Source: Rhodobacterales bacterium
GTDB taxonomy: Bacteria > Pseudomonadota > Alphaproteobacteria > Rhodobacterales > Rhodobacteraceae
Direction of reading: 5' to 3'
Assembly (NCBI GenBank): GCA_038323615.1
Contig: JBBQHC010000002.1
Span: 5,015 to 69,014 of the forward strand
Length of the DNA stretch: 64,000 nucleotides
Shown here: in pieces, positions 1 through 64,000 of the stretch
How positions within the stretch are numbered: the first letter of the stretch is position 1
Layout of the letters: each line of letters starts with the position of its first letter
Notes under the pieces: generated by a model
Seen by the model: the letters and a program-made list of their open reading frames with translations, nothing else
What the model was told of the DNA's origin: nothing
Databases searched by the model: none
Position numbers and translations under genes: made by a program

Positions 1-222
1 GGTCAGGCCGCCCTTGGATGTCAAATTGGAAAGCATCGTTTTCACTCCTGTCCAAAGGCCCCTTTGGCCTGTTGCAGAAGTTTGACGGGTCGCATCCCGC
101 GATCCTTGGAGGGCGGCGAAATTTTCCTGCGCCAGCCGCAGGTGTGCTGCCCGCGTCGCGGGATCCGGGCGGGGGGTGGCGCGGGTCAGCGCCGATTTCA
201 GGTCGTCGAGGTCGTCTGTCAT
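1..222 (-). CDS. putative anti-sigma factor, N-terminal 74 codons only (gene continues past left edge)
   Basis: The minus strand is open from ATG 222 to the window edge (MTDDLDDLKSALTRATPRPDP...GLWTGVKTMLSNLTSKGGLT). Its ATG overlaps the TGA of the upstream ECF sigma gene (ATGA at 219-222), the usual sigma/anti-sigma arrangement. It is absent from the ORF track because there is no stop in the window. Confidence 0.55.
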   Translation of the reverse strand, partial: MTDDLDDLKSALTRATPRPDPATRAAHLRLAQENFAALQGSRDATRQTSATGQRGLWTGVKTMLSNLTSKGGLT

Positions 223-761
223 AGCGCCTCCTCCGTTTCCTTGATGCCGCGCAGCCGTTTCTTGGCTTCGGATATGCGCCAGCTGATCGTGCCTTCGCTG
301 ACGCCCAGAATCTCGGCGGCTTCGGCATGGGTCACATCATCGAGAACCAGCGCGAGGGTATCACGCAGGTCGTCGTTCAGATGCGCCATCGCGCGGTGCA
401 GCCAGTCAAGCTGATCGCGACCTTCGTCGATGACGGCCTGCCGGTTCAGCTCCCAGTCGCCCCAGCCGTCACTGGCCTTAGCATGGGTCGCACGGCGGCG
501 CCGCCGGTCGTGCGCGGCATTGACGGCGACGCGGTAGAGCCATGTCGTGACCCGCGCCTGACCCCGGTAACTCCCCAGTTTGGCAGGCAGGGCGGCGCAG
601 ATGTCTTGCGTCAGATCCTCGGCCTCGGCCCGGTGGCCGGTCAGCCGAAAGCACAGAGCGAACAGGCGGTCGTATTGTCGTTCCAACAGGCTGGCGAAGG
701 CCTGCCCGTCACCACCCGCGGCCGCAAGGGCCAGATCCTCGTCGCTGGTTTTCATGCGCAT
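219..761 (-). CDS. ECF-type RNA polymerase sigma-70 factor
   Basis: Sigma-70 region 2 (AEDLTQDI...TWLYRVAVNAAHDRRRR) and a region 4 HTH (THAEAAEILGVSEGTISWRISEAKKRL). The track ORF starts at TTG 863. ATG 761 or 755 gives the typical ~180 aa. An ECF-like GAAC-N15-CGT motif lies upstream at 808-830 (minus strand). Confidence 0.85.
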   Translation of the reverse strand: MRMKTSDEDLALAAAGGDGQAFASLLERQYDRLFALCFRLTGHRAEAEDLTQDICAALPAKLGSYRGQARVTTWLYRVAVNAAHDRRRRRATHAKASDGWGDWELNRQAVIDEGRDQLDWLHRAMAHLNDDLRDTLALVLDDVTHAEAAEILGVSEGTISWRISEAKKRLRGIKETEEAL

Positions 762-920
762 CACCTGACTAAGACGCAAGCGCTGCGTCAATCCTTGGCG
801 GTGCGGCACGATTTTTTCCCCTGCGGTTCGCCCGATCACGGATTTGTCGGATTTTCGCGACAATCCCGCCGCCTTTGACCCCTAGCATCCAACCAGCAAA
901 AACCATGCAAAGGAGAAACC

Positions 921-1064
921 ATGTCTGTTGTTTTTGACTGGGTCGGCGCGAATTCGCTGCTGACCATCGCCATCGCCGCTTTCGCCTGCGGTGTTGCCCT
1001 GTTCTATCTGGTCATGCGCCGCACCCAGAAACACCGGATCGCAGCGGCCAAGTCGGAGGCCTGA
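921..1064 (+). CDS. small single-pass membrane protein (47 aa)
   Basis: ATG 921 lies 6 nt after AAAGGAG. Product MSVVFDWVGANSLLTIAIAAFACGVALFYLVMRRTQKHRIAAAKSEA has one hydrophobic helix and a basic tail. It is below the ORF-track size cutoff and divergent from the ECF sigma gene. Confidence 0.5.
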   Translation: MSVVFDWVGANSLLTIAIAAFACGVALFYLVMRRTQKHRIAAAKSEA

Positions 1065-1121
1065 TGGCCAGTCCCGGGCAGGTCGCGCCAGATTGCACGG
1101 CCTGTCCGGAACGCGCAGAGA

Positions 1122-1475
1122 TCAGTCGAGCCTGAAATCGAAGTGCTTGCGCACTGTTTCGTGGATTTCCCACGTGCCTTTGAAATCCTTTTCCACGACG
1201 AACGCGTCGCCGGGGCCGACATCGACCGGGGTGCCGCCATCGGGCGTGATCGTGATCCGCCCTTCGATCATGTGGACAAATTCGTAAGCCGTGTAGGTGG
1301 CGTGCCAGGTGCCCGGTGTCGCCTCCCAATGGCCGGCCATCATGGTGCCGTCGGCGGCGGTGTGCAGCACCCAGGTTTTCATCGTCGGGGTGCCTGCGGT
1401 CACCACCCAGCCGTCAAGCGTGGCGTCGGACGGGGTGACAGTGGTCAGGGCGGGCAGTTTGGTGATCGTTTGCAT
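1122..1475 (-). CDS. cupin domain protein (DUF861/EutQ-like)
   Basis: 117 aa with a cupin-type core (GTWHATYTAYEFVHMIEGRITITPDGG...GDAFVVEKDFKGTWE). Confidence 0.7.
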   Translation of the reverse strand: MQTITKLPALTTVTPSDATLDGWVVTAGTPTMKTWVLHTAADGTMMAGHWEATPGTWHATYTAYEFVHMIEGRITITPDGGTPVDVGPGDAFVVEKDFKGTWEIHETVRKHFDFRLD

Positions 1476-1488
1476 ATGCGGCTTTCAG

Positions 1489-1514
1489 GTAAGATGGGTT
1501 CAAACCCATCCTAC
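1489..1514. repeat. REP palindrome (GTAAGATGGGTTCAAACCCATCCTAC)
   Basis: Near-perfect 26-nt palindrome in the gap between two minus-strand genes. It belongs to the same family as the hairpins flanking the RAYT gene at 43.2-43.9 kb. Confidence 0.75.
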
Positions 1515-1552
1515 GCAGGACCGCGCGGCGGCGATACGCCAAAACCGGCGTG

Positions 1553-2143
1553 TCAGTATTCGTTAAGCCCCTTGCCCTCGAATATCTTGGGCGCGGCGCG
1601 GTCGATCCTCGCGGTGCGGGTCGCCGACTGTTTGGCTGCCTCGATGTGCATGACATAGGACCGTTGCCGTCCCGGCGTCAGGGCCTTGAATGCTTCGCGA
1701 AAAGCGTCGTCCTCATCCATCCGGGCCTGTAATTCGGCGGGATAGGTCAGTTCCTTGACGGCCTTGAAATCGACCTTTTCACCGGACTTGTGGATGCCGA
1801 TGGCCTCGGCCACGTACTCCCGCACGGTGGGGGCCTTTTCGGCAATCTCGGCCAACGAGGTAAAGACCATGTGCCGGACAGACTGTGAATTCGGGCCGGG
1901 CTGTTGCAGCAACCCGGCGGGGTCTTTCATCAGCGCACCGCGAAAGAACCCGACGGTCGCCCCGGCCTTGAACGCACTAAGGATCAGGAAATTTTCGCCC
2001 GCGACCTGATACACCGGTTGTCGCCAGCGCAGCACCTCGTCGACTGGAAATTCCAGCACGATCTCGCGCAGCGCGGCCAGTTCGGGACGCCACTTTATGT
2101 CCTTGGCGAAATAGGTCTCGAACCGGGGATTGCGACCAGACAT
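1553..2143 (-). CDS. YdeI/DUF1801 family protein
   Basis: 196 aa. The C-terminal TPGRQRSYVMHIEAAKQSATRTARI motif is typical of YdeI/OmpD-associated proteins. Confidence 0.6.
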   Translation of the reverse strand: MSGRNPRFETYFAKDIKWRPELAALREIVLEFPVDEVLRWRQPVYQVAGENFLILSAFKAGATVGFFRGALMKDPAGLLQQPGPNSQSVRHMVFTSLAEIAEKAPTVREYVAEAIGIHKSGEKVDFKAVKELTYPAELQARMDEDDAFREAFKALTPGRQRSYVMHIEAAKQSATRTARIDRAAPKIFEGKGLNEY

Positions 2144-2152
2144 TGCGACCCC

Positions 2153-3631
2153 TCAGACACTCGTGCAGATGTATTTCATCTCAAGGTAATCCTCGATCCC
2201 GTGGCGTGACCCTTCACGGCCCAGCCCCGATTGTTTGACGCCGCCGAACGGCGCCACCTCGGTCGAGATGATGCCGGTGTTGACGCCGACGATCCCGTAC
2301 TCCAGCGCCTCCGCCACACGGGTGACGCGGGAGATGTCCTTGGCGTAGAAATAGGACGCGAGGCCGAAAATCGTGTCGTTGGCCTGTGCGATCACATCGT
2401 CCTCGTCTTCGAACATGAACAGCGGCGCGAAGGGGCCGAATGTTTCGTCCGTCGCGACCAGCATGTCGGGGGTCGCGTGGGTGACGATGGTCGGTTCAAA
2501 GAACTGGCCGCCCAGTTTGTGGTCATGGCCGCCGGTCAACAGCTTGCCGCCTTTGGCAAGTGCGTCAGCCAGATGTTCGCGGACCTTGTCGAGAGCCGCA
2601 GGTTCGATCAGCGGGCCGAGGGTGACACCATCCGTCAGGCCATCGCCGACTTTCAGTTTCTCGACGGCGACCTTCAGCTTGGCCGAAAACGCCTCATAGA
2701 CACCCTTTTGCACGTAAATCCGGTTGGCGCAGACGCAGGTCTGGCCGTTGTTGCGGAATTTGCAGGCGATGGCGCCGATCACCGCTTCGTCCAGATCGGC
2801 GTCGTCGAACACGATAAACGGCGCGTTGCCGCCCAGTTCCATCGAGCATTTCATTACCTGATCGGCGGCCTGTTTCAGCAGGATGCGGCCGACTTCGGTC
2901 GAGCCGGTAAACGTCAATTTGCGCACTTTGGGGTTTTCGCAGAATTCCTTGCCGACTTCGGAGGATTTCGACGAGGTGACGATGGACAGCACGCCTTTGG
3001 GCACGCCCGCTTCCTCGGCCAGTTTCGCCAGCGCCAGCGCCGACAGCGGAGTCAGGGACGCCGGGCGCAGCACGAAGGCGCAACCGGCGGCCAGCGCGGG
3101 TGCGGCCTTGCGGGTGATCATCGCGGCGGGAAAGTTCCACGGGGTGATCCCGGCGGCGACGCCGATCGGTTGCTTGATAACGGTGATCCGTTTGTCAGGC
3201 ATGTGGCCGGGGATGGTTTCGCCATAGATGCGTTTGGCCTCTTCGCCGAACCATTCGATGAACGACGCGGCATAGGCGATCTCGCCCTTTGATTCGGCCA
3301 GCGGTTTGCCCTGTTCGGCGGTCATGATGATCGCCAGATCGTCCTGATTGGCCATCATCAGGTCGAACCATTTGCGCATGACATTGGCCCGCGCCTTGCC
3401 GGTCAGGGCGGCCCATTTCTTTTGCGCGGTATAGGCCACGTCAATGGCCCCGGCGATTTCGGCGCGGCTCAGATCGGCCACTTGGGCGATTTCGTCGCCG
3501 CGCGCCGGGTTGGTGACGGCAAAGGTCTTGCCGTCTGCCGCAGCCTTCCACTCGCCGCCGACAAAGGCCTTGTCGCAGACCAGTGACGGGTTCTTGAGCA
3601 TGGATTTCAGGTTTGTGACGTGATCGAGCAT
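2153..3631 (-). CDS. gabD: succinate-semialdehyde dehydrogenase [NAD(P)+]
   Basis: ALDH superfamily with MELGGNAPFIVF (catalytic Glu) and FRNNGQTCVCANR (catalytic Cys). The N-terminus MLDHVTNLKSMLKNPSLV...FVGGEW is GabD-like. The start is moved to ATG 3631 (492 aa), because the 656-aa track ORF has an implausible Arg/Pro-rich extension. Confidence 0.85.
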   Translation of the reverse strand: MLDHVTNLKSMLKNPSLVCDKAFVGGEWKAAADGKTFAVTNPARGDEIAQVADLSRAEIAGAIDVAYTAQKKWAALTGKARANVMRKWFDLMMANQDDLAIIMTAEQGKPLAESKGEIAYAASFIEWFGEEAKRIYGETIPGHMPDKRITVIKQPIGVAAGITPWNFPAAMITRKAAPALAAGCAFVLRPASLTPLSALALAKLAEEAGVPKGVLSIVTSSKSSEVGKEFCENPKVRKLTFTGSTEVGRILLKQAADQVMKCSMELGGNAPFIVFDDADLDEAVIGAIACKFRNNGQTCVCANRIYVQKGVYEAFSAKLKVAVEKLKVGDGLTDGVTLGPLIEPAALDKVREHLADALAKGGKLLTGGHDHKLGGQFFEPTIVTHATPDMLVATDETFGPFAPLFMFEDEDDVIAQANDTIFGLASYFYAKDISRVTRVAEALEYGIVGVNTGIISTEVAPFGGVKQSGLGREGSRHGIEDYLEMKYICTSV

Positions 3632-3706
3632 GACAGCCTCCGCAAAATTTGACCTTATGAGAACCACGGGGCGGGCCAAAGGTCCAGCGGGAACGGGGAA
3701 GCGGGT

Positions 3707-4483
3707 TTGGGACAGCTGGACGATGCCTATGCCAACGGCGCATACATTGCGAACGGCGCGGCCTATCCGGGTCTGTGGACCGCACGGGCGGCGGCGTTTC
3801 GGGCTGGCGCATTGGGCCGACTGGATCAGCCATACGGGCCACGGGCACGCGAGCGGTTCGATCTGTTCCTGCCCGACGGTCCGCCGTTGGGGACGGTGGT
3901 GTTCGTGCATGGTGGCTATTGGCTCGAGGGCGACAAATCGCTCTGGTCGCATCTGGCGGCGGGGCCGGTGGCCCAGGGTTGGGCCGTCGCGGTGCCCTCC
4001 TATGATCTGTGTCCGACCGTGCGGATTGCCGACATTACCCGGCAGATCGCACTCGCCATTGCGGTGATCGCCGACCGGATGCCGGGGCCGCTGCGCCTGT
4101 GCGGTCATTCGGCGGGCGGGCATCTGGTGGCGCGGATGGCTTGCGACGATCTGGCACCCGATTGGCGCGACAGGGTGCAGCGGATCGTCCCGATCTCGGC
4201 GCTGTCCGATCTGGCGCCGCTGATGCAGACAGGCATGAACGCAGTGCTGCGCCTTGATCGGGCCGAGGCGCGGGCCGAAAGTCCGCTGTTGCTTGGATGG
4301 TCCGGGGTGCCGGTGACGCTGTGGGTCGGGACGGACGAACGGCCAGCGTTTCTGGACCAGTCACGGCAGTTGTCGGCGCGGTGGCAGGTGCCGGTGGTGG
4401 TCGATCCGGGGCGGCACCATTTCGATGTGATCGAAGGATTGTCGGATCCGCGCAGCCAATTGACGGCGACGCTGTTGGGGTGA
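3707..4483 (+). CDS. alpha/beta hydrolase (esterase/formamidase-like)
   Basis: HGGYW oxyanion motif and GHSAGGH nucleophile elbow. TTG start at 3707. Confidence 0.7.
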   Translation: MGQLDDAYANGAYIANGAAYPGLWTARAAAFRAGALGRLDQPYGPRARERFDLFLPDGPPLGTVVFVHGGYWLEGDKSLWSHLAAGPVAQGWAVAVPSYDLCPTVRIADITRQIALAIAVIADRMPGPLRLCGHSAGGHLVARMACDDLAPDWRDRVQRIVPISALSDLAPLMQTGMNAVLRLDRAEARAESPLLLGWSGVPVTLWVGTDERPAFLDQSRQLSARWQVPVVVDPGRHHFDVIEGLSDPRSQLTATLLG

Positions 4484-4488
4484 GTCTT

Positions 4489-4540
4489 GGGGCGCTGCCC
4501 CAAACCCCGGAATATTTTTAGCCAAAAGAAGCTGGAAGTG
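4489..4540. repeat. mosaic intergenic element, copy 1 (GC hairpin plus AT-rich block)
   Basis: GGGGCGCTGCCCC hairpin followed by CCGGAATATTTTTAGCCAAAAGAAGCTG. The same blocks recur at 11.8, 23.8, 34.9 and 52.8 kb. Confidence 0.75.
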
Positions 4541-4542
4541 GA

Positions 4543-5517
4543 TCAGCCAAAGCGGGATTTCCAGGTGGGGAACGGGTCGCTGTCTGCCGGGGTCGCGAGG
4601 TAAACCGCGCGGGCGATGGCGCGGGCCATGCAGGTGGCGGCCGCATGGCCAAGCAGGACTGCGTCCGTGGCGGCCCGTGCTCTGGTGCTGGCGGCAAAGA
4701 TCAGATCGCCGTCGAGCGGCGTGTGGCTGGGCAGCAGAGCGCGGGCGAAACCGTCGTGGGCGGCGGTGGCGAGGCGGGTGCATTGGCTTTGGGTCAGTGT
4801 CGCGTCGGTGGCGACGATGCCGATGGTGGTGTTGCGGCCGGGGCCGGTTTTGGTCGCGGGCGGGCCTTTGGGGAAGGTGGGGGCGGGGCCAATCCCGCCG
4901 AATTCGCCGCCCTCTTCCCAAGGCGCGGCCCAGAAATGCGCCCCATCGCCCACCGTCGCCGACCCCAGCGCGTTGACCGCGACCAGCGCCCCGACCGTCG
5001 TGCCATCAGGCAAAACGCAAGAAGCCGAGCCGAGGCCGCCCTTGAGCGTGGCGGTGGTTGCCCCGGTTCCGGCGCCGATTGTGCCAAGGGCGAAACCGGC
5101 GGTCGCGGCGGTCAGGGCGGTGCGGCCAAGCGCGTTGTAGGGGTTGGCCACCCAACCTTTGTCCCCGCCGTTCAGCAGATCGAACAGGATCGCCGCCGGG
5201 ACGATCGGCACCCGCACGGGACCGACCGGAAAACCGCGCCCGATCTCGCGCAGCCCGTCCGCGACCCCTGACGCCGCATCAAGGCCAAAGGCCGATCCGC
5301 CAGCCAGCACCAGCGCATCGACCTGTTCGACCAGCCGGTCGGGGGCCAGCAAATCGGTTTCGCGGCTGCCCGGTGCGCCGCCCATGACAAAAACGCCCGC
5401 GGTAAAGGGCGCGTCGGCGACCAGCAAGGTGACCCCGGATTTAAGCCGGGCATCATTGGCATTGCCCACCCGCAGGCCCGCCACATCGGTGATCAGGTTG
5501 CGCTGTCCCGGTCTCAT
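4543..5517 (-). CDS. P1/S58 family peptidase (DmpA-like L-aminopeptidase/D-esterase)
   Basis: MRPGQRNLITDVAGLRVGN..., GGAPGSRETDLL and GRNTTIGIVATDATLT are typical of the DmpA/BapA family. The start is set at ATG 5517 (324 aa) rather than the 485-aa track ORF. Confidence 0.85.
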   Translation of the reverse strand: MRPGQRNLITDVAGLRVGNANDARLKSGVTLLVADAPFTAGVFVMGGAPGSRETDLLAPDRLVEQVDALVLAGGSAFGLDAASGVADGLREIGRGFPVGPVRVPIVPAAILFDLLNGGDKGWVANPYNALGRTALTAATAGFALGTIGAGTGATTATLKGGLGSASCVLPDGTTVGALVAVNALGSATVGDGAHFWAAPWEEGGEFGGIGPAPTFPKGPPATKTGPGRNTTIGIVATDATLTQSQCTRLATAAHDGFARALLPSHTPLDGDLIFAASTRARAATDAVLLGHAAATCMARAIARAVYLATPADSDPFPTWKSRFG

Positions 5518-5933
5518 GCCGGCACCAGATAGGGGCCGACGTAGGTCAGGCGCGGCGTGTTGTTCAGGGTATAGGGCAGGCCTGCGAACGCGTCCTCGGC
5601 TACCACGACCAGCGTATCGGCGCCGTGCATGTGCAACATCATATCCTCGACCAGCCCGGGATCGAACCAGCCGTCCAGCATCGGGCGCACCGCCGGGCCA
5701 AAGGCGACGGTGACATGGGCCGGGTCGACGAAAGCCCCCGGCAGGTCGATGGTCAGTTGCACCGGGTGCATCTCGTCGGCGCTGGCGTAGCAATAGGCGC
5801 GGGCGTTCGACTCGGACCGGAACTTGCCGTGGAAAAGGTGCAGCCGCGCCTTGCCCGGTGGGGGTGGTGTGGCGATGTCGGGGATCGGCGGGCGTGGCGT
5901 CAGCAGGGCGGCAAGGCGTGACCAGACTGTCAT
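5514..5933 (-). CDS. hypothetical protein (139 aa)
   Basis: ATG 5933. Its stop overlaps the peptidase start (ATGA at 5514-5517). Codon use is typical of the host. I recognise no motif with confidence. Confidence 0.6.
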   Translation of the reverse strand: MTVWSRLAALLTPRPPIPDIATPPPPGKARLHLFHGKFRSESNARAYCYASADEMHPVQLTIDLPGAFVDPAHVTVAFGPAVRPMLDGWFDPGLVEDMMLHMHGADTLVVVAEDAFAGLPYTLNNTPRLTYVGPYLVPA

Positions 5934-6074
5934 GGCGGCCCTCCCTTTCGTGACTGTGCCCCGGTGCCAGACTGGACCGGGATCGTTGTTTTGTCATCAC
6001 GGTTTTGTGGGTGCCTTGTGCCGGGACAGTGCCGTGATACCTCTGGCCCCCAAACCCGCATCAGGAGCAGCGCG

Positions 6075-6926
6075 ATGACCGACACCTACACTCCGCCCAA
6101 AGTCTGGACCTGGGACAAGGACAGCGGCGGCACCTGGGCCAGCACCAACCGGCCGATTGCCGGGCCAACGCACGACAAGGTGCTGCCGGTCGGCAAGCAT
6201 CCGTTCCAGTTGTATTCCCTCGCCACGCCCAACGGCGTCAAGGTGACGGTGATGCTCGAGGAATTGCTCGCGGCAGGTCACGCCGCCGATTACGACGCAT
6301 GGCTGATCAAGATCAGCGACGGCGACCAGTTCGGCAGCGGTTTTGTCGAAGTGAATCCGAATTCCAAGATCCCGGCGTTGATGGACCGCTCCGGCCCGAC
6401 CCCGGTACGGGTGTTCGAAAGCGGCGCGATTCTGTTGCATTTGGCCGAGAAATTCGGGGCGTTTCTGCCCAAAGACGGACCGGAGCGCACCGAGGTGATG
6501 AACTGGCTGTTCTGGCAGATGGGCAGCGCACCCTATCTGGGCGGCGGCTTTGGCCATTTCTACGCCTATGCGCCGGAAAAATACGAATACCCGATCAACC
6601 GTTTCGCGATGGAGGCCAAGCGCCAGTTGGACGTTCTGGATCGGCAACTGGCCGAAACCGTATTCATCGCCGGTTCCGATTATTCCATCGCCGACATGGC
6701 GATCTGGGCTTGGTTTGGCAATCTTGCCTTGGGGCGGCAGTACGATGCGGGCGAATTCCTTGACGTTCAGTCCTACAAAAACGTCCAGCGCTGGGCGCAG
6801 GCCATTGATGCGCGTCCGGCGGTGATCCGCGGCAGGATGGTCAACCGCACATGGGGCGAGCCGTGGGAGCAACTGCCCGAACGCCACGCCGCCAGCGATT
6901 TCGACGCAGTGCCGAAAAAGCCCTAG
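6075..6926 (+). CDS. yghU: Nu-class glutathione S-transferase-like protein
   Basis: 283 aa, collinear with my recollection of E. coli YghU (WTWDK..GG.WAS.NRPIAG, FQLYSLATPNGVKVT, NPNSKIPAL). Confidence 0.85.
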   Translation: MTDTYTPPKVWTWDKDSGGTWASTNRPIAGPTHDKVLPVGKHPFQLYSLATPNGVKVTVMLEELLAAGHAADYDAWLIKISDGDQFGSGFVEVNPNSKIPALMDRSGPTPVRVFESGAILLHLAEKFGAFLPKDGPERTEVMNWLFWQMGSAPYLGGGFGHFYAYAPEKYEYPINRFAMEAKRQLDVLDRQLAETVFIAGSDYSIADMAIWAWFGNLALGRQYDAGEFLDVQSYKNVQRWAQAIDARPAVIRGRMVNRTWGEPWEQLPERHAASDFDAVPKKP

Positions 6927-7080
6927 CGCAAGACCGCGCCGGGGATTATGAGGTTGCTTGAGCATATGGCGATGGCGTCGCCAAGGGTTCCGACCCGTCG
7001 CTTGGTGCCCCACTTGCACCCCCGTCCTGAACGCCCGGACCTTTCGGGGCTCCATCGGCCCCGTTTCTATGAGGTCGACA

Positions 7081-8286
7081 ATGACAAACCGTCCCGAATT
7101 CTACCGCTTTCATCAAGGTGACAGGGTGCTGCCCTTTGCCGCCGCCGAATATGACGCCCGCCTGACAGGGCTGCGTGCGATCATGGCGAAAACCGGGGTT
7201 GATGCCTGTGTTTTCACCTCGATGCACAACATCGCCTATTATTCCGGGTTCCTGTATTGCAGCTTTGGTCGGCCCTACGGGCTGGTCGTCACTGCTACCG
7301 AAAGCGTCACCATCAGCGCGGGTATCGACGCGGCGCAGCCGTGGCGGCGCTGTCATGGCGACAACATCACCTACACCGACTGGCAGCGCGACAATTACTG
7401 GCGGGCGATCCTGTCGGTGACCGGACCGAGCCGCGTCATCGGGATCGAAGCCGATCACCTGACCCTGTTGCAAAGCCAAAAGCTGACGGCGTTCCTGACG
7501 CCTTCGAAAACGGTGGACATCGCCCCCGACACCATGCGCCAGCGGATGCACAAATCGCCCGCCGAATTGGCGATCATCCGGGCCGGGGCGCATACCGCCG
7601 ATGTGGGCGGCTATGCGATCAAGGATGCGATCAGCGTCGGCACCCGCGAGATCGACGTGGCGATGGCAGGGCGTGACGCGATGGAAACCGAGATCGCGCG
7701 GGCCTTTCCCGATGCCGAATACCGCGATACCTGGGTCTGGTTCCAGTCCGGGATCAACACCGACGGGGCGCATAATCCGGTGACATCGCGGACCCTGGAA
7801 CGCGGCGATATTCTGTCGCTGAACACATTCCCGATGATCAGCGGCTACTACACCGCGCTGGAGCGGACGCTGTTCGTCGGTGAGGCCGATCCGGCCAGCT
7901 TGCGGGTCTGGGAGGCCAACGTCGCCGCCCATGAATACGGCATGTCGCTGCTGCTGCCGGGGGCGAAATGTTCGGACATCACCAGTAAAATCAACGATTT
8001 CCTCGAACAACGCCAATTGCTGCAATACCGCACGTTTGGTTATGGGCATTCGTTCGGCGTACTGTCGCATTATTACGGGCGCGAGGCGGGGCTGGAGCTG
8101 CGCGAGGATATCGACACGGTGCTGGAACCCGGCATGGTGATTTCGATGGAACCGATGCTGACCATCCCCGAAGGTCAGCCGGGCGCGGGGGGCTACCGCG
8201 AACACGACATCCTGATCATCACCGAGGACGGCAACGAAGATATCACGAAATATCCTTATGGGCCGGGCTTCAACATCGTCGGCTAG
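7081..8286 (+). CDS. creatinase (creatine amidinohydrolase), M24 family
   Basis: Collinear with Pseudomonas creatinase as I recall it (YYSGFLYCSFGRPY, ITYTDWQRDNYW, WFQSGINTDGAHNPVT, LQYRTFGYGHSFGVLSHYYGREAGLELREDIDTVLEPGMV, GAGGYREHDILI). The start is ATG 7081 or 7069. Confidence 0.85.
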   Translation: MTNRPEFYRFHQGDRVLPFAAAEYDARLTGLRAIMAKTGVDACVFTSMHNIAYYSGFLYCSFGRPYGLVVTATESVTISAGIDAAQPWRRCHGDNITYTDWQRDNYWRAILSVTGPSRVIGIEADHLTLLQSQKLTAFLTPSKTVDIAPDTMRQRMHKSPAELAIIRAGAHTADVGGYAIKDAISVGTREIDVAMAGRDAMETEIARAFPDAEYRDTWVWFQSGINTDGAHNPVTSRTLERGDILSLNTFPMISGYYTALERTLFVGEADPASLRVWEANVAAHEYGMSLLLPGAKCSDITSKINDFLEQRQLLQYRTFGYGHSFGVLSHYYGREAGLELREDIDTVLEPGMVISMEPMLTIPEGQPGAGGYREHDILIITEDGNEDITKYPYGPGFNIVG

Positions 8287-8306
8287 GCCTGTTGCCTGAC
8301 CGGATT

Positions 8307-8348
8307 AACCCCGCGCAGAAACGCAAATTTCGGGCGCGGGGCTTTTGC
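8307..8348 (+). terminator. probable intrinsic terminator after the creatinase gene
   Basis: AACCCCGCGC...GCGCGGGG stem followed by CTTTTGCTTT. Confidence 0.5.
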
Positions 8349-8400
8349 TTTGGCGGATCTACATGCTAGGAAAGCCTGATTCTTTTGCCGAGAGGGCTTC

Positions 8401-9243
8401 ATGACGCTTTTCATACCAAATCGCCGGGCCTTTCTGGCGCTGGCTGGTTCGGCCACGCTGGGCGCCTGCGCCGGGGCCGCACCCGTGTCCGGGCCGATGT
8501 TGCAGCCCAGGGAACAGTTCCTTGACGGCTACGGGCCAATCTACGATTCCGGCTATGAATTGCCCGGCGTCCCGGCCGAATACCTTGTTCCGCCGAACCG
8601 GCAGATCACCGGGCAATATCTGGGCGAACAGCCGCCCGGCACGCTCGATGTCGATCCCTATGCCAAGTTTCTGTATCTGGTCCGCGAGGGGAACAATTCG
8701 GTGCGCTATCCGGTCGGGGTCGGGCGCGCCGGGCGCAGTTTCCGCGGCGATGGCACGATCCAGTTGAAACGCAAATGGCCAAGCTGGACGCCAACCCGCA
8801 ATATGCTGCGCACCGAGCCTGAAATCTATGGCCCGTTTGCAAGCGGCATTCGGGGCGGCTTGCGCAATCCGCTGGGGTCGCGGGCGCTGTATCTGTTCAA
8901 GGGCGGGCGCGACACATACTACCGGATTCACGGCACCAACGATCTGGGTTCGGTCGGCAATTCCGGGTCGGCCGGCTGTATCCGGATGTTCAATCAGGAC
9001 ATCATCGGGCTGTTCGAACTGATCAATATGGGCATGCGGGTGCATGTGCGCGGCGAAGAAGAATCGCAGCGCGTTGATCCCGAGAATTTCAACCGGGGCG
9101 TTGAATTGCCTGCAAAGCAGATCAATCCGGACGAGATTTACAGCGCCGAAGCGATCGCCAACGATCCGCCGCCGATATTTGACGACCCGCGCGACGGGCA
9201 GACGCCGGGCGAGGCCCTGATTGCATCGGACGTGCCGCTTTAG
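8401..9243 (+). CDS. L,D-transpeptidase lipoprotein (YkuD domain)
   Basis: Tat/lipobox-like N-terminus (NRRAFLALAGSATLGAC) and the YkuD catalytic motif HGTNDLGSVGNSGSAGCIRM. Confidence 0.85.
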   Translation: MTLFIPNRRAFLALAGSATLGACAGAAPVSGPMLQPREQFLDGYGPIYDSGYELPGVPAEYLVPPNRQITGQYLGEQPPGTLDVDPYAKFLYLVREGNNSVRYPVGVGRAGRSFRGDGTIQLKRKWPSWTPTRNMLRTEPEIYGPFASGIRGGLRNPLGSRALYLFKGGRDTYYRIHGTNDLGSVGNSGSAGCIRMFNQDIIGLFELINMGMRVHVRGEEESQRVDPENFNRGVELPAKQINPDEIYSAEAIANDPPPIFDDPRDGQTPGEALIASDVPL

Positions 9244-9446
9244 ACGGATCACGGGTGGTCGGGATTACCGCCCAAATACCAGCAAAGCCGGGGTGCAGTA
9301 CGAAACTGCCTCCGGCTTTGCCCGTTCCGGGGGCGGGCTTTGGCGCCAGCAAAATGGGCTGTCTGCGCCAAAACCGGGTGACGCCCCTTTGTAAATCCGG
9401 CTAACATCCCATAGATCAACAACACGTTATTTCAGCGAGGACCGTC

Positions 9447-10526
9447 ATGGCCGACTTTGACACCCAAATTCGTGAATCCCAGGAACAGGTTGCGCAGGCG
9501 CAATCCAAGATCAGCGATCTGACAAGCCGGATCGAAATTGCCCGCCAAAAGATGGCGCAGGGCACCGATATCGCGGTCGATATCGAGAACGCCTCGCTTG
9601 AGGATGTACACGCGCATACCGAACTGATGAACGCCAACATCGCCGAACTGATCATGGGGCTGGACGATGTGACATCCGGCTTTCAGCAGGATTTCGATGA
9701 GATGCGGTCGAAGACGGGCATGGAGAGCTTCATTGGCTTCTTTTCCAAGGCCAAATCGGATTCGATGCGCGGCGAACGGATGCGCACGGCGTCCGTGGAC
9801 GACAAGTTGCAGGATCTGATCTCGAAATCCAACGTGATCCAGAAACTGCTGGAACAGCAGTTGACCATTCTGAACGAGCAAAAGGTCAAGGTCGAAGGCA
9901 ACCTGACCGAGACGCTGGAAGAGCGCGAGGTCACGGTGGGTGAATTGGAGGCATCGCGGGCCGAGATTTTGGGTATGGACCCCAAAATCATCACCCTCGA
10001 AGGGCAGATTTCGGTTGAACAGGACGCTGCCAAGCGCACCAAACTGGAAACCGAACTGGCGGCGCTGAATACCCAATACAATGCGCTGGTGCAGGACGAG
10101 CAGGTCAAGCTGGCGAAATCGCAGACGCTGGAACGCTATATCGAAAAGGGCAAGACCTGGATCGACTCGTTGCAGAACCAAGCGGCAACCCAGATGGTGC
10201 TGATCAACAAATTGCAGACCGATACCAAACAGCGGGTGGTCTTGTATGACGCCCTGACCAAATCGCTGAAGACCGCCCAGCAGCAGGACGTGGCGCACCG
10301 GATCAACGAGATCGGGGTCAAGACCGACCAGGAGGCGCAGACCGCGATGGCGGCGATCGGGTCGGCGACCAACGCCAAGATGGCCGACATGCTCGAGGCG
10401 CACGAGGACCACATGGTCTTCGCCCGCGAGGTGCTTGAGCAAAAGGCCAAGGCGGACGAACGGTTCATCCGGCGGTTTCAGAAGATCGTCGAGAAGCACG
10501 ACAAGAACCTGTATGGGGCCGAGTAG
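9447..10526 (+). CDS. all-helical coiled-coil protein (possible TelA/PspA-like architecture), first gene of the 8-gene operon
   Basis: 359 aa, with ATG 9447 preceded by GAGGA. Rich in E/Q/K/L/A, no Cys, one Pro, one Trp, and long heptad-like stretches. An FIGFFSKAKSDSMRGERMR linker separates the helical blocks. The family cannot be confirmed without an HMM search. Confidence 0.8.
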   Translation: MADFDTQIRESQEQVAQAQSKISDLTSRIEIARQKMAQGTDIAVDIENASLEDVHAHTELMNANIAELIMGLDDVTSGFQQDFDEMRSKTGMESFIGFFSKAKSDSMRGERMRTASVDDKLQDLISKSNVIQKLLEQQLTILNEQKVKVEGNLTETLEEREVTVGELEASRAEILGMDPKIITLEGQISVEQDAAKRTKLETELAALNTQYNALVQDEQVKLAKSQTLERYIEKGKTWIDSLQNQAATQMVLINKLQTDTKQRVVLYDALTKSLKTAQQQDVAHRINEIGVKTDQEAQTAMAAIGSATNAKMADMLEAHEDHMVFAREVLEQKAKADERFIRRFQKIVEKHDKNLYGAE

Positions 10527-10604
10527 GATGGGCGATTTCGTCCATTGTGACGGCGGGATGGGCAAATTGCCTGTCCTGCGGACCGGACAACCGTCGCGCC
10601 GCTA

Positions 10605-11729
10605 ATGACCGCGCTCGACACTCCCCTCGACCATTTCAAGCTGGAGGACACCCGTGTCACCCGGCGCTATTTCGGCAAGTTCGAAAAGATCACCGGCTAT
10701 CTGGGCAAGGTCGCCGCGGTGATGGAGGCGGAGGGTAGCTATTCCCGCGCCGACATCGCCATTATTGCCCGCTATCTGATCGGGCTGAATCTTACCTTTC
10801 GCGCATTGGCCCACAAATACCATTTCGCCGGCCGGTTCGCCCATGCCGGACAACTGACGTTCGATCGGGTCGAGTCAGGCTTTCCGGTCTTTTCGGAACT
10901 GATGGAAATGGCCAATGACGCGCATCAGGCGGCGCGGCATCTGGAAGCCATGCCGACCCAAGAGGCGCTGAAGGATCAAATGGTGCGCACCATTGTCGGG
11001 GAGCAGTCGATCCCGACGAAATTGCAATACGCGCTGTCGCAGCGGCTGTATTACGAAGAACTGGTCAAGGGCGAATTGTTCTGGGCGCGCAATGACCCGC
11101 AGGCGGTCTGGATCGGCAATGCGCCCGACGGGCGGCGGACCTTTCAGGTGCATTGGGCGGTCTATGACAGTCAGGTCAACCTGCCGGTGATCTACCTGAT
11201 GGACCTCGAAGATAGCGGCCGCATTGGCCTGCCAAAAGACGAGCGCCGCTGGCCCGAGGCGCAGGCGCATCTGATGGCACAATCGCTGGACGGGCTGAAA
11301 CTGCTGACCATCGCAACCGGCTTTGACACCGATTTCGACGACCTGCACCCGGTCCGGCTGCGCCGGTTCCATATCGGCCCGATGTACAGCCACGCCTTTA
11401 CCCGCCAAGACGGCCCGTTGCGCGAGGTGCTGGAGGCGGCGCAGGCCCCGGTGGGCGAAGACTGGGCGCTGGTCTGGACCGAAGAGGATCTGGTGACCGA
11501 CCGGGTGGACACGGTGAAATCGGGCTGGTTCGGGTCGGTTGAACGGCAGATTTTCGCGCTCGACCCGCTGCTGGGGCGCGGCGACATGCTGGGCGCGACC
11601 CGGATGGAGCGGTCGCTGATCATGCCGGAACGGCCGTTTCAGGCCTTGGCTGAGAAAAAGCCGAAGGGGTTCGAGGATGTGCGCAAGTTCGTCGTCAGCC
11701 CCGGCGGTAAGGTGTTGAGTTATCGCTAG
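10605..11729 (+). CDS. hypothetical protein (374 aa), operon gene 2
   Basis: ATG 10605. Host-like third-position GC. Soluble-looking, with no motif I recognise. Confidence 0.75.
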   Translation: MTALDTPLDHFKLEDTRVTRRYFGKFEKITGYLGKVAAVMEAEGSYSRADIAIIARYLIGLNLTFRALAHKYHFAGRFAHAGQLTFDRVESGFPVFSELMEMANDAHQAARHLEAMPTQEALKDQMVRTIVGEQSIPTKLQYALSQRLYYEELVKGELFWARNDPQAVWIGNAPDGRRTFQVHWAVYDSQVNLPVIYLMDLEDSGRIGLPKDERRWPEAQAHLMAQSLDGLKLLTIATGFDTDFDDLHPVRLRRFHIGPMYSHAFTRQDGPLREVLEAAQAPVGEDWALVWTEEDLVTDRVDTVKSGWFGSVERQIFALDPLLGRGDMLGATRMERSLIMPERPFQALAEKKPKGFEDVRKFVVSPGGKVLSYR

Positions 11730-11835
11730 GGGCGACGGGTTGAAACCCGCCGTGACGGGCGCGGATTGCGACGGTCGCGAAGCCGGACAGTGCGGATGCC
11801 TCCGGCGGGAATATTTAAGGCCAAAAGAAGGTGAA
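11730..11835. repeat. mosaic intergenic element, copy 2 (REP-like hairpin plus AT-rich block) inside the operon
   Basis: CGGGTTGAAACCCG hairpin (11736-11749) and GGGAATATTTAAGGCCAAAAGAAGGTG (about 11807-11833). It fills nearly the whole gap between operon genes 2 and 3. Confidence 0.75.
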
Positions 11836-11843
11836 TCAGGACC

Positions 11844-13778
11844 ATGAGCCAGACGAGCGATCAGATGGAACTGCGCGAGGCGGATGTGCGCAAGCACTAT
11901 CCGGCGGCTTTGGCCCTGCTGGAAGGGTTCGATCACAGCCCGCGGATTGCGACGGGCACTGTCGCCGCCCCGGTTGAACGGTCCGATGGGATCGGGACGC
12001 GCCGCGCGTTCCGGTCGACCACACCGGGGCTTGTTGGGCGCAGGGTGGCGCGAACCGAAGGGATTCAACTGCTGACGCGGATTGCCGGGGTCGAAGGTGG
12101 CGAGGGGCTGACCTCGCCGGTGCAGGCCGCGGTGATGCAGGTCTTGCGCCGCGCTGTCGCCATCGCCATGGCCGTGGCCGAACAATACGCCGACCGTACC
12201 GGGTTGACCGACCTCAAGCGCGCCAACCTCGAAGGGGCGCTGCCCACCGCCAAAGGGTCGGAGTTTTCCGAATTGCTGACCGCCGAGGCATTGATCACGC
12301 TTTATGTTTTTGGGTCAGCCACGGCGTTTCTGCTGGCCTCTCACGCCGGGACCGAAACCGTCGAAGTGGGCGAGGTCGAGGAGGTTTTGACCGACAACGG
12401 CCAACTCGCTTTGCACGGCGCGCTGTGGGAGTTGGATCAGGACATCGGCGCACTGGCCGCGTCCGAGCCCAAACTGGTCGCCACCGTGCTGGCATTCGCC
12501 GAGGCGCTGATGGACAAGGTCAGTGCGCGGGCCAGCACCGCCGCCCGGCTGGAACCCTTCAACGCGGCAAGCTGGAAAGTTGAAGCCGACGGGTTCAGCG
12601 TGCGCGGTTTCACCCCCGCCCGGGCCGCCAGATCGACCACGCTAACAATGACCTTCAAGCAACCCAACGAGGTGATCGGCAATCACATCGCTAAATATCA
12701 GGCAATGAAACTGTCCAAGATGATCATGGCCTATGATTTCGACCGGCGCTTGAATCCCTTTGCCGAATTGGGCGGTTTCATTTTCACCTTCATGGGCGAC
12801 GGCGCACCGGGGACCGGCAAGACGACGCTGATTCAGATGATGGCCGGGCTGATCAATGGCTATTGTCAGACGGCGGGCTATCCGTTTCGGTATCAGAACC
12901 TGTCGACCGACAATATCGACAGTTATCAGGGCAAATCGGGGCAGAACGCCAAGGCGTTCATAACGTCTATTATCGACCCCGCCGTGATCGGATTTGGTAC
13001 CATCGACGATATTGACCAACTGGCCGGCAAGCGCGGCGATCGCCAGTCGAGCGCCGGTCAATTGGAAATTACCGCGGTGTTGATGGAAAGTTTCGCCGGG
13101 GCCAATACGGTCGTGCGCGGGAACTGCACGTTCGGGATGTTTTCCAATTATCCCGAAAACGTCGATGACGCCCTGCGCCAGCGGGCCGGGGCGCGGTTTC
13201 TGGTCGACGGGCCGATCACGCGCGACGATTATATCGACATTCTGTATCTGCTGATGGGCAAGAACCACAAGATCCCGGTCGGCGATCATCAGGTCTATGC
13301 CGCGCAGGAGATCAAAAAGGCTGTCGCGGACAGCTTTGAAAGTCATGCAAAGCCGCATGAGGAAGGACTGGAAAAGGTCTATAACCGGGTCAGCAGGGAT
13401 ATTGGCAAGCTGGATACGATTACCAAGCTCGGCACTTATCTGAAGGGTATTCAAGAGGCCGACCCCCGTTTCACCGGTCGCGCGATCAAGAATATCACCG
13501 ACGCGGTCAAGGTGCGGGCGATGGATTTCGAATTGCCGGACGAATGGATGGAAACCCCCGATCTGTTTCTTTTCAGATCCTACGACGAGAAGATGGGCAT
13601 GATCGAGGAACTGCGCCAGCCGATCACCGTCGAGATGGTGATTCAGGAAATCAACCGCTATGCGGATTCCGAATTCCGCTATGCCGATAAATCCGACGAG
13701 GTCGCGATTGCCGATATGGTGCGCGACTATGCCCGGCAGGAAGAGGCGAAGCGGCGCTATCTGGAGGGCAGGGAATGA
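11844..13778 (+). CDS. AAA+ ATPase, classic AAA clade, with unique N- and C-terminal regions
   Basis: 644 aa. Walker A GAPGTGKT (nt 12801-12824), Walker B GTIDDID (nt 12996-13016), and the second region of homology NYPENVDDALRQRAGARF. The ~300-aa N-terminal and ~170-aa C-terminal regions carry no motif I recognise. Confidence 0.9.
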   Translation: MSQTSDQMELREADVRKHYPAALALLEGFDHSPRIATGTVAAPVERSDGIGTRRAFRSTTPGLVGRRVARTEGIQLLTRIAGVEGGEGLTSPVQAAVMQVLRRAVAIAMAVAEQYADRTGLTDLKRANLEGALPTAKGSEFSELLTAEALITLYVFGSATAFLLASHAGTETVEVGEVEEVLTDNGQLALHGALWELDQDIGALAASEPKLVATVLAFAEALMDKVSARASTAARLEPFNAASWKVEADGFSVRGFTPARAARSTTLTMTFKQPNEVIGNHIAKYQAMKLSKMIMAYDFDRRLNPFAELGGFIFTFMGDGAPGTGKTTLIQMMAGLINGYCQTAGYPFRYQNLSTDNIDSYQGKSGQNAKAFITSIIDPAVIGFGTIDDIDQLAGKRGDRQSSAGQLEITAVLMESFAGANTVVRGNCTFGMFSNYPENVDDALRQRAGARFLVDGPITRDDYIDILYLLMGKNHKIPVGDHQVYAAQEIKKAVADSFESHAKPHEEGLEKVYNRVSRDIGKLDTITKLGTYLKGIQEADPRFTGRAIKNITDAVKVRAMDFELPDEWMETPDLFLFRSYDEKMGMIEELRQPITVEMVIQEINRYADSEFRYADKSDEVAIADMVRDYARQEEAKRRYLEGRE

Positions 13779-14128
13779 CCGGCATCACTCAGGCCTTTGC
13801 CGGCGGGCTGATCTTGCCGGCCGTCTGTGTTGCGGCGCTGGGCTGGGTCGTGCCGCGTCTGTTGGCGTTGATATTCCCCGAAGGCGTCACGGCGCTGATG
13901 CTACTGGCCTTGACGGCAACGGTTGTCATGCTGGCGTTTGGGGCCGGGTTTTTCGCGCTGCTTTATGTCTGGCAGGGCGTCCCGTTCGACATGCTGTTCG
14001 AGGGGGGCATCGCGGCGGGTGTGCTGCATTTCGGGCAACTTGGCCTGATTTCAGCCCTGTTATGGGCACCAATCCTGGTGCTGTCGGTGGCGGGTCTGCC
14101 GAAAAACTGGGTGACGATGGTATGGTGA
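13775..14128 (+). CDS. small polytopic membrane protein (117 aa), operon gene 4
   Basis: 3-4 hydrophobic helices. ATG 13775 overlaps the TGA of the ATPase gene (ATGA). Confidence 0.7.
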   Translation: MTGITQAFAGGLILPAVCVAALGWVVPRLLALIFPEGVTALMLLALTATVVMLAFGAGFFALLYVWQGVPFDMLFEGGIAAGVLHFGQLGLISALLWAPILVLSVAGLPKNWVTMVW

Positions 14129-14430
14129 ACTGGTTTCTTGCGATCCTGGTTGTCGGCCCCTGTCTGATCGGGGCCTTTGCCGGTTGGCGCGGCGGCCGGG
14201 TTGAAATGACTGTGCCCGCCGACATCCTGCGCCCGCTTGGCCTGACGCTGCTTGCGGCTCTCGCATGGTCGGCGGTGTTCGTGCTGGGGGTCCACGGTGT
14301 GACCAATGCGGCGCTGGGCGGGGCGTTCACCTGGACCGCGTTCCTGCCGTTTCTGGGGGTCGCCCTGCCGTTCGCGATCCCGTTGACGGTGATCGCCTTT
14401 TTCGTCAGTGCAAGGGCGTATCAGCGATGA
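14122..14430 (+). CDS. small polytopic membrane protein (102 aa), operon gene 5
   Basis: ATG 14122 lies 7 nt inside gene 4. Product MVNWFLAILVVGPCLIGAFAGW... has about three hydrophobic helices. The track ORF 13660..14430 is the same frame with a spurious upstream extension. Confidence 0.65.
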   Translation: MVNWFLAILVVGPCLIGAFAGWRGGRVEMTVPADILRPLGLTLLAALAWSAVFVLGVHGVTNAALGGAFTWTAFLPFLGVALPFAIPLTVIAFFVSARAYQR

Positions 14431-15779
14431 ATCTGCTGATTGAAAAGGGGCTGATGTTCGGCAATCTGATCCGGGTCGATAGCCCGGTATTGGTTGATCG
14501 CTATAACCGGGCGCTGAAACATCTGACCGGCAAAACCACCACGCTGAAAGAGTTTCATATCGACATTTCCGGCTATTCGCCCGAGGTCGGGGATGAATTG
14601 AACGACCATTTGTATCTCAACCACAACGGGGTGAACCGGCAATTCATTCTGCTGACGACAGAACAGACGACGGCGCCGCTGCTGAACGCCAACTTTTCCA
14701 CCTCGCGCGGCATCCTGCGCCAGTTTTATACCGCCAATGCGGCGCAACTGTTCGCCCTGACGGCCCGCGACGCGGTGGCGGGCGAATTGATCAATTCGGT
14801 CTATGTCGCGCCCACCGCCGCCGCCCTGTTCGACATCCGCAAGATCACGGTCGAGGCGGATACCACCGACGGCACCGTCGCGACGGCAGCGAAATTGGGG
14901 GCAATGATCGACCAGTTCAAAACCGAAAAGGACGCGTGGTTTGACGATGTGCTGATCGCGCAGATGATCGGGCTGGCCAAGGAAACCGGCGATCTGACGC
15001 GCAATCCGGTGGCCCTGCAAAAGATGAGCTTTGCGCAGGATAATTTCTGGACCGGCCTGTTCGGCGGCCTCTATCTGTTTCGCGGTGTCACCCATCCGGC
15101 GGCGATTGCCGCGACGGACAAGGCCAAACTTGGCGATCTGCCGATCCCCTATGTCTTTGATTTCAAGGACCGGTCGGCCATTGCCAAATTTCTTGAATTG
15201 AACGGGCTTGCCGAACCCATCGTCAAGGCGCGGGGCATCGATGCCGCTGCGATCCTGCATCAAAAGATGGATTTCGTCGTCGCCGAGGTCGCCAGCAAAC
15301 TGGGCGAGGATATGGCGGGGGCCACCCGGCGCGACCTGCGCAATCTGGGGCGACGTTATGCTGACAAACTGCCCGCCGAATGGCAGGGTCTGGCGGCGCT
15401 GGCCCGCTGGGCCGAGGATGGTGGCGACTGGCCAACGATCACATCCAACCATCCGGCCTATTTCTACACCCTGCGGGCGACGGCCCACCCCGACGCCGAT
15501 CTGGTGAATATGCTACTCGCTGATTTGGCTCCGCTGGACATCCGGCAGTTGTTTATCTGCCATAAAGAGGCGTTTTATGCGGCCTATGCCGGCTGGCCGG
15601 TTGAAAAGCAGGCCTATGTGGCGGACTTTCTGGAGCGCGAATATCAGGTGGACAAGGCCGGGACCCGCGCGGCGCTGTTCGGACACGAGGCGGCGATGGA
15701 AGAACCGGCACCGGTGACCCGGCCAAAGGTTGATATCGTCGATCTGGTAGGGCCCTGGGGCGCGATCAAGAGGAGATAG
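14427..15779 (+). CDS. hypothetical protein (450 aa), operon gene 6
   Basis: ATG 14427 overlaps the preceding TGA (ATGA). Soluble-looking, with no motif I recognise. The track ORF starts upstream at 14265 in the same frame. Confidence 0.75.
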   Translation: MNLLIEKGLMFGNLIRVDSPVLVDRYNRALKHLTGKTTTLKEFHIDISGYSPEVGDELNDHLYLNHNGVNRQFILLTTEQTTAPLLNANFSTSRGILRQFYTANAAQLFALTARDAVAGELINSVYVAPTAAALFDIRKITVEADTTDGTVATAAKLGAMIDQFKTEKDAWFDDVLIAQMIGLAKETGDLTRNPVALQKMSFAQDNFWTGLFGGLYLFRGVTHPAAIAATDKAKLGDLPIPYVFDFKDRSAIAKFLELNGLAEPIVKARGIDAAAILHQKMDFVVAEVASKLGEDMAGATRRDLRNLGRRYADKLPAEWQGLAALARWAEDGGDWPTITSNHPAYFYTLRATAHPDADLVNMLLADLAPLDIRQLFICHKEAFYAAYAGWPVEKQAYVADFLEREYQVDKAGTRAALFGHEAAMEEPAPVTRPKVDIVDLVGPWGAIKRR

Positions 15780-15782
15780 GCA

Positions 15783-16058
15783 ATGGCGTTCATCAAACTT
15801 TTCGTTTTTGGGTTTATCTTTCTCAGCGTGATCTACCTGTCGATTTCGATCTATTCGCGCTCGGTCCGGCGTGAAAAGCTGGAAAAACGCTGGGATGCAA
15901 ATCCGCCCGAGGGGGCCGACGCCGCGGCGCGGGATGCCTATATCGCGGAAGGCATGGCCGTCTATCACCACGGTTTGCGGCGCAAGCTGATTGCGCTGGT
16001 CTATGTCGTGCCGACCCTTATTATCGCGGTGATCCTCTACATCACGAACGCCAACTAA
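15783..16058 (+). CDS. two-TM membrane protein (91 aa), operon gene 7
   Basis: Starts 3 nt after the gene 6 stop. It has N- and C-terminal hydrophobic helices around a charged loop (RSVRREKLEKRWDANPPEG). Confidence 0.7.
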   Translation: MAFIKLFVFGFIFLSVIYLSISIYSRSVRREKLEKRWDANPPEGADAAARDAYIAEGMAVYHHGLRRKLIALVYVVPTLIIAVILYITNAN

Positions 16059-16070
16059 AGGACTGATTCC

Positions 16071-16748
16071 ATGCGCTATGTCAGAATGACGTTTCGGTTG
16101 ATTGTCGTCGTGATCCTGTTCAGCTTTTTCCACTACGTCCTGCCACAGCACGATATTGCCAAGGTGACCGGCACCTCGATCATTCCGACCGATCTGGGGG
16201 GTTTGAACAGCATCTTTTATGCGCAGACTGACAGCGGCAACGCGACCCTGCCAACGCGCAGTTTGCGGCTGATCAACACAACGAAACGGAACACGTTCCT
16301 GCTGGGGTTCATCCCGCGCGATAGCGAAAGCATCATGGTTTATCGCAACGAGGATACCGGCTGGATCTGGCCGCCCTATTTCAAGTTCGACAGTTCTGAT
16401 TTGCAGGCGACGGCAGACGCAAATGTGTCGACTGCGGACAATCCGCGCTGGGTCGTCATCACCCACTACGGCTGGCGCAACCGATTCTTTACGATCTATC
16501 CCAATGCTATCGGCATCCGTCCGGTATCGGGGCCGGATGTGCGGATCATCCCGTGGTTCAACATCTTTTTCTTTATCTTCCTGGCCATCGCTTACGTGTT
16601 TCTGCGGGCGATGTGGGCGCAGTTCCGCGAACGATCGGTCGATCCGCTGCTCGATTCGGCGGGCAACCGGATGGACGAGGTCAGCGCAGGCGTGGCCGAG
16701 CGGCGCAGCCGGATCAGTCGGTGGTTTGATTCGTGGCGGCGCAAATAG
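16071..16748 (+). CDS. DUF1523-like membrane protein (225 aa), operon gene 8
   Basis: N-terminal TM helix, a central domain with VVITHYGWRNRFFTIYPN, a second TM helix (IIPWFNIFFFIFLAIAYVFL) and a basic tail. It matches my recollection of the DUF1523 family. Needs an HMM check. Confidence 0.7.
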   Translation: MRYVRMTFRLIVVVILFSFFHYVLPQHDIAKVTGTSIIPTDLGGLNSIFYAQTDSGNATLPTRSLRLINTTKRNTFLLGFIPRDSESIMVYRNEDTGWIWPPYFKFDSSDLQATADANVSTADNPRWVVITHYGWRNRFFTIYPNAIGIRPVSGPDVRIIPWFNIFFFIFLAIAYVFLRAMWAQFRERSVDPLLDSAGNRMDEVSAGVAERRSRISRWFDSWRRK

Positions 16749-16793
16749 GGGGGAGCTGCCCCCCGGCGGGTTGCGGTCAGAAAAAACCGCGGA

Positions 16794-19133
16794 TCATTCG
16801 CCGTAGGGGATCCAGATATTCTTGACCTCGGTCGCGGCGGTCAGGAACGCATGGCCTTCGCCTGCCGACCCTGACCAATCGCGGGCCTTGGCGTGGTTCA
16901 CCCAGGTCCGTTTCAAATTGCCCGCGCTGCGCTTTTCGATCTCCACCGACAGCGGTGCCGACGAAAACGACCAGACCGCGTCGATGTCCAGATGGCTGGC
17001 AAGGGTCGGGGCCAGATCGGTATGACTGCCGGTCAGGATATTGACGACGCCCGCAGGCACGTCCGAGGTTTCGAGGATTTGCACGAAGTCCGTCGCGGCC
17101 AAGGGGTAGGGGTCCGACGCCACCAGCACGCTGCGGTTGCCCATCGCCATTGCCGGGGCCAAGACGCTGATCAGACCCAGCAGCGGGGCCTCGTCCGGGC
17201 ATAGCACGCCGATGGTGCCGACAGGTTCCTTCATCGCCAGCGCGACACCCCGGATCGGCACGTTATGCACCTGACCGTCGTATTTGTCGGCCCATGCGGC
17301 ATAGGTGAACAGACGGCGGATCGATGCCTCGACCTCTTTCGCGCCGCCCTTGGTCCCGGTCAGATCGTCGATCCGGCGGGCGAATTCGCTGGCGCGGGCC
17401 GACAGGTTTTCGGCCATGTAAAACATGATCTGGGCGCGCAGGTGGCCGGTGGTCTTGCCCCAGCCCTTTGCCGCATTCGCCGCCTCGACCGCGTTCCTGA
17501 CATCCTTGCGGTTGGCCAGTGACGCATGCCCCAGCAGCGCACCCTTGGCCCCGTAAACGGGCCGCGAATAGCCGCCATCGGGGCGCGCCTGTTTGCCGCC
17601 GATGTACAATTTCGCGGTGCGGTCGAGCGGGTCGGCGGGGGCGCCGTCGCCAGCGAACGCGACGATTTCCTTCAGGGGTTTCAGGGCGTCGCGCGGTCGG
17701 GTGTAGGCCTGTAACCCTTCCCAGCCGCCTTCGCGCCCAAAGCCGCTTTCGCGCACCCCGCCAAAGCCCGCAGCCGCGTCGAACATATTGGTCCCGTTGA
17801 TCCAGACCACCCCGGCAGCCAGTTTCGGGGCCACATCCAACGCCAGATTGATGTTTTCCGACCAGAGCGTCGCGGCCAGCCCATAGCGGGTGTTGTTGGC
17901 GATCTCGACCGCTTCGGCCGGGGTGCGGAACGTGGTTGCGGCCAGAACCGGGCCAAAGATTTCCTCTTGCATCAGGGTCGATGCGGGCGCGAGACCGGTG
18001 ATCAGCGTCGGCGGATAGTAGCAGCCCGTGACGGGCAGGGGCGTCGCGGCGACGTAGGTCTGCCCTTCGGTGTTGGCGCCCACCATTGCGGTGATCTGCG
18101 CCAGCTGCACCGGATCGACGATGGCCCCGACGTCGATACATTTGTCCAGCGGATCGCCAATGCGCAGCCCGTCCATCCGGGCCCGCAGTTTGGCATAAAA
18201 CCGGTCGGCGATGCCTTCCTGCACCAGCAGGCGCGACCCGGCGCAGCAGACCTGCCCCTGGTTGAACCAGATCGCATCGACCAGCCCTTCGACAGCGGAA
18301 TCCACGTCCGCGTCATCGAACACGATATAAGGCGATTTGCCGCCCAGTTCGAGGGTCAGGGATATGCCCGACCCCGCCGTCGCCTCGCGAATCCGGCGGC
18401 CCACGGCGGTGGATCCGGTAAAGGCGATCTTGTCCACTTCGGCGTTGACGATCATCTCGCCCACCGCGCCGTCGCCGGTGACGATGTTGACGACGCCCTT
18501 GGGCACCCCGGCCTGACGGCAGATGTCGGCGAATAGCAAGGCTGTAAGCGAGGTATATTCGGCGGGTTTCAGGACCACCGTGTTGCCCATCGCCAAGGCG
18601 GGCGCGATTTTCCATGCCAGCATCAGCAGGGGAAAGTTCCACGGCACGATCTGGCCGCAAACGCCAAGCGGTTCACGGTCGGGCCGTTCGGCGTCCATCA
18701 GTTGCGCCATGCCCGCGTGATAATAGAAATGCCGCTGCGCCAGCGGCACGTCGATATCGCGGCTTTCGCGGATCGGTTTGCCGTTGTCCAGCGTTTCAAG
18801 GACGGCGAACAGGCGCGATTGTTTCTGCATCAGCCGGGCGATGGCATAAAGGACGCGGGCGCGGGCGTGGCCGTCACGCGCCCAATTGACTTGCGCCTTG
18901 CGGGCGGCTTTGACCGCCGCGTCAACGTCGCTTTGCGTCGCCTGCGACACGGCGGCCAGAACCGCGCCGGTCGCGGGGTTCTTGGTATCGAACGTCTGTC
19001 CCGGTTTGGTAAACGCCCCGTCGATGAAATGCCCGAACCGGCCACCGTGACCCGCCAGCCACGCCAGCGCCTCGGCTGCCGATTCCGGGGCCGGGCCATA
19101 GTCCATCGTGTCGAAGATTTCCTTGACGGTCAT
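16794..19133 (-). CDS. aldehyde dehydrogenase with an extra C-terminal partial ALDH-like domain (779 aa)
   Basis: The N-terminal ~490 aa are a complete ALDH (LELGGKSPYIVF, FNQGQVCCAGSR). The C-terminal ~280 aa repeat the ALDH N-terminal/NAD-binding pattern (LYIGGKQARP...ANRKDVRNAVEAANAA) without the catalytic Cys motif. Confidence 0.85.
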   Translation of the reverse strand: MTVKEIFDTMDYGPAPESAAEALAWLAGHGGRFGHFIDGAFTKPGQTFDTKNPATGAVLAAVSQATQSDVDAAVKAARKAQVNWARDGHARARVLYAIARLMQKQSRLFAVLETLDNGKPIRESRDIDVPLAQRHFYYHAGMAQLMDAERPDREPLGVCGQIVPWNFPLLMLAWKIAPALAMGNTVVLKPAEYTSLTALLFADICRQAGVPKGVVNIVTGDGAVGEMIVNAEVDKIAFTGSTAVGRRIREATAGSGISLTLELGGKSPYIVFDDADVDSAVEGLVDAIWFNQGQVCCAGSRLLVQEGIADRFYAKLRARMDGLRIGDPLDKCIDVGAIVDPVQLAQITAMVGANTEGQTYVAATPLPVTGCYYPPTLITGLAPASTLMQEEIFGPVLAATTFRTPAEAVEIANNTRYGLAATLWSENINLALDVAPKLAAGVVWINGTNMFDAAAGFGGVRESGFGREGGWEGLQAYTRPRDALKPLKEIVAFAGDGAPADPLDRTAKLYIGGKQARPDGGYSRPVYGAKGALLGHASLANRKDVRNAVEAANAAKGWGKTTGHLRAQIMFYMAENLSARASEFARRIDDLTGTKGGAKEVEASIRRLFTYAAWADKYDGQVHNVPIRGVALAMKEPVGTIGVLCPDEAPLLGLISVLAPAMAMGNRSVLVASDPYPLAATDFVQILETSDVPAGVVNILTGSHTDLAPTLASHLDIDAVWSFSSAPLSVEIEKRSAGNLKRTWVNHAKARDWSGSAGEGHAFLTAATEVKNIWIPYGE

Positions 19134-19136
19134 CGC

Positions 19137-20168
19137 CTATCCCATCGCATGCCGCCACGACGCCGAATAGGCACCCGTGACGTGGTGTTCCAACTGCCGC
19201 TCGATATCGCCCAGCAGCGACGAGGCGCCGAACCGGAACAGGTCGGGTTGCAGCCAGCGGTTGCCCAATTCGTCCTTGATCATCGCCAGATACACCAGCG
19301 CGTCCTTGGCCTTGCTGATCCCGCCTGCGGGTTTATAGCCGACGCGGGTGCCGGTCCGGTCGTGGTAATCACGGATCGCCCGGATCATCGTCAGGGTGAC
19401 GGGCAGGGTGGCGTTGACGCTTTCCTTGCCGGTCGAAGTCTTGATGAAATCGGCCCCCGCCATCATGCAGACGAGGCTGGCGCGGGCGACGTTGCGCAGG
19501 GTGCCAAGCTCTCCGGTGGCAAGAATCGCCTTGATGTGCGCCTCGCCACAGGCGGCCCGCATTTCCGCCATTTCATCATAGAGCGCCTGCCAGTTGCCGG
19601 TCAGCACATGGCGGCGGGATATCACGATATCGATCTCGCGGGCTCCGGCGGCGACGCTTTCGCCGATCTCGGCGATGCGCAAATGGAACGGCGACAGCCC
19701 GGCGGGAAAGCCGGTGGAAACAGCGGCGACCGGGATGCCTGACCCGTCGAGCGCCTGCACCGCCGTTGCCACCATGTCATGATAGACGCAGACCGCGCCC
19801 ACCGTCAGGCCGGTCATCCCCAAGGTTTCCAGCAGCGCGGGTGACGCCGGTTGGCGGGCCTTGGCGCACAAACGTCGGACCCGCGCGGGGGTATCGTCGC
19901 CCGACAGCGTCGTCAGGTCCATCAGGCTGACTGCCTTGCACAGCCAGGCGGCCTGCCAGTCCTTCTTGACGCTGCGCCGCCCCGGCAGGGTGGCCGCGCG
20001 GCGTTCGATGGCGGATGTATTTGCCTGCACTGACGCCACCCAATCAAGGTCGAGCGGCAGGCCCGCGTTGCGCGGTTCGTGGACCTGCGGCAAGTGGTTT
20101 GCGGCGCGTGTCGGGGTCGGGTGATCGGTCTGCAAGGGGGCCTCCTGCATGCCAGTGAAACCTGACAC
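19137..20168 (-). CDS. deoC: deoxyribose-phosphate aldolase (long form)
   Basis: DERA motifs (MDLTTLSGDDT, REIDIVI, FIKTSTGK with the Schiff-base Lys, YKPAGGI). Starts at GTG 20168 or ATG 20150. Lies 3 nt upstream of the ALDH gene. Confidence 0.85.
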   Translation of the reverse strand: MSGFTGMQEAPLQTDHPTPTRAANHLPQVHEPRNAGLPLDLDWVASVQANTSAIERRAATLPGRRSVKKDWQAAWLCKAVSLMDLTTLSGDDTPARVRRLCAKARQPASPALLETLGMTGLTVGAVCVYHDMVATAVQALDGSGIPVAAVSTGFPAGLSPFHLRIAEIGESVAAGAREIDIVISRRHVLTGNWQALYDEMAEMRAACGEAHIKAILATGELGTLRNVARASLVCMMAGADFIKTSTGKESVNATLPVTLTMIRAIRDYHDRTGTRVGYKPAGGISKAKDALVYLAMIKDELGNRWLQPDLFRFGASSLLGDIERQLEHHVTGAYSASWRHAMG

Positions 20169-20207
20169 GCGGGCGGGGGTTTGGCAAGGTTTGACCGGAT
20201 GGTCAAA

Positions 20208-21062
20208 TTAGTTGCCGGGTTGAGCAGATGGCTGCACCACGTTGCGCTGAAACCGCTGGCGATACTGCGCCGGGGTCTGACCGTGTTGGGCGCGAAACAG
20301 GCGATGAAAATGCGACAGATTCGGGATGCCGCAGTCGGCGGCGATCTCGGCCAAAGGCTCGGCGCTGCCCGAAAGCTGGCGGGCGGCGTGGGCCATGCGG
20401 ATGGCCTTGACGTATTCCGATGGGCTTTTGCCAAGAAATCGCCGCGCGGTGCGGCTGACATGCGGATGGGCATGGCCCGCGATACGGACGAATCCGGCGG
20501 CACCGTCGCGGTAAACTTCGGGGCGCTGGGCCGCGAGACACGCGTCGATCAACCACGTGGGGGCATTGTCGGGAATCTCGGGGCTAGCATCGCGCAGGTC
20601 GGCGATCAGGGGCATCAGGAACGCCTCGGCATCCAGCGTCCCAAGGGCGCTGCGTTCGAGCCGCAGGGCAGCGTGGTTCAGCGTGGCAAGGGCGCGGCTG
20701 TCGCGGTGCAGCCGAACCGGGGCATTTGCCCAGAACAGATGACCCGCCAAATCCGGATGACGGGCAAGGATTGTCGCCATCAGGTCGGGGTGCAGGACCA
20801 GCGACACCACCATCGCCGCCTCGCCGCGCCCTTGCAGGGCGTGGGCATGGGCCGGGCCAAGGCAGAGCAAGTCGCCTTCGGTCAAATCGTCGGTGCGATC
20901 CGGCAGGTGATGGCGCACGCGGCCGTTCTGGACCCACAGAAGCTCAAAAAAATCGTGGTTGTGCAATGCTTTGGGGCGGGCACGTTCCAGCGACGCGCGG
21001 GCCAGATGCACGACCCGTCCGGGGCGCAGAATATCGGCGTGATGCAGGGTGATCCGGTCCAT
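20208..21062 (-). CDS. AraC family transcriptional regulator (cupin plus HTH)
   Basis: N-terminal cupin (HNHDFFELLWV) and a C-terminal AraC double HTH (...IAADCGIPNLSHFHRLFRAQHGQTPAQYR). Confidence 0.85.
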   Translation of the reverse strand: MDRITLHHADILRPGRVVHLARASLERARPKALHNHDFFELLWVQNGRVRHHLPDRTDDLTEGDLLCLGPAHAHALQGRGEAAMVVSLVLHPDLMATILARHPDLAGHLFWANAPVRLHRDSRALATLNHAALRLERSALGTLDAEAFLMPLIADLRDASPEIPDNAPTWLIDACLAAQRPEVYRDGAAGFVRIAGHAHPHVSRTARRFLGKSPSEYVKAIRMAHAARQLSGSAEPLAEIAADCGIPNLSHFHRLFRAQHGQTPAQYRQRFQRNVVQPSAQPGN

Positions 21063-21176
21063 GCCGTCAAATTAGCACATTCACCGGCGATGTCCCGCGC
21101 CATCCCGACAGGCAGCACGTGACCTTGGCCGTTTTCCGCGCTAAACCGCCCACCAAACCCCCAAAGGACTTGGCCA

Positions 21177-21860
21177 ATGACATTCGACCGCACTTTGAAA
21201 ATCGCACCCTCGATCCTGTCGGCGGATTTCGCAAATTTCGGGGCCGAGTGCGCGGCGATCGAGGCGCAGGGGGCCGATTGGGTGCATGTCGATGTGATGG
21301 ACGGGCATTTCGTGCCCAACATCACGTTCGGTCCGGCGATGTGTGCGGCGCTGCGCCCCCACATCAAGGGGGTGATGGACGTGCATCTGATGATCGCGCC
21401 AGTGGATCCATATATCGAGGCCTTTGCGCGGGCCGGGGCCGATAATATCAGTGCGCATCTTGAGGCGGGGCCGCATATCCACCGCACCCTTCAGGCGATC
21501 CGTGGGGCCGGCGCCAAGGCCGGGCTGGCGATCAATCCAGGGACGCCGATTGACGCGCTGGCGCATCTTTTGGACGTGGTGGATATGGTCTGTGTGATGA
21601 CCGTGAACCCCGGTTTCGGCGGGCAGAAGTTCATTCATAGCCAGATCGACAAGGTTCGCGCCCTGCGGGCGATGATTGGCGACCGGCCGGTGCATATCGA
21701 AATTGACGGCGGCGTCACGCCGGACACCGCGCCGCTGGTGGTGGCTGCCGGGGCCGACGTTCTGGTCGCCGGATCGGCAGTGTTCAACGGCGGATCGGTC
21801 GCCAATCCGGCACCTTACGGGGCGAACATCCGGGCGATTCGCGCAGCGGCGACCGCCTGA
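21177..21860 (+). CDS. rpe: ribulose-phosphate 3-epimerase
   Basis: IAPSILSADF, HVDVMDGHFVPNITFG, MTVNPGFGGQKFI. Confidence 0.95.
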   Translation: MTFDRTLKIAPSILSADFANFGAECAAIEAQGADWVHVDVMDGHFVPNITFGPAMCAALRPHIKGVMDVHLMIAPVDPYIEAFARAGADNISAHLEAGPHIHRTLQAIRGAGAKAGLAINPGTPIDALAHLLDVVDMVCVMTVNPGFGGQKFIHSQIDKVRALRAMIGDRPVHIEIDGGVTPDTAPLVVAAGADVLVAGSAVFNGGSVANPAPYGANIRAIRAAATA

Positions 21861-21863
21861 GGT

Positions 21864-21902
21864 TCTGCACAAAAACTGCACAATCACGGCGCCGTTTCTG
21901 CA
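21864..21902 (+). promoter_or_regulatory. three CTGCAC direct repeats phased 11 and 22 bp apart (candidate response-regulator site)
   Basis: CTGCAC at 21864, 21875 and 21897, in an AT-richer gap upstream of the OmpR-type regulator gene. Confidence 0.3.
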
Positions 21903-22151
21903 CGGCCCGACTCTAGACCTTTGCCAGAGCAGCAAAAGCAAAGGATAACAAATGCAACGCTTTACCTTGCGCGGGGTGCCACAGTGCCTGCGCCGCGATG
22001 GCTGGTGGCTGTCCCCGCCCGAAACAAAATCTGCGACCTGTCCCAAGGAAACCGGCGTTGCCCGCGTCTCAGTGTTTAAGGGCTACCGCAACCATGCGGT
22101 TGCCCGTAACCTTGCGGCAGACGATGCCGCCCCGGCCAAGGGACAGTTAAG

Positions 22152-22841
22152 ATGAACCGCCATATCCTTCTTGTCGACGACGACCCGCAAATCCGTGACG
22201 TGCTGCGGATCACCCTGACCCAAGCCGGGTTCGACGTGACCGAGGCCGCAGACGGTGCCGCCGCAATCGCCGCGACGCACCGGGCGATGCCCGACCTGAT
22301 TGTTCTGGATATCGGAATGCCCGAAATGGACGGGCTCGAAGTTTGTCGGCGGTTGCGCAAATCGTCCAGCGTGCCGATCCTGTTCCTGACCGCCCAGGGC
22401 GACGAGATCGACCGCGTTGTCGGGTTCGAGATTGGCGGCGACGATTATGTCGCCAAGCCGTTTTCGCCGCGCGAACTGGTGGCCCGGATCCGGGCGATTC
22501 TGAAACGGACAGGCACCGCGCAGAACGATCCCGCCAGCCTGCGGCGCGGGGTGATCGAACTCGACGCGACGCGCCACATCTGCCGGGTGAACGGCGCACA
22601 GGTACATCTGACCGCCCGCGAAATGGACTTGCTGACCCGTCTGATGGCGCGACCCGACCACGTGATGCCCCGGCCCAAGCTGGTCGATGCGGTCTATGGC
22701 ACCAACATTCACGTCAGCGACCGCACATTGGACAGCCACCTGCGCAACCTGCGCTTCAAACTGGGTGGCGCGGGCTGCGGCGATGCCATCGACACGGTGC
22801 ACGGCGTCGGCATTCGGATGGGGCCATGCCGGGGCGCATAG
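22152..22841 (+). CDS. OmpR/PhoB-family response regulator
   Basis: Receiver domain (LLVDDD...DLIVLDIGMPEMDG...LTA) plus a winged-helix output domain (LTAREMDLLTRLM...VSDRTLDSHLRNLRFKL). Confidence 0.9.
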   Translation: MNRHILLVDDDPQIRDVLRITLTQAGFDVTEAADGAAAIAATHRAMPDLIVLDIGMPEMDGLEVCRRLRKSSSVPILFLTAQGDEIDRVVGFEIGGDDYVAKPFSPRELVARIRAILKRTGTAQNDPASLRRGVIELDATRHICRVNGAQVHLTAREMDLLTRLMARPDHVMPRPKLVDAVYGTNIHVSDRTLDSHLRNLRFKLGGAGCGDAIDTVHGVGIRMGPCRGA

Positions 22842-23788
22842 CCGCCAAGTGGCGACCGTCGCTGGCGATGATCGTGGGCTTTACGCTGGCGGCAGTGCTG
22901 TGTCTGCCGGTCGCGGGTATTGTCGCAATGCGGTATTTGTCGCCGACGCTGGGCTACCGCGAGGCGATGATTATCGCCGGGGTCGGGATCGTTCTGGCGA
23001 CGGTCTATGTCGGTTATGTGTTGTGGCGGATCATCCTGCGGCCGATCCGGACGCTGGCCGCGCGGGCCGACGCGATCGCGCATGGGGCAACCGGGGCGCT
23101 TGACCCGTTACCCCATTACGGCACCCGCGAGACCCGCGATCTGGGGCAGGCGATGCTGGACATGGGCCGCGTGTTGCAGGGGCGCGAGGCGGTGCTGCGG
23201 TCCTACGCCGACCATGTGACGCACGAGTTGAAATCGCCGCTGACGGTGCTGCGCGGGGCAGCAGAGCTGCTGGATTCGCCGGGGCTGAAGCGGCCCGAAC
23301 GGCGCGCCCTTTTGACCCGGATCGACGATGCGGCGGATCGGATGACCGCCCTGCTTGAGGCGCAGCGGGAACTGGCCCGCGCACAGGAACCGATGGCGGG
23401 CGGCCATGCGGCGGTGGCCGATCTGGTGGACGGGCTGGCGGCGCAGTTTCCGGGTTTGGCGCTGACCGTGGCGGGCGATCATCCCCTGCCGATCGCGCGT
23501 GACGGGCTGTGGCTGGTTCTTGAACACCTGCTGGGCAATGCGCAGGCACACGGGGCGACGGCGGTGACGCTGACCACCGGCGCGGATACCCTGACGGTCG
23601 CGGATGACGGCCCCGGTGTGTCGGCCGGCAACCGGGCGCGGATATTCGACCCGTTCTTTACGACCCGGCGCGATTCGGGTGGCACCGGCATGGGGCTGGC
23701 GATTGTGCGGCGCATGTTGCAGGCGCACGGGGCCGAGATTGCGCTGTTGGAGAACGCGCCGGGGGCGGTGTTTCGGATCGTATTTTAG
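22826..23788 (+). CDS. sensor histidine kinase, intramembrane-sensing type
   Basis: Start moved to ATG 22826 (320 aa), overlapping the regulator gene by 16 nt. Two TM helices with an ~8-residue loop, a HAMP-like segment, the H-box HVTHELKSPLTV, and an HATPase domain (DDGPGV...GGTGMGLAI). Confidence 0.85.
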   Translation: MPGRIAAKWRPSLAMIVGFTLAAVLCLPVAGIVAMRYLSPTLGYREAMIIAGVGIVLATVYVGYVLWRIILRPIRTLAARADAIAHGATGALDPLPHYGTRETRDLGQAMLDMGRVLQGREAVLRSYADHVTHELKSPLTVLRGAAELLDSPGLKRPERRALLTRIDDAADRMTALLEAQRELARAQEPMAGGHAAVADLVDGLAAQFPGLALTVAGDHPLPIARDGLWLVLEHLLGNAQAHGATAVTLTTGADTLTVADDGPGVSAGNRARIFDPFFTTRRDSGGTGMGLAIVRRMLQAHGAEIALLENAPGAVFRIVF

Positions 23789-23908
23789 GTGGACCGTGGG
23801 TTGAAACCCACGGGACCGTTGCCGCTGAGGACAGGAGGGGGCGCTGCCCCCGCCCTGCGGGCCCCCAAGAGCGGGCCCCCCGGAATATTTTTAGCCAAAA
23901 GAAGCTGA
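23789..23908. repeat. mosaic intergenic element, copy 3
   Basis: GGACCGTGGGTTGAAACCCACGGGACC hairpin (23791-23817), GGGGGCGCTGCCCCC hairpin (23837-23851), then CCGGAATATTTTTAGCCAAAAGAAGCTG. Confidence 0.8.
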
Positions 23909-23912
23909 AGGA

Positions 23913-24821
23913 TCAGGCGGCCCCGATGCCCTTGCGCGACAGGAACGCGGGCAGTTTGCCGGTCTCCTTGGGGCTCTCTTGCGTGGACGCGCCGCCGCTC
24001 ATCGCCTTGATCCCGGCGATCCCGCTTTCGCCCAATTTCACGCTGGCAAACGGGCCGCCCAGCCGCGTGTGTGCCGGGTTCTGCGGGTCGAACTTTTCAC
24101 CCTTGGCCAGCAGTCTATCCGCCCAATCCTCGGCATTGTCCTGCGGGCGATAGCCCAGAAACCCGACCTTGTGGTTGGACACGGGCGCACGGGTGTTGGC
24201 GCTGACCCCGTAGACGATCGTGTGCCCGACCGTGGCGGTTTGCACCGACCGCACGACCAGTTGCACCATGTCGCGGTACGACAGCCAGGTTTGTAACGCC
24301 CGCACGTTCTGCGGTTCCGGGGTGCATGACATGATCCGCAGGCAGACCGATTCCAGCCCGCGCTTTTCCCAATACATCCGGCCCAGATCTTCGGAAAAGC
24401 ACTTGGCAAGGCCATAGAACGTATCGGGACGGTGCGGCGCGTTGGTGTCGATTCCGGCGTTGGTTTCGCACATTCCGACGGCATGGACGGACGAAGCATA
24501 GATCACCCGGCGGGCGCCGTGCTGAAACGCTGCCTCCCAGACGTTATAAGCGCCGACAAAATTCGGGCCGAGCAGTTCGGGGAACGGTTTTTCATCCACG
24601 ATGGCGCCGAAATGCACGACCATTTCCGCGCCCTCGATCAGTGGTCCGATCTGGTCCATCTGTGCCACATCTGCGCGCACATAGGTTTCGTTGTCGGCCA
24701 ATGTGTCGGGGGCGTTCAGAATGTCGGTCGAGACCAATTTGCGGCACATCTTTGCGAGGGGGGCGCGCAATTCGTGCCCCAGATTGCCCCGTGCCCCGGT
24801 CAGTACGATCTTGCCCAGCAT
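23913..24821 (-). CDS. NAD-dependent epimerase/dehydratase family, uronate dehydrogenase-like
   Basis: GARGNLG Rossmann motif, the YGLAK catalytic pair, and RIMSCTPEPQNVRALQTWLSYRD and FLGYRPQDNAE, which parallel Agrobacterium Udh as I recall it. Confidence 0.75.
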   Translation of the reverse strand: MLGKIVLTGARGNLGHELRAPLAKMCRKLVSTDILNAPDTLADNETYVRADVAQMDQIGPLIEGAEMVVHFGAIVDEKPFPELLGPNFVGAYNVWEAAFQHGARRVIYASSVHAVGMCETNAGIDTNAPHRPDTFYGLAKCFSEDLGRMYWEKRGLESVCLRIMSCTPEPQNVRALQTWLSYRDMVQLVVRSVQTATVGHTIVYGVSANTRAPVSNHKVGFLGYRPQDNAEDWADRLLAKGEKFDPQNPAHTRLGGPFASVKLGESGIAGIKAMSGGASTQESPKETGKLPAFLSRKGIGAA

Positions 24822-24832
24822 CGCGTATTTCC

Positions 24833-26023
24833 TTAGATGACGGCCCGTTCGATCAGCGGGCGATTTGCCGCGACACGGTCATACCCCAGCGCCGAAAGGT
24901 CAAGGCTGCGGAATTCGCCGTAGCACACCAGTTCGGCGATTCCCCGCCCCATTGCCGGTGACTGCTGCAAGCCGTGGCCGGAAAACCCGTTGCAGAACAG
25001 GAAATTACTGACCTCGGGGTGGGGCCCGATAACCGCGTTCTGATCCAGCGTGTTATAGGCGTAGTGGCCGACCCATTCGTTGATGACCTTGACCTGCTCG
25101 AATGCGGGAACGCGGGTGGCGATGGCGGGCCAGACTTTGTTTTCCCAGACTCCGTGATCCATCTGGAAATCGTCGAAATCTGCGGCTTGATCATCGTCGG
25201 GCGGACATCCGGTCATGTAATACCGCCCGTCAGTGCGCATATGCACGCCCGAGGGGTCGATGGTCAGCGGCAGATCACGGTCCAAAGGGCGGGCGGCGTC
25301 AAAGATAAAGGTATAGCGTCGGCGCGCCTCGACCGGGATATGCAGCCCGGCCATTTCGGCCGTGACGTTGGCGCGCGGACCAGAGGCGTTGACGATAATG
25401 CCGGCGCTGATCCGGGTGCCGTCGGCCAGTGTCACCCCGGTCACGCGGGCGCCGTCGCGGCTGATCCCCGTCACCGTCGCCTGGGCATATTCGACGCCGT
25501 TCTGGCGGGCCTTCTTGCGGAACCAGTCAAAGATCGTGCCGCCGTCGAAATAGCCTTCGTTCAGCGGGTTGTGTGATCCCAGAATGATCCCGTCGAGGTT
25601 ATAGAACGGCCACTTTTCAGCGATCTGATCGGGCGTGAGGATTTGCGTGCCCGCCCCCAGCGCGGTTTGAATTTTCTGGTTCCGGCGCAGGGTTTCGGCA
25701 AATCCGGGCGTATCGGCAAGGTAAAGGTAACCATAAGATTGCAGCGTGATATCAGGTGCTTCGGGGTCGCGCATGAAGCCCTTGAACCCTTTGATGAATT
25801 CGACGCCGAACTGGCTGATCCTGATGTTCACCTCGTTCGAAAACTGTTGCCGGATGCAGGAATTCGTGTGGCTGGTCGATGCAGTCTGATAGGTCAGATC
25901 ACGATCCAGCACCAGAATTCGCCCGCTGAAATCAGGGTTCTGCGAGGTCCAGAACGCGATCGATGATCCGATCATCGCGCCGCCGATGATAACGACGTCG
26001 TAAGAGCTGTGTTTGGGTGACAT
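24833..26023 (-). CDS. FAD-dependent oxidoreductase (DAO family)
   Basis: N-terminal dinucleotide fold DVVIIGGAMIGSSIAF. The length and C-terminal GFSGHGLQQSPAMG are typical of DAO/sarcosine-oxidase-beta-like enzymes. Confidence 0.8.
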   Translation of the reverse strand: MSPKHSSYDVVIIGGAMIGSSIAFWTSQNPDFSGRILVLDRDLTYQTASTSHTNSCIRQQFSNEVNIRISQFGVEFIKGFKGFMRDPEAPDITLQSYGYLYLADTPGFAETLRRNQKIQTALGAGTQILTPDQIAEKWPFYNLDGIILGSHNPLNEGYFDGGTIFDWFRKKARQNGVEYAQATVTGISRDGARVTGVTLADGTRISAGIIVNASGPRANVTAEMAGLHIPVEARRRYTFIFDAARPLDRDLPLTIDPSGVHMRTDGRYYMTGCPPDDDQAADFDDFQMDHGVWENKVWPAIATRVPAFEQVKVINEWVGHYAYNTLDQNAVIGPHPEVSNFLFCNGFSGHGLQQSPAMGRGIAELVCYGEFRSLDLSALGYDRVAANRPLIERAVI

Positions 26024-26104
26024 TGGGGTCGTCCTGCGCAGGTATTCAGGCGGACGCTAGTCAATCGCCGTGGCAATGGAAAGCCGATGCGGTTGGGGCC
26101 GGAG

Positions 26105-27718
26105 TCAGGCCTCCAGCACGGTCGTCTTGTCCGTCTCCAGATAGACAAACCCACGCGCGGGCAGTCTCAGGACCGTGCCGTCGATCATCGCCGCCTGCGG
26201 CCCGGTGGGTTGCGCCTTGCCCGCAATGGTCAGGGATTGCGGATGATCCGACAGGTTGAACACCGCCGTCAGGGCGTGCCCCTTGTGGCTGCGCACGATC
26301 CCCAGCAGTGGGTCGGGCAGGTCGAGAAACCGGGTCTCGCCAAGGCGCAGGGCATCTTGGGCGCGGCGGAACGCAATGGTTTCGCGGTAGCTGTGCAGGA
26401 CGGAATCGTTCGCCGCCTCTTGCGTCGCGACGGCGCGGGCGGCTTGGGGCGGCTTGATCGGCAGCCAGGGCGTGCCGGAGGTGAACCCGGCGTTGGGCTG
26501 ATCGGCGTCCCAGACCATCGGGGTGCGGCAGCCGTCGCGCCCTTTGTAATCGGGCCAGAACGCGATGTTGGCCTTGTCCTGCAATTCGTCGAACAGGATG
26601 TCGGTCTGGGTCTGCCCGACTTCTTCGCCCTGATAGATGCCAAGCGTCCCCGGAAAACTGCACAGCAGCGCGATCGCTTGTTTGGCGACTGCATCGGGGT
26701 CGCCGCCACCTTGGGTCCAGCGGGTGACATGGCGTTCAACGTCGTGGTTCGAAAACGACCAGCAGGGCCAGCCATCGGGGGCGACGTTCAGGAATGTCTC
26801 GATACAGGACCGGAAATGGTGCGGCGTGTGGTCGTGGCTGAGCATCGCAAACGAATAGGCCATGTGCAGGTGGCTCTCTCCAGCGGTATACTCGCCCATG
26901 ATCTCGACCTGTCGCTGGCCCATTTCCCCGACCTCGCCCACCATCATCCGGGCGTCGAATTGGTCGGTCAGGGTACGAAACCGCGCCAAGATGTCCAGAT
27001 TTTCGGGCTGGGTTTTGGAAGACAGGTGGTTCTGCGCCTCGTAGGGATTGCCCGGAAAGGTCGTCCAGTCGCCCGCCGGATTGTCGGGCAGACTGGCGTC
27101 GTGGACGTAGAAATTCACCGTATCCAGCCGGAACCCGTCGACCCCCCGGTCGAGCCAGAACCGCATTGCATCCAGCAGAGCATCGACGGCGGCGGGGCAA
27201 TGAAAGTTGATGTCGGGCTGTTCGGTCAGAAAGTTGTGCAGGTAGTATTGCCGACGGCGCGGGTCGAACATCCACGCCGAACCACCGAACACTGACAGCC
27301 AGTTGTTGGGCGGGCTGCCGTCTGCCTTTGGGTCGGCCCAGACGTACCAGTCGGCCTTGGCGTTTTGGCGGTCGGCGCGGCTTTCGATGAACCAGGGATG
27401 TTGATCGGACGAATGCGACAGCACCTGATCGATGATGACCTTGAGGCCAAGATCATGCGCCTTGGCGATCAGTGCATCGAAACCAGCTATATCGCCGTAG
27501 ATCGGGCTGACCCCGGTGTAGTCACTCACGTCATAACCCATGTCGCGGTCGGGCGAGGTAAAGAACGGTGACAGCCAGATCGCATCGACACCCAGGCTGG
27601 CCACATGATCGAGCCGCCGCACGATCCCGGCCAGATCGCCCATGCCGTTGCCATAACTGTCCTGAAACGACCGGGGATAGATCTGGTAAATCACTGCATC
27701 CCGCCACCATTCACGCAT
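26105..27718 (-). CDS. alpha-glucosidase (GH13)
   Basis: WWRDAVIYQIYPRSF, GVDAIWLSPFF, DGFRLDTVNF, and the catalytic regions of oligo-1,6-glucosidase-type GH13 enzymes. Confidence 0.9.
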   Translation of the reverse strand: MREWWRDAVIYQIYPRSFQDSYGNGMGDLAGIVRRLDHVASLGVDAIWLSPFFTSPDRDMGYDVSDYTGVSPIYGDIAGFDALIAKAHDLGLKVIIDQVLSHSSDQHPWFIESRADRQNAKADWYVWADPKADGSPPNNWLSVFGGSAWMFDPRRRQYYLHNFLTEQPDINFHCPAAVDALLDAMRFWLDRGVDGFRLDTVNFYVHDASLPDNPAGDWTTFPGNPYEAQNHLSSKTQPENLDILARFRTLTDQFDARMMVGEVGEMGQRQVEIMGEYTAGESHLHMAYSFAMLSHDHTPHHFRSCIETFLNVAPDGWPCWSFSNHDVERHVTRWTQGGGDPDAVAKQAIALLCSFPGTLGIYQGEEVGQTQTDILFDELQDKANIAFWPDYKGRDGCRTPMVWDADQPNAGFTSGTPWLPIKPPQAARAVATQEAANDSVLHSYRETIAFRRAQDALRLGETRFLDLPDPLLGIVRSHKGHALTAVFNLSDHPQSLTIAGKAQPTGPQAAMIDGTVLRLPARGFVYLETDKTTVLEA

Positions 27719-27995
27719 CGGCCCGTCCTTTTCCCTGTCGATTCGCTGCTTCTAGCAACATTGGCGGGGGGCAGGAACCGTTGCCTGACCGCGGGTCACG
27801 CAGCGGTCGCGAGGCTGCGCGGATTGGAGGCGGAAAGGCGATCGGGGCGGCGGGGCTGGGTAAACAGTGCGCGTTCGTACGGACGGTTGCCCGGGCCTTC
27901 AACTTTCGGTTCAGGGGCTGGACGGCCTCTGCCGCTGCACTAGACTTCCGGCAGGCTTGGCCACCTTGGCGTGAGCCTGATCGGGGAGCGAATCG

Positions 27996-28457
27996 ATGAA
28001 AATCCTGGGACTTGTCGCCGCCATGACTGCGTTGGCTGCGCCGGCCTTTGCCGAAGGTGACGCAGCAAACGGCGAATCCGTGTTTGGGCGCCAGTGCGTC
28101 GCCTGTCACGTGGTGCAGAATGATGCGGGCGACCTGCTTGCCGGCCGCAATGCAAAGGTCGGGCCGAACCTGTTTGGCGTGATCGGCCGCCAACCCGGCA
28201 CCTACCCCGATTTCAAGTATGGCGCGGACATGATCGCCTACGGCGAAACCGGCGTTGTCTGGGGTGAGGAAAACTTTGTCAAATATGTCCAGAACCCGAC
28301 CGCTTTTCTGCGCGAAGTGCTGAATAACCCCCGCGCCCGAGCCAAGATGGCTTTCCAGTTGCGCAACGAACAGGACGCAATGGACGTTTATGCCTTCCTC
28401 GCTACCTTTGCGACCGAAGGCGGCACCCCCACCGAACCGGCGCCCGCCAGTAATTAG
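27996..28457 (+). CDS. cycA: cytochrome c2-type monohaem cytochrome
   Basis: Signal peptide, the CVACH haem site, and GPNLFGVIGR and KMAF motifs of class I cytochrome c2/c550. Confidence 0.85.
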   Translation: MKILGLVAAMTALAAPAFAEGDAANGESVFGRQCVACHVVQNDAGDLLAGRNAKVGPNLFGVIGRQPGTYPDFKYGADMIAYGETGVVWGEENFVKYVQNPTAFLREVLNNPRARAKMAFQLRNEQDAMDVYAFLATFATEGGTPTEPAPASN

Positions 28458-28479
28458 GCCGCCCACGCTTGAAAATTCG

Positions 28480-28514
28480 GGCCGCGCATCAGGGATGATG
28501 CCGCGGCCTTTTCG
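28480..28514 (+). terminator. intrinsic terminator after the cytochrome gene
   Basis: GGCCGCGCATC...GATGCCGCGGCC stem with one bulge, followed by TTTTCGTT. Confidence 0.65.
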
Positions 28515-28546
28515 TTGCCAGTTGCGGCTTGCCTTGCCCCTGCCTA

Positions 28547-28648
28547 TAGCTTTTCGGGTTCAACCTGAAACATCCGGTGCCGGATTTCGCATTCGAGCGA
28601 AGCGAGAGGCAGCGAATATCCGATTCATGTTTAACCCGAAAAGCTTAA
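28547..28648. repeat. ~100-nt palindromic element, copy A (core AAGCGAGAGGCAGCGAAT)
   Basis: Terminal inverted repeats AGCTTTTCGGGTT.../...AACCCGAAAAGCT enclose a second imperfect hairpin. The 18-nt core is identical at 45181-45198. Confidence 0.7.
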
Positions 28649-28676
28649 TTGGTGGGATCAAACCGGGAGTAGTGCG

Positions 28677-29408
28677 ATGGGACGATTGGAAGGCAAGACC
28701 TGCCTGGTGACGGCAGCCGGGCAGGGGATCGGTCGGGCGTCTGTCATTGCGATGCAGGCCGAAGGGGCAAAGGTATTCGCCACCGACGTCGATGCGGCCA
28801 AGCTGGCGGATTTGCCGGGTGTCGAGGCTTTCGCGCTTGACGTGACCGACGACGCATCAGTGGCGGCGGCGCTGGCTAGGGTCGGGGAGCCCGACGTGTT
28901 GTTCAACTGCGCGGGCTATGTGGCGCATGGCACGATCCTGGATTGCGACCCCAAGGACTGGGATTTCAGCATGACCCTGAATGTCACCGCGATGTTTCGA
29001 ATGATTCGGGCGTTCCTGCCGGGGATGATTGCGAATGGCGGCGGGTCGATCATCAACATGGCGTCGGTCGTGTCGTCCATTGTCGCGATCCCCAATCGGT
29101 TCGCCTATGGCACATCCAAGGCCGCCGTGATCGGGTTGACCAAATCGGTCGCCGCCGATTTCATTACCCAAGGTATCCGCTGCAACGCGATCTGTCCGGG
29201 GACAGTGGAAAGCCCCTCGCTCGAAGGGCGGTTGCAGTCCACCGGCGACTATGACGCGGCGCGCAAGGCTTTCATCGCCCGACAGCCGATGGGCCGGATT
29301 GGTCGGCCCGAGGAGATCGCTGCGCTGGTCGTCTATCTGGCGTCGGACGAAAGCAAGTACACCACCGGGGTCGCGCATGTGATCGACGGTGGGTTGGCGA
29401 ATGTATAG
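28677..29408 (+). CDS. SDR family oxidoreductase
   Basis: TAAGQGIG cofactor motif, the YGTSK catalytic motif, and PGTV. Confidence 0.85.
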   Translation: MGRLEGKTCLVTAAGQGIGRASVIAMQAEGAKVFATDVDAAKLADLPGVEAFALDVTDDASVAAALARVGEPDVLFNCAGYVAHGTILDCDPKDWDFSMTLNVTAMFRMIRAFLPGMIANGGGSIINMASVVSSIVAIPNRFAYGTSKAAVIGLTKSVAADFITQGIRCNAICPGTVESPSLEGRLQSTGDYDAARKAFIARQPMGRIGRPEEIAALVVYLASDESKYTTGVAHVIDGGLANV

Positions 29409-29419
29409 GGGATAATCAT

Positions 29420-30265
29420 ATGAAACTGCTGCGTTTTGGCCCGCTGGGGCAGGAAAAACCGGGGCTTTTGGCCGATGACGGTACGATGCGCGATCTGTCG
29501 GGCGTCGTTGCCGATATCGGCGGCGATGTGCTGTCGGATGCGGGGCTGGCGGCGCTGCGCAAGGTCGATCCCGCGACCCTGCCGGTGGTGCCCGAGGGCA
29601 CCCGTTTGGGGGCTTGCGTCGCGGGCACCGGCAAAATGATCTGTATCGGGCTCAACTACTCCGACCATGCCGCCGAGACGGGGATGAAGGTGCCGCCGGA
29701 GCCGATCATTTTCATGAAGGCAACCAGCGCTATCTGCGGACCAGATGACCCGATCATCATCCCGCGCGGGTCCCAAAAGACCGATTGGGAGGTCGAGCTG
29801 GCCGTCATCATCGGCACCCGTGCCAAATACGTCACCAAGGCCGATGCGCTGAAGCATGTCGCGGGCTATGCCGTGACTAACGACGTGTCCGAACGGGCGT
29901 TTCAGACCGAGCGGTCGGGGCAGTGGACCAAGGGCAAATCCTGCGACAACTTTGGTCAGTTGGGGCCGGTTCTGGTGACCCGCGACGGGGTGCCAGATCC
30001 GCAGGATCTGGCGATGTGGCTGACGGTGAACGGGGTGAAAAGGCAGGACGGATCGACCCGCACGATGGTTTTCGGCGTGGCGCATCTGGTCAGCTACCTA
30101 AGCCAGTTCATGACCCTGCATCCGGGCGACGTGATTTCCACCGGCACCCCTCCGGGTGTTGGCATGGGGCAAAAACCGCAGGTGTTTCTAAAGCCCGGCG
30201 ACGTTGTCGAACTTGGGATCGCCGGGTTGGGCCAACAGCGGCAGAATGTGATCGCCGACACCTAA
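29420..30265 (+). CDS. fumarylacetoacetate hydrolase (FAH) family protein
   Basis: CIGLNYSDHA, WEVELAVIIG, GTPPGVG. Confidence 0.85.
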   Translation: MKLLRFGPLGQEKPGLLADDGTMRDLSGVVADIGGDVLSDAGLAALRKVDPATLPVVPEGTRLGACVAGTGKMICIGLNYSDHAAETGMKVPPEPIIFMKATSAICGPDDPIIIPRGSQKTDWEVELAVIIGTRAKYVTKADALKHVAGYAVTNDVSERAFQTERSGQWTKGKSCDNFGQLGPVLVTRDGVPDPQDLAMWLTVNGVKRQDGSTRTMVFGVAHLVSYLSQFMTLHPGDVISTGTPPGVGMGQKPQVFLKPGDVVELGIAGLGQQRQNVIADT

Positions 30266-31203
30266 GTCCAGAAAAACCGGGTAAGGTGATAAAAGACGGG
30301 CGCGGCGAAAACGACTGAATCGAGTTGATCAACAAATCCGCCCTGACCGGGGATCAGGTGCGACCAGTCCTTGACACCGCGATCCCGCTTGATCGCGGCA
30401 AAGACAATATTGCCGCCCATGCCGACCAGCGACGCCGCCCCCGCCATCGCCATCGCGGGCAGGATGCCAAAAGGCGTCAGCCAGGCCAGCGCGGCCCCGA
30501 TCAGCATCGCCGATCCGACGCCACAGATCATCCCTTCGAGGGTTTTCGGTGACAGGCCGTGCGCGATCCTAGTGCGCCCAATCCGGCGGCCAAAGAAGTA
30601 TTCGAGCAGGTCGCCGCATTGCACGACGATGACAAGGAACGGGATGAGAAGGATCGCCCGGTCGCCGTAGCCCGGGACGTCGAGCGTCATCAGCGCCGGC
30701 ACATGGCTGACGCAAAAGACGGTGATCATCAGCGCCCATTGGGTTTCAGCGACCCGGATCAGGAACCGATGCGCATCGCCGCGCAGGGCCGAGACGATGG
30801 GCAGCAGCAGGAAGGCATAGACCGGGATAAAGACGGTCAGCAGGCCGCTCCACCCCATGCCGACAAAGAGGTATTGCAGCGGCAGGACGACGAAGAACGC
30901 CAGTGCCAGCGACAGGTGATCGGCCCGGACCTTGGTCGTGAGCGTCAGAAATTCCCGCAGGGCGGCAAAGGATGCGAAGCCGAACAGCAGCACGACGCCA
31001 AAGCGCCCGATGATCAGCGCCAGCGACAGCAGTATGACCATGCCCCACCAGCTTTGAACCCGCAGCATATAGGTTTCGAGGACCGGGTTGACGGTGTCGA
31101 CGGGTTGGCGGGCGCGGACGAATTCGCCAAAAAACGTCAGCACCAGCAGGATGCCGCAACCGGCCAGCGACAACAGGATCAGGTCGAGGGTGGTTTCGCT
31201 CAT
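30262..31203 (-). CDS. phosphatidate cytidylyltransferase family protein (CdsA paralogue with variant signature)
   Basis: Polytopic membrane protein whose C-terminal signature is KRDRGVKDWSHLIPGQGGFVDQLDS, versus the canonical K-x-x-x-x-KD...PGHGG..DR.DS. Confidence 0.75.
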   Translation of the reverse strand: MSETTLDLILLSLAGCGILLVLTFFGEFVRARQPVDTVNPVLETYMLRVQSWWGMVILLSLALIIGRFGVVLLFGFASFAALREFLTLTTKVRADHLSLALAFFVVLPLQYLFVGMGWSGLLTVFIPVYAFLLLPIVSALRGDAHRFLIRVAETQWALMITVFCVSHVPALMTLDVPGYGDRAILLIPFLVIVVQCGDLLEYFFGRRIGRTRIAHGLSPKTLEGMICGVGSAMLIGAALAWLTPFGILPAMAMAGAASLVGMGGNIVFAAIKRDRGVKDWSHLIPGQGGFVDQLDSVVFAAPVFYHLTRFFWT

Positions 31204-31844
31204 GACGCCACCGATGGCGCGAGGGCGGCGAGGGATGCACTGGCGCGGGCCAGAAACGCATCTTTGGTTTCGTCAGTGTTGACCTTTATCGGGGGCCCGA
31301 AGGTCACGGTGCAGATCAACGGCAGCGGGATCACCTCGCCCTTGGGCATGATGGTGTTGAGGTTGGCGATCCATGTCGGCACCAGATCGACACCGGGGCG
31401 GGCCTTGCCGATGTTGTAGATGCCGGCCTTGAACGGCAGTAGCAGGTCGTCGCCCATGTTGCGCTTGCCTTCGGGGAAAATGATCAGCGATGACCCGTCG
31501 TCGATGGCGGCGATGATCTTTTCCATCGGGTTGTCATTTACCTCGGGGCGGCGATCAATCAGCACCGCCTTGAAAATGTCGCGCCCGGCAAAGGCGCGCA
31601 GGCGGCCGGTCAGCCAGTAATCGGCGGCGGCGACGGGCCTTGTCTGGCGGCGCAGGGCGGGCGGCAGGACTGACCAGATCATCGGCATATCGCCGTTGCT
31701 GGTGTGGTTGGCGAAATAGACGCGCTGGCGCGGCACAGGTTCGATGCCTTGCCAGTCGGCCCGCACAGCGGTGATGAAACCGGCAAACAGCCGGATCGCC
31801 TGTCCGGCGATTTCGGCTGCGACATTGGTGAGAAAGCGGTTCAT
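31200..31844 (-). CDS. lysophospholipid (1-acylglycerol-3-phosphate-type) acyltransferase family protein
   Basis: NHTSNGD (H-x4-D) and FPEGKR motifs. Start set at ATG 31844 (214 aa). Its stop overlaps the downstream cdsA-like start (ATGA). Confidence 0.75.
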   Translation of the reverse strand: MNRFLTNVAAEIAGQAIRLFAGFITAVRADWQGIEPVPRQRVYFANHTSNGDMPMIWSVLPPALRRQTRPVAAADYWLTGRLRAFAGRDIFKAVLIDRRPEVNDNPMEKIIAAIDDGSSLIIFPEGKRNMGDDLLLPFKAGIYNIGKARPGVDLVPTWIANLNTIMPKGEVIPLPLICTVTFGPPIKVNTDETKDAFLARASASLAALAPSVAS

Positions 31845-31873
31845 GGATTTACCCTGACGTGGCGGCGCGGCTT

Positions 31874-31914
31874 TGAAAAGGGGATGCCCCGCCCGTTTGT
31901 GGGGCAGGGCATCC
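31874..31914 (-). terminator. intrinsic terminator after yiaAB
   Basis: On the minus strand, GGATGCCCTGCCC...GGGCGGGGCATCC stem followed by CCTTTTC. Confidence 0.55.
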
Positions 31915-31920
31915 GGGGTC

Positions 31921-32205
31921 TTAGTTTTTGTCGACGTATTCAGAGAGCATCCGCTCGTTGCGGGCCTCCTCAAGCCGCTGGATGCGGTCTTCGGACAGGC
32001 GGTCGTCAAAGCGGTATTTGACGAAATTGACCAGCGCCATACAGAGCATCAGGACGCCGATGGCCCAGTAGCCTTTGGTCGACAGCGGCACGTCGGGGGA
32101 CATGTAAAGCGAGGCGGCCAGCATGAACAAGGCGACGATCACGCCGACGAGGTTGAACAGCATGATGACGGCATTATCGGAACGGGTGGGGTTCATTTTT
32201 ATCAT
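31921..32205 (-). CDS. YiaA/YiaB-type small inner-membrane protein
   Basis: Two hydrophobic helices (IMLFNLVGVIVALFMLAASLY; GYWAIGVLMLCMALVNF) and a charged C-tail. The likely true start is the second ATG at 32196, 8 nt after AAAGGA. Confidence 0.7.
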   Translation of the reverse strand: MIKMNPTRSDNAVIMLFNLVGVIVALFMLAASLYMSPDVPLSTKGYWAIGVLMLCMALVNFVKYRFDDRLSEDRIQRLEEARNERMLSEYVDKN

Positions 32206-32223
32206 CCTTTGATGGGGTTGAGG

Positions 32224-32904
32224 TTAGTGTTGTTTGGCTTTCAGCCGGGCCAGCACATCGTTGGCTGTGGTCCGGGTCGCGGTGCCGAAACCCTGATCCG
32301 ACATGCGGTCGGCAAGGCTGTCGTGGGTCAGGTCGCGGTCGATGTCGCGCAGGATTTCCGACTGTTCGAACGGGTCGTCGCGGCCAAGGACGCGGGCGAT
32401 CAGCTCTTCGGCCTCTTCGACCGAGGCTGACCCGCGATTGGTGGAATTCAGACGCACCTGAATATCCTGTTCGCGGCGCACCGCGCGGGCCTGAATCGCG
32501 CCTTGTTTCAGGTCGATGATCCGGCGATGCCCAGCTTCGATCGAGGTGCGCAGGCGCATCACCTTGTGGTCCAGCCGGGCAAGGGTTTCGGCCCTTATCG
32601 CCGCCTCGTTTTCCATCTGCGCGATGGCGCGGGCGGCCTCGGTCGTCATGTCTGCACGGTCGTTGTCCAGCGCATCCTGGGCGCGGGCCAGCATGTCGGC
32701 GATGCGCGAATCCAGCGCCTGTTTCTGCCGCTCTTCGCTGCGCTGCCTTTGGATCAGGCTGGCCAGCGTCGCCTTGGCGGCCTTGAGGCTGGCGTCGGCT
32801 TCGCGGATCTTCTGGTCGATCAGTTCGATGGCAAAGGCGTCGCGCACACGGTCTTCGGCGCGGGCATTGGCTCCGGTGATCAGGGTCGCAAGGGTCTTGA
32901 ACAT
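32224..32904 (-). CDS. pspA: PspA/IM30 family protein
   Basis: 226 aa starting at ATG 32904, after AAAGGAA. N-terminus MFKTLATLITGANARAED...IELIDQKIREA, followed by long coiled-coil heptads typical of PspA/Vipp1. Confidence 0.85.
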   Translation of the reverse strand: MFKTLATLITGANARAEDRVRDAFAIELIDQKIREADASLKAAKATLASLIQRQRSEERQKQALDSRIADMLARAQDALDNDRADMTTEAARAIAQMENEAAIRAETLARLDHKVMRLRTSIEAGHRRIIDLKQGAIQARAVRREQDIQVRLNSTNRGSASVEEAEELIARVLGRDDPFEQSEILRDIDRDLTHDSLADRMSDQGFGTATRTTANDVLARLKAKQH

Positions 32905-32919
32905 CGTCGGTTCCTTTCG

Positions 32920-32989
32920 TGAACACTGTTCATGAATTGCATATAGCAAGTCAGTGAACGTCGTTCAAGATAAAAATGAACGACGTTCA
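32920..32989 (-). promoter_or_regulatory. pspA promoter with three TGAAC-N3-GTTCA operators
   Basis: Palindromes at 32920-32932, 32955-32967 and 32977-32989. On the minus strand, TTGAAC (32968-32963)-N17-TATATG (32945-32940) forms a sigma-70-like promoter. One operator overlaps the -35 and one lies downstream of the -10. Confidence 0.55.
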
Positions 32990-33592
32990 GGAAACCGATT
33001 GTTTCTGGGTCAGTTGTCGCAGCAGCAGGCCGATCATCCGGTCGATCTGTTCAGCAGGGACGCCGGAACTGGCGCGATCCAACCCCAGCAGGACAATGCC
33101 GTGAACCGATGAAAACAGCGCACGGGTCATCAGCGCCCGGTCGTTGACCGCCATTTGGGGAAAGATTACCGCCAGCGGCGCGTCGATATAGGCCAGCAGG
33201 CGGGCCATGTCGCGCAGATACCAGTCGGGCGCGTCCTGCCCGGCAGGGCGGTCCACATCGAACAGCGCCCGCCAGACGTTGTGATTGTCGGTGGCAAAGC
33301 GGTGATAGCCGCCCGACATGGCGACCAATTGTTCAACCGGGTCCATCGGCGCCTCGGCGAGGGCCTCGCTCACCGTTGCGCCCAGACGTTCAAAGGTGCG
33401 GGCGTTGACCGCCAGCACAAGGTCGGTCAGGTCGCCAAAGACGTTGTAGATCGCCCCGACAGCGCAGCCCGCCTGCGCCGCAAGGTCACGCGCCCGCAGG
33501 GCAGGCAGCCCTTCGGCGGTGATCGTCGCCTCGGCGATGTCGATGAGTTTTTCACGCAGCGCCTTGCGACGCTTTTCGACGATGCCGGCCAT
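32987..33592 (-). CDS. TetR/AcrR family transcriptional regulator
   Basis: N-terminal HTH (LRARDLAAQAGCAVGAIYNVFGDLTDL), 201 aa. Confidence 0.9.
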   Translation of the reverse strand: MAGIVEKRRKALREKLIDIAEATITAEGLPALRARDLAAQAGCAVGAIYNVFGDLTDLVLAVNARTFERLGATVSEALAEAPMDPVEQLVAMSGGYHRFATDNHNVWRALFDVDRPAGQDAPDWYLRDMARLLAYIDAPLAVIFPQMAVNDRALMTRALFSSVHGIVLLGLDRASSGVPAEQIDRMIGLLLRQLTQKQSVS

Positions 33593-33603
33593 TGGATCCT
33601 CCT

Positions 33604-33616
33604 TGAACGTAGTTCA
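33604..33616 (-). promoter_or_regulatory. fourth TGAAC-N3-GTTCA operator, upstream of tetR
   Basis: On the minus strand TGAACTACGTTCA sits directly before the AGGAGG Shine-Dalgarno of tetR, implying autoregulation. Confidence 0.5.
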
Positions 33617-33654
33617 TGAATAGACCGCGCAGGCGGCAATTGAAACCCCCCCCG

Positions 33655-34881
33655 CTAGGCCTTGATCGGCGCACCGCCCGCAAAGTTGTTGGCGTCATGA
33701 TAGCTGATCGGCGCTTCCTGCATCTGCAAATGCAACCCGGTGTCGGTCAGCGGATGGGCGCGGGCCAACGCCTCGTCGAAATCAATGCCAAGGCCCGGTC
33801 CGGTCGGCAGTTCGATATATCCACCCTCGACCCGGATCGTGTTCTTGATCAGGGCGCTGTGGAACGGCGTCTCGATGGTTTCGGCCATCAGGATGTTGGG
33901 GATGCTGGCGGCAAGTTGGATATTCGCCGCCCATTCGACGGGACCGGCATAAAGATGCGGGGCCATCTGGGCGTTGTAGGTCTCCGCCAGCGCCGCAATC
34001 TTCTTGCCCTCCCAGATGCCCCCGGACCGCCCAAGTGCCGGTTGCAGGATGCTGACGCCGTGACGCAGCACTTCGGCGAATTCGGCCTTGGTCGTCAGCC
34101 GCTCGCCCGTCGCCACGGGGATCCGCACCGCAGCCGCGACCCGCGCCAAATCGGCGGGATTGTCGGGCGGCACGGGTTCCTCAAACCACAGCGGGCTGTA
34201 GGGTTCCAGCGCCTGCCCCAGCCGGATCGCGCCGCCGGTGGAAAACTGCCCGTGGGTGCCGAACAGGATGTCGGCCCGGTCGCCCACTGCCTGGCGCACC
34301 GCCTTGCAGAACGCGACCGACAGGGAAATGTCGGACAGCGCGGGCATGTGGCCGCCGCGGATCGTATAGGGTCCGGCGGGGTCGAATTTCACTGCCGTAT
34401 AGCCCTTGTCCACCATCGCCAGCGCCGCCTCGGCGGCCATGTCGGGGCTGGCCCAGAAATCGGGCAGGGCGTGGCCCTTTTGCGGATAAAGATAGGTATA
34501 GGCCCGCACCCGGTCGTTCATCCGGCCGCCGATCAGGGCATGCACCGGGCGGTCGCGATCCTTGCCCAGAATGTCCCAGCAGGCGATCTCAAGGCCACTC
34601 CACGCTCCCATCACCGTCAGATCGGGGCGCTGGGTGAACCCGGCGGAATAGACCCGGCGGAACATCAGCTCGATATTCTCGGGATTCTCGCCAGCCATAT
34701 GGCGTTCAAAAACGTCGCGGATGACGGCCTTCATCGCCTCTGGCCCGACGCTGGAGGCATAACATTCGCCATACCCAACGACGCCGGTGTCGGTCGTCAC
34801 CTTGGGGATGATCCAGTACCGCCCGCCCCAGCCGGGAGCCGGGGGCGAGGTGATGATGACATCGAGATCGGCGAGTTTCAT
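33655..34881 (-). CDS. enolase-superfamily protein (mandelate racemase/muconate lactonizing family; sugar-acid dehydratase-like)
   Basis: 408 aa with the family hallmarks (GYGECY, LEIACWDILGK, WFEEP, VATGERL). Confidence 0.85.
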   Translation of the reverse strand: MKLADLDVIITSPPAPGWGGRYWIIPKVTTDTGVVGYGECYASSVGPEAMKAVIRDVFERHMAGENPENIELMFRRVYSAGFTQRPDLTVMGAWSGLEIACWDILGKDRDRPVHALIGGRMNDRVRAYTYLYPQKGHALPDFWASPDMAAEAALAMVDKGYTAVKFDPAGPYTIRGGHMPALSDISLSVAFCKAVRQAVGDRADILFGTHGQFSTGGAIRLGQALEPYSPLWFEEPVPPDNPADLARVAAAVRIPVATGERLTTKAEFAEVLRHGVSILQPALGRSGGIWEGKKIAALAETYNAQMAPHLYAGPVEWAANIQLAASIPNILMAETIETPFHSALIKNTIRVEGGYIELPTGPGLGIDFDEALARAHPLTDTGLHLQMQEAPISYHDANNFAGGAPIKA

Positions 34882-34902
34882 GGCAGCGACCTTTTCTTAC
34901 AA

Positions 34903-34964
34903 CTTCTTTTGGCCAAAATTATCCCGGGGGGCGGCCCGGTACAGGACGGGGGGCAGCACCCCCC
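34903..34964. repeat. mosaic intergenic element, copy 4 (reverse orientation)
   Basis: CTTCTTTTGGCCAAAATTATCCCGGGG is the reverse complement of the AT-rich block. It is followed by the GGGGGGCAGCACCCCCC hairpin (34948-34964). Confidence 0.75.
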
Positions 34965-36056
34965 TCAGCCCTTGCCAAAGACGATGACATTGCGTTTGGC
35001 CGACCCGGTGCGGGTATCTGCGATGGCCTCGTTGATCTGCGCCAATGGATAACGCCCCGATATCAGCTCGTCCAGTTTCAGGCGCTTTTGCTGATACAGG
35101 TCCACCATCCAGGGGATGTCCCGCTTGATCACCGCATTGCCCATTTTCGATCCGACCATCCCCTGACTCCAGGCCGCAAGGTTGGTGATTTCATAGCTTG
35201 AGGTCTGCCCGGTATGGGGCATCCCGACCAGCACGATATTGCCGCCCTTGCCGATGTAATTGACCGCCTGTTCATAGGCTTTGGCCGACCCGACGGTGAC
35301 AAACACCGCATCCGCGCCGCGCCCCATGATTGCCTGCGCGGCGACCCAGGGTTCGGCCTCGGTCGCCAGCACGCCATCGGTCGCGCCGAATTCGCAGGCG
35401 ATCGCCAGTTTTTCCTCGGACATGTCCACCGCAATGATCCGCCGCGCCCCGGCGATCCGCGCACCCTGAATCGCGTTTAGTCCGACACCTCCGGCACCGA
35501 TCACGACGCAATCCTGCCCGGCCCGCAGTTTGGCGGCGTTAACCACTGCGCCGATCCCGGTGATCACGCCGCAAGCGAGCAGGGACGCCGCGTCAAGCGC
35601 CATATCCGCAGGCACCCGCACCACCTGGCTTTGATCCACGACCACCATCTCGGCAAAGGCCCCGCAGGCCATCGCCTGATGCAACTTGCCACCATCGGCG
35701 GTTTTCAAAGGTCCGTGGTCGCCGTCAAAGGCGGTGTCGCAGGCGGTCGGCTTACCCTCGGAACAGGGGGCGCAATGGCCGCAGGCGCGGATCAGCGTCA
35801 CCACGACCGGATCGCCGATACTGATGCCGCGCACCAAATCGCCCAGTGCCGTCACATGCCCCGCCGCCTCGTGGCCATAGACCGCTGGCAGCGACCCGCC
35901 CCAACCGCCGTCCATATAGGTGATGTCGGAATGGCAGATCGCGCAGGCGGCCAGCGTCACCTCGACCTCGGCCCCTTGGGGCGCGCGCAGGGCGACCTTT
36001 TCGATGGAAAGAGGTTGGCCGAATTCATGGCAGACGGCGGCGTCGATCAGCGGCAT
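34965..36056 (-). CDS. zinc-dependent alcohol dehydrogenase family protein
   Basis: CAICHSD catalytic Zn site, structural Zn cysteines (CGHCAPCSEGKPTAC), and the GAGGVG Rossmann motif. The start is ATG 36056 (or 36065). The track ORF is extended to 36335. Confidence 0.85.
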   Translation of the reverse strand: MPLIDAAVCHEFGQPLSIEKVALRAPQGAEVEVTLAACAICHSDITYMDGGWGGSLPAVYGHEAAGHVTALGDLVRGISIGDPVVVTLIRACGHCAPCSEGKPTACDTAFDGDHGPLKTADGGKLHQAMACGAFAEMVVVDQSQVVRVPADMALDAASLLACGVITGIGAVVNAAKLRAGQDCVVIGAGGVGLNAIQGARIAGARRIIAVDMSEEKLAIACEFGATDGVLATEAEPWVAAQAIMGRGADAVFVTVGSAKAYEQAVNYIGKGGNIVLVGMPHTGQTSSYEITNLAAWSQGMVGSKMGNAVIKRDIPWMVDLYQQKRLKLDELISGRYPLAQINEAIADTRTGSAKRNVIVFGKG

Positions 36057-36335
36057 TTTCAGCATCCTTGAGGAAAGTGTTTTGCGTGACATCCACTGCC
36101 GTGCGGGCAGGCGCAATCCCCAAACCGACGGTTCCGTCGCAGACATGACTTGGATCAGCGATGGCCGATCCGGATCAGGAAGCCTTGCAATGCCGCGGCA
36201 AAGGCGATGGGCTAATCGACGCAAGGCAGATGCGCGGCGCTGCGGATCAGGTTGAACGTCGCTCCGGGGATCTGCCATGCGCCCCCTGTCGTCGGGGTCG
36301 ATGGGCGCAACCTGGCCCACAGGGTCAAGCCGCAA

Positions 36336-36476
36336 TCAGGTCGACAGCACCCCGGCGCCAACAAGCACAATAAGGCCGCCCGCCACGTCGCGCCCGGTCA
36401 GTCTTTCGCCCATCCACGCGGCGGCCATCATGACAATCACCGACTGAACAGGCGGGAAAACCTGACCTGCCGAATT
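36336..36476 (-). pseudogene. possible remnant of the last TM helix of an EamA/DMT transporter
   Basis: The minus-strand frame reads ...QVFPPVQSVIVMMAAAWMGERLTGRDVAGGLIVLVGAGVLST*, a typical DMT C-terminus. There is no room for the rest of the gene, because the upstream gene stops at 36476. Confidence 0.3.
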
Positions 36477-37438
36477 TAGGCCAAGGCGCGGGCGAACACT
36501 ACCGGATCGACGTTGCCGCCCGATGCGACCGCGATCACCGCGTCACCCGCGATAGAGCCAGGATGATACAAGGCCGCCGCCAGCGCCACCGCCCCGCCGG
36601 GTTCGATGACGATGCGCAGATGGGCGAATGCGGCGGCCATCGCGCGCAGGCAATCGTCCTCGCTGACCACGATCCCGGGGCCGCAGAGGCGTTGCAGAAT
36701 CGGAAACGTCAGATCGCCGGGTTGCGGCGTGATGACCGCATCGCAGATCGATCCCGACAGGCGGGCATTGCGTTCGATCTTGCCACTGGCCAGCGACCGG
36801 GTCACGTCGTCGAACCCCTCAGGTTCGACCGGGCGGGCGCGCAGGCCGGGAGCGTCAGCCGCGAGTGCCAGCGCGATGCCCGACGTCAGTCCGCCGCCGC
36901 CACAACAGACCAGCACATCGGCGGTGTCGATCCCCAAGGCATTGGCGTCAGCCGCGATTTCCAGCCCGGTGGTGCCTTGCCCGGCGATCACCTGCGGGTC
37001 GTCGTAGGGTCTGATCAAGGTCAGGCCGCGTTCAGCCGACAGTTTCGCCCCAATGGCGTCGCGGTCTTCGCTGGCGCGGTCATACAGCACCACCTCGGCC
37101 CCCAAGGCCCGGGTGTTGGCGATTTTGACGGCGGGCGCGTCGGCGGGCATGACGATAACGCAGGGCGCGCCATGTGCCTGCGCGGCCCGCGCCACGCCCT
37201 GCGCATGGTTGCCGGATGAAAACGCGATCACCCCGGTTTTGAGGGCGTTATCTGTCAGCGCCGACACCGCCGACCAGCCGCCCCGCGCCTTGAAACTGCC
37301 GGTGAATTGCAGACATTCAGGTTTCACGAAAACCCGCCGCCCGGCGATGGCGTCCAGTGCCGGGTCGCACAGCAAAGGGGTGCGGCGCACATTGCCGTCA
37401 AGCCGTTTTGCGGCGGCGCGGATCATTTCGATGTTCAT
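36476..37438 (-). CDS. PLP-dependent threonine/serine dehydratase family protein
   Basis: PLP lysine motif FTGSFKARG, SSGNHAQG, and GGGGL. Confidence 0.85.
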   Translation of the reverse strand: MNIEMIRAAAKRLDGNVRRTPLLCDPALDAIAGRRVFVKPECLQFTGSFKARGGWSAVSALTDNALKTGVIAFSSGNHAQGVARAAQAHGAPCVIVMPADAPAVKIANTRALGAEVVLYDRASEDRDAIGAKLSAERGLTLIRPYDDPQVIAGQGTTGLEIAADANALGIDTADVLVCCGGGGLTSGIALALAADAPGLRARPVEPEGFDDVTRSLASGKIERNARLSGSICDAVITPQPGDLTFPILQRLCGPGIVVSEDDCLRAMAAAFAHLRIVIEPGGAVALAAALYHPGSIAGDAVIAVASGGNVDPVVFARALA

Positions 37439-38256
37439 GGCAGTTTCCCAATCCAGCGGTGCAGCACGTCCAGCGCCTGCGATTCATCCAAAAATGGCAC
37501 ATGGCCGCGCCCCGGCACATCGGCACGGATCATGTCGGGGCGGCGACGGGCCATTTCATCGGCGGTTTCCTTGGTCAGCAGGTCCGAATTGGCCCCCCGG
37601 ATCAGCGCCAGCGGCAATTCCTGAAGTGCGTCGAACAGCGGCCACAGATCGGGTGCCGGCTGCGCCCCGCTTGCCAGCACCGCATCGCGCAGTTTCGGGT
37701 CGTAACGGATCACCAACCCCTCGGGCGTTTCGCGGCACTGCTGTTCCACCTCGGCCCGCCAGCGCGCCAGCGGCACTTCCTTGAAGTGGGTCCACAGATT
37801 TGCCCGCGCATCTGCCGCCTCATCATAGGTCTTTTGCGCCGGATTGCGCCCGATATAGCCCTTGATGACCTCCAACCCCTTTGGGTCGATCACCGGGCCG
37901 ATGTCGTTCAGGGCGACCCCGGTCAGCCGGTCATGCGCCGTCGCCGCTAGCAGCATCGCGATCAGGCCGCCGCGCGAGGTGCCAAGGATCGCCGCCCGCT
38001 CCAGCCCCAGATGATCCATCAGGGCCAGCACATCCTGCGCCTCGACCGGGATCGTGTAGGTGGCGGGGTCGGCCCACTCGGACTGCCCGCGCCCGCGATA
38101 ATCGGGACGGATCAGGCGGACGCCAGACAGGTGCGGGGCGACATGGTTGAAATCTGCACCATTCCGGGTCAATCCGGCCAGACAGATCAATGGCTTGCCC
38201 GACCCCTGATCGGAATAGTGCAAGGTCAGGCCATCGGCGCTGCGGAACTCAGGCAT
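37435..38256 (-). CDS. alpha/beta hydrolase
   Basis: Start set at ATG 38256 (273 aa). Nucleophile elbow GTSRGG and a C-terminal GHVPFLD His motif. ATGA overlap with the downstream gene. Confidence 0.8.
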   Translation of the reverse strand: MPEFRSADGLTLHYSDQGSGKPLICLAGLTRNGADFNHVAPHLSGVRLIRPDYRGRGQSEWADPATYTIPVEAQDVLALMDHLGLERAAILGTSRGGLIAMLLAATAHDRLTGVALNDIGPVIDPKGLEVIKGYIGRNPAQKTYDEAADARANLWTHFKEVPLARWRAEVEQQCRETPEGLVIRYDPKLRDAVLASGAQPAPDLWPLFDALQELPLALIRGANSDLLTKETADEMARRRPDMIRADVPGRGHVPFLDESQALDVLHRWIGKLP

Positions 38257-38939
38257 CAGATCAGCTCCGGTATGGCGGTCAGATCGGGGATGATGTGGTG
38301 CGGCGTGGCATAGAGCCGGTCCACCGGGTCGCCCGCCCGATTGACCCAAACGGTGCGAAACCCGTACCCGGCAGCCCCGGCGGCGTCCCAGCCGTTGGAC
38401 GATACGAACAACACCTGCTCGGGCGCGCAACCGAACTGCGCCCCGACCAGATCGTAAACTCGCGCGTGCGGTTTGAACACGCCGACAGCTTCAACAGACA
38501 GCACCGCGTCCAGACTATCGGCGATCCCCGCCGACCCCACTGCTGCCGCCAACATGTCGGGCGTCCCGTTCGACAATATCGCGCAAGCAGTTCCCCGCGC
38601 CCGCAACGCCGCCAGCATCGCGGGCACTTCGGCAAAGGCGGGCAATTCGCGGTACAACGCCAGCAAGCGGTCGCGCAGGGCTGGGTCGTCCAGCCCCGAA
38701 GCCTCCAGCGCCCAATCCAGCCCGTCTTGCGTCACCTGCCAGAAATCGCAGTGCCGGTCAGCGACGGCGCGCAGCCAGGTGTATTGCAACTGCTTGGCCC
38801 GCCAATCCCGCGCCACCTGTGGCCAGACCGCGCCCAAGGCGGCGAAACGCGGCTCTTTAGCCGCCAATCGCGCCGCCGCATTGACGTCGAACAGGGTGCC
38901 GTAGGCGTCGAAAACGCAGGTGGTGATCGCCACGTTCAA
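38256..38939 (-). CDS. haloacid dehalogenase type II (HAD superfamily)
   Basis: VFDAYGTLFDV (nucleophile Asp), SNG, and VSSNGWDAAGA. TTG start overlapping the upstream stop. Confidence 0.8.
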   Translation of the reverse strand: MNVAITTCVFDAYGTLFDVNAAARLAAKEPRFAALGAVWPQVARDWRAKQLQYTWLRAVADRHCDFWQVTQDGLDWALEASGLDDPALRDRLLALYRELPAFAEVPAMLAALRARGTACAILSNGTPDMLAAAVGSAGIADSLDAVLSVEAVGVFKPHARVYDLVGAQFGCAPEQVLFVSSNGWDAAGAAGYGFRTVWVNRAGDPVDRLYATPHHIIPDLTAIPELI

Positions 38940-39358
38940 CCCATGTCCGGCGGGCCGGATTCAGCCGCCGCCGGGTCCATCCACAGCGGTTCCCAGATAT
39001 GACCATCGGGGTCGGCGAAGGCGCGGGAATACATGAACCCCATGTCCTGCGCGGGACGCGGTTCGTTGCCGCCTGCTGCCAGCGCCGCCGTCACGATCCG
39101 GTCCACGCCCGCCTTGTCGTCACAAGACAGGGCGATCAGGTGCTGACTTTGCTTGGCGGCGTCGCCAATCGGCAAGGGGGTGAATTCGGCGAATTTTGCG
39201 TGGGTCAGGATCATCACATAGATGTTCTCGGAAATCACGACGCAAGCGGCGGTCGGGTCTGAAAACATCTCGTTGATGGTAAATCCGATCGCTTCGTAGA
39301 ACGCCCGCGATCGTGGCAGGTCAGCGACCGGCAGGTTGACGAAAATACTGCGTGGCAT
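38936..39358 (-). CDS. VOC (glyoxalase/bleomycin-resistance) family protein
   Basis: Start set at ATG 39358 (140 aa). IFVNLPVADLPRSRAFYEAIGF and FADPDGHIWE are typical VOC strands. Confidence 0.8.
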   Translation of the reverse strand: MPRSIFVNLPVADLPRSRAFYEAIGFTINEMFSDPTAACVVISENIYVMILTHAKFAEFTPLPIGDAAKQSQHLIALSCDDKAGVDRIVTAALAAGGNEPRPAQDMGFMYSRAFADPDGHIWEPLWMDPAAAESGPPDMG

Positions 39359-39476
39359 GGCGAATCCCCCTTTGCATCTGGCAAATCCTCGACCTGTCGC
39401 AACTCCCGCGCAAGTCATTCTTCCGCGCCTAAATGCTGGCGGGGGTGTGGCGGCAGTCAGCCCCCCGCTGCGCCCG

Positions 39477-40268
39477 TCAGATCAGGTTTTCCGGCTGCGG
39501 CATCCCGATCACGTGATAACCGCCGTCGACATGAATGACCTCGCCCGATGTGAACCCGCCCGCGTCCGACGCCAGATAAACCGCCGTGCCGCCGATGGCC
39601 TCGAGCGTCGCGTTCGACCGCATCGGCGCGTTCTGTTCGGTATGGCGAAAGGTCCGGCGCGCCCCGGCGATGGCGGATCCGGCAAGGGTTTTCATCGGCC
39701 CCGGACTGATCGCGTTGACCCTGATCTTTTGCGGCCCAAGGTCGTTGGCCAGATAGCGCACCGCACTTTCCAGCGCCGCCTTGGCGACCCCCATGACGTT
39801 GTAGAACGGCGTCACCTTGTTGGCGCCCTCGTAGGTCAGGGTCAGGATGCAGCCGCCGTTGGGCATCAGGTCAGCGGCGCGGCGGGCAACATCGATCAGC
39901 GAAAAGCACGATATGGTCAGCGAATTCTGGAAATTGGCGCGGCTGGTGTTGATGAACCGGCCCGCCAACTCGGCCTTGTCGGAATAGGCGATGGCGTGGA
40001 CCACGAAATCGATTGTGCCCCAGCGGTCGCGCAGCATCGCAAAGGCGGCGTCCATCGATGCATCGTCATTCACATCGGTGTCGATCAACATGTCGCTGTC
40101 GACGGATGCGGCCAGCGGTTCGACCCGGCTGCGGAACATCTCACCCTGATAGCTGAAGGCCAGTTCGGCGCCGGCGGCGTGCATTTCGCGCGCGATGCCC
40201 CAGGCGATCGACCGTTCGTTGGCAACGCCCATAATCAGGCCGCGCTTGCCCTGCATGCCGATGGTCAT
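39477..40268 (-). CDS. fabI: enoyl-ACP reductase
   Basis: GKRGLIMGVANERSIAWGIA, YNVMGVAKAALE (Tyr/Lys), NAISPGP. Confidence 0.9.
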   Translation of the reverse strand: MTIGMQGKRGLIMGVANERSIAWGIAREMHAAGAELAFSYQGEMFRSRVEPLAASVDSDMLIDTDVNDDASMDAAFAMLRDRWGTIDFVVHAIAYSDKAELAGRFINTSRANFQNSLTISCFSLIDVARRAADLMPNGGCILTLTYEGANKVTPFYNVMGVAKAALESAVRYLANDLGPQKIRVNAISPGPMKTLAGSAIAGARRTFRHTEQNAPMRSNATLEAIGGTAVYLASDAGGFTSGEVIHVDGGYHVIGMPQPENLI

Positions 40269-40280
40269 AAGGTCATCCGA

Positions 40281-41510
40281 TCACTGGTTGAATTTCGACA
40301 GTAGCATCGACCCATTGGTGCCGCCAAAGCCGAAAGAGTTGGTCATGACGGTGTCCAGCCCTGCGTTTTCCACCAGCCGGGTCGCAATCTCAGCCGGTTT
40401 CAGCGCCGGGTCGAGGGTTTCGACATTGATCGACGGGGTGATGAAATCGCTCTGCAACATCAGCAGGCAATAAACCGCCTCGGAGGCACCTGTCGCGCCC
40501 TGGCTGTGTCCGGTCATCGATTTGGTGCTGCTGATCGGCGGCGTCTGGCCGTCGCCAAAGACCCGGCGCACCGCCTCGACCTCGCCCACATCGCCGACCG
40601 GGGTGCTGGTGCCGTGGGCGTTGATATAGCTGACTTTACGACCCTTGGGCAGCGTATCCAGCGCCAGCCGCATCGCCCGTTCACCGCCTTCGCCCGAGGG
40701 CGCGACCATGTCGTGCCCATCGCTGGTGGCGGCGAATCCGGTCACTTCGGCGTAGATTTTCGCGCCGCGCGCCTTGGCGTGTTCCAGCTCCTCAAGCACG
40801 ACCATCGCGCCGCCGCCCGCGATGACGAACCCATCGCGGCCCGCGTCAAAGGCGCGCGAGGCCTTGGTCGGCGTGTCGTTGTATTTCGACGACATCGCAC
40901 CCATCGCATCGAACAGGCAGGACAGGGTCCAGTCCAGTTCCTCGGCGCCGCCGGCGAACATGATGTCCTGCTTGCCCAGCATGATCTGTTCGCTGGCTGC
41001 TCCGATGCAATGCAGGGACGTGGAACAAGCCGAGGTGATCGAATAATTGATGCCTTTGATATGGTAGGCCGTGGACAGGTTTGCCGATATGGTCGAGCCC
41101 ATGCATTTGGGCACTGCGAACGGGCCGATCCGCTTTGGGCTGCCGGTTGACAATACGGTTTGGTGCGCTGCGAACATGGCGCTGGTCGACGGCCCGCCCG
41201 ATCCCGCAATCAGGCCGGTGCGCGGGTTGACCACGTCGGTCTCGTCCAGTCCCGCATCGGCAATCGCCTGCGCCATCGCGATATGGGCATAGGCCGCGCC
41301 GGGGCCCATGAACCGGAGGGCGCGTTTGTCGACGTGTTCGGCGGGGTCGATCTTGACGGTGCCTGCTATCTGGCTGCGAAAGTTCCGCTCGGCCATCTCG
41401 GCGCTGGCCTCGATGCCAGAGCGCCCGGCGCGCAAAGACACCTCGACCTCGGCCGCAGAATTGCCAATGGGCGACACGATCCCCAGACCTGTAACGACGA
41501 CACGGCGCAT
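40281..41510 (-). CDS. fabB: beta-ketoacyl-ACP synthase I
   Basis: Active-site ACSTS, HGTSTP and GHSQGATG. Lies downstream of fabA. Confidence 0.9.
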
Positions 41511-41642
41511 GGGCGCACTCCTTTGTCCTTGCGGGAACTATGTAGGGCAGGGGGACGTGAGGGGGCAAGGCGAAAGGGGTGGGGCGACCGATCGAGCCGG
41601 CGCGACAAGACTTGTCTGGTCACGGCGGACCGGGCAAACCAG

Positions 41643-42008
41643 TCATGCAGAGCGCAAAATTTTATCCATTTTTCGACCCTTTGCCAATTCATCGACAAGT
41701 TTATCCAGATACCTGACCTTTTGGGTCAGGGGATCGGTAATTTCCTCAACCCGGTGGCCACAGATAACACCTGTAATCAGAGAGGCACACGGATTCAGCC
41801 GGGCCTGATCAAAGAGGGTTTCAAAATTCGCTTCCGCCTCGATCAGTGCTTTGATCTGCAAGTCGTCAAAGCCGGTCAGCCATCTGATGACTTGGTGCAA
41901 TTCGTCCCGCGTCCTGGCCTTTTTCTCGACCTTCGCAAGATACAGCGGATAGACTTTGGCAAAGGACATTTTTGCGAAAGCCTGGTTTTGGGTGTTTGCG
42001 CCGACCAT
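41643..42008 (-). CDS. DUF2200 family protein
   Basis: 121 aa (FAKVYPLYLAKVEKKARTRDELHQVIRWLTGF). Visibly lower GC than its neighbours. Sits between fabA and fabB. Confidence 0.7.
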   Translation of the reverse strand: MVGANTQNQAFAKMSFAKVYPLYLAKVEKKARTRDELHQVIRWLTGFDDLQIKALIEAEANFETLFDQARLNPCASLITGVICGHRVEEITDPLTQKVRYLDKLVDELAKGRKMDKILRSA

Positions 42009-42128
42009 GAGATTTTCCGCTAGATTCGGGCCATGCGGGCCGTGAATTCGACAGTTCAGGCGGTCTTGTCAGTTGACATCGCGTTCAACAATGCTGTTGC
42101 CAACATCTGATGCGATGTTGGGCCGATT

Positions 42129-42638
42129 TCAACTCTCGCTTAATGCGACCTTCATGTCCTTGACCAGATAGATCACCTCGCCGTCCGCCTCGACCCGGCC
42201 ATCGGCGACGCCCATCGTCAGGCGGCGGGATTGGATCGCCTTGGTGAAATCGACGTGGTAGGTCAGCAGCTTGCGGTCAGGGCGGACCATCCCGGTCAGC
42301 TTGACCTCGCCCACGCCAAGGGCATAACCGCGCCCCTGCCAGCCGCGCCAGCCGAGGTTGAAGCCGGTCAGTTGCCAGAGGCCGTCGAGGCCCAGACAGC
42401 CGGGCATGATCGGGTTGCCGGGGAAATGGCAGGCGAAAAACCACAGGTCTGGCGCAATGTCGAATTCGGCCGTCACATGCCCCTTGCCGTGCGCCCCGCC
42501 ATCGGCGGATATGTCGGTGATCCGGTCCATCATCAGCATCGGCGGTTCGGGCAATTGGGCGTTGCCGGGGCCGAAAAGTTCGCCGCGGGCACATTGTAGA
42601 AGGGCGTCGCGGTCAAAGCTGTTGGGGTAGGTGGCCAT
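42129..42638 (-). CDS. fabA: 3-hydroxydecanoyl-ACP dehydratase/isomerase
   Basis: Start set at ATG 42638 (169 aa). [24 protein letters not shown] active-site region. Confidence 0.9.
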
Positions 42639-42796
42639 GCGTTGTCTTGTCCCGTATCGGTGCGAAATCGTCATCATTCATCGTCTAGCACCCTGATGTA
42701 AATAAGGGCAAGGGCGCTGGCCCCGCGCCGGTCTTGGTGGGATCAGGCACGATTCCATTTGAAACAGGGGCGAAATGCCCGATATGTTGACGCAGC

Positions 42797-43231
42797 ATGA
42801 ACGTCCAAGTGAACCCATCGCCCAGTGCGGCCGATCGCAGCACCGACTGGCTGGCCCGCGCCAACCTGCGCCCGACCCGGCAGCGGGTGGCCTTGGCGAC
42901 GTTGCTGGTAGGCGACGGCTGCGACCGGCATGTGACGGCGGAATGGCTGTTCGACGCCGCCAGTCGCGCCGGCGAACAGGTCTCGCTGGCGACGGTTTAC
43001 AACACGCTCAAGGCGTTCTGCGACGCCGGGCTGATGCGCGAGATCACGGTGGACGGATCGAAAAGCTATTTCGATACCAATATGTCGGATCATCCGCATT
43101 TCTATTGGGAAGATACTGCGCAACTGACCGACGCCCCGGCTGACCAGCTTGAGATCGCGCGGTTGCCGCAAGTGCCCGAGGGGGCCGAGATCGCGGCGGT
43201 CGATGTGGTGATCCGGCTGCGGCGAACCTGA
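42797..43231 (+). CDS. irr: Fur-family iron response regulator
   Basis: 144 aa Fur-family fold (LRPTRQRVALATLL...SLATVYNTLKAF). It lacks the C-terminal CxxC pairs and is divergent from fabA, as in other alphaproteobacteria. Confidence 0.75.
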   Translation: MNVQVNPSPSAADRSTDWLARANLRPTRQRVALATLLVGDGCDRHVTAEWLFDAASRAGEQVSLATVYNTLKAFCDAGLMREITVDGSKSYFDTNMSDHPHFYWEDTAQLTDAPADQLEIARLPQVPEGAEIAAVDVVIRLRRT

Positions 43232-43237
43232 CGCGCG

Positions 43238-43302
43238 GGATGGGTCGAGGCCCATCTTACCTTTTGGATTTTCGCACATCGCAAGCTGGGTCTTAACCCA
43301 GC
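43238..43302. repeat. REP hairpins on the left flank of RAYT
   Basis: GGATGGGTCGAGGCCCATCTTAC (43238-43260) and GCTGGGTCTTAACCCAGC (43285-43302). Confidence 0.8.
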
Positions 43303-43331
43303 CTTAACCACGCGCCCCGCAATCTGCCGAC

Positions 43332-43880
43332 ATGACAGCATACCGGCGCCTTTACATCCCCGGCGGGACCTTCTTTTTCACGGTGCGGCTGGCGGATCGC
43401 CGATCCGACCTGCTGGTCGCCCGCATCACCCTGCTGCGCGACTGTTTTGCCGCGGCCCAGGCCCGCTGGCCGTTCAGCATCGACGCCGCCGTGGTCCTGC
43501 CCGATCACCTGCACATGATCTGGACGCTGCCACCGGGGGACAGCGATTTTTCCGCCCGCTGGCGGCTGATCAAGGCGGCGTTCTCGCGCCATGTCGATGG
43601 ACCCGCGCACCTGCCGCCTTCGCTGGCGCGGCGCGGCGAAAAGGGGATCTGGCAGCGCCGGTTCTGGGAACACGCGATCCGGGACGATGCCGACTATGAC
43701 GCGCATCACCGCCTGATCCTGCAGGCCCCGGTGCAGGCCGGGCTGGTGGCGCGGGTGCAGGACTGGCCATATGCGTCGGTGCATCGCGATTTGCGGCGCG
43801 GGATGACGCTGCCGCAGGGGGCGGTGGCGGGGTTTGCGGGGCGCGATGGGTCAAGACCCATCTTACGCCACGCCGGGTAA
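43332..43880 (+). mobile_element. REP-associated tyrosine transposase (RAYT, IS200/IS605 Y1 family)
   Basis: 182 aa with a YRRLYIPGGTFFFT N-terminus, the HUH motif LPDHLHMIW, and the C-terminal Tyr-helix region (YDAHHRLILQAPVQAGLVARVQDWPYASV). It is flanked by REP palindromes, and the last ~12 codons run into the right-hand REP. Confidence 0.85.
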
Positions 43881-43897
43881 GTCGGGTTTTGAACCCG
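43845..43897. repeat. REP hairpins on the right flank of RAYT
   Basis: GATGGGTCAAGACCCATCTTAC (43845-43866) and GTAAG-TCGGGTTTTGAACCCG (43877-43897). Confidence 0.8.
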
Positions 43898-44186
43898 GGC
43901 TGCGCAAAGGCAGCGCGGTTGCATGGCGAAATCGTTTAGTTACAGGAGGCAGAATCCGCTGATTGTCCGGCGCGGCGAAACCGAAAGTAATATGAATGCG
44001 ACCAATGCAAGCGGTCGCCATCCCGTAACGCGGAAAGGCTTTCAACTGATTCGCAATTCGCCCCAAAATTGGGCGATTTGCGATCTGGCTTTTTCCATCA
44101 AAAGTAGTTCCGCGCGAGCGGTTCGGGTTCGCACGAAAACACCTCGGTTCGGAGCGAACTGCGATTTGTTCGAAAGTCATTCCGCT

Positions 44187-45062
44187 TTAGAACCACTGCC
44201 CGGGCTCCATCAACCCCAGATCAAGCAGTTGCTGCGAATGCCAGGTGAACGGGGCGGAATTGTGCCATTTGAAGGTGTGGATATCGAAGGTCGAACCGGG
44301 GTTGCGCTTTAGCGCCTTGGCGGTGCGGAACGAACAGATCGCTGCCGTCAGATTGTGGTGCCAGGGGCAGGCGTAGGTGTTGTATTCGGGGTCGTTGAAC
44401 GTGTGGTCGGCCCGGATTTTCAGCCCCGGCTTGGCCCGAAACATCGAGACCCGGTCGATCCGGCGTCGCGGTGCCGGGATATGTTCCTCGAACCGCCAAC
44501 GCAGGCCGCCAAAGAAATCCAGTTGACGTTCGCGCGGCTTGTTCTTTTCGTCGTTGCGGGCCAGCGCGTAATAGCCTGATTTGTCCAGATGCGCGTCGTC
44601 CAGCGACACTGCACCGGGGTGCTGCCCGAGATCGCCGGCGTAGAGGTCGATTACATAGGTCAGCACCGCGTCGCGGCGTTCTTCGACCATGAACTGCACC
44701 ATCTCGCCGACACTGCGGTGTTCGCTGAACGGATAAAACAGGTATTCGGCGTTGAAGCAGTAATAGAACCAGACCCCGGGTGCGGCCGCGATGACGCCAT
44801 TCACCACCTGCTCGAACGCGTGGTCACCCTGCATATCGCAGTCAACGCGTGTCACCAACGGCGTGACCCGGTCAGGAAACACGATTTCGGGCGAGGCAAA
44901 GGCGATCAGTTTGGCGAACCCGATGTCGGCATGGTGGCGGATCGTGGTTTCGATCTCGGTTGCGTCTTCGACCAGAATCAGGGCGACCGGGCCCTTGGCC
45001 AGATCGCCGCGCCCGTCCGCAAGAAAGGATTTGAGTGAGCCGTAGCGTGCCATCGGGTCCAT
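44187..45062 (-). CDS. hypothetical protein (291 aa)
   Basis: Long ORF with host-like codon bias and no motif I recognise. Confidence 0.7.
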   Translation of the reverse strand: MDPMARYGSLKSFLADGRGDLAKGPVALILVEDATEIETTIRHHADIGFAKLIAFASPEIVFPDRVTPLVTRVDCDMQGDHAFEQVVNGVIAAAPGVWFYYCFNAEYLFYPFSEHRSVGEMVQFMVEERRDAVLTYVIDLYAGDLGQHPGAVSLDDAHLDKSGYYALARNDEKNKPRERQLDFFGGLRWRFEEHIPAPRRRIDRVSMFRAKPGLKIRADHTFNDPEYNTYACPWHHNLTAAICSFRTAKALKRNPGSTFDIHTFKWHNSAPFTWHSQQLLDLGLMEPGQWF

Positions 45063-45127
45063 CGTTCAGCCAATAGGCGCAGAATCGGTTAATTCGGCGT
45101 GCATTGCAAGCCGCCGCCCCGGTTGCT

Positions 45128-45228
45128 AAAGCGGTTCAGGTTTTGATGGAACCACCCGGATCGGAAATCGGGTTCGCGCAAAGCGAGAGGCAGCGAATTT
45201 CGATTCCGTTGAAACCTGCACCGCACTG
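45128..45228. repeat. ~100-nt palindromic element, copy B (core AAGCGAGAGGCAGCGAAT)
   Basis: Outer inverted repeat GCGGTTCAGGTTT.../...AAACCTGCACCGC and the same 18-nt core as 28600-28617. Lies just upstream of miaB. Confidence 0.65.
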
Positions 45229-45257
45229 ACCAAACACCGACCCGACGCCAAAGGACC

Positions 45258-46571
45258 ATGCCGCCCCTGCCCGCCCCCAAAAAGCTGTTCATCAAGACTT
45301 ACGGTTGCCAGATGAACGTCTATGACAGCGAACGCATGGCCGAGGCGCTGAGCGGGCAAGGTTATACCCTGACCGACAGTCAGGACAGCGCCGACATGAT
45401 CCTGCTGAACACTTGCCACATCCGCGAAAAGGCATCGGAAAAGGTGTTTTCCGAACTCGGCCGCCTGAAACCGTTGAAAGACGCCCGCCCCGATCTGAAA
45501 ATCGGCGTCGCCGGCTGCGTTGCGCAGGCCGAAGGGGCCGAGATCATGCGCCGCGCCCCGGTCGTCGATCTGGTCGTCGGTCCGCAAAGCTATCACCGCC
45601 TGCCAGAAATGGCCGCCGCTGTGGCCCAAGGCGGGCGCGCCCTCGACACCGATTTCCCGGTCGAGGATAAATTCGCCGTTCTGAAATCCCGCCCCAAGGC
45701 CGCGCGTGGCCCCAGTGCGTTTCTGACCGTGCAGGAAGGCTGCGACAAGTTCTGTGCCTTTTGCGTTGTCCCCTATACCCGCGGGTCCGAGGTCAGCCGC
45801 GCCGCAACCCGTGTGCTGGCCGAGGCCCGCGATCTGGTCGCCGCAGGGGTTCGTGACATCACCTTGCTGGGCCAGAACGTCAACGCCTACCACGGTCATG
45901 CCGGTGGCCTTGCCGGGTTAATCCGCGATCTGGCGGCCATCCCCGATTTGGCGCGGATCCGCTACACCACCAGCCACCCCAATGACATGGACGCCGCCCT
46001 GATCGCGACGCATGGCGACTGCGAAAAACTGATGCCTTATCTGCACTTGCCGGTGCAGTCGGGCAGCGACCGGATCTTGCGGGCGATGAACCGCAAGCAC
46101 ACGGCGGCGCAGTATATCGACCTGATCGGGCGGGTCCGCGATGCCCGCCCCGACATCCTGCTGTCGGGCGATTTCATCGTCGGGTTTCCGGGCGAGACCG
46201 ACGCCGATTTCGACGCGACCCTCGATCTGATCCGCACGGTGGGCTACGGCATGGCCTATACGTTCAAATATTCCGGCCGCCCCGGCACTCCGGCGGCGGA
46301 AAAACCGCAACTGCCCGATTCGGTGGCGGACGCCCGGTTGCAGGCGGTGCAGGCGCTGGTCACGACCCAGCAAAAGGCCGCGCAAGATGCGATGGTCGGC
46401 AACGTGGTACAGGTGTTGTTCGAAAAACCGGGCCGTCAGCCAGGACAGATGGGCGGCAAGTCCGAACACCTGCACGCAGTCCATGTCACCGACCATCCGG
46501 CGATCGGCAGCATTGCGCCCGTCAGGATAATCGCCAGCGGGACGAACTCGCTGGCGGGCGTTATGGTGTGA
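45258..46571 (+). CDS. miaB: tRNA-i6A37 methylthiotransferase
   Basis: The UPF0004 domain ([10 protein letters not shown]), the radical-SAM [15 protein letters not shown] motif and a TRAM domain. Confidence 0.95.
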
Positions 46572-46592
46572 GGCGGCTGCCCCGACCTGGGC

Positions 46593-46919
46593 CTAGCTGC
46601 GCGGTGATGTTAGAACGATGCGGCGCACTTCGGAGATCATGTTCTCAAGATTGCCCACAAGACTTTGATCGCGGCACACGCGCTGACCAAGTGCATTGGC
46701 GGTGGCGGGCGAATATCCGGCAGCGACCAAGCTGTCATAGAAGACGGCGTTCGGTCGATCCCAGATCACCTCGCGCCAGGGCCCGCGAAAGCAACTGACG
46801 ACGATGGTCACCCCTTGAACCGTGTAACTGCCAGAGCCCGTCGCAAGCGCCCTGTTTTCAGCCGAAGCCACATTTGCAAACGCGGCGAACATCGCCGCGA
46901 TCAAGACCATTTTCTTCAT
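46593..46919 (-). CDS. small exported protein (108 aa)
   Basis: AGGAG Shine-Dalgarno, signal peptide MKKMVLIAAMFAAFANVASA, two Cys, and lower GC than the flanking genes. Confidence 0.65.
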   Translation of the reverse strand: MKKMVLIAAMFAAFANVASAENRALATGSGSYTVQGVTIVVSCFRGPWREVIWDRPNAVFYDSLVAAGYSPATANALGQRVCRDQSLVGNLENMISEVRRIVLTSPRS

Positions 46920-47302
46920 TCCCGTTACTCCTCGTTACGTTTATGCCCGGACCTCGGGACATTTCACAGCGGCGGTTACCCGGCCGATCGACGTTCGACA
47001 ATTGCATGACGCCCCCACGGATCGGACATTCTGCCCGCAAATGGTGGCGGGCCTGACGCACCACCATTTCGCCATCATTTCGCCATCTTTTTGTCTAAAA
47101 CTATCCGCACCGACAGGCCGAAGGCAATGATTAACGATGCTCTGCGCCTCATTGTTTCAAAACCGGAAACGAATGTCGTCATGATGCTGGATTGGTGCAA
47201 ACCGAACAGGAATGCTCCGCCGAACACCGCCGCCCGATCGTTCAAATCAGGGTCGCCGACCCCGGATACCCCCTGACCCTTGGCAATCCTGACCGAAATT
47301 TC

Positions 47303-47336
47303 AAAGGCCGCGGCGCGATCCGCGGCCTTTTTTGTC
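47303..47336 (+). terminator. orphan intrinsic terminator
   Basis: Perfect 11-bp stem AAAGGCCGCGG/CCGCGGCCTTT with a 6-nt loop. The T tract continues as TTTTTTG. No annotated plus-strand gene ends here. Confidence 0.55.
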
Positions 47337-47420
47337 ATTCCGCCCTCACAATCGGGTGCGATCCCTTGCACCCGGCCGTCACAAGCGCCACCATTGATCT
47401 GACAACCAAAGGAGCCGTGT

Positions 47421-48425
47421 TTGCCCGCCAGCATCCTGACCCCGCCCGCCGACGCCATCGAGCAGGCCATCGAATTTCCCAACAACTTTTTGCTGATCGA
47501 CCTTTGCGGTGAACACGACCGCAATCTGGCCGCGATCGAACAAAAGCTGACGGTGCAGATCATGCGCCGGGGCAACCATCTGTCGGTGATGGGTGACCCG
47601 GTTACGGTGGCCCTGGCCATCGACGTGCTACAGTCGCTTTATGCCCGGCTTGAATCCGGGCGCGGCATCGAACCCGCCGATATCGAACGCGAACTGCGCA
47701 TGGGCGGCCCGTCGCCGCAGCAAACCGGCGATCAGATCGAGATGTTTCGCGGCGAGGGCCCGGATGGCCGCGTCGAAATCAAGACCCGCAAGAAACTTGT
47801 CGAACCGCGCACTGCCGCGCAAAAGGCCTATGTCAAATCGCTGTTCGACAATGAACTGGCGTTCGGTATCGGCCCCGCTGGCACCGGCAAGACCTATCTG
47901 GCCGTCGCCGTCGGCGTGAACATGCTGATCGGCGGCCATGTCGACAAGATCATCCTGTCGCGCCCCGCCGTCGAGGCGGGCGAGCGTCTGGGATTCCTGC
48001 CCGGCGACATGAAGGACAAGGTCGATCCCTATATGCAGCCGCTGTATGATGCGCTGAACGACTTTTTGCCCGGCAAGATGGTCGCCAAGATGATCGAGGA
48101 AAAGGTCATCGAGATTGCGCCGCTCGCCTTTATGCGCGGTCGCACGCTGGCCAACGCCTATTGCGTGCTGGACGAGGCGCAGAACGCCACGACGATGCAG
48201 ATGAAGATGTTCCTGACCCGGCTTGGCGAAGGCTCGCGTATGGTCATCACCGGCGACCGCACCCAGATCGACCTGCCGCGCGGCGTCGCATCCGGTCTGC
48301 ACGATGCCGAACGTCTGCTGAAAGACATTCGCAAGATCAGTTTCAACTACTTCACCTCCAAAGACGTCGTGCGGCATCCGCTTGTCGCTGCGATTATCGA
48401 GGCTTACGAGGCCGATGCGGGCTAG
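47421..48425 (+). CDS. phoH: PhoH-like ATPase
   Basis: Walker A GPAGTGKTYLAV and the PhoH signature. TTG start 6 nt after AAAGGAG. Confidence 0.9.
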   Translation: MPASILTPPADAIEQAIEFPNNFLLIDLCGEHDRNLAAIEQKLTVQIMRRGNHLSVMGDPVTVALAIDVLQSLYARLESGRGIEPADIERELRMGGPSPQQTGDQIEMFRGEGPDGRVEIKTRKKLVEPRTAAQKAYVKSLFDNELAFGIGPAGTGKTYLAVAVGVNMLIGGHVDKIILSRPAVEAGERLGFLPGDMKDKVDPYMQPLYDALNDFLPGKMVAKMIEEKVIEIAPLAFMRGRTLANAYCVLDEAQNATTMQMKMFLTRLGEGSRMVITGDRTQIDLPRGVASGLHDAERLLKDIRKISFNYFTSKDVVRHPLVAAIIEAYEADAG

Positions 48426-48472
48426 TCTGATTGTCGCGCAAAGACCGGCCCGACGTTTGTCTGGACTTTGCG

Positions 48473-48967
48473 ATGCCCGCTGAGGTGGTGATCGAAGACG
48501 ACCGCTGGCTGGCGGTCGGCCTGCAATCCCTGGCCGATACCGCCGTCGCGGCCACCCTTGCCCATTTGTCCTTGCCTGTCGCCCACGAGGTCGCCGTTCT
48601 GGCCTGCGACGACGCCCGGATTGCGGCGCTCAACGCCGATTTCCGCGCCAAGCCGACCCCGACAAATGTGTTGAGCTGGCCCGCCGAGGAGTACAATACC
48701 GCCCCCGGCAAAACCCCCGCGCCGCCGACCGAAACCGAACTGGGTGATATCGCCATCGCCTATGACACCTGTGCGCGCGAAGCCGCCGCCGCCAACACAC
48801 CCCTCAGCGCCCACGCCACCCACTTGCTGATCCACGCCACCCTGCATTTGTTGGGCTATGACCACGAAACCGACCCTGACGCCACCGTGATGGAAGGGCT
48901 CGAGACAGAAATCCTTGGCAACTTGGGTCTTGCTGATCCATATGGGGCCGACCCATATAGGGATTGA
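48473..48967 (+). CDS. ybeY: rRNA maturation RNase YbeY
   Basis: HLLIHATLHLLGYDHE zinc motif. ATG 48473 is preferred over the TTG at 48431. Confidence 0.9.
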   Translation: MPAEVVIEDDRWLAVGLQSLADTAVAATLAHLSLPVAHEVAVLACDDARIAALNADFRAKPTPTNVLSWPAEEYNTAPGKTPAPPTETELGDIAIAYDTCAREAAAANTPLSAHATHLLIHATLHLLGYDHETDPDATVMEGLETEILGNLGLADPYGADPYRD

Positions 48968-49006
48968 ATATGCGCGGGGCCGATCCCCGCAAGAAAGCAG
49001 GAGACG

Positions 49007-49906
49007 ATGGGCGACACCACCGAGGGTCCTTTGAGTGCGGCGCAAAGCGCGCAACCGGACCTGATTGACGATACCGAACCCGAAGCCCAGGCGCGCGGGT
49101 TCTTCAGCCGGATATTCGAGGCGCTGACGCCAACGGATGCGGCCGCTGACGGGGATGCACCGCGCCAGCCTTCGGCGATGATCCCCAGCCCCGGCATTGG
49201 TAACCTGCGCCGACTGCGGGTCGATGACGTGGCGATCCCCAAGGCCGACATCACTGCGGTGCCCGCCAACATCGGCAAGGACGATCTGGTTCAGGTGTTT
49301 CGCACCTCCGGGATGACCCGGCTGCCGGTCTACGAGGGCACGCTCGATACCCCCATCGGCATCGCCAACCTCAAGGATTTCGCGCTCAAACACGGGTTCA
49401 ACGGCGATGGCGCGGCGTTCAACCTGCGCGACATGGTGCGCCCGCTGCTGTTCGTTCCGCCCTCGATGCCGCTGGGCGTCCTGCTGCAAAAGATGCAGGC
49501 CGAGCGCATCCACATGGCCCTGGTTATCGACGAATACGGCGGCACCGACGGGCTGGTGACGATCGAGGATCTGATCGAACAGGTTGTCGGCGAGATTGCC
49601 GACGAACATGACATCGAGGAAGCCAGCACATTCGTTCAGGAACGCCCCGGTGTCTATCTGGCGCAGGCCAAGACCGCGCTTGAGGAATTCGAGGCCGAGA
49701 TCGGCATGGACCTGACCGCGCACGACGAGATCGACGCGGAAGAGGTGGACACGCTGGGCGGCCTTGTCACCATGCTGGCCGGTCATGTGCCGGCAAGGGG
49801 CGAGGTCGTGGCGCACCCCGATGGTCCCGAATTCGAAGTGATCGATGCCGATCCCCGCCGGATCAAGCGTCTGCGGGTGCGGATGCCCGATGCGCAGAAC
49901 GTCTGA
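49007..49906 (+). CDS. corC: CBS-pair plus CorC/HlyC domain protein
   Basis: Tandem CBS domains and a C-terminal transporter-associated domain. Its position in the ybeZYX-lnt cluster supports the call. Confidence 0.85.
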   Translation: MGDTTEGPLSAAQSAQPDLIDDTEPEAQARGFFSRIFEALTPTDAAADGDAPRQPSAMIPSPGIGNLRRLRVDDVAIPKADITAVPANIGKDDLVQVFRTSGMTRLPVYEGTLDTPIGIANLKDFALKHGFNGDGAAFNLRDMVRPLLFVPPSMPLGVLLQKMQAERIHMALVIDEYGGTDGLVTIEDLIEQVVGEIADEHDIEEASTFVQERPGVYLAQAKTALEEFEAEIGMDLTAHDEIDAEEVDTLGGLVTMLAGHVPARGEVVAHPDGPEFEVIDADPRRIKRLRVRMPDAQNV

Positions 49907-49914
49907 CATGCGAC

Positions 49915-51459
49915 ATGGCTGAAACCGGGTTCGGCCCCGGACAGGTGTCCGGGTGGCTGATGCAGGCGCATTGGGCGATCCGCGGCGTCGTCTTTGCCCT
50001 GCTCGGTATGGGCATGGCGACAGCACTTGCGCCGTTTGACCAGCCGGTCGCACTGATCGTCGGACTTGGCATTGCCTTTGTCCTGTTCTTGCGTGTCGGC
50101 ACGTCCCGACGGGCGACCTGGATGGGCTGGGCACTGGGCACCGGCTATTTCGGCCTTGGTCTGCGCTGGATCGTCAATCCGTTCTACGTCGATGCGGCCA
50201 AAGACGGCTGGATGGCGCCCTTTGCCCTGATCCTGCTGGCGGCCGGTCTGGCGCTGTTCTGGGGCGTGGCCTTCGGATTTGCCCGTTGGCTGGGCGGCGG
50301 GGCTGGGCGGCAGGGACTGGCGCTGGCGGTTGGCTGGTCGCTGGCCGAACTGGCACGGGCGCATCTGTTCACCGGGTTTCCCTGGGCCGGGTTCGCCCAA
50401 GGTCTGATCGATACGCCTGCCGCATGGCTTGCGTCGTATCTGGGCGCCGACGGGCTGGCGGTGGGATTGCTTTTGGTGTTCGCGCTGTTCGTCTGGCTCG
50501 CCGACCGGGTCACGGCGCTGATCTATCCTTTGGGCGTGGCCGGGCTGATCGGTGTGGCGCTGCTGCCCCAATCGGAAGCCGCCACCCCCGGCGATGGCCC
50601 GATGATCCGGCTGGTCCAGCCCAACGCGCCGCAAAACGAAAAGTGGGATCCCGACCGGGCCCCGGTTTTCCTTGACCGGATGCTGCGGGCGACGGGTGCC
50701 GGGGCGGTGCCCGCGCTGGTGGTCTGGCCCGAAACCGCGATCCCCTATCTGCTCGAATACGCCGATCCGGTGCTGGCCGAGGTTGCCGACGCGGCCCGCG
50801 GTGCGCCGGTCGTGCTTGGGATCAACCGGCGCGACGGCCCGCGGTTTTACAACACGCTGGCAGTGGTGGGGCGCGGCGGCCTGGTGCAGTCGCTTTATGA
50901 CAAGGTGCATCTGGTGCCGTTCGGCGAATATATCCCCTACGGCGACTGGCTGGTGCCCTTTGGGATCACCGCCTTTGCGGCCTCGCAGGGCGGCGGGTTC
51001 ACCGCCGGTGAAACCTCGGGGCTGATCAACCTGCCGGGGATCGGCAAGGCGCGGGCACTGATCTGTTACGAAGGGATTTTCGGCGCCGAGGTCAACGTCG
51101 TCACCGAACGGCCCCGGCTGTTGCTGCTGATCACCAACGATGCGTGGTTCGGCCCCGACGCGGGACCGTTGCAGCATCTGGCGCAGGCGCGGCTGCGGGC
51201 TATCGAACAGGGGCTGCCGATGGTGCGGGTCGCCAATACCGGCGTGTCGGCGATGATCGACGGGCAGGGGGCGGTGGTGGCGTCATTGGGAATGGGGCAG
51301 ACCGGGGCGCTTGACGTGGCGCTGCCTGCGGCACTGCCGGTGACGATCTATTCCCGGATCGGGGATTGGCCGCTGCGGTTGCTGTTGGCCGTTGCCGCGT
51401 TGAACCTGATCGCGGGCCGGGTGCGGAAATCGGTTGACCCTGCCACATCGCGGCCTTAG
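49915..51459 (+). CDS. lnt: apolipoprotein N-acyltransferase
   Basis: Polytopic N-terminal domain plus a CN-hydrolase domain (VVWPE..., ICYE). Confidence 0.9.
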   Translation: MAETGFGPGQVSGWLMQAHWAIRGVVFALLGMGMATALAPFDQPVALIVGLGIAFVLFLRVGTSRRATWMGWALGTGYFGLGLRWIVNPFYVDAAKDGWMAPFALILLAAGLALFWGVAFGFARWLGGGAGRQGLALAVGWSLAELARAHLFTGFPWAGFAQGLIDTPAAWLASYLGADGLAVGLLLVFALFVWLADRVTALIYPLGVAGLIGVALLPQSEAATPGDGPMIRLVQPNAPQNEKWDPDRAPVFLDRMLRATGAGAVPALVVWPETAIPYLLEYADPVLAEVADAARGAPVVLGINRRDGPRFYNTLAVVGRGGLVQSLYDKVHLVPFGEYIPYGDWLVPFGITAFAASQGGGFTAGETSGLINLPGIGKARALICYEGIFGAEVNVVTERPRLLLLITNDAWFGPDAGPLQHLAQARLRAIEQGLPMVRVANTGVSAMIDGQGAVVASLGMGQTGALDVALPAALPVTIYSRIGDWPLRLLLAVAALNLIAGRVRKSVDPATSRP

Positions 51460-51477
51460 CGAGGGTCGATCAAACTC

Positions 51478-51524
51478 CCCGTCACAACGGCTTCCTGGCG
51501 TGACGGGCAAACATGAATGGAGCA
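51478..51524 (+). promoter_or_regulatory. SAM/SAH-binding riboswitch (metK leader pseudoknot)
   Basis: P1 stem CCCGTCAC/GTGACGGG (51478-51485 and 51500-51507). The loop AACGGCTTCCTGGC has GCTTC (51490-51494) complementary to GGAGC (51519-51523), the metK Shine-Dalgarno. The CACAACGGCUUCCUG loop matches my recollection of the Rhodobacterales SAM/SAH class. Confidence 0.7.
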
Positions 51525-51528
51525 TTTC

Positions 51529-52710
51529 ATGGCACGACAGAATTACATCTTCACCTCGGAATCCGTATCCGAGGGGCATCCAGATAAATTGTGCGACCGG
51601 ATTTCAGACGCTGTTCTTGACGCATTCCTGGCCGAGGAAAACGAGGCGCGGGTCGCCTGCGAAACTTTTGCGACGACCAACCGCGTGGTGATCGGCGGCG
51701 AAGTGGGGCTCAGCACCAAAGAAAAAACCAGCGCATTCATGGACCGGATCGACGGAATTGCCCGCGATTGTATCCGCGACATCGGCTACGAGCAGGACAA
51801 GTTTCACCACGAAACGGTGGAAATCACCAATCTGCTGCACGAACAGTCGGCCCATATCAAACAGGGCGTCGATGCCGCCGAAGGCAAGGCCGAAGGGGCC
51901 GGCGATCAGGGCATCATGTTCGGTTTTGCCACCACCGAAACGCCTGAACTGATGCCGGCACCGATCCACTACGCCCACGCGATCCTGCGTCGTCTGGCCG
52001 AAGTGCGCAAATCGGGGGAAGAACCAACCCTGCTGCCGGACGCCAAAAGCCAGCTGTCGGTGCGGTATGTCGATGGCAGGCCGGTTGGCGTCACCTCGAT
52101 CGTGCTGTCGCACCAGCACCGGCACGACACCCAGACCGGGGCCGACATCCGCGCCATCGTCGAACCCTACATACGCGAGGTTCTGCCCGAGGGCTGGATT
52201 GATGCCAGCACCGTCTGGCACGTCAACCCGACCGGCAAATTCGTCATCGGCGGCCCCGACGGCGACGCCGGGCTGACCGGGCGCAAGATCATCGTCGATA
52301 CCTACGGCGGAGCGGCTCCGCACGGCGGTGGTGCCTTTTCGGGCAAGGATCCGACCAAGGTCGATCGCTCTGCCGCCTATGCCGCCCGCTATCTGGCGAA
52401 AAACGTCGTCGCGGCGGGCATGGCCGGCAAATGCACGATCCAGTTGTCCTATGCGATCGGCATCGCTGAACCGCTGTCGATCTACGTCGACACGCATGGC
52501 ACCGGCGAGGTCGATCCGGCCGCGATTGAACGGGCGATCGGGCAGGTGATGGTGCTGACCCCCGCGGGCATCCGCAAGCATCTGGGGCTGAACAAACCGA
52601 TCTATGCGCGCACCTCGGCCTATGGCCATTTCGGGCGGGCACCGGATGCCGATGGCGGTTTCGGCTGGGAAAAGACCGATCTGGTGGCGGCGCTGAAAAA
52701 CGCATTGTAA
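51529..52710 (+). CDS. metK: S-adenosylmethionine synthetase
   Basis: [34 protein letters not shown] 51529 lies 5 nt after the GGAGC element. Confidence 0.95.
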
Positions 52711-52726
52711 CGGTGGATGTGACGGG

Positions 52727-52854
52727 GGATGGGTTGAAACCCATCCTACATCCCGGTTTCTTTTGGCCCTAAATATTCCGGGGGGCCCGAAGGGCGGGGG
52801 CAGCGCCCCCTCCAGACCCCCCGGCGATAGGGGTAAGGTGGGTTTCAACCCACC
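52727..52854. repeat. mosaic intergenic element, copy 5 (two REP palindromes, GC hairpin, AT-rich block)
   Basis: GGATGGGTTGAAACCCATCCTAC (52727-52749), reversed AT-rich block TTTCTTTTGGCCCTAAATATTCCGGGG, GGGGGCAGCGCCCCC (52796-52810), GTAAGGTGGGTTTCAACCCACC (52833-52854). Confidence 0.8.
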
Positions 52855-52897
52855 CCCCCGTTGCCAGCCGTCCGGCGCATTGCTATGGCCTAACCCC

Positions 52898-53602
52898 ATG
52901 TCCGACAGCCATCACCCCAAAGGCGCCCCGTGGCGCAATTTCTATGGCCGGATCCGGGGCAAGACGATCCGGGCCAGCCAGCACGACTATCTGGACAACG
53001 ACCTTGACCCCCTCAGTCCCGGTGCGGTCAGTTGGGAAGCCAACCCGGACCGCACCCCGCTGGACCTGACCGCGCTGTTTGGTGGGCGGGACGTCTGGTT
53101 GGAAATCGGTTTTGGCGGCGGCGAACATCTGGTCGGTGTCGCGGCGGCCAACCCGCAGATCGGCATCATCGGGGCGGAACCCTTCGTCAACGGCGTCGCC
53201 ATGCTGCTGGGCAAGGTGCGCCGCGCCGGTGTTACCAATCTGCGGGTGCATCCGGGCGACGTGCGCGATCTGTTCGACGTGCTGCCGGCGGGGTCGATCC
53301 GCAAGGCATTTCTGAACTATCCCGATCCCTGGCCTAAAACGCGCCACCACCGCCGCCGCTTTGTCACCCAGGACCATCTGCTGCCGCTGGCCGCCGTCAT
53401 GGCCAAAGGTGCGCAGTTCCACGTTGCCACCGACATCCCGGACTACGTTCGCCAGACCCTGAAAGATGTGCCCCTGGCCGGATTTGCGCGCGACGACGCC
53501 GACATTCACTCCCCTTGGGACGGCTGGATTTCCACCCGCTACGAACAAAAGGCTTTGCGCGAGGGCCGCGTGCCGCATTACATGACGTTCCGCAAGCCGT
53601 GA
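52898..53602 (+). CDS. trmB: tRNA (guanine46-N7)-methyltransferase
   Basis: EIGFGGGEH SAM motif and FLNYPDPWPK. Start set at ATG 52898. The longer track ORF would translate the repeat element. Confidence 0.9.
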   Translation: MSDSHHPKGAPWRNFYGRIRGKTIRASQHDYLDNDLDPLSPGAVSWEANPDRTPLDLTALFGGRDVWLEIGFGGGEHLVGVAAANPQIGIIGAEPFVNGVAMLLGKVRRAGVTNLRVHPGDVRDLFDVLPAGSIRKAFLNYPDPWPKTRHHRRRFVTQDHLLPLAAVMAKGAQFHVATDIPDYVRQTLKDVPLAGFARDDADIHSPWDGWISTRYEQKALREGRVPHYMTFRKP

Positions 53603-53707
53603 GTGCGGACGCTCCACCGGGAGTATTTTCGGCAAAATGATACCCCGGCGATTTACCCTGTCGGGGAGCTGGTCTATCAGGCGGGCAACCCTTGTGCGAG
53701 GCCGCCG

Positions 53708-55060
53708 ATGTCGCCCCATGCCACCCCCGTTCCGATGACCTCTCGCCGCGCCGGCCCGCTGACGGGTGCGGCGCATGTGCCGGGGGACAAGTCGATTTCG
53801 CATCGTTCGCTGATCCTTGGCGCGTTGTCGGTTGGCGAAACCCGGATTACCGGGCTGCTGACCGGCGAGGATGTGCTGGATACCGCATTGGCGATGCGCG
53901 CCTTTGGCGCCGAGGTTGTGGACCACGGCAACGGCGCGTGGTCGGTCCAGGGTGTCGGCGTCGGCGGTTTCGCCGAACCGGCGCGGGTCATCGACTGCGG
54001 TAATTCCGGCACCGGCGTGCGCCTGATCATGGGCGCGATGGCAACCTGTCCGATCACCGCTACCTTCACCGGCGACGCGTCGTTGAACGGCCGCCCGATG
54101 GGCCGCGTCACCGATCCGCTGGCCCTGTTCGGGGCAAGGGCGGTGGGCCGGGCCGGGGGCCGTTTGCCGATGACCATTGTGGGTGCAGCCGATCCGGTGC
54201 CGGTCCGCTATGCCGTTCCGGTGCCGTCGGCGCAGGTGAAGTCGGCGGTGCTGCTGGCCGGGCTGAACGCGCCGGGGCAGACCGTGGTGATCGAGAAAGA
54301 GGCGACGCGTGATCATACCGAACGGATGCTGGTGGGCTTCGGGGCCACCCTAGCCGTCGAGGAATTGCCCGAGGGCCGCGTCATCACCCTGACCGGCCAG
54401 CCGGACCTGAAACCCCAGACTATCGTCGTGCCGCGCGACACGTCCTCTGCCGCCTTCCCGGTCTGTGCCGCGATCATCACCGAAGGCTCGGACGTGCTGG
54501 TCCCCAATATCGGCCTGAACCCGACCCGCGCCGGGCTGTTCACCACCCTGCAAGAGATGGGCGCCGATCTGACCTATGAAAACCTGCGCGAGGAGGGCGG
54601 CGAACCCGTCGCCGATCTGCGCGCCCGGTTTTCCCCTGACCTGCGCGGCATTGCGGTGCCGCCCGCGCGTGCCGCAAGCATGATCGACGAATACCCGGTT
54701 CTGTCCGTCGTCGCCGCCTTTGCGCAGGGGCCGACCGAAATGCGCGGCGTCAAGGAACTCCGGGTCAAGGAAAGCGACCGGATCGACGCGATGGCCAAAG
54801 GCCTGCGTGCCGCTGGCGTCACCGTGGATGAGGGGCCGGACTGGTGGATCGTTCACGGCCGCGGCCACGGTGATGTGCCGGGCGGCGTGACGGTCGCCAG
54901 CCAGCTGGATCACCGCATCGCGATGGCGTTTCTGGTCATGGGGCTGGCAACCACGCAGCCGATGACGGTCGATGACGCCAGCCCGATCGCCACCTCGTTC
55001 CCGGTGTTCGAACCGCTGATGCGCGGCCTTGGCGCCGACCTGCGGCGCGACGTGGTCTAG
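53708..55060 (+). CDS. aroA: 3-phosphoshikimate 1-carboxyvinyltransferase
   Basis: [26 protein letters not shown]-type motif ([12 protein letters not shown]), [11 protein letters not shown] 53708. Confidence 0.95.
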
Positions 55061-55064
55061 CGCC

Positions 55065-55379
55065 ATGCTGGCCGAAGGCATCTGGGATATCGACCGGCCC
55101 AAAGATGGCGCGGTTTTCGCAGCTGTCTTGGTGATTGCGCAGGGGCCCAAGGGCTACCTTGTGCGGATGAATTCGGGCGTCGCTAAGGGCGATAATTTCG
55201 GGCAGGGCCAGAGCGATCAAAAACAGGGCGATAGCGTCACGACCAAGATCGACGCGGCGACCTGGACCTTTACCGCTGCCGAACTGGGCCGCAGCCTTGT
55301 CGTGACCCGGACCAGCCGCCTGTTCGGCCTGTTGCCCCGCCGCCAGACGGCAACCTATCGGCGGCGGCAATCGCCATGA
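55065..55379 (+). CDS. hypothetical protein (104 aa)
   Basis: ORF directly after aroA, with acceptable codon bias but no clear Shine-Dalgarno. Its stop overlaps the next small ORF (ATGA). Confidence 0.4.
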   Translation: MLAEGIWDIDRPKDGAVFAAVLVIAQGPKGYLVRMNSGVAKGDNFGQGQSDQKQGDSVTTKIDAATWTFTAAELGRSLVVTRTSRLFGLLPRRQTATYRRRQSP

Positions 55380-55492
55380 CGCCGCCACGTCCCAGACGCA
55401 ACTGGCGGGCGATCATCGTCGGCGTTGTGATCGTCGGACTAGGCCTGATCCGCCTGCTGGAAATGTGGGCCGGAACCGCGCGGATACCCTGA
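55376..55492 (+). CDS. small single-pass membrane protein (38 aa)
   Basis: MTPPRPRRNWRAIIVGVVIVGLGLIRLLEMWAGTARIP. ATGA overlap with the preceding ORF. Below the ORF-track cutoff. Confidence 0.4.
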   Translation: MTPPRPRRNWRAIIVGVVIVGLGLIRLLEMWAGTARIP

Positions 55493-55498
55493 ACCACC

Positions 55499-58321
55499 TT
55501 ACGACGCCTGCGCCCGCGCCGCGCCCTGTTCGATCGCCTCGCGCAGCTTGCGTTCCAGCGCGTCGCGCTTGGATTCGGAGTGGTATTTCAGGCCGAACAT
55601 GTCCTTGACATAAAACGCATCGACGACCTGTTCGCCATAGGTCGCGATGACCGCGCTGGCGATATAGACGTTGGCGTTGGCCAGGGTGCGCGTCAGGTCA
55701 TAAAGCAGGCCGGGTCGGTCGCGGGTATCGACCTCGATAATGGTGTAAATCTCGCTGCCGTCATTATCAAAGGTGATCGAGGTCGGCACCCGGAAGGCCC
55801 GTTCGCGTTTCTTGAGTTTATCCTTGTCTTTCAGCGCCTCGCGCGCCACCACCTCGCCGCGCAACGTGCGCAGGATCATATCGCGCAGGCGGGGCAGGCG
55901 GCTTTCTTCGAACGGGTGGCTGTCAGCGTCCTGGACCCAAAAGATCGCCGTGGCGAACCCGTCCTTGGAGGTATAGGTGCGCGCATCCACCACATTCGCC
56001 CCGGCCAGCGCCAGGGCCCCGGTCATCCGCGAAAACAGCCCCGGATGGTCGGCCATCGCAAAACAGGCGCGGGTCGCGTCGCGGTCGGGGTCGGGTTTGA
56101 TGTCGATGGCGATGGCATCCGGGCCAAGGTCGCGCAGCAATCCGGCAAAGACCACATGCGCGGCGTTCGGCAATCCCTGCCAATAGGGACCATAATGCCG
56201 CCCGGTTTCGGCGCGCAAATCCTTGGCGTCCCATGCCGCAAGCGCGTCGCGCAGCGCCCGTTTCGCCTGCGCCTCGCGGGTTTCGCGGTTCAGATCCTCA
56301 AGCCCGGTTTCCAGCGCTGATTTCGTCGCCGTGTATAACCCACGGATCAGCATCGCCTTCCAGTTGTTCCAGACGTTCGGCCCGACGCCGCGGATGTCAC
56401 AAACCGTCAGAACCGTCAGCAAATCCAGCCGTTCGACCGATTTCACCGCCTTGGCAAAGCCGCGCACTGTGCGTGGTTCGGCGATGTCACGCTTTTGCGC
56501 GGTGTCCGACATCAACAGATGATAGCGGACCAGCCATTCGGCGGTTTCGGTATCTTTTTTGGACAGACCCATGCGGGGGCCGACCCGGCGCACGATCTGC
56601 GCCCCCAGCACCGAATGATCCTCGGGGCGGCCCTTGCCGACGTCATGCAGCAGCAGGGCCAGATACAACACCCGGCGGTTGATGCCGCGTTTCAGGATGC
56701 CGGATGCAATCGGCAGTTCCTCGATCAGTTCGCCGCGTTCGATCCGGGCCAGATGGCCGATGCACTGGATGATGTGTTCATCGACGGTGTAGGAGTGATA
56801 CATATTGAATTGCATCATCGCGACGACCGGGGCGAATTCGGGGACGAAGGCACCAAGAATGCCCAGTTCGTTCATCCGCCGCAGCGCCCGTTCCGGGTTG
56901 GCATGTTTGAGCAGGGTATCGAAAAACAGCCGCGCCGCTTCGGGATTGTCGCGCATCCTGTCGTCGATCAGGTCCAGATTGGCAGCCAAAAGGCGCATCG
57001 CGTCGGGATGCAGCAGGGTGCCGGTGCGCAGGGCTTCCTCAAAGATCCGCAGCATGTTCAGCGGGTCGGACAGAAACGCCTTCGGGTCGGCCACGGTGAT
57101 CCGGTTCTGCTTGATCGCGTAGGGGGCCTTGGCGGTCTTTTTGCGGCTCAGCAGACGCTGCAACATCGGTTCGGTCTTGGTATGGGTCGCCTCGAGCGCG
57201 GTCAGGAAAATCCGCGTCAATTCGCCGACACGGGTCGCATGACGGAAATAATCCTGCATGAAATGTTCGACCGCGCGGCGACCGCCCTGATCGCGGTAGC
57301 CCAGTTTTCCGGCCACCTCGACTTGCAAATCGAAGGTCAGCTGGTCCATCGCCCGTCCGGTGATCAGATGCAGAGTGCAGCGGGTTGACCAGAGAAAATC
57401 TTCGGCGGTCTTGAAGGTGCTGAATTCGTCCTCGGTGAACACCCCAAGGCCGATCAGGGCAGCACTGTCCTGCACCCCGTAAACGTATTTGCCGATCCAG
57501 AACAGCGATTGCAGATCGCGCAACCCGCCTTTGCCCTCTTTGACATTGGGCTCGACCATGTAACGCTGGCCGCCTTGTTTGCGGTGGCGCTCGGTGCGCT
57601 CGGCCAGTTTGGCCTCGATGAAATCCGCGGCGGTGGATTTGAACAGATCGGACCACAGGCGGTCGCGCAGTTCGCCGGCAAGGGCGGCATTGCCCGCCAG
57701 ATAGCGTTGTTCGATCAGCGATGTGCGGATCGTATAGTCGTCGCGGGCCAGCCGGATGCAATCCCTGATCGTACGGCAGGCGTGGCCGACCTTCAGCTTG
57801 AGATCCCAGAGGATATACAGCATCGATTCGATCAGGCTTTCGGCCCAGGGGGTCGTCTTGTAGGGCATCAGAAACAGCAGATCGACATCGCTGAACAGGG
57901 CCATTTCGCCCCGGCCATAGCCGCCGACGGCGACAAGGGCGATGCGTTCGCCCTCGGTCCGGTTCGGGGCCGGATGCAGGGCGGTCTGGGCGACGTGCAG
58001 CACCGATGTGACGACCTGATCGGTCAGCCAGCTATAGGCGCGGGTGGTCGGGCGGGCGGCGAAGGGATCGGCGGCAAAGGCGGCGGCAATGGCGGCAAGC
58101 CCGGCAGTACGGGCCCGCCCGATGATCTGCACGGTGGCGGTGCGCACCGCCATGTTGTCGGTACACGCGGCGATCGCCGCGTCCAATTCGGCCCGCACCG
58201 CGGCGACATCGAAAATCGCCGCCTCGGGGCAGATCAGGCCGGCCCCCGGAGGGCTGTATTCGGGTGCGGTGGTCGCAGGCCTAGAGGCCGGCGCGACCAA
58301 AGCTGCGGGGGGCTGGGTCAA
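55499..58321 (-). CDS. glnD: [protein-PII] uridylyltransferase/uridylyl-removing enzyme
   Basis: Nucleotidyltransferase domain (GGYGRGEMALFSDVDLLF), an HD domain (LLLHDVGKG) and two ACT domains. TTG start at 58321 (or 58300), overlapping the upstream gene end. Confidence 0.9.
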   Translation of the reverse strand: MTQPPAALVAPASRPATTAPEYSPPGAGLICPEAAIFDVAAVRAELDAAIAACTDNMAVRTATVQIIGRARTAGLAAIAAAFAADPFAARPTTRAYSWLTDQVVTSVLHVAQTALHPAPNRTEGERIALVAVGGYGRGEMALFSDVDLLFLMPYKTTPWAESLIESMLYILWDLKLKVGHACRTIRDCIRLARDDYTIRTSLIEQRYLAGNAALAGELRDRLWSDLFKSTAADFIEAKLAERTERHRKQGGQRYMVEPNVKEGKGGLRDLQSLFWIGKYVYGVQDSAALIGLGVFTEDEFSTFKTAEDFLWSTRCTLHLITGRAMDQLTFDLQVEVAGKLGYRDQGGRRAVEHFMQDYFRHATRVGELTRIFLTALEATHTKTEPMLQRLLSRKKTAKAPYAIKQNRITVADPKAFLSDPLNMLRIFEEALRTGTLLHPDAMRLLAANLDLIDDRMRDNPEAARLFFDTLLKHANPERALRRMNELGILGAFVPEFAPVVAMMQFNMYHSYTVDEHIIQCIGHLARIERGELIEELPIASGILKRGINRRVLYLALLLHDVGKGRPEDHSVLGAQIVRRVGPRMGLSKKDTETAEWLVRYHLLMSDTAQKRDIAEPRTVRGFAKAVKSVERLDLLTVLTVCDIRGVGPNVWNNWKAMLIRGLYTATKSALETGLEDLNRETREAQAKRALRDALAAWDAKDLRAETGRHYGPYWQGLPNAAHVVFAGLLRDLGPDAIAIDIKPDPDRDATRACFAMADHPGLFSRMTGALALAGANVVDARTYTSKDGFATAIFWVQDADSHPFEESRLPRLRDMILRTLRGEVVAREALKDKDKLKKRERAFRVPTSITFDNDGSEIYTIIEVDTRDRPGLLYDLTRTLANANVYIASAVIATYGEQVVDAFYVKDMFGLKYHSESKRDALERKLREAIEQGAARAQAS

Positions 58322-59477
58322 GGACGACCACCTGATTGTTGCGGATCTGGGCGACCGCCAGACCCCGTTCGTTCAAGCCGTTGGACAGCAGGCGAAAGAT
58401 GCCGCCGGTGCCCTGAAAACCCTGCGACTGGGTCAGCGCGGCGCGGCCCAGCGCATTGGTCCGGCCCGACGAAACAAGGGCCCCGATGGCGGCGATCCCG
58501 TCATAGGCAAGGCCCGCAAGGGGGTGCGGGGTCGATCCGTAGCGGGCGTTGTAACGGGCTTCGAAACTCGCGGTGGTGGCACGGTCCGGCAGCGCGAACA
58601 GACCGCCTTGCAGGCCCGGCAGGGCAAGGGCCTGAGGGGCTGCATTCCAGCGGGTCAGGCCGATATAGCGGACGTTGGCGGGGTCAATGCCGGCTTCGGG
58701 CAGGGCGGTGGCAAGGATCGGCAGATCGGCACTCACCCCGGCGGTCAGGAATATCGCCTGCGCGCCTGACGCATTGACGGCGGCGGCGATGCCGGGGGCC
58801 GCGGCCTGAATCCCGGCCTGGGTCAGCGGATAGCTCTGGATTCCGGCAAGGGTGCCGCCACTGGCGCGGATCGCACCGGCGATGGCATCGCGCCCGAAAG
58901 TGCCGGCGGTGTCGTCGCCATGCACCACCATGATTTTGCCAAGACCGTTGGCGACGCTGTATTGCACCAGACGGCGGGCCGTCGAATCAAAGGTCTGGCC
59001 AAGGATAAAGACGTTGCCCCCGGCGATCGTTGGGGTGTTGGAAAATGAAAGAACGTTGATGTCGCGCCCGGCGACGGCGACGCCAACGGCGGCAGTCGCG
59101 TCCGACCGCAGCGGGCCAAGGATGATCATCGCGCCGTCATTCGCCGCACGGGTGGCCGCATCTGCGGCTTGTGCCTGGGTCGCGCCGGTGTTGTAGACGC
59201 GCAGGTCGATGCGCACCCCTTTCAGATCGGCAATGGCCAACCGGGCTGCGTTTTCCAGGTTCTGGGCAAGGAAGCTGTCGGCCGAATCGCCCGAGGCACC
59301 CGGTACCAACAAGGCCACCTGAACCGGGGCCGCGGGATCGACGGGTGGACCGCTCGATCCTGCGCCACCTCCGGCGATCGGTTCGCAGGCGGCCAGCCAG
59401 ATCAGCGACAGGAGGGCGAATATACGGGCAGCCGCCTTGCGGGCACTGAACAAACGGGCAAACATGGTATTCCTCAC
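58281..59477 (-). CDS. LpoA-like penicillin-binding-protein activator lipoprotein (type 1 periplasmic binding fold)
   Basis: Lipobox LIWLAAC and a Leu/Ile/Val-binding-protein-like fold. It is divergent from rsmI-yraN, as lpoA is in E. coli. Confidence 0.6.
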   Translation of the reverse strand: MRNTMFARLFSARKAAARIFALLSLIWLAACEPIAGGGAGSSGPPVDPAAPVQVALLVPGASGDSADSFLAQNLENAARLAIADLKGVRIDLRVYNTGATQAQAADAATRAANDGAMIILGPLRSDATAAVGVAVAGRDINVLSFSNTPTIAGGNVFILGQTFDSTARRLVQYSVANGLGKIMVVHGDDTAGTFGRDAIAGAIRASGGTLAGIQSYPLTQAGIQAAAPGIAAAVNASGAQAIFLTAGVSADLPILATALPEAGIDPANVRYIGLTRWNAAPQALALPGLQGGLFALPDRATTASFEARYNARYGSTPHPLAGLAYDGIAAIGALVSSGRTNALGRAALTQSQGFQGTGGIFRLLSNGLNERGLAVAQIRNNQVVVLDPAPRSFGRAGL

Positions 59478-59549
59478 GTGGTTGGTCGGCGCGGCTGCGC
59501 CATCGGGTCCGTGGGGTCATCATAGGGCGAGAGGCAAAAGGGTCTAGGG

Positions 59550-60410
59550 ATGAATTTCAGGGCCGCGCCACTGTCCGCCGGTTTGTATTTCGTGGCGACC
59601 CCGATCGGGGCGGCGCGGGACATGACGCTGCGCGGACTGGATATTCTGGCCAGCGTCGATCTGATCGCGGCCGAAGATACCCGCACGGCGCGTAAATTGA
59701 TGGAGATTCACGGGGTGCCGCTGAACGGGCGGCAGGTGGTGGCCTATCACGACCACAGTGGCGACGCGGCGCGAGACAGGCTGGTCAGGGCTGTGCAGGA
59801 TGGCAAATCGGTCGCCTACGTGTCCGAAGCCGGGACGCCGCTGGTGGCTGATCCGGGCTATGAACTGGGGCAGGCGATGATCGGGGCGGGGCTGGCGGTG
59901 CTGGCGGCGCCGGGGGCATCGGCGGTGCTGGCGGCGCTAACAGTGTCCGGGCTGCCGACCGACAGGTTCATGTTCGCGGGATTCCTGCCGTCGGGCAAAA
60001 CCCAGCGCGAGACCGAAATCGCCGCGCTGCGTGATATGGCGTTTACCATGATCTTTTATGAGTCCCCCAAACGCCTCAATGCTATGTTAACAAGTCTGCG
60101 CGACATTCTGGGGGACGACAGACAGGCCGTTGTCTGTCGCGAACTGACCAAACGTTTTGAAGAGGTGCGCCGTGGTACGTTGTCTGACCTGCATGATCTG
60201 TTCGCCGACCGCACTGTCAAAGGCGAAATCGTGGTGCTTGTCGGCCGTGCCGGTGCGATTGATGTCGATGATTCCGATGTCGTCGCTGCCCTGCGTGACG
60301 CCATGACGACCATGCGCATCAAGGATGCCGCGACCCTTGTCGCCGGGGCGATGGGCCTGCCCCGCCGCCAAGTCTATCAGCTTGCCCTGACACTGGGCGT
60401 TGGCAGATGA
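59550..60410 (+). CDS. rsmI: 16S rRNA (cytidine1402-2'-O)-methyltransferase
   Basis: LYFVATPIGAARDMTLRGLDIL...AAEDTR, SEAGTPLVADPG. Confidence 0.9.
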   Translation: MNFRAAPLSAGLYFVATPIGAARDMTLRGLDILASVDLIAAEDTRTARKLMEIHGVPLNGRQVVAYHDHSGDAARDRLVRAVQDGKSVAYVSEAGTPLVADPGYELGQAMIGAGLAVLAAPGASAVLAALTVSGLPTDRFMFAGFLPSGKTQRETEIAALRDMAFTMIFYESPKRLNAMLTSLRDILGDDRQAVVCRELTKRFEEVRRGTLSDLHDLFADRTVKGEIVVLVGRAGAIDVDDSDVVAALRDAMTTMRIKDAATLVAGAMGLPRRQVYQLALTLGVGR

Positions 60411-60841
60411 CGCAACTGGATCTGTTTGCCGATTATGCACCGCGCCTTGCCGTCTTGGCGGCCCGACCCACAACTGATCGACAGATCCGGGGTCGGGTCA
60501 GCTATCTGGCCGGACTTGCCGCCGAAGATATCGTCTCGCGTGATTATGCGCGTCGGGGCATGCCCGAAATTGCCCGGCGCTGGCGTGGTACCGGCGGCGA
60601 AATCGACCTGATCTGCCGCAATGGCGATGGCGTCGTCATCGTTGAAATCAAGAAGTCCTCGACCTTCGATCGCGCGGCGGCGCGGCTGACCCGGCGGCAG
60701 ATGGACCGCATTTATGTGACAGCCGGCGAATTTATCGGCACCATGCCGCGCGGCCAGCTGACCGACGTGCGGCTTGATCTGGCGCTGGTCGATGCAGGTG
60801 CTGCCCTGCGGGTGATCGAAAACGCCTTCTGGGATGCCTAG
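60407..60841 (+). CDS. yraN: YraN family (UPF0102) endonuclease-like protein
   Basis: GEIDLI...VVIVEIK core. ATGA overlap with rsmI. Confidence 0.8.
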   Translation: MTQLDLFADYAPRLAVLAARPTTDRQIRGRVSYLAGLAAEDIVSRDYARRGMPEIARRWRGTGGEIDLICRNGDGVVIVEIKKSSTFDRAAARLTRRQMDRIYVTAGEFIGTMPRGQLTDVRLDLALVDAGAALRVIENAFWDA

Positions 60842-60910
60842 GGCCGCCGCCCATTGAACCGGCCCCGCAGTTGCGCCATGTATCGGGCAACCTGATTTAG
60901 GGATCGCCCC

Positions 60911-61855
60911 ATGCCGCTGAACGTCGCCATCCAGATGGACCCGATCGGTTCCGTCAACATCGACGCCGACAGCACCTTCCGTATCGCGGAAGAGGCGCAG
61001 GCGCGTGGCCATGCGCTGTTCTACTACACCCCTGACCGGCTTGCCTATCAAGAGGGGCGGATCACCGCCCGTGGCTGGCCGCTGACGGTGCGCCGCATCA
61101 AGGGCGACCATTTCGAACTTGGTGACGAGGCCGAAGTTGATCTGGCGACTTTCGATGTCGTCTGGCTCAGGCAAGATCCGCCATTCGACATGGGCTATAT
61201 TACGACAACGCATCTGCTGGATCGGCTGCGCGCCACGACGTTGGTGGTCAACGATCCGTTCTGGGTGCGCAATTACCCCGAAAAGCTGCTGGTCCTCGAC
61301 TTTCCTGACCTGACCCCGCCCACCGCCGTCGCCCGCGATCTGGCCACCTTGCGCGCCTTTCGCGCCCGGCACGGCGACATCATCCTGAAACCGCTTTACG
61401 GCAACGGTGGTGCGGGGGTCTTCAAGCTGCACAGCGATGACGGCAACCTCGCGTCGCTGCACGAGATGTTCACCGGCATCAACCGCGAACCCCTGATCGT
61501 GCAGAAATTCCTGCCTGCGGTCGTCAAAGGCGACAAGCGGGTGATCCTTGTCGACGGCGAACCTGTCGGCGCGATCAACCGGGTGCCGGCGCATGGTGAA
61601 ACCCGGTCGAACATGCACGTCGGCGGCCGCCCCGAAAAGGTCGCCCTGACCGCCCGCGACCTCGAGATTTGCGCCCGAATCGGGCCGCTTTTGCGCGAGA
61701 AGGGCCAGATTTTTGTCGGCATCGACGTGATCGGCGACTGGTTGACCGAAATCAATGTCACCTCGCCCACTGGCATTCAAGAGCTTGAAAAGTTCGACAA
61801 CGTCAACGTCGCCGAAAAGATCTGGCTGGCGATCGAGGGACGCAGGGCGGCCTGA
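60911..61855 (+). CDS. gshB: glutathione synthase
   Basis: [31 protein letters not shown]. Confidence 0.95.
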
Positions 61856-61856
61856 C

Positions 61857-62750
61857 ATGTCGCTGCGTCTGTCAGCCCTGATCTTCTGGCTGCGACAGGT
61901 TGAACGCCCTGCCATCGTCAGCATTACCGACCCCGACAAGGCCCGCAACCGGATGGAACGGCAGGCGCGCTGGTTCGCGCGGTCGCCGCGAGGGACGTCG
62001 GCCACCTGGGGCAGCCTTGGCGACGTTCCTGCACTGCGCGTCGCGCCGCCCGATCCCCGGCGCGCCGGCACGATCCTGTTTTTCCACGGCGGTGCCTACG
62101 TTTTCGGGTCGCCCCGCACCCACGCCGCCATGCTGGCACGGATCGCCGCGCGGACCGGGTTGACGGCGATCCTGCCCGAATATCGCCTTGCGCCCGAACA
62201 CCCGTTTCCCGCCGCCGTCGATGATGCCCTGACCGCCTACCGCGCCTTGCTGGACACAACCGCCGACCCGGTTGTGCTGGGTGGCGACAGTGCTGGCGGC
62301 GGGCTGGTTCTGGCGCTGTTGGCCAAGATCATCGCGCTGGGCCTGCCGCAACCGGCGCTGACCTTTGCCCTGTCGCCCTGGACGGATCTGACCCTGTCGG
62401 GCGAGAGTCTGACGACCAACGCCCGCCCGGAATCGTTTCTGCCGGCCGAGCGGCTGCCGGAACTGCGCGATATCTATCTGTGCGGGGCCGACCCGGCAAA
62501 CCCCGCTGCTTCGCCCTTGCTGGCCGATTTCATCGGCGCGACGCCGGTTGCCATCTGGGTCGGCAGCACCGAAATTCTGCGCGACGATTCGCGCCGGATG
62601 GTCGCGCAGTTGCAGGCCCAGGGCGTGCAGGCGACCCTGACCGAGGCACCACGCCACCCGCATGTCTGGCCGATGTTTGCGCCCTTTTTGCCCGAGGCCA
62701 ACGCGACCCTTGACGACATCGCGGCGCGGATTGCTGTCGCGCTCACTTAA
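61857..62750 (+). CDS. alpha/beta hydrolase, HSL-type esterase/lipase
   Basis: FHGGAY oxyanion motif and the GDSAGG nucleophile elbow. ATG 61857 lies 1 nt after the gshB stop. Confidence 0.8.
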   Translation: MSLRLSALIFWLRQVERPAIVSITDPDKARNRMERQARWFARSPRGTSATWGSLGDVPALRVAPPDPRRAGTILFFHGGAYVFGSPRTHAAMLARIAARTGLTAILPEYRLAPEHPFPAAVDDALTAYRALLDTTADPVVLGGDSAGGGLVLALLAKIIALGLPQPALTFALSPWTDLTLSGESLTTNARPESFLPAERLPELRDIYLCGADPANPAASPLLADFIGATPVAIWVGSTEILRDDSRRMVAQLQAQGVQATLTEAPRHPHVWPMFAPFLPEANATLDDIAARIAVALT

Positions 62751-64000
62751 ACTTCGCGTGTCATCGCCAAGCGATAGCTGACCGCCTCGGCCACATGCGG
62801 CTGGCGCACCGCTGCGGACCCATCGAGGTCGGCAATCGTCCGCGCCACCCGCAACACCCGGTGATAGCCGCGTGCCGACAGCCCGAAACGCTGCGCCACT
62901 TTGGTCAGCAGCGCCTTGCCCTCGGCGTCGGGTGTCGCGATTTCGTCCAGCAACGCACCTTCGGCGTCGGCGTTCAGCCGCGCCCCGGCGACCCCGGCAA
63001 AACGCGCTGTCTGCACATCCCGCGCCGCCTGCACCCGTGCGGCCACCTGCGCGGAAGTATCGCCGGAGGCGGGCAAATCAAGGTCAGAATAGGCCACCGG
63101 CGGCACCTCGACCCGCAGATCGAACCGGTCCATCAGCGGCCCTGAAATCCGCCCCAGATAATCCTCGCCGCAGAGCGGCACCCGGGCACAGGCCCGCGCC
63201 GGATCGGCAAGGTAGCCGCATTTGCAGGGATTCGCGGCGGCGACCAGCATGAACCGGCAGGGATAGCGCACGTGCGCGTTGGCGCGGGCCACCACGACCT
63301 CGCCGGTTTCGATCGGCTGGCGCAGGGTTTCCAGTACGGTGCGCGGAAATTCGGGAAATTCATCCATGAACAGCACGCCGTTGTGAGCCAGCGAAATCTC
63401 GCCCGGTTTGGCGCTGCGCCCGCCACCGACGATGGCCGCCATCGATGCGGTGTGGTGCGGTTCGCGAAACGGCCTCTGGCGGCTGATCCCGCCTTCGTCG
63501 AGCAGCCCCGACAACGAATGGATCATCGAGGTTTCCAACGCCTCGATCGGCGTCAGCGGCGGCATGATCCCTGGAATCCGTGCCGCCAGCATGGATTTTC
63601 CCGATCCCGGCGAGCCGACCATCAGCAAATGATGGCGCCCGGCCGCGGCAATTTCCAGCGCCCGTTTGGCCCGTTCCTGGCCTTTGACATCGCGCAGATC
63701 GCGCCCAAACGCGCCGTGCGTCACCTCGCCGGGGACCGATGGCGCGATGACCGATTGGCCGGTGTAATGGCGCACCACCGCCGCCAGCGACGCCGCCGCG
63801 ATCACCTTGGCCGATCCGACCCATGCCGCCTCGGGTCCGCAGGCGCGCGGGCAGAGCAGGGTGCGGTCGTTTTCGGCGGCGGCCATCGCGGCGGGCAGGG
63901 CGCCGATCACCGGCACCAGCGTGCCGTCCAACGACAGCTCGCCCAAGGCGACCGTGTTGGCGACATCGTCATGCGGCAAAATCTCGAGCGCGGCCAGCAG
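62747..64000 (-). CDS. comM: YifB/ComM family Mg-chelatase-like AAA+ ATPase (C-terminal ~417 aa; N-terminus beyond right edge)
   Basis: Walker A GSPGSGKSMLA, Walker B VLFMDEFPEF, the zinc-ribbon-like CRFMLVAAANPCKCGY motif, and a C-terminal RGYHRVLRVARTIADLDG helix. The frame stays open to the window end. Confidence 0.9.
   Translation of the reverse strand: MLAALEILPHDDVANTVALGELSLDGTLVPVIGALPAAMAAAENDRTLLCPRACGPEAAWVGSAKVIAAASLAAVVRHYTGQSVIAPSVPGEVTHGAFGRDLRDVKGQERAKRALEIAAAGRHHLLMVGSPGSGKSMLAARIPGIMPPLTPIEALETSMIHSLSGLLDEGGISRQRPFREPHHTASMAAIVGGGRSAKPGEISLAHNGVLFMDEFPEFPRTVLETLRQPIETGEVVVARANAHVRYPCRFMLVAAANPCKCGYLADPARACARVPLCGEDYLGRISGPLMDRFDLRVEVPPVAYSDLDLPASGDTSAQVAARVQAARDVQTARFAGVAGARLNADAEGALLDEIATPDAEGKALLTKVAQRFGLSARGYHRVLRVARTIADLDGSAAVRQPHVAEAVSYRLAMTREV

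What the first reader, a model, noticed from the sequence alone, without database searches (positions are those of the whole stretch)
9447..16748. Eight-gene translationally coupled operon around an AAA+ ATPase, a coiled-coil protein and four small membrane proteins: candidate undescribed membrane-associated machine
Eight co-directional genes sit with almost no spacing. Start/stop overlaps occur at 13775-13778 (ATGA), 14122-14128 (7-nt overlap) and 14427-14430 (ATGA). The last three genes are separated by gaps of 3 and 12 nt, and the only large gap (11730-11843) is filled by a repeat element. The products are a 359-aa all-helical coiled-coil protein, a 374-aa and a 450-aa protein with no motif I recognise, and a 644-aa classic-clade AAA+ ATPase with long unique flanking regions. 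They also include four small membrane proteins of 117, 102, 91 and 225 aa, the last DUF1523-like. No metabolic enzyme, transporter family, nuclease or regulator is present. The logic therefore looks like a mechanical or remodelling assembly: filament or scaffold, ATP-driven unfoldase, and membrane anchors. This is formally analogous to PspA/ESCRT-III plus Vps4 or to TelA-type stress modules. I know of no characterised system with this composition, and a canonical pspA elsewhere in the window (32 kb) argues it is not simply the Psp response.
Basis: partly seen in the sequence, partly recalled or inferred. Interest (0 to 1): 0.85.

Follow-up and report, generated by a model that had tools for sequence, protein, structure and literature searches.

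The report
Conserved uncharacterised AAA ATPase membrane operon
This is a real, tightly packed operon, widely conserved in Proteobacteria, built around an AAA ATPase, a very conserved all-helical protein and two proteins with no recognisable relatives; no library or paper I could search describes it, so its function is still unknown.

Summary
The eight genes, their overlaps and the intergenic repeat are all in the sequence as described.

Comparative genomics splits them into three layers.
- **Core (four genes):** helical G1, G2, the AAA ATPase G3 and DUF6638 (G6). Their order is kept in 58 of 62 well-flanked genome loci. It is also kept in Ensifer/Sinorhizobium, a low-GC Vibrio replicon and metagenomic lineages.
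- **Membrane partner:** DUF1523 (G8) plus the 2-TM G7 here, replaced by DUF2333 in Rhizobiaceae.
- **Cargo:** G4 and G5 sit in a hypervariable slot. Other genomes leave it empty or fill it with Mrr, AbiC-like or exonuclease genes.

No search placed G1, G2 or G6 in a known family: Pfam, NCBIfam, PADLOC, PHROGs, PDB sequence search, Foldseek (G6 confident model, G2 mediocre model) and the literature. G3 is a divergent classic-clade AAA with an invariant Asp-Asp Walker B and a Tyr/Phe-Gln-Gly pore loop. A conserved palindromic operator sits at the G1 promoter.

The best reading is an undescribed, membrane-tethered AAA remodelling module. That mechanism is inferred, not shown. Homology to PspA/ESCRT-III was tested and not found.

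The parts
9389..9417 (+). Candidate promoter and operator. It is an imperfect palindrome TTGTAAATCCGGCTAACAT (family consensus ATGTAA-N7-TTACAT), followed directly by the -10-like CCCATAG, about 30 nt upstream of the G1 start.
   Evidence: It is the only match in the 64-kb window. At the same position, 29 of 67 orthologous loci match with at most 1 mismatch, against 1.6 in shuffles. Twelve of 13 exact matches across all fetched loci lie at this promoter. Function is inferred.
9447..10526 (+). G1: 359-aa acidic, all-helical protein with one Pro and no Cys or TM segment. With G3 it is the best conserved gene of the operon, and it belongs to no named family.
   Evidence: Identity is 64-87% across Rhodobacterales, Kiloniellaceae, Stappiaceae, Inquilinaceae and Maricaulales, 41% in Ensifer and about 40% in the Vibrio replicon. 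No Pfam, PDB or PspA similarity was found.
10605..11729 (+). G2: 374-aa soluble protein with no Pfam family. The model shows an N-terminal helical bundle and a C-terminal beta-rich domain.
   Evidence: 3098 clusters in the protein collection. Conserved motifs are ESGFP, WAxYD and LHPxxLRRxxxGPMYS. AF2 pLDDT is 65.9. No PDB hit by sequence or fold. Not related to G6.
11730..11843 (.). Copy of a dispersed intergenic repeat of about 110 nt, with ends GGGTTGAAACCC and GGAATATTTAAGGCCAAAAGAAG. It fills the G2-G3 gap.
11844..13778 (+). G3: 644-aa divergent classic-clade AAA ATPase. It has a unique N-terminal region of about 300 aa carrying a conserved RRRFRSTTPGL motif, and a unique C-terminal region of about 170 aa.
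   Evidence: PF00004. The profile matches Rpt4, Cdc48, VAT, Vps4, Yme1, katanin and TRIP13 over the AAA core only (profile positions 321-476). Invariant features are GxPGTGKT, the Q-G of the pore loop, Asp-Asp in Walker B, sensor-1 Asn and R447/R451. No other domain was found.
13775..14128 (+). G4: 117-aa protein with 3 TM segments. It is lineage-specific cargo in the variable slot between G3 and G6.
   Evidence: Detected in 13 of 80 loci. Slot analysis.
14122..14430 (+). G5: 102-aa protein with 3 TM segments, seen only in this genome and its nearest relatives. It lies in the same variable slot.
   Evidence: No tblastn hit in 80 loci. Present in L093 and L094.
14427..15779 (+). G6: 450-aa DUF6638 protein, soluble and alpha/beta, with a fold not seen in the PDB.
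   Evidence: PF20343 E=4.7e-235. 551 clusters at 50% identity, with full-length relatives down to 24% identity. AF2 pLDDT 87.7. No Foldseek hit at E<0.1 in PDB or BFVD.
15783..16058 (+). G7: 91-aa protein with 2 TM segments and a basic loop between them. It is in the same frame as G6, separated only by the stop codon and one further codon.
   Evidence: Conserved downstream of G6 in most marine alphaproteobacterial loci. Read through as a 543-aa G6-G7 fusion in L093.
16071..16748 (+). G8: 225-aa DUF1523 protein. Its layout is TM1, a conserved domain of about 130 aa (YRNEDTGW..PPYFKFD..HYGWR..PN), TM2, and a basic C-terminal tail ending W..WR.K.
   Evidence: PF07509 E=6e-60. Alignment. Within 1.5 kb downstream of G6 in 58 of 62 loci.
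16749..16793 (.). Two hairpins, GGGGGGAGCTGCCCCCC and GCGGTCAGAAAAAACCGC, between the operon end and the convergent aldehyde dehydrogenase gene. This is the likely operon boundary.
   Evidence: Read from the sequence. The convergent gene is Aldedh, 16794-19133(-).

Best explanation
**What is shown.** The locus is one operon encoding a conserved, vertically inherited module that no resource I searched describes.
- The core is four cytoplasmic proteins in fixed order: the all-helical G1, G2, the classic-clade AAA ATPase G3, and DUF6638 (G6).
- The core is coupled to a membrane protein that differs by lineage. Here it is DUF1523 (G8) with the small 2-TM G7. In Rhizobiaceae it is DUF2333.
- G4 and G5 are lineage-specific cargo in a hypervariable slot, not part of the machine.
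- The operon has one conserved promoter region carrying a palindromic operator-like site.

**What is inferred.**
- G3 forms a ring and uses its Tyr-Gln-Gly pore loops to remodel or disassemble an assembly built from G1 at the inner face of the cytoplasmic membrane.
- The DUF1523 or DUF2333 protein, with G7, is the membrane receptor.
- G2 and G6 are adaptor, regulatory or enzymatic subunits.
- The invariant Asp-Asp Walker B suggests a slow, gated ATPase.
- The operator suggests conditional expression under a dedicated regulator, possibly responding to envelope stress.
For: **Operon anatomy.** Overlaps and short gaps link the genes. The operon is bounded by a convergent gene.

**Conservation.**
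- 58 of 62 loci with enough flank keep G1-G2-G3-G6 in order, and 58 of 62 have DUF1523 downstream.
- The same core order occurs in Kiloniellaceae, Stappiaceae, Afifella, Inquilinaceae and Maricaulales.
- It also occurs in Ensifer/Sinorhizobium with DUF2333, on a Vibrio replicon and in metagenomic lineages.
- At least 596 species-representative genomes encode a DUF6638 relative.

**Purifying selection.** G1 is 73% and G3 66% identical to Denitrobaculum, against 46-47% for G2 and G6.

**AAA features.** G3 matches PF00004 and aligns to Rpt4, Cdc48 and Vps4 through Walker A, pore loop, Walker B, sensor 1 and the Arg residues.

**Membrane link.**
- TM predictions for G7 and G8.
- The partner swaps between DUF1523 and DUF2333.
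- R. leguminosarum keeps only G1-like + DUF2333 at the syntenic site.
- One scaffold has a G6-G7 read-through fusion.
- Stand-alone DUF2333 genes lie next to ECF sigma/anti-sigma pairs.

**Regulation.** The palindrome is found at this promoter in 29 of 67 loci, against 1.6 expected.
Against: - No experiment, and no homologue of known function, exists for G1, G2, G6, G7 or G8. The roles of scaffold, adaptor and anchor are assignments by analogy.
- I could not model G1, so its oligomeric or membrane-binding nature is untested.
- The Vibrio replicon has no membrane partner next to the core; mfd follows.
- Two Roseovarius loci and one metagenomic contig carry DUF6638 without the other genes.
- Walker B lacks the catalytic Glu, so G3 may not be a processive unfoldase.
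- The ECF-sigma context applies to stand-alone DUF2333 genes, not to this operon.
Confidence: 0.4

Rival explanations
1. It is a protein quality-control or extraction system. G3 is an unfoldase acting on damaged or mislocalised membrane proteins, in the manner of FtsH, Msp1 or Cdc48. G1, G2 and G6 are substrate adaptors rather than substrates, and DUF1523/DUF2333 recruits the ATPase to the membrane.
For: G3's closest structural relatives by sequence are Rpt, Cdc48, VAT and Yme1 unfoldases, and it has an aromatic pore loop. Membrane partners are conserved. The -10-like CC(C/T)ATAT resembles heat-shock-type -10 elements (the consensus is from my own knowledge).
Against: The -35 position is mostly ATG, not the TTG that RpoH-type promoters need. 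The -10 fits the alphaproteobacterial sigma-70 CTATAT equally well (own knowledge). There is no protease domain. This reading does not explain why G1 is as strongly conserved as the ATPase, or why a G1-like + DUF2333 pair persists without the ATPase.
Confidence: 0.2
2. It is an anti-phage or conflict system. An AAA ATPase works with uncharacterised sensor and effector proteins, and the Mrr, AbiC and nuclease genes in the slot are exchangeable effectors.
For: The slot between G3 and G6 carries Mrr_N+Mrr_cat (L047, L058), putAbiC (L072, L073), an RNase_T exonuclease (L008), and an endonuclease plus IS in S. meliloti Ak57. There are weak PADLOC hits: TRIP13 for G3 (E=8e-5) and NsnC for G1 (E=0.024).
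Against: The slot is empty in Kiloniellaceae, Stappiaceae, Ensifer and Vibrio while the core is intact. The core is syntenic and under strong purifying selection across orders, and many Rhodobacterales share the same flanking ALDH gene. That pattern is unlike the patchy, fast-evolving distribution of defence systems. There is no significant PADLOC or PHROG match and no phage copy. No nuclease, NADase or protease domain occurs in the core.
Confidence: 0.1
3. It is an enzyme-plus-activase module. G2 and/or G6 are enzymes of novel fold, with invariant Asp, Ser, His and Arg motifs. G3 is their dedicated AAA activase or maturase, as CbbX is for Rubisco. The membrane proteins belong to a separate, merely adjacent function.
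For: G6 and G2 have compact, invariant polar motifs: HIDxSGYSPE, GD.R.NP and FGGVYVF in G6, and ESGFP and D..F..LHP..LRR..GPMYS in G2. G6 is a confidently modelled globular alpha/beta protein. The Vibrio version lacks an adjacent membrane protein.
Against: No fold or sequence similarity to any enzyme was found. G1 is left unexplained. DUF1523 or DUF2333 adjacency is kept in nearly all other lineages. There is a G6-G7 fusion.
Confidence: 0.12
4. G1 is a highly divergent member of the PspA/IM30/ESCRT-III superfamily and G3 is its Vps4-like disassemblase. The operon would then be a second, cryptic Psp-type membrane-repair system.
For: The overall logic fits: a helical protein, a classic-clade AAA (Vps4 is among the PDB matches) and membrane anchors. 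A minimal G1-like plus membrane-protein pair recalls LiaH/LiaI (own knowledge).
Against: hhalign of the G1 profile against the window's own PspA gives probability 0.2%. None of 18 G1 orthologues hits PF04012, PF03357 or PF05816 at E<=1. G1 is about 140 aa longer than PspA. G3 has no MIT domain.
Confidence: 0.06

Closest known systems
ESCRT-III / Vps4 and PspA(IM30) membrane-remodelling systems
   Same: They pair an all-helical protein with a classic-clade AAA ATPase, and action is at or near a membrane. Small membrane partners occur, as with LiaI/LiaH or PspB/C (own knowledge).
   Different: G1 has no detectable sequence or profile similarity to PspA or Snf7 and is 359 aa rather than about 220. 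G3 lacks an MIT domain and has Asp-Asp in Walker B. Two further large proteins, G2 and DUF6638, have no counterpart. A canonical pspA exists elsewhere in the window.
Classic-clade AAA unfoldases (proteasomal Rpt/PAN, Cdc48/VAT, FtsH/Yme1, Vps4, katanin)
   Same: G3 matches PF00004. It shares Walker A, the position of pore loop 1 with an aromatic residue and Gly, the sensor-1 Asn, and Arg residues in the second region of homology.
   Different: Matches are weak (best E=4e-8) and cover only the AAA core. The N- and C-terminal regions are unique. The Walker B catalytic Glu is replaced by an invariant Asp. The pore loop is Tyr/Phe-Gln-Gly instead of aromatic-hydrophobic-Gly. No AAA lid, protease or N-domain family was detected.
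TelA / KlaA-type toxic-anion resistance helical proteins
   Same: They are all-helical cytoplasmic proteins of about 360-400 aa found in stress-related operons (own knowledge).
   Different: No G1 orthologue hits PF05816. The single TelA hit, at E=0.26, was to one G2 orthologue and is noise.
CBASS-associated TRIP13/HORMA remodelling pairs
   Same: G3's best PADLOC match is TRIP13 (E=8e-5), and TRIP13/Pch2 is among the PDB matches. In those systems an AAA remodels a partner protein.
   Different: Foldseek found no HORMA-like fold for G6, and none for the mediocre G2 model. There is no cyclase or effector. Inheritance is vertical and syntenic.

Membership tests
Classic-clade AAA ATPases (PF00004) | Pfam AAA domain above the gathering score | tested here: met
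   43.9 bits against a cut-off of 21.2, E=3.9e-11. All 18 orthologues match.
Classic-clade AAA ATPases (PF00004) | Walker A GxxGxGK[ST] | tested here: met
   GAPGTGKT in the window protein. G320, P322, G323, T324, G325 and K326 are invariant in 18 sequences.
Classic-clade AAA ATPases (PF00004) | Walker B hhhhDE with a catalytic Glu | tested here: not met
   The motif is TIDDID. D388 and D389 are invariant, including in the most distant member L082. It aligns to the MDEID of Rpt4.
Classic-clade AAA ATPases (PF00004) | Second region of homology with sensor-1 Asn and Arg fingers | tested here: met
   FSNYPENVDDALRQRAGARF aligns to [22 protein letters not shown]. N435, R447 and R451 are invariant.
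Classic-clade AAA ATPases (PF00004) | Pore loop 1 aromatic-hydrophobic-Gly | tested here: inconclusive
   S-Y-Q-G-K-S (F-Q-G in L082) aligns to the K-Y-I-G-E-S of Rpt4. The aromatic residue and Gly are kept, but the middle residue is an invariant Gln.
PspA/IM30 - ESCRT-III superfamily (for G1) | Sequence or profile similarity to PF04012 / PF03357 | tested here: not met
   No hit at E<=1 in 18 orthologues. hhalign against the window's PspA gives probability 0.2%.
PspA/IM30 - ESCRT-III superfamily (for G1) | ESCRT-III fold (alpha1-alpha2 hairpin plus alpha3-5) and polymer formation | not testable with these tools
   The structure-prediction quota went on G6 and G2, and no G1 orthologues came from the search for homologous proteins, so G1 was not modelled. 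Polymerisation needs experiment.
ESCRT-III/Vps4 system (for G3) | N-terminal MIT domain on the ATPase | tested here: not met
   No Pfam family other than AAA-type P-loop models at E<=0.5 in 18 orthologues.
TelA (PF05816) | Pfam TelA match in G1 | tested here: not met
   No hit in any G1 orthologue.
Known anti-phage defence systems (PADLOC-DB 2.0) | Significant match of the component proteins to a defence-system model set | tested here: not met
   Only weak single hits: TRIP13 8e-5, REase_II 0.004, NsnC 0.024. G2, G4, G5, G6 and G7 have none.
DUF6638 (PF20343) | Full-length Pfam match | tested here: met
   E=4.7e-235, residues 10-449 against profile positions 1-439 of 439.
DUF1523 (PF07509) | Full-length Pfam match | tested here: met
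   E=6.2e-60, residues 1-186 against profile positions 1-176 of 176.

The most novel reading that the evidence does not exclude
A previously unrecognised, ancient membrane-maintenance or remodelling machine of Proteobacteria. A polymer or coat built from the G1 family is assembled on DUF1523/DUF2333 membrane receptors. A dedicated classic-clade AAA ring with an Asp-Asp Walker B recycles it, assisted by two proteins of novel fold. This would work like ESCRT-III/Vps4 or PspA systems but be evolutionarily unrelated to them.
Probability: 0.25. Interest if true: 0.85.

Novelty: categorically new. Interest (0 to 1): 0.7.

Why it matters
- **Scale.** The module is not a strain oddity. DUF6638 and G2 each form about 3000 clusters at 90% identity. 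Relatives occur in at least 596 species-representative genomes, across abundant marine Rhodobacterales, rhizobia and a Vibrio replicon.
- **No known relatives.** Three of its four core proteins have no relative of known function or fold. The helical G1 and the ATPase G3 are its most strongly conserved parts.
- **What a function would give.** It would annotate thousands of genes at once and might reveal a new AAA-driven cell-envelope process.
- **Testability.** The work defines a minimal core, separates it from hitch-hiking cargo, names the likely membrane partners and pinpoints an operator. The question can be tested in organisms I know to be genetically tractable (S. meliloti, R. leguminosarum, Ruegeria, Roseibium).

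Tried and rejected
1. **PspA/ESCRT-III or TelA homology of G1.** Rejected at sequence-profile level.
2. **G2 and G6 as distant paralogues.** I suspected this from their similar ID..SG[YF].P motifs. hhalign gave probability 0.3%.
3. **Fold assignment.** The G6 model is confident (pLDDT 87.7) but has no Foldseek hit at E<0.1 in PDB or BFVD. The G2 model is mediocre (pLDDT 65.9) and has no hit. PDB profile searches with G1, G2, G6, DUF1523 and DUF2333 found nothing.
4. **Phage or plasmid origin.** There is no phage copy and no significant PHROG match for the non-AAA proteins. The plasmid hits are chromosomes, chromids or megareplicons.
5. **RpoH (sigma-32) heat-shock promoter.** The -10-like CC(C/T)ATAT is conserved. 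But the -35 position is mostly ATG, whereas TTG is critical. The -10 also fits the alphaproteobacterial housekeeping consensus (own knowledge). Left open, not claimed.
6. **Identity of the factor binding ATGTAA-N7-TTACAT.** No literature match and no second site in the window.
7. **Rfam.** No RNA family between 8000 and 18000.
8. **S. meliloti locus tags guessed from memory (SMc02731-36).** One unrelated mention, and I could not map it to the operon. Dropped.
9. **Literature.** Searches for DUF6638, DUF1523, DUF2333 and their PF numbers found only incidental mentions.
10. **First attempt to scan genomes with a 20-sequence distant alignment.** It failed for lack of a conserved stretch and was repeated with 9 sequences.

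Full report
**1. What is in the sequence**

Six co-directional ORFs appear in the mechanical ORF list. Two more, G5 (14122-14430) and G6 (14427-15779), are internal starts inside the longer listed ORFs 13660-14430 and 14265-15779.

| Gene | Coordinates | Length | Note |
|---|---|---|---|
| G1 | 9447-10526 | 359 aa | all-helical |
| G2 | 10605-11729 | 374 aa | no Pfam family |
| G3 | 11844-13778 | 644 aa | AAA |
| G4 | 13775-14128 | 117 aa | 3 TM-like segments |
| G5 | 14122-14430 | 102 aa | 3 TM-like segments |
| G6 | 14427-15779 | 450 aa | DUF6638 |
| G7 | 15783-16058 | 91 aa | 2 TM-like segments |
| G8 | 16071-16748 | 225 aa | DUF1523, 2 TM-like segments |

- I read the junctions from the DNA. 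They are ATGA at 13775-13778, a 7-nt overlap at 14122-14128, ATGA at 14427-14430, then gaps of 3 and 12 nt.
- All eight ORFs have third-position GC of 0.73-0.80, so G4 and G5 look like real genes.
- Hydropathy finds no TM-like segment in G1, G2 or G6. G1 has one proline in 359 residues.
- Upstream lies a YkuD L,D-transpeptidase gene (8401-9243, +). Downstream lies a convergent aldehyde dehydrogenase gene (16794-19133, -), separated by two hairpins.
- The G2-G3 gap holds a member of a dispersed repeat family with at least four other copies in the window.

**2. What the proteins are**

- Pfam recognises only AAA in G3 (E=3.9e-11), DUF6638 in G6 (E=4.7e-235, full length) and DUF1523 in G8 (E=6e-60).
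- NCBIfam, PADLOC and PHROGs add nothing significant.
- G1, G2 and G6 have no relative among PDB sequences, even with profiles.
- The G6 model, built on a 51-sequence alignment reaching 22% identity, is confident (pLDDT 87.7, pTM 0.83). It has no Foldseek match better than E=0.19 in the PDB or 0.27 in BFVD, with TM-scores around 0.1.
- The G2 model is mediocre (pLDDT 65.9). It shows an N-terminal helical bundle and a C-terminal beta domain, and also has no match.
- G2 and G6 are not detectably related to each other.

**3. The ATPase**

- A profile of 18 G3 orthologues matches only classic-clade AAA proteins in the PDB. These include Rpt4 (4e-8), Cdc48, VAT, Vps4, Yme1, katanin, AFG2, PEX6 and TRIP13. 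The match covers only the AAA core, profile positions 321-476.
- The orthologue alignment shows these conserved features:
  - An invariant GxPGTGKT Walker A.
  - A pore-loop-1 equivalent S-Y/F-Q-G with invariant Gln-Gly.
  - A sensor-1 Asn.
  - Invariant R447 and R451 in the second region of homology.
  - An invariant Asp-Asp where classic AAA proteins have Asp-Glu in Walker B.
- The N-terminal region of about 300 residues carries a conserved basic RRRFRSTTPGL motif. Neither it nor the C-terminal region of about 170 residues matches any family.
- G3 is therefore a divergent branch of the classic clade. Its chemistry suggests slow or gated hydrolysis; that is inference.

**4. Conservation and the real unit**

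*Abundance.*
- G6 and G2 each have about 3000 clusters at 90% identity.
- DUF6638 has 551 clusters at 50% identity.

*Gene order.* I ran tblastn of the eight products against the 80 fetched loci.
- 58 of the 62 loci with enough flank keep G1-G2-G3-G6 in order.
- 58 of 62 have DUF1523 within 1.5 kb downstream.
- Besides many Rhodobacterales genera, the loci include Denitrobaculum, Afifella, Roseibium/Labrenzia, Inquilinaceae, Litorimonas and Robiginitomaculum.

*Wider distribution.* The same four-gene core occurs in:
- Ensifer and Sinorhizobium.
- Replicons of about 0.9 Mb and low GC, labelled as plasmids of several Vibrio species.
- Metagenomic lineages with 37-49% GC.

*Conservation by gene.* Percent identity to the window proteins, by tblastn:

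| Compared with | G1 | G2 | G3 | G6 | G7 | G8 |
|---|---|---|---|---|---|---|
| Denitrobaculum (L001) | 73 | 47 | 66 | 46 | 42 | 37 |
| Ensifer (L081) | 41 | 28 | 51 | 30 | not found | DUF2333 instead |

G1 and G3 are the constrained parts.

**5. The membrane partner varies but is nearly always there**

- Marine alphaproteobacteria have DUF1523, usually with G7.
- Rhizobiaceae have DUF2333 directly after DUF6638.
- A low-GC lineage has DUF2333 directly before G1.
- R. leguminosarum pSK03 keeps only a divergent G1-like gene (25% identity) plus DUF2333 at the syntenic site (choXWV-tdk ... fhs). It has lost G2, G3 and DUF6638 there. This ties G1 to the membrane protein.
- In a TARA scaffold closely related to the window, the G6 stop codon TAG is GAG. 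G6 and G7 share a frame, so the product there is a 543-aa DUF6638-G7 fusion. This is a single metagenomic observation and could be an error.
- Stand-alone DUF2333 genes in Skermanella and a Rhodobacteraceae plasmid lie next to ECF sigma/anti-sigma pairs. That is a weak hint of an envelope-stress connection.
- By the positive-inside rule, G8 should place its conserved domain of about 130 aa outside the membrane and its basic W..WR.K tail in the cytoplasm (inference).

Exceptions:
- The Vibrio core is followed by mfd.
- Two Roseovarius loci have DUF6638 alone.
- One contig has DUF6638 beside a dynamin-like GTPase and no G1, G2 or AAA.

**6. G4 and G5 are cargo**

- The G3-G6 junction is 0-56 nt in Kiloniellaceae, Stappiaceae, Afifella, Inquilinaceae, Ensifer and Vibrio.
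- In Rhodobacterales and Litorimonas it ranges from 0 to about 1800 nt, with changing contents:
  - Small proteins with 3-4 TM segments.
  - Mrr_N+Mrr_cat endonucleases (L047, L058).
  - putAbiC proteins (L072, L073).
  - An RNase_T exonuclease (L008).
  - Unassignable ORFs.
  - An endonuclease plus ISRm16 in S. meliloti Ak57.
- G4 was found in 13 of the 80 loci and G5 in none. Both occur in the two nearest relatives, and one of those has a further 209-aa gene in the slot.
- The eight-gene machine is thus really four core genes, two membrane genes and two hitch-hikers.

**7. Regulation**

- About 55-60 nt upstream of the G1 start, Rhodobacterales share the palindrome ATGTAA-N7-TTACAT. It is followed within a few nucleotides by CC(C/T)ATAT.
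- 29 of 67 loci match with at most one mismatch, against 1.6 in shuffles.
- 12 of 13 exact matches across the roughly 1.6 Mb of fetched loci lie at this promoter.
- The window copy (9389-9407, two mismatches) is the only match in 64 kb.
- Roseibium has an N6 variant.
- The palindrome would lie between the -35 and -10 positions, as for a repressor or a MerR-type activator (inference).
- I considered a sigma-32 promoter but do not claim it. The -35 is mostly ATG, while TTG is critical for RpoH-type recognition (PMC3441632).

**8. Comparison with known systems**

- The ESCRT-III/Vps4 or PspA analogy is reasonable as a working model. It shares a helical protein, a classic AAA and membrane anchors.
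- The membership tests fail. There is no PspA, Snf7 or TelA signal in 18 G1 orthologues, hhalign probability against the window's PspA is 0.2%, and G3 has no MIT domain.
- Defence-system membership is not supported either. PADLOC hits are weak, there is no phage copy, inheritance is vertical and syntenic, and the slot is empty in most lineages outside Rhodobacterales.
- The literature held here has nothing on DUF6638 and only incidental mentions of DUF1523 and DUF2333.

**9. Verdict**

- The interpretation "undescribed membrane-associated AAA machine" is partly supported. It is undescribed, conserved and linked to the membrane, but it is a 4+2 gene unit carrying two cargo genes, and the mechanism is unproven.
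- I rate the existence of a coherent conserved system at about 0.9. I rate the specific model at about 0.3-0.4: a G1 assembly remodelled by G3 at a DUF1523/DUF2333 receptor.
- It lies outside every system I could test it against.

Noticed in passing
window 9389-9417; same position in L027, L039-L041, L043, L047, L048, L059, L060, L071, L072, L078 and others: A conserved palindrome ATGTAA-N7-TTACAT followed by CC(C/T)ATAT lies just upstream of G1 in many Rhodobacterales, with an N6 variant in Roseibium. It looks like the operator of an unidentified regulator specific to this operon.
   Followed up: partly
between G3 and G6: window 13775-14430; L047 9074-10000; L058 9089-9997; L072 9186-10004; L073 9105-10004; L008 9126-10004; L085 10079-11824: There is a hypervariable cargo slot inside an otherwise rigid operon. 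It is empty in many lineages. Elsewhere it holds small TM proteins, Mrr endonucleases, putAbiC proteins, an RNase_T exonuclease, or an endonuclease plus an IS.
   Followed up: partly
L083 5184-8812: In one low-GC metagenomic lineage the AAA gene is interrupted at the P-loop by an insert of about 500 aa with a weak Intein_splicing match. The related contig L086 has an intact gene.
   Followed up: partly
L093 10767-12398 (compare window 15777-15785): The G6 stop codon TAG is GAG in a closely related TARA scaffold. This gives an in-frame DUF6638-G7 fusion of 543 aa. G6 and G7 share a reading frame in the window too.
   Followed up: yes
L090 7794-10148 (R. leguminosarum pSK03): The syntenic locus holds only a divergent G1-like gene plus DUF2333, without G2, the AAA or DUF6638. 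This suggests a minimal two-gene module.
   Followed up: partly
L091 2821-6804; L092 4256-6747: Stand-alone DUF2333 genes lie beside ECF sigma factor / anti-sigma factor pairs in two unrelated alphaproteobacterial plasmids.
   Followed up: no
L087 8001-11173: A 487-aa DUF6638 protein occurs without G1, G2 or the AAA. It lies next to a Dynamin_N GTPase and near DUF2201 and a HlyD-like protein.
   Followed up: no
window 11730-11843, 4420-4545, 23790-23915, 34890-35015, 52745-52870: A dispersed intergenic repeat family of about 110 nt has the form GGGTTGAAACCC ... GGGGGCGCTGCCCCC ... CCGGAATATTTTTGGCCAAAAGAAG. The copy upstream of G3 supplies the sequence just before its start codon.
   Followed up: partly
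L084 (CP099927.1) and related records: The Vibrio homologues lie on records of about 0.88-0.94 Mb labelled as plasmids. The sampled 20 kb has 36.6% GC. Nearly identical proteins are filed under V. parahaemolyticus, V. vulnificus, V. cholerae, V. fluvialis and V. metschnikovii. The nature of this replicon was not checked.
   Followed up: no
window 11844-13778, residues about 50-70 of G3: A conserved basic motif G-T-R-R-R-F-R-S-T-T-P-G-L sits in an otherwise variable N-terminal stretch of the ATPase that looks like a linker. G1 ends in a conserved K-H-D-x-N-x-Y-G tail. Either could be a docking or recognition element.
   Followed up: no
window 32224-32949 (-): A canonical PspA/IM30 gene (PF04012, E=2.8e-13) lies 15 kb downstream of the operon, next to a TetR-like ORF. 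It is unrelated in sequence to G1.
   Followed up: yes

What the first reader, a model, noticed from the sequence alone, without database searches (positions are those of the whole stretch)
11844..13778. Classic-clade AAA+ ATPase with a ~300-aa unique N-terminal region and a ~170-aa helical tail
Walker A (GAPGTGKT, nt 12801-12824), Walker B (GTIDDID) and the SRH-like NYPENVDDALRQRAGARF place the module with the FtsH/Cdc48/Vps4-type unfoldases, not with transposition, replication or McrB-type ATPases. The N-terminal region, which normally selects substrates or adaptors, includes a 20-residue hydrophobic stretch (ALITLYVFGSATAFLLASHAG) and has no recognisable domain. There is a single AAA cassette and no protease domain.
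Basis: partly seen in the sequence, partly recalled or inferred. Interest (0 to 1): 0.6.

Follow-up and report, generated by a model that had tools for sequence, protein, structure and literature searches.

The report
Orphan AAA motor with novel N-domain
This gene encodes a real, strongly conserved ATP-driven motor protein of the well-known AAA type, but its front domain matches no known fold, one catalytic residue is unusual, and it always sits in the same unstudied four-gene cluster, so it is probably the engine of a bacterial machine nobody has characterised.

Summary
It is a single-cassette classical-clade AAA ATPase: Pfam AAA 43.9 bits, and the best PDB sequence and fold matches are Cdc48/VAT/Afg2/p97/NSF/Rix7/Vps4/Msp1/FtsH-type.

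It belongs to none of the named subfamilies. It has no NCBIfam hit, no MIT domain, no protease domain and no second cassette.

AlphaFold gives a confident N-domain (residues 5-31 plus 72-256, pTM 0.83) with no significant relative in PDB or BFVD. The "hydrophobic stretch" is a buried core helix, not a membrane segment. About two thirds of the "170-aa tail" reads as an enlarged AAA lid, leaving one roughly 48-residue terminal helix.

- Walker B is invariantly Asp-Asp, not Asp-Glu.
- An invariant Arg sits at the sensor-2 position.
- Pore loop 1 is Tyr/Phe-Gln-Gly.

The gene is single-copy in 134 of 300 sampled Rhodobacteraceae genera (mostly 66-93% identity). Architecture-conserving relatives at about 25% identity occur in at least five other phyla. 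It always lies in the order coiled-coil gene, unknown gene, AAA, DUF6638, usually followed by membrane-protein genes, behind a sigma-32-like promoter.

Its function is unknown. The most likely role is the substrate-threading motor of this module. This scan has already met the same operon on other DNA (38 notes, at least 32 genomes).

The parts
11844..13778 (+). AAA ATPase gene, 644 aa, single cassette
   Evidence: ORF; Pfam AAA; more than 4000 homologues
11856..11936 (+). N-terminal element (residues 5-31: strand, two short helices, strand) that packs into the N-domain
   Evidence: pLDDT 94-97 in the isolated N-domain model, 87-92 in the full-length model
11949..12056 (+). Disordered basic loop (residues 36-71) carrying a conserved aromatic-R-x-[ST]-[ST] motif (RRAFRSTTPG)
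   Evidence: pLDDT below 50; the motif is kept in clades A and B
12057..12611 (+). Helical-bundle N-domain (residues 72-241) closed by a beta-hairpin (243-256). Includes the hydrophobic core helix 135-167. Invariant residues: R102, L121, L124, N128, F141, R229, F239, G255, F256
   Evidence: AF2 pTM 0.83; no fold match in PDB or BFVD; invariant columns; hydropathy in relatives
12672..13217 (+). AAA alpha/beta subdomain (residues 277-458)
   Evidence: AF2 secondary structure; alignment to Cdc48 D1 and D2; 93% mean identity within clade A
12801..12824 (+). Walker A GAPGTGKT (K326 invariant)
12924..12932 (+). Pore loop 1, Y361-Q362-G363 (Q and G invariant in clades A and B; Tyr or Phe at the first position)
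   Evidence: Aligns with FVG of this genome's FtsH and with MAG/WYG of Cdc48; invariance
12996..13016 (+). Walker B GTIDDID: D388-D389, with Asp in place of the catalytic Glu
   Evidence: alignment to IDEID of Cdc48 and Yme1
13146..13199 (+). Sensor-1 N435 and second region of homology, with a single Arg finger R447 (Q446 precedes it)
   Evidence: N435 and R447 invariant
13218..13613 (+). Enlarged lid subdomain (residues 459-590) with an inserted helical segment (about 476-540)
   Evidence: AF2 secondary structure; region identities; the boundaries are inferred
13470..13496 (+). FTGRAIKNI lid motif. Invariant R546 sits at the sensor-2 position, where FtsH of the same genome has Ala (GFSGADLANL)
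   Evidence: R546 invariant in all three clades; FtsH sequence; motif-level alignment only
13629..13772 (+). Long C-terminal helix (residues 596-643) with conserved E602 and Y606
   Evidence: conserved columns
9389..9416 (+). Sigma-32-like promoter candidate TTGTAAA-N13-CCCATAGAT upstream of the first operon gene
   Evidence: compared with the clpB, dnaK and hslV upstream regions of the same genome
9447..10526 (+). Operon gene 1: 359-aa coiled-coil protein. Most conserved partner (mean 76% identity), with an invariant Tyr near the C-terminus
10605..11729 (+). Operon gene 2: 374-aa protein with no family. Present in 58 of 58 related loci
13775..14430 (+). Two small hydrophobic ORFs. The first start overlaps the AAA stop (ATGA). 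Poorly conserved: found in 5 of 58 loci
14427..15779 (+). DUF6638 protein (PF20343, 780 bits). Present in 58 of 58 related loci and in all distant operons examined
15783..16748 (+). 91-aa membrane protein and DUF1523 (PF07509) membrane protein. These accessory partners are replaced by other membrane proteins in other lineages

Best explanation
The protein is the ATPase motor of a conserved, uncharacterised four-protein cytoplasmic module: coiled-coil protein, unknown 374-aa protein, this AAA ATPase, and a DUF6638 protein. In most lineages the module is coupled to membrane proteins.

Shown:
- It is a single-cassette classical-clade AAA protein.
- It keeps Walker A Lys, sensor-1 Asn, one Arg finger and an aromatic-Gln-Gly pore loop 1.
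- It has a family-specific N-domain of unknown fold.
- It is locked in one gene order with the other three genes.

Inferred:
- It assembles into a hexameric ring and threads a polypeptide through its pore.
- The novel N-domain, including a conserved motif in a disordered loop, recruits the client or an adaptor.
- The most probable client is the co-conserved coiled-coil protein, or an assembly of it at the membrane, which the motor would disassemble or remodel.
- The operon is switched on by heat or proteotoxic stress through a sigma-32-type promoter.
- The invariant Asp-for-Glu in Walker B, together with an Arg at the sensor-2 position, suggests slow or partner-gated hydrolysis rather than constitutive turnover.
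For: Cassette identity:
- Pfam AAA 43.9 bits.
- The profile hits only classical-clade chains at the top of the PDB list.
- Foldseek top hits are substrate-bound Rix7, AFG3L2, FIGNL1, Cdc48, Msp1, Vps4 and Rpt.

Catalytic and translocation residues:
- Invariant in both alignments: K326, N435, G363, R546.
- Invariant in the 122-sequence clade A/B alignment and at least 90% across all clades: R447, D388, D389.
- Q362 is invariant in clades A and B. The Y361 position is Tyr or Phe in the family consensus.

N-domain:
- Confidently folded (pTM 0.83).
- Conserved: 74% mean identity in clade A, alignable at 21% to clade B.

Module:
- Same order and strand in 58 of 58 (gene 2, DUF6638) and 57 of 58 (coiled-coil) full-flank loci.
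- Same order in Verrucomicrobiota, Bdellovibrionota, Patescibacteria, Deinococcota and Bacteroidota.
- The four soluble genes stand alone in a Trueperaceae genome and one other genome.
- The coiled-coil protein (76%) and the AAA (72%) are the most conserved members.

Promoter:
- Motif TGTAAA-N12-15-CCCATAT, or CTTG-N17-18-CC(C/T)ATAT, at a fixed distance upstream of gene 1 in most of 21 loci.
- It resembles the upstream regions of clpB, dnaK and hslV in the same genome.
- It fits the conserved -35 TTG triplet and the general likeness to E. coli sigma-32 promoters reported for Rhodobacter sphaeroides RpoH promoters (PMC3441632).
Against: - No experiment exists and no paper describes the family.
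- Asp at the catalytic Walker B position could mean very weak hydrolysis.
- Hexamer formation, threading, the client and membrane association are all inferred.
- The coiled-coil protein is not detectably related to PspA/IM30 (hhalign probability 14%) or to any Pfam family, so the Vps4/ESCRT-III picture is only an analogy.
- In most relatives the -35 element reads ATG rather than the TTG that RpoH needs.
Confidence: 0.55

Rival explanations
1. It is a general stress quality-control machine. The AAA ring extracts or unfolds damaged, mostly membrane, proteins in the manner of Msp1/ATAD1, or of FtsH without its protease. The other operon proteins serve as anchors and adaptors rather than clients.
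For: Msp1, AFG3L2 and Yme1-type chains are among the best sequence and fold matches. The promoter is sigma-32-like. Membrane-protein genes follow the operon in most lineages, and the first overlaps the AAA stop codon.
Against: The ATPase itself has no membrane segment. The membrane partners are not conserved and are missing in some genomes, whereas the three soluble partners are invariant, which suits a dedicated client or adaptor set better. No protease is linked to it.
Confidence: 0.2
2. It is a nucleotide-dependent switch or scaffold rather than a motor. With Asp instead of the catalytic Glu, it mainly binds ATP to control assembly of the other three proteins, with little or no translocation.
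For: Walker B is DD throughout the family. From my own knowledge, not checked here, AAA+ domains with DD such as NSF-D2 and DnaA are slow or non-hydrolysing.
Against: Sensor-1 Asn, the Arg finger and the Gln-Gly of pore loop 1 are invariant in the 122-sequence alignment. These residues are normally lost in purely structural AAA domains. The AAA alpha/beta subdomain is the most conserved large region of the protein (93% within clade A).
Confidence: 0.15
3. It is part of an anti-phage defence or other mobile accessory system that spreads horizontally.
For: The distribution across phyla is patchy, and only 4 of 301 sampled Alphaproteobacteria genomes carry it. Copies occur in Halomonas and on Vibrio megaplasmids. 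There is a weak PADLOC TRIP13 hit (E 8e-5, 20 bits).
Against: It is single copy and mostly 66-93% identical in 134 of 300 Rhodobacteraceae genera, which looks vertical. None of the six partner proteins gave a meaningful PADLOC match; the only one was a marginal REase_II hit (E 0.004) for the coiled-coil protein. No relatives were found on viral contigs or in phage genomes. The plasmid copies are on non-mobilizable replicons of 0.9-4.6 Mb. The promoter is of the heat-shock type. The TRIP13 hit covers only the generic AAA core.
Confidence: 0.05

Closest known systems
Classical-clade AAA unfoldases in general (Cdc48/p97/VAT D1-D2, Afg2, Rix7, NSF; Pfam PF00004)
   Same: Fold and motif order of the cassette: Walker A, a pore loop 1 with an aromatic residue and Gly, sensor-1 Asn, a second region of homology with an Arg finger, and a lid with the F-[ST]-G-x-x-[IL]-x-N-[IL] motif. 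These are the best sequence and fold matches.
   Different: One cassette, not two. There is no double-psi-barrel N-domain. Walker B is DD. Arg occupies the sensor-2 position. Pore loop 1 has Gln where the others have a hydrophobic residue. The lid carries a large insertion and a long terminal helix. It scores only 9.5 bits against FtsH of its own genome.
Vps4/CdvC with ESCRT-III (and the bacterial ESCRT-III relatives PspA/Vipp1)
   Same: A single-cassette classical AAA with a helical N-domain, encoded next to a long coiled-coil protein that ends in a conserved short tail. This matches the logic of a motor that recycles a helical polymer at a membrane. Vps4 chains are among the single-cassette matches.
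   Different: There is no MIT domain: the N-domain is about 210 ordered residues with no fold match. The second region of homology has Gln-Arg, not Arg-Arg. The coiled-coil partner is not detectably homologous to PspA/IM30 (hhalign probability 14%) and has no Pfam hit. Two further obligatory partners (gene 2 and DUF6638) have no ESCRT counterpart.
FtsH / Yme1 (i-AAA) ATPase module
   Same: The best single-sequence PDB hit is the Yme1 ATPase domain (5ubv, E 3e-5). It is also a bacterial stress-regulated classical AAA.
   Different: There are no transmembrane helices and no M41 protease domain. Neither FtsH nor any other NCBIfam model matches.
Msp1/ATAD1 membrane-protein extractase
   Same: A single cassette with high structural similarity (TM-score normalised to target 0.46-0.52). 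Its genes are also associated with membrane-protein genes.
   Different: There is no N-terminal membrane anchor. It has a large soluble N-domain and three dedicated soluble partners.

Membership tests
Classical-clade AAA (Pfam PF00004) | Score above the Pfam gathering threshold | tested here: met
   43.9 bits against a cut-off of 21.2, residues 320-453
Classical-clade AAA (Pfam PF00004) | Walker A GxxGxGK[ST] | tested here: met
   GAPGTGKT at 320-327; G323, G325 and K326 invariant
Classical-clade AAA (Pfam PF00004) | Walker B hhhhDE with a catalytic Glu | tested here: not met
   GTIDD: D389 aligns with the Glu of IDEID in Cdc48 and Yme1. DD is invariant in the 122-sequence alignment
Classical-clade AAA (Pfam PF00004) | Sensor-1 Asn and a second region of homology with Arg finger(s) | tested here: met
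   N435 and R447 invariant. Only one Arg is present, preceded by Q446
Classical-clade AAA (Pfam PF00004) | Nearest solved structures are classical-clade members | tested here: met
   Cdc48, VAT, Afg2, p97, NSF, Rix7, Vps4, AFG3L2, FIGNL1, Msp1, Rpt
Classical-clade AAA (Pfam PF00004) | No sensor-2 Arg in the lid (clade hallmark, from my own knowledge) | tested here: inconclusive
   Invariant R546 in FTGRAIKNI lines up with the Ala of GFSGADLANL in this genome's FtsH. This is a motif-level alignment only
Vps4 / meiotic clade | N-terminal MIT three-helix bundle | tested here: not met
   No Pfam hit in residues 1-319. Foldseek on the N-domain model found nothing with E below 1
Vps4 / meiotic clade | Paired Arg-Arg in the second region of homology | tested here: not met
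   LRQRAGARF: Q446-R447. The family consensus is S-R
Vps4 / meiotic clade | ESCRT-III/PspA-superfamily partner | tested here: not met
   hhalign of the coiled-coil family against PspA_IM30 gave probability 14%. Pfam at E up to 10 listed no PspA, Snf7 or TelA
FtsH | N-terminal transmembrane helices and a C-terminal M41 protease | tested here: not met
   Pfam finds only AAA. NCBIfam finds nothing. No TM segment
Cdc48/p97/VAT | Two tandem AAA cassettes and a double-psi-barrel N-domain | tested here: not met
   One cassette. The N-domain is a helical bundle
Named bacterial single-cassette AAAs (SpoVK, CbbX, EccA, ARC/Mpa) | Match to the NCBIfam model of the subfamily | tested here: not met
   No NCBIfam family at E up to 0.01. 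EccA1 appears only as a weak PDB hit, E 0.005
Known anti-phage defence systems (PADLOC 2.0) | Component proteins match system models | tested here: not met
   The AAA core gave only a 20-bit TRIP13 hit. Of the six partners, five had no hit and the coiled-coil protein had a marginal REase_II hit at E 0.004

The most novel reading that the evidence does not exclude
The ATPase is the engine of an undescribed, widely distributed bacterial stress machine that works like Vps4 with ESCRT-III but was built independently. A non-homologous coiled-coil protein would polymerise at the membrane and be recycled by an AAA ring. The ring would recognise it through a new kind of N-domain, with hydrolysis gated through its Asp-Asp Walker B and sensor-2 Arg by the two orphan partners (gene 2 and DUF6638).
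Probability: 0.22. Interest if true: 0.8.

Novelty: new variant of a known kind. Interest (0 to 1): 0.55.

Why it matters
AAA unfoldases are among the best-understood molecular motors, and few widespread bacterial lineages of the classical clade have no known function. This one has three notable properties:
- It is a core, strongly constrained gene of the marine Roseobacter group. It is also present in rhizobia, including Sinorhizobium meliloti, and in at least five other phyla, among them the genome-reduced Patescibacteria.
- It carries an N-domain with no known fold and an invariant Asp at the catalytic Glu position. This is a natural test case for how much Walker B chemistry a working AAA ring tolerates.
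- It is locked to three orphan proteins, so identifying its client would assign a function to four families at once (DUF6638 included).

Genetically tractable hosts exist, so the question can be tested directly.

Tried and rejected
- **Transmembrane anchor in residues 149-169.** Rejected. It is a core helix at pLDDT above 90, and its equivalents in clade B carry charged residues.
- **Named AAA subfamily.** No NCBIfam match. Only 9.5 bits to this genome's FtsH.
- **Fold of the N-domain.** Foldseek against PDB (best E 1.4, probability 0.08) and against BFVD (best E 0.47) gave nothing. The top PDB rows are CdvB2 filaments, but these are insignificant helical-hairpin matches.
- **Coiled-coil partner as PspA/IM30.** hhalign probability 14%. 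Pfam at E up to 10 shows no PspA, Snf7 or TelA.
hhalign probability 0.1%.
- **PDB profile searches** for the coiled-coil protein, gene 2 and DUF6638 gave nothing meaningful.
- **Phage or mobile origin.** No relatives on IMG/VR contigs or in phage genomes.
- **Literature.** DUF6638 and DUF1523 appear only in unrelated papers. The PSP/ESCRT survey (PMC11237479) describes other Vps4-like contexts, not this operon. I guessed S. meliloti locus tags from the neighbouring choline-transporter genes; that gave one unannotated ChvI-binding fragment inside SMc02733 (PMC3687685), and I could not verify that it is this gene.
- **The search for related loci** with the 83-sequence alignment failed because the alignment was too diverse.
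Full report
**Observation.** The window holds an ATG-initiated ORF at 11844-13778 (+) of 644 codons. Homologues start with the same N-terminal residues, so the start codon is right. The stop overlaps the ATG of the next ORF (ATGA at 13775-13778). The gene is single copy in its genome, a 3.24-Mb, 249-contig assembly that is 89.7% complete.

**What the sequence databases say.** Pfam finds one AAA domain (PF00004, residues 320-453, 43.9 bits) and nothing in residues 1-319 or 473-644, even at E up to 10. NCBIfam, which holds models for FtsH, proteasomal ATPases, CDC48, SpoVK, CbbX, ARC and EccA, returns nothing at E up to 0.01. PADLOC gives only a 20-bit TRIP13 hit on the AAA core.

The single sequence hits PDB chains weakly. 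The Yme1 ATPase domain is best (E 3e-5), followed by katanin, Vps4, fidgetin-like 1, EccA1 and Afg2. A profile of 83 family members hits Cdc48, VAT, Afg2, p97, NSF, NVL, Rix7 and Vps4 (E 1e-34 to 1e-18). The cassette is therefore classical-clade but belongs to no named subfamily. Against FtsH of its own genome the family profile scores only 9.5 bits.

**Motifs.**
- Walker A K326 and sensor-1 N435 are invariant. R447 is invariant in the 122-sequence alignment of clades A and B, and at least 90% conserved when clade C is added. Only one Arg is present in the second region of homology: the sequence is Q446-R447 where Vps4-type proteins have R-R.
- In pore loop 1, Y361-Q362-G363 aligns with FVG of FtsH and with MAG/WYG of Cdc48. 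Gln and Gly are invariant in clades A and B. The first position is Tyr in the clade A consensus and Phe in clade B.
- Walker B is the strand 382-387 followed by D388-D389. D389 aligns with the catalytic Glu of IDEID. D388 and D389 are invariant in the 122 sequences and at least 90% conserved across all three clades.
- In the lid, FTGRAIKNI is the counterpart of GFSGADLANL. Invariant R546 falls where classical AAA proteins have Ala and most other AAA+ clades have the sensor-2 Arg. This rests on motif alignment only.

Keeping the sensor-1 residue, the Arg finger and the pore loop argues for a working ring. Asp-for-Glu argues for slow or gated hydrolysis. That last point rests on general knowledge of AAA+ enzymes and was not tested here.

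**Structure.** AlphaFold2 with a 122-sequence alignment gives mean pLDDT 81.7. The elements are:

| Residues | Element |
|---|---|
| 5-31 | short beta/alpha element |
| 36-71 | disordered loop |
| 76-241 | five-helix bundle |
| 243-254 | beta-hairpin |
| 277-458 | AAA alpha/beta subdomain |
| about 459-590 | helical lid, carrying extra helices (about 476-540) |
| 596-643 | one long terminal helix |

Folding residues 1-262 alone, with 27 sequences, gave pLDDT 85.8 and pTM 0.83, and the 5-31 element stayed at pLDDT 94-97. That element therefore belongs to the N-domain, forming a small sheet with strand 72-74 and the hairpin.

The disordered loop carries a conserved aromatic-R-x-[ST]-[ST] motif (RRAFRSTTPG here) that is shared with the distant clade. 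It is a candidate docking or regulatory peptide.

Foldseek of the whole model finds only AAA modules. Foldseek of the N-domain finds nothing significant in PDB (best E 1.4, probability 0.08, TM about 0.2) or in BFVD.

In 85 of 90 distant homologues the equivalent segment has 1-3 charged residues, and the mean hydropathy is 0.9. It is a core helix, not a membrane segment.

**Family and distribution.**
- More than 4000 homologues are listed; the 120 best are full length at 78-100% identity and come from Yoonia, Octadecabacter, Cognatiyoonia, Sulfitobacter and related genera.
- In a sample of one genome per genus, 134 of 300 Rhodobacteraceae genera have it, one complete copy each. Full-length matches are 66-93% identical.
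- Only 4 of 301 genomes sampled across the class have it.
- Named relatives also include Hellea, Robiginitomaculum, Litorimonas and Algimonas (about 70%), Stappia and Labrenzia (67-69%), one Halomonas (68%, probably acquired horizontally), Mesorhizobium and Pararhizobium (51-52%), Sinorhizobium, Shinella and Rhizobium (49-52%), and Vibrio megaplasmids (38%).
- An all-against-library search found 671 clusters at 50% identity. A tree resolves three clades. Clade A is the window's own. Clade B has about 25% identity with the same length and architecture over residues about 70-640. Clade C shares only the cassette and the C-terminal part.
- Clade B members come from Verrucomicrobiota, Bdellovibrionota, Patescibacteria, Bacteroidota and Deinococcota.
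- Within clade A the alpha/beta subdomain is 93% identical, the sensor-2 helix 96%, the N-domain 74% and the terminal region 80%.

**Context.** Among 58 related loci with full flanks, gene 2 and DUF6638 are present in 58, the coiled-coil gene in 57, DUF1523 in 55 and the 91-aa membrane protein in 50. All lie on the same strand in the same order. The upstream YkuD gene is present in only 8, and the small ORFs after the AAA gene in only 5.

The order coiled-coil, gene 2, AAA, DUF6638 recurs in Pelagicoccus, a Bdellovibrionota genome, a Patescibacteria genome and a Chitinophagales genome. There it is followed by a 180-226-aa and a roughly 530-aa membrane protein of no Pfam family. It recurs without any membrane genes in a Trueperaceae genome and one other genome. 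In S. meliloti the membrane partner is a DUF2333 protein.

The invariant unit is therefore four soluble proteins. The three partners have no relative in PDB by profile search.

**Regulation.** Upstream of the first gene the window reads TTGTAAA-N13-CCCATAGAT (9389-9416). In 12 of 21 related upstream regions TGTAA[AT] occurs, in 11 of them 57-72 nt before the ATG, usually followed 12-15 nt later by CCCATAT. Several of the remaining regions show CTTG-N17-18-CC(C/T)ATAT or CCCCAGAT.

The upstream regions of clpB, dnaK and hslV in the same genome have the same CTTG/GTTG-N17-19-CC(C)AT(A/T)TAG layout. For R. sphaeroides RpoH promoters the paper reports a conserved, functionally required TTG in the -35 element and a sequence logo similar to the E. 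coli sigma-32 consensus (PMC3441632). Heat-shock control is thus plausible but not shown. The frequent ATG in place of TTG at -35 is a caveat.

**Mechanism.** What is shown is a classical AAA cassette with the ring-forming and translocating residues kept, a novel and conserved N-domain, and obligatory linkage to three orphan proteins. What is inferred is a hexamer that threads a client chosen by the N-domain.

The coiled-coil protein is as conserved as the ATPase and ends in a conserved Tyr-containing tail (...KNLYG in clade A, YGIDP..SSFF in clade B). That makes it the best candidate client and gives a Vps4/ESCRT-III-like logic.

This is an analogy only. The partner is not detectably related to PspA/IM30 (hhalign probability 14%), there is no MIT domain, and two extra partners have no ESCRT counterpart. 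Rivals are a general membrane-protein quality-control extractase, an ATP-binding switch, and a defence or mobile module. The last is disfavoured by vertical inheritance, by the lack of meaningful PADLOC matches for the partners, and by the absence of relatives on viral contigs and in phage genomes.

**Comparison and novelty.** No paper in the library describes the family. Source databases call it only "AAA family ATPase" or "ATP-binding protein", and sometimes "EcfA2", which does not fit a classical AAA cassette.

It is a new variant of a known kind. The motor type is familiar. The N-domain, the Walker B chemistry, the sensor-2 Arg and the partner set are not.

Earlier notes of this scan describe the same operon on other DNA (38 notes in at least 32 genomes). 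I saw the Walker B change, the conserved operon and its spread across phyla in my own data before I read those notes, and they agree. I took from them the sigma-32-type promoter and the rhizobial and Vibrio-plasmid copies, both of which I tested here. I also took a claim of paralogy between the two orphan proteins, which my test did not support.

Noticed in passing
window 32230-32904 (-): A PspA_IM30 (PF04012) homologue (50.5 bits against a cut-off of 33.9) lies about 16 kb downstream of the AAA operon. It is not adjacent to the operon and is not part of it.
   Followed up: partly
window 11730-11835: The only sizeable intergenic gap of the operon holds a GC-rich hairpin (CGGGTTGAAACCCG) and an AT-rich block ending just before the AAA start codon. 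It may be a repeat element or an internal regulatory site.
   Followed up: no
window 11949-12056 (AAA residues 36-71): A loop predicted as disordered carries a conserved aromatic-R-x-[ST]-[ST] motif (RRAFRSTTPG). The motif is shared by relatives only 20% identical, so it is a candidate docking or phosphorylation site.
   Followed up: partly
window 13779-14426 and the equivalent spacers in L044-L123: The spacer between the AAA and DUF6638 genes varies from about 0 to 3.4 kb among 58 relatives. It holds non-conserved small hydrophobic ORFs; the 117-aa ORF of this window was found in only 5 of the 58.
   Followed up: partly
L089 (Halomonas ventosae CP022737.1, 1332786-1348717): A gammaproteobacterium carries the whole alphaproteobacterial-type operon, with the AAA 68% identical. 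This is probably horizontal transfer.
   Followed up: no
L031 (S. meliloti Ak57, CP090106.1, 2665656-2679458): In this strain the operon is interrupted between the AAA and DUF6638 genes by an endonuclease-domain gene and ISRm16. The 3.7-Mb record is labelled pSymB but has the size of a chromosome.
   Followed up: no
L007-L009, L011 (genes after DUF6638): Clade B operons end with a membrane protein of about 190 aa and another of about 530 aa, neither with a Pfam family. The larger one shows a faint DUF1523-like stretch (WVQVVTL.RW.GFFFP against WVVITHYGWRNRFFTIYP; BLASTP E 0.16).
   Followed up: partly

What the first reader, a model, noticed from the sequence alone, without database searches (positions are those of the whole stretch)
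32920..33616. TetR-controlled pspA: four TGAAC-N3-GTTCA operators bracket tetR and overlap a sigma-70-type pspA promoter
Perfect 13-bp palindromes lie at 32920, 32955 and 32977, between the tetR stop and the pspA start, and at 33604, just before the tetR Shine-Dalgarno. On the transcribed strand TTGAAC-N17-TATATG forms a promoter whose -35 is inside one operator, with another operator downstream of the -10. Canonical Psp systems use the sigma-54 activator PspF. Here pspA-yiaAB appears to be under TetR-type repression with autoregulation, implying a small-molecule or lipid signal rather than the PspF/PspBC relay.
Basis: partly seen in the sequence, partly recalled or inferred. Interest (0 to 1): 0.6.

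Follow-up and report, generated by a model that had tools for sequence, protein, structure and literature searches.

The report
TetR repressor controlling a PspA operon
Four identical 13-base palindromes mark where a TetR-type repressor most likely shuts off its own gene and a PspA membrane-stress operon. This wiring replaces the usual PspF/sigma-54 control in about one in six genera sampled in the family Rhodobacteraceae, and I found no paper that describes it.

Summary
There are four perfect TGAAC-N3-GTTCA palindromes, at 32920, 32955, 32977 and 33604. They are the only ones in the 64-kb window and four of eight in the 3.2-Mb assembly.

On the minus strand the genes are tetR, pspA and a yiaAB-like gene, followed by a terminator. 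Three operators cover a sigma-70-type pspA promoter (CTTGAA-N17-CTATAT): one upstream of the -35, one on the -35, and one at the predicted transcription start. The fourth operator directly follows the tetR -10.

The footprint is conserved:
- In 76 related species plus the window, 75 of 77 pspA genes keep a perfect proximal operator and 74 of 77 a perfect distal one.
- 79 of 81 tetR genes keep their operator.
- The N3 spacer and the promoter spacer vary freely.

Across 400 Rhodobacteraceae genera, 64 have this PspA subfamily, and 58 of those carry the double operator. I found neither in other alphaproteobacterial families sampled. The assembly shows no PspF, PspC or RpoN.

An orthologue has a solved structure (PDB 3CJD) that no held paper mentions. 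The inducing signal is unknown.

This scan noted the same system earlier on other genomes. It is a new regulatory variant of the Psp response built from an ordinary TetR switch.

The parts
33641..33646 (-). weak -35-like element of the tetR promoter (GTTTCA; relatives have cTTTyCa)
   Evidence: Read from the sequence. The block is conserved at the same distance in 79 related loci whatever gene lies upstream.
33618..33623 (-). -10 element of the tetR promoter (CTATTC; relatives have CTATCA/CTATCC)
   Evidence: It is followed after one base by the operator.
33604..33616 (.). operator O_T (TGAACGTAGTTCA), between the tetR -10 and the tetR ribosome-binding site; the autoregulation site
   Evidence: A perfect palindrome lies less than 40 bp upstream of the tetR ATG in 79 of 81 loci.
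32987..33592 (-). tetR, a 201-aa TetR-family regulator; AGGAGG at 33603-33598, ATG at 33592
   Evidence: Pfam TetR_N 24.6 bits and TetR_C_33 31.6 bits. PDB 3CJD scores 208 bits at 56-57% identity. AlphaFold model pLDDT 90.8, TM-score to 3CJD 0.86/0.95.
32977..32989 (.). distal operator O_D (about -55 to -43 of the pspA promoter), overlapping the tetR stop codon
   Evidence: Perfect in 74 of 77 loci, 56-59 bp upstream of the proximal operator. It moves with pspA when a gene is inserted after tetR (L010 and L012).
32964..32969 (-). -35 element of the pspA promoter (CTTGAA)
   Evidence: CTTG reaches 1.4-1.8 bits. Consensus CTTGAC-N17-CTATAT from PMC2873474.
32955..32967 (.). middle operator O_M, overlapping the -35 (about -33 to -21)
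   Evidence: Perfect in only 4 of 77 loci of the Yoonia group, but present in most other Rhodobacteraceae genera that carry the system.
32941..32946 (-). -10 element of the pspA promoter (CTATAT; relatives have GCTATCT)
32920..32932 (.). proximal operator O_P, starting 8 nt after the -10 and so covering the predicted transcription start
   Evidence: Perfect in 75 of 77 loci.
32224..32904 (-). pspA, a 226-aa PspA/IM30-family protein; the real start is ATG 32904 (ribosome-binding site AAGGA at 32916-32912), not the upstream TTG of the longest ORF
   Evidence: Pfam PF04012 50.1 bits against a cut-off of 33.9. It is the only PspA_IM30 gene in the assembly. The start is conserved in relatives.
31921..32205 (-). 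yiaAB-like gene: 94 aa, two transmembrane helices plus a charged C-terminal helix; conserved partner of pspA
   Evidence: Pfam YiaAB 20.1 bits, below the cut-off of 26.6. 15 of 19 orthologues match at E <= 0.01. The partner gene in the paralogous module scores 47.5 bits. It is syntenic in nearly all loci.
31875..31914 (-). intrinsic terminator ending the pspA-yiaAB operon: a 13-bp G+C-rich stem followed by CCUUUUC
   Evidence: RNA fold -29.3 kcal/mol, z = -3.5, 0 of 200 shuffles as stable.

Best explanation
A TetR-family repressor (window 33592-32987, minus strand) binds 13-bp TGAAC-N3-GTTCA palindromes, probably as one dimer per site.

Three sites occupy the sigma-70-type promoter of the two-gene operon pspA-yiaAB. 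One lies just upstream of the -35, one on the -35, and one over the transcription start. Bound repressor would therefore block RNA polymerase from binding or from clearing the promoter. A fourth site directly after the -10 of the tetR promoter makes the repressor limit its own synthesis.

A signal that releases the repressor would switch on tetR and pspA-yiaAB together. No terminator separates the two, so tetR transcripts could also read into pspA. PspA (an ESCRT-III-like membrane-repair protein) and its small membrane partner would then act at the inner membrane.

In this genome the same repressor probably also controls a 405-aa secreted protein of unknown function on contig C19.

What is shown:
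- the sites, their placement on the promoters, and their conservation;
- their association with the tetR and pspA genes.

What is inferred:
- that this TetR is the binding protein;
- that it represses;
- that the releasing signal is a hydrophobic small molecule (lipid, fatty acyl derivative or membrane-active compound) held in the C-terminal domain.
For: The sites are real and non-random.

Phylogenetic footprint. In 76 related species plus the window, 75 of 77 pspA loci have a perfect proximal operator and 74 of 77 a perfect distal one. 79 of 81 tetR loci have a perfect operator. Half-sites carry 2 bits of information per position, while the N3 spacer and the promoter spacer carry about 0. The -35 CTTG and the -10 GCTATCT are also conserved.

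When a gene is inserted between tetR and pspA (L010, L012), both operators stay with pspA.

Family-wide search, one genome per genus. The double-operator pattern is present in 75 of 401 genomes, and the reversed-pattern control gives 0. 24 of 30 fetched loci lie next to a PspA homologue, and about 22 of those also have a TetR gene alongside. Of 64 genera with this PspA, 58 have the pattern. Of 336 without it, 16 do.

A paralogous, divergently arranged tetR/pspA-yiaAB module uses the same palindrome and keeps the same recognition-helix sequence, AGCA(V/L)GA(I/L)Y.

Precedent. The BioQ box is TGAAC-N3-GTTCA and is bound by a TetR dimer (PMC3398298, PMC9210681). Structural neighbours KstR and RolR use GAAC/GTTC half-sites (for RolR; KstR motif from memory).

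The protein has a TetR fold.

No PspF, PspC or RpoN was found in the assembly.

Second target. Two abutting operators overlap CTTGAC-N17-CTATGT on C19 and are conserved in the nearest orthologues.
Against: The tetR -35 is weak, and the generic promoter scan found no E. coli-type promoter.

The middle operator is missing in most of the Yoonia group, so three sites are not essential.

The distal and proximal operators are 57-58 bp apart, about 5.5 helical turns. That places them on opposite faces of the DNA and argues against simple looping between them.

The ligand is unknown. The fold neighbours that bind acyl-CoA are only 15-23% identical.

Some genomes keep tetR and its operator after losing pspA (L021, L072, L076, L083), so pspA is not its only role.

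Related genomes are not independent, so the counts overstate the statistical weight.
Confidence: 0.8

Rival explanations
1. The layout is the same, but the TetR is released by something other than a small molecule. One option is a protein partner. PspA or the YiaAB-like membrane protein would sequester or free the repressor when the membrane is damaged, much as PspA controls PspF. The other option is oxidation or alkylation of the single, invariant cysteine (C43) in the DNA-binding helix.
For: Canonical Psp control works through a PspA-regulator contact (PspA-PspF; PMC3128695, listed). C43 is invariant in 27 orthologues and is kept in the paralogous module. The YiaAB-like partner has an invariant charged C-terminal helix that faces the cytoplasm. 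Some TetR proteins are controlled by proteins or oxidants (AmtR-GlnK and SlmA-FtsZ from memory; AtsR and oxidant, PMC9210681).
Against: The C-terminal domain is a standard TetR ligand domain with many invariant aromatic residues (W107, F111, W124, Y125, H164). C43 sits where other TetR proteins have a buried hydrophobic residue, so it may be purely structural. No tool here could test protein-protein contacts.
Confidence: 0.13
2. The palindromes are bound by some regulator other than the neighbouring TetR. The TetR would then be a passenger with a different, unseen operator.
For: No binding data exist. The same palindrome also occurs next to unrelated TetR genes in other alphaproteobacterial families (L125, L128). 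It is the BioQ box in Actinobacteria. The motif is therefore not unique to one protein.
Against: The palindrome precedes tetR itself in 79 of 81 loci. The operator cluster and a TetR gene are adjacent in about 22 of 24 PspA loci found by pattern alone. The paralogous module keeps both the motif and the recognition helix. Every other known user of this motif is also a TetR protein.
Confidence: 0.04
3. The TetR acts mainly as an activator, or as both activator and repressor, of pspA. It would work through the distal site upstream of the -35, with the downstream sites only fine-tuning.
For: The distal operator, centred near -49, is where class I activators bind. It is as well conserved as the proximal site. 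FasR, a fold neighbour, is annotated as an activator.
Against: A perfect site on the transcription start in 75 of 77 loci, and on the -35 in most genera, is a repressor layout. The tetR and C19 promoters have operators only within or downstream of the core promoter. The pspA promoter is already close to consensus and should not need activation.
Confidence: 0.03

Closest known systems
PDB 3CJD: putative TetR regulator YP_510936.1 of Jannaschia sp. CCS1 (structural genomics, 1.79 A, released 2008)
   Same: It is an orthologue: 208 bits, 56-57% identity over the full length, TM-score 0.86/0.95 to the model. Its closest genomic relatives (64-81% identity) sit in the same tetR-pspA-yiaAB layout, with one plus three operators in 8 of 10 loci.
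   Different: It was deposited without a function, and no paper in the library mentions the entry. I could not see whether a ligand was trapped in the crystal. I also did not retrieve the Jannaschia locus itself.
BioQ, the TetR-type repressor of biotin genes in Corynebacterium and Mycobacterium
   Same: The operator consensus is identical, TGAAC-N3-GTTCA, and is bound by one dimer. It is autoregulated and works by repression (PMC3398298, PMC9210681).
   Different: BioQ belongs to a different phylum and controls a different regulon (biotin synthesis and uptake). No protein orthology was shown or tested here. The resemblance lies in the DNA site, not in function.
Canonical proteobacterial Psp system (PspF / sigma-54 / PspA-B-C)
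   Same: The output is the same: a PspA/IM30 effector encoded with a small membrane partner and induced as a unit.
   Different: The assembly has no PspF, PspB/C or RpoN. The promoter is sigma-70 type. The regulator is a one-component repressor, where the canonical system uses an AAA+ activator held in check by PspA. This PspA does not match the NCBIfam pspA equivalog.
ClgR-PspA-PspM-PspN of Mycobacterium and LiaRS-LiaIH of Bacillus
   Same: Both are PspF-independent ways of controlling a PspA homologue. A small membrane protein (PspM, LiaI) is encoded beside it. The survey paper reads ClgR as a repressor of the PspA homologues (PMC11237479).
   Different: The regulator families differ: ClgR has a Cro-like HTH and LiaRS is a two-component system. 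The main text of that survey of PSP gene neighbourhoods does not mention TetR.
KstR, FasR and PfmR: TetR regulators, of which KstR and FasR are crystallised with lipid or steroid CoA thioesters
   Same: They are the nearest characterised structures after 3CJD (Foldseek E about 1e-5, TM-score 0.6-0.7). They give the best NCBIfam matches in the HTH region. KstR operators share GAAC/GTTC half-sites (from memory).
   Different: Identity is only 15-23%. They control lipid catabolism or fatty-acid synthesis rather than a membrane-stress effector. A shared type of ligand is a guess.

Membership tests
TetR family of transcriptional regulators | N-terminal TetR-type helix-turn-helix domain | tested here: met
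   Pfam PF00440 scores 24.6 bits against a cut-off of 24, over residues 16-62. The HTH region also matches AcrR, KstR, BetI and FasR models.
TetR family of transcriptional regulators | All-helical C-terminal ligand and dimerisation domain, and the overall nine- or ten-helix fold | tested here: met
   PF13305 TetR_C_33 scores 31.6 bits against a cut-off of 26.8. The AlphaFold model has pLDDT 90.8 and ten helices. Its top structural matches are all TetR proteins, led by 3CJD at TM-score 0.86/0.95.
TetR family of transcriptional regulators | Palindromic operator of about 13-15 bp on the promoters of its own gene and its target | tested here: met
   Four perfect palindromes lie on the two promoters. 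They are conserved in 74-79 of 77-81 related loci.
TetR family of transcriptional regulators | Sequence-specific DNA binding that an inducer relieves | not testable with these tools
   This needs a gel-shift or footprint and a ligand screen.
PspA/IM30 (bacterial ESCRT-III-like) family | Match to the family profile over its whole length | tested here: met
   PF04012 scores 50.1 bits against a cut-off of 33.9, covering profile positions 3-218 of 220. The same hit appears in the genome search.
PspA/IM30 (bacterial ESCRT-III-like) family | Close sequence relationship to characterised PspA proteins (NCBIfam pspA equivalog, solved PspA or Vipp1 structures) | tested here: not met
   There is no NCBIfam pspA hit and no PDB sequence hit at E <= 0.01. 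This is a divergent subfamily. It was found at E <= 1e-15 in 64 of 400 Rhodobacteraceae genera and in none of 149 other alphaproteobacterial families sampled.
Canonical Psp regulon (PspF / sigma-54 / PspBC) | A PspF enhancer-binding protein encoded in the genome | tested here: not met
   The best TIGR02974 match scores 182.6 bits against a cut-off of 443.6, which indicates generic NtrC-type proteins on C173 and C9. The assembly is 89.7% complete.
Canonical Psp regulon (PspF / sigma-54 / PspBC) | Sigma-54 (RpoN) and a PspC membrane sensor | tested here: not met
   No match to TIGR02395 or PF04024 in the assembly. An incomplete genome does not prove absence. PspB was not searched.
BioQ regulon | TGAAC-N3-GTTCA operator | tested here: met
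   PMC3398298.
BioQ regulon | Operators upstream of biotin synthesis or transport genes | tested here: not met
   The eight sites in the genome lie at tetR, pspA and a secreted-protein gene, plus two inside unrelated ORFs. None is at a bio gene. This is not filed as BioQ.
YiaAB two-helix membrane proteins (PF05360) | Match to the YiaAB profile above its cut-off | tested here: inconclusive
   The window protein scores 20.1 bits against a cut-off of 26.6. 15 of 19 orthologues match at E <= 0.01, best 8.7e-6. The partner gene of the paralogous module scores 47.5 bits.

The most novel reading that the evidence does not exclude
The repressor would not be a conventional drug or ligand sensor. It would be the readout of a partner-switch: the PspA protein, or the cytoplasmic tail of the YiaAB-like membrane protein, holds or releases the TetR according to the state of the membrane. 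This would rebuild the PspA-PspF feedback logic with an unrelated one-component repressor. It would make this the first TetR regulator gated by an ESCRT-III-like protein.
Probability: 0.1. Interest if true: 0.75.

Novelty: new variant of a known kind. Interest (0 to 1): 0.5.

Why it matters
What actually triggers the Psp/IM30 membrane-stress response is a long-standing open question. In the enterobacterial system the signal passes through membrane proteins and a PspA-PspF contact, which makes it hard to isolate.

Here the same kind of effector appears to be controlled by a single soluble repressor of a family that normally binds a defined ligand. An orthologue of that repressor already has a crystal structure (3CJD). 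If a ligand exists, it can be found with simple binding assays, and it would name a chemical signal of membrane stress in abundant marine bacteria.

The other genes that carry the same operator are unannotated. They include a 405-aa secreted protein, a polytopic membrane protein of about 400 aa, and small secreted proteins. They would become candidates for new envelope-stress functions.

The switch itself is an ordinary TetR repressor-operator pair.

Tried and rejected
- The generic E. coli-type promoter scan found no promoter in 31800-33800. The promoters only become visible against the alphaproteobacterial consensus and the alignments.
- One-mismatch operator sites in the genome: 77 in total, 26 outside ORFs by a crude GC3 filter. 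They gave no further convincing targets.
- A sigma-54 promoter pattern search at three mismatches or fewer returned chance-level noise, 625 matches against 666 expected, and was not informative.
- Class-wide search for the double operator: three hits in other families, none next to a PspA. They were a different TetR (L125), a TetR divergent from a YjbQ-like gene (L128), and one locus (L127) with no TetR or PspA match that I did not examine further.
- Literature. Five searches combining PspA or phage shock protein with TetR, YiaA/B or roseobacter names found no description of this wiring. The Zymomonas paper mentions pspA only as one gene raised in a TetR efflux-regulator mutant. The 2010 Psp evolution paper mentions only a Tet-resistance plasmid.
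- Chance or a structural repeat was rejected. A 5-bp stem with a 3-nt loop is too weak to act as an RNA element, and the sites are conserved as DNA palindromes with a free centre.
- The acyltransferase and CdsA-like genes downstream were considered as regulon members and rejected. A strong terminator precedes them, and no operator or half-site lies in their upstream region.

Full report
**What is in the sequence.**

All the genes concerned lie on the minus strand. In order they are:
- an enolase-superfamily gene (34881-33655);
- tetR (33592-32987; TetR_N plus TetR_C_33);
- pspA (32904-32224; PspA_IM30, 50 bits against a cut-off of 34);
- a 94-aa YiaAB-like protein with two transmembrane helices (32205-31921);
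- a strong hairpin followed by CCUUUUC (31914-31875; -29.3 kcal/mol, z = -3.5);
- a separate acyltransferase gene and a CdsA-like gene.

They are the only matches in the window even with one mismatch allowed.

The whole 3.24-Mb assembly has eight. Four are here. Two abut each other in front of a secreted-protein gene on contig C19. Two lie inside ORFs, which is about the number expected by chance from base composition.

**Promoter anatomy.**

The tetR-pspA spacer, read on the minus strand, runs as follows: operator O_D (32989-32977, overlapping the tetR stop codon), TTTTTATC, CTTGAA, a 17-nt spacer, CTATAT, GCAATTCA, operator O_P (32932-32920), CGAAAGGAACCGACG, ATG.

The middle operator O_M (32967-32955) begins inside the -35.

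CTTGAA-N17-CTATAT is one mismatch from the sigma-70 consensus CTTGAC-N17-CTATAT reported for Sinorhizobium meliloti (PMC2873474).

O_P begins 8 nt after the -10, so it covers the predicted start.

Upstream of tetR the order is GTTTCA, 17 nt, CTATTC, A, operator O_T (33616-33604), AGGAGG, ATCCA, ATG.

**Conservation in the nearest clade.**

A search with the TetR protein returned 80 loci from the Yoonia / Loktanella / Octadecabacter group of Rhodobacteraceae (Paracoccaceae). Nearly all keep the order tetR-pspA-yiaAB-acyltransferase-cdsA.

Counting the window as well:
- 75 of 77 pspA genes have a perfect proximal operator;
- 74 of 77 have a perfect distal operator 56-59 bp upstream of it;
- 79 of 81 tetR genes have a perfect operator within 40 bp of the ATG.

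In alignments anchored on the operators, the ten half-site positions are invariant. The three central bases and the promoter spacer carry almost no information. The -35 CTTG and the -10 GCTATCT stand out between them.

The tetR promoter and operator are kept whatever gene lies upstream. tetR therefore has its own autoregulated promoter.

In two species a 136-codon gene has been inserted between tetR and pspA. Both operators stayed with pspA.

**Distribution across the family.**

I searched one genome from each of 400 genera of the family for two palindromes 38-50 bp apart. The pattern was present in 75 of 401 genomes. The reversed pattern, used as a control, matched none.

Most hits outside the Yoonia group carry all three pspA operators, including the one on the -35. 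The three-site layout of this window is therefore the common form.

Of 30 loci fetched, 24 lie beside a PspA homologue, and about 22 of those also have a TetR gene alongside.

A search with the PspA protein over the same 400 genera found it in 64 at E <= 1e-15. Fifty-eight of those 64 have the double operator, at adjacent coordinates, against 16 of 336 genera without it. Related genomes are not independent, so this describes the pattern and is not a statistical test.

Among about 150-200 other alphaproteobacterial families sampled, I found no close homologue of this PspA. The operator pattern hit three genomes there, none next to a PspA homologue. In my samples it is confined to Rhodobacteraceae.

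**A paralogous module.**

Several genera carry a second version in which tetR is divergent from pspA-yiaAB (TetR 38-45% identical, PspA 26-34% identical). It has the same three palindromes. It also has the same recognition-helix sequence, AGCA(V/L)GA(I/L)Y.

This supports the link between this TetR clade and the motif. The partner gene in that module matches the YiaAB profile well (47.5 bits). This lends weight to the weak match of the window protein (20 bits; 15 of 19 orthologues match weakly).

**Other targets.**

On contig C19, two abutting palindromes overlap CTTGAC-N17-CTATGT in front of a 405-aa protein with a signal peptide and no family match. The -10 there is formed by the central TAT of the second palindrome. 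That centre is conserved in this case, unlike the centres elsewhere.

The arrangement is kept in the closest orthologues (48-79% identity) but not in distant ones: 8 of 45 loci have a palindrome. The gene was therefore recruited to the regulon recently.

In other genera the double operator precedes a polytopic membrane protein of about 400 aa or small secreted proteins, none with a Pfam family.

Four relatives have lost pspA-yiaAB but keep tetR and its operator.

**The regulator.**

PDB 3CJD, an unpublished structural-genomics structure from Jannaschia sp. CCS1, is an orthologue. It scores 208 bits at 56-57% identity, with TM-score 0.86/0.95 to an AlphaFold model of pLDDT 90.8.

The nearest genomic relatives of the 3CJD protein sit in the same tetR-pspA-yiaAB layout, with one plus three operators in 8 of 10 loci. 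No paper in the library mentions 3CJD.

After 3CJD, the closest structures are KstR, FasR, Rv0078, EthR2, PfmR and RolR at 15-23% identity. KstR and FasR are crystallised with lipid CoA thioesters. RolR binds TGAAC-N4-GTTCA (PMC9210681).

The palindrome itself is identical to the BioQ box of Actinobacteria, which a TetR dimer binds (PMC3398298, PMC9210681).

**Comparison with canonical Psp control.**

The assembly (89.7% complete) has a single PspA_IM30 gene. It has no PspF above cut-off (183 bits against 444), no PspC and no RpoN.

This PspA matches neither the NCBIfam pspA equivalog nor any solved structure by sequence. It is a divergent subfamily.

The main text of the broad survey of PSP gene neighbourhoods does not mention TetR (PMC11237479). 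Five literature searches found no description of the wiring.

**Mechanism and confidence.**

I put about 0.8 on the following. This TetR binds the palindromes, represses pspA-yiaAB by occluding the -35 and the start site, and represses itself.

The nature of the releasing signal is open:
- a hydrophobic small molecule is the default for the family and fits the fold neighbours;
- a protein partner (PspA or the YiaAB-like protein), or modification of the invariant C43, cannot be excluded.

**Verdict.**

The switch is an ordinary TetR repressor-operator pair. Its use to control a PspA operon in place of PspF/sigma-54 is a new variant that I could not find described.

This scan recorded the same system on at least four other genomes. 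That neither raises nor lowers the score.

Noticed in passing
own genome, contig C19:14863-16132 (outside the window): Two abutting TGAAC-N3-GTTCA palindromes overlap a CTTGAC-N17-CTATGT promoter in front of a 405-aa signal-peptide protein with no Pfam or NCBIfam match. The arrangement is conserved in the nearest orthologues only (L130-L133, L135).
   Followed up: yes
L087, L092, L099, L103, L109 (other Rhodobacteraceae genera): A paralogous module has tetR divergent from pspA-yiaAB (TetR 38-45% identical, PspA 26-34% identical). It uses the same three palindromes and the same recognition helix. The operator pattern matched at two places in each of G027, G039 and G392; whether any of them carries both modules was not checked. 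If one does, cross-regulation is possible.
   Followed up: partly
L093:57-1268, L094:292-1488, L104:296-1507 (minus strands): In three genera the double operator precedes a conserved polytopic membrane protein of about 400 aa (N-terminus MPHVV-D/N-T..LV) with no Pfam family. It is a candidate further member of the regulon.
   Followed up: partly
L098:1587-1931 and L101:2710-3069: Small secreted proteins with repeated HSAxA motifs lie behind the same operators. In L101 one follows directly after the pspA-yiaAB pair.
   Followed up: no
L021, L072, L076, L083: Four relatives have lost pspA-yiaAB, wholly or partly, but keep tetR with its own operator. In three of the four (L021, L072, L076) the acyltransferase gene follows directly. 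The repressor therefore seems to be retained for other targets.
   Followed up: no
L010:4686-5096 and L012 (Marivivens marinus, Loktanella sp. IMCC34160): A 136-codon gene on the opposite strand has been inserted between tetR and pspA. Both pspA operators moved with pspA.
   Followed up: partly
own genome, contigs C173 and C9: NtrC-type AAA+ regulators are present (up to 183 bits to the PspF model), but no rpoN was found in the 89.7%-complete assembly. Either rpoN is unassembled or these regulators work without sigma-54.
   Followed up: no
window 30262-31847: An acyltransferase gene and a CdsA-like gene overlap by ATGA. They follow the psp module after its terminator and stay syntenic with it in most of the Yoonia group and in some other genera. 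No operator precedes them.
   Followed up: partly
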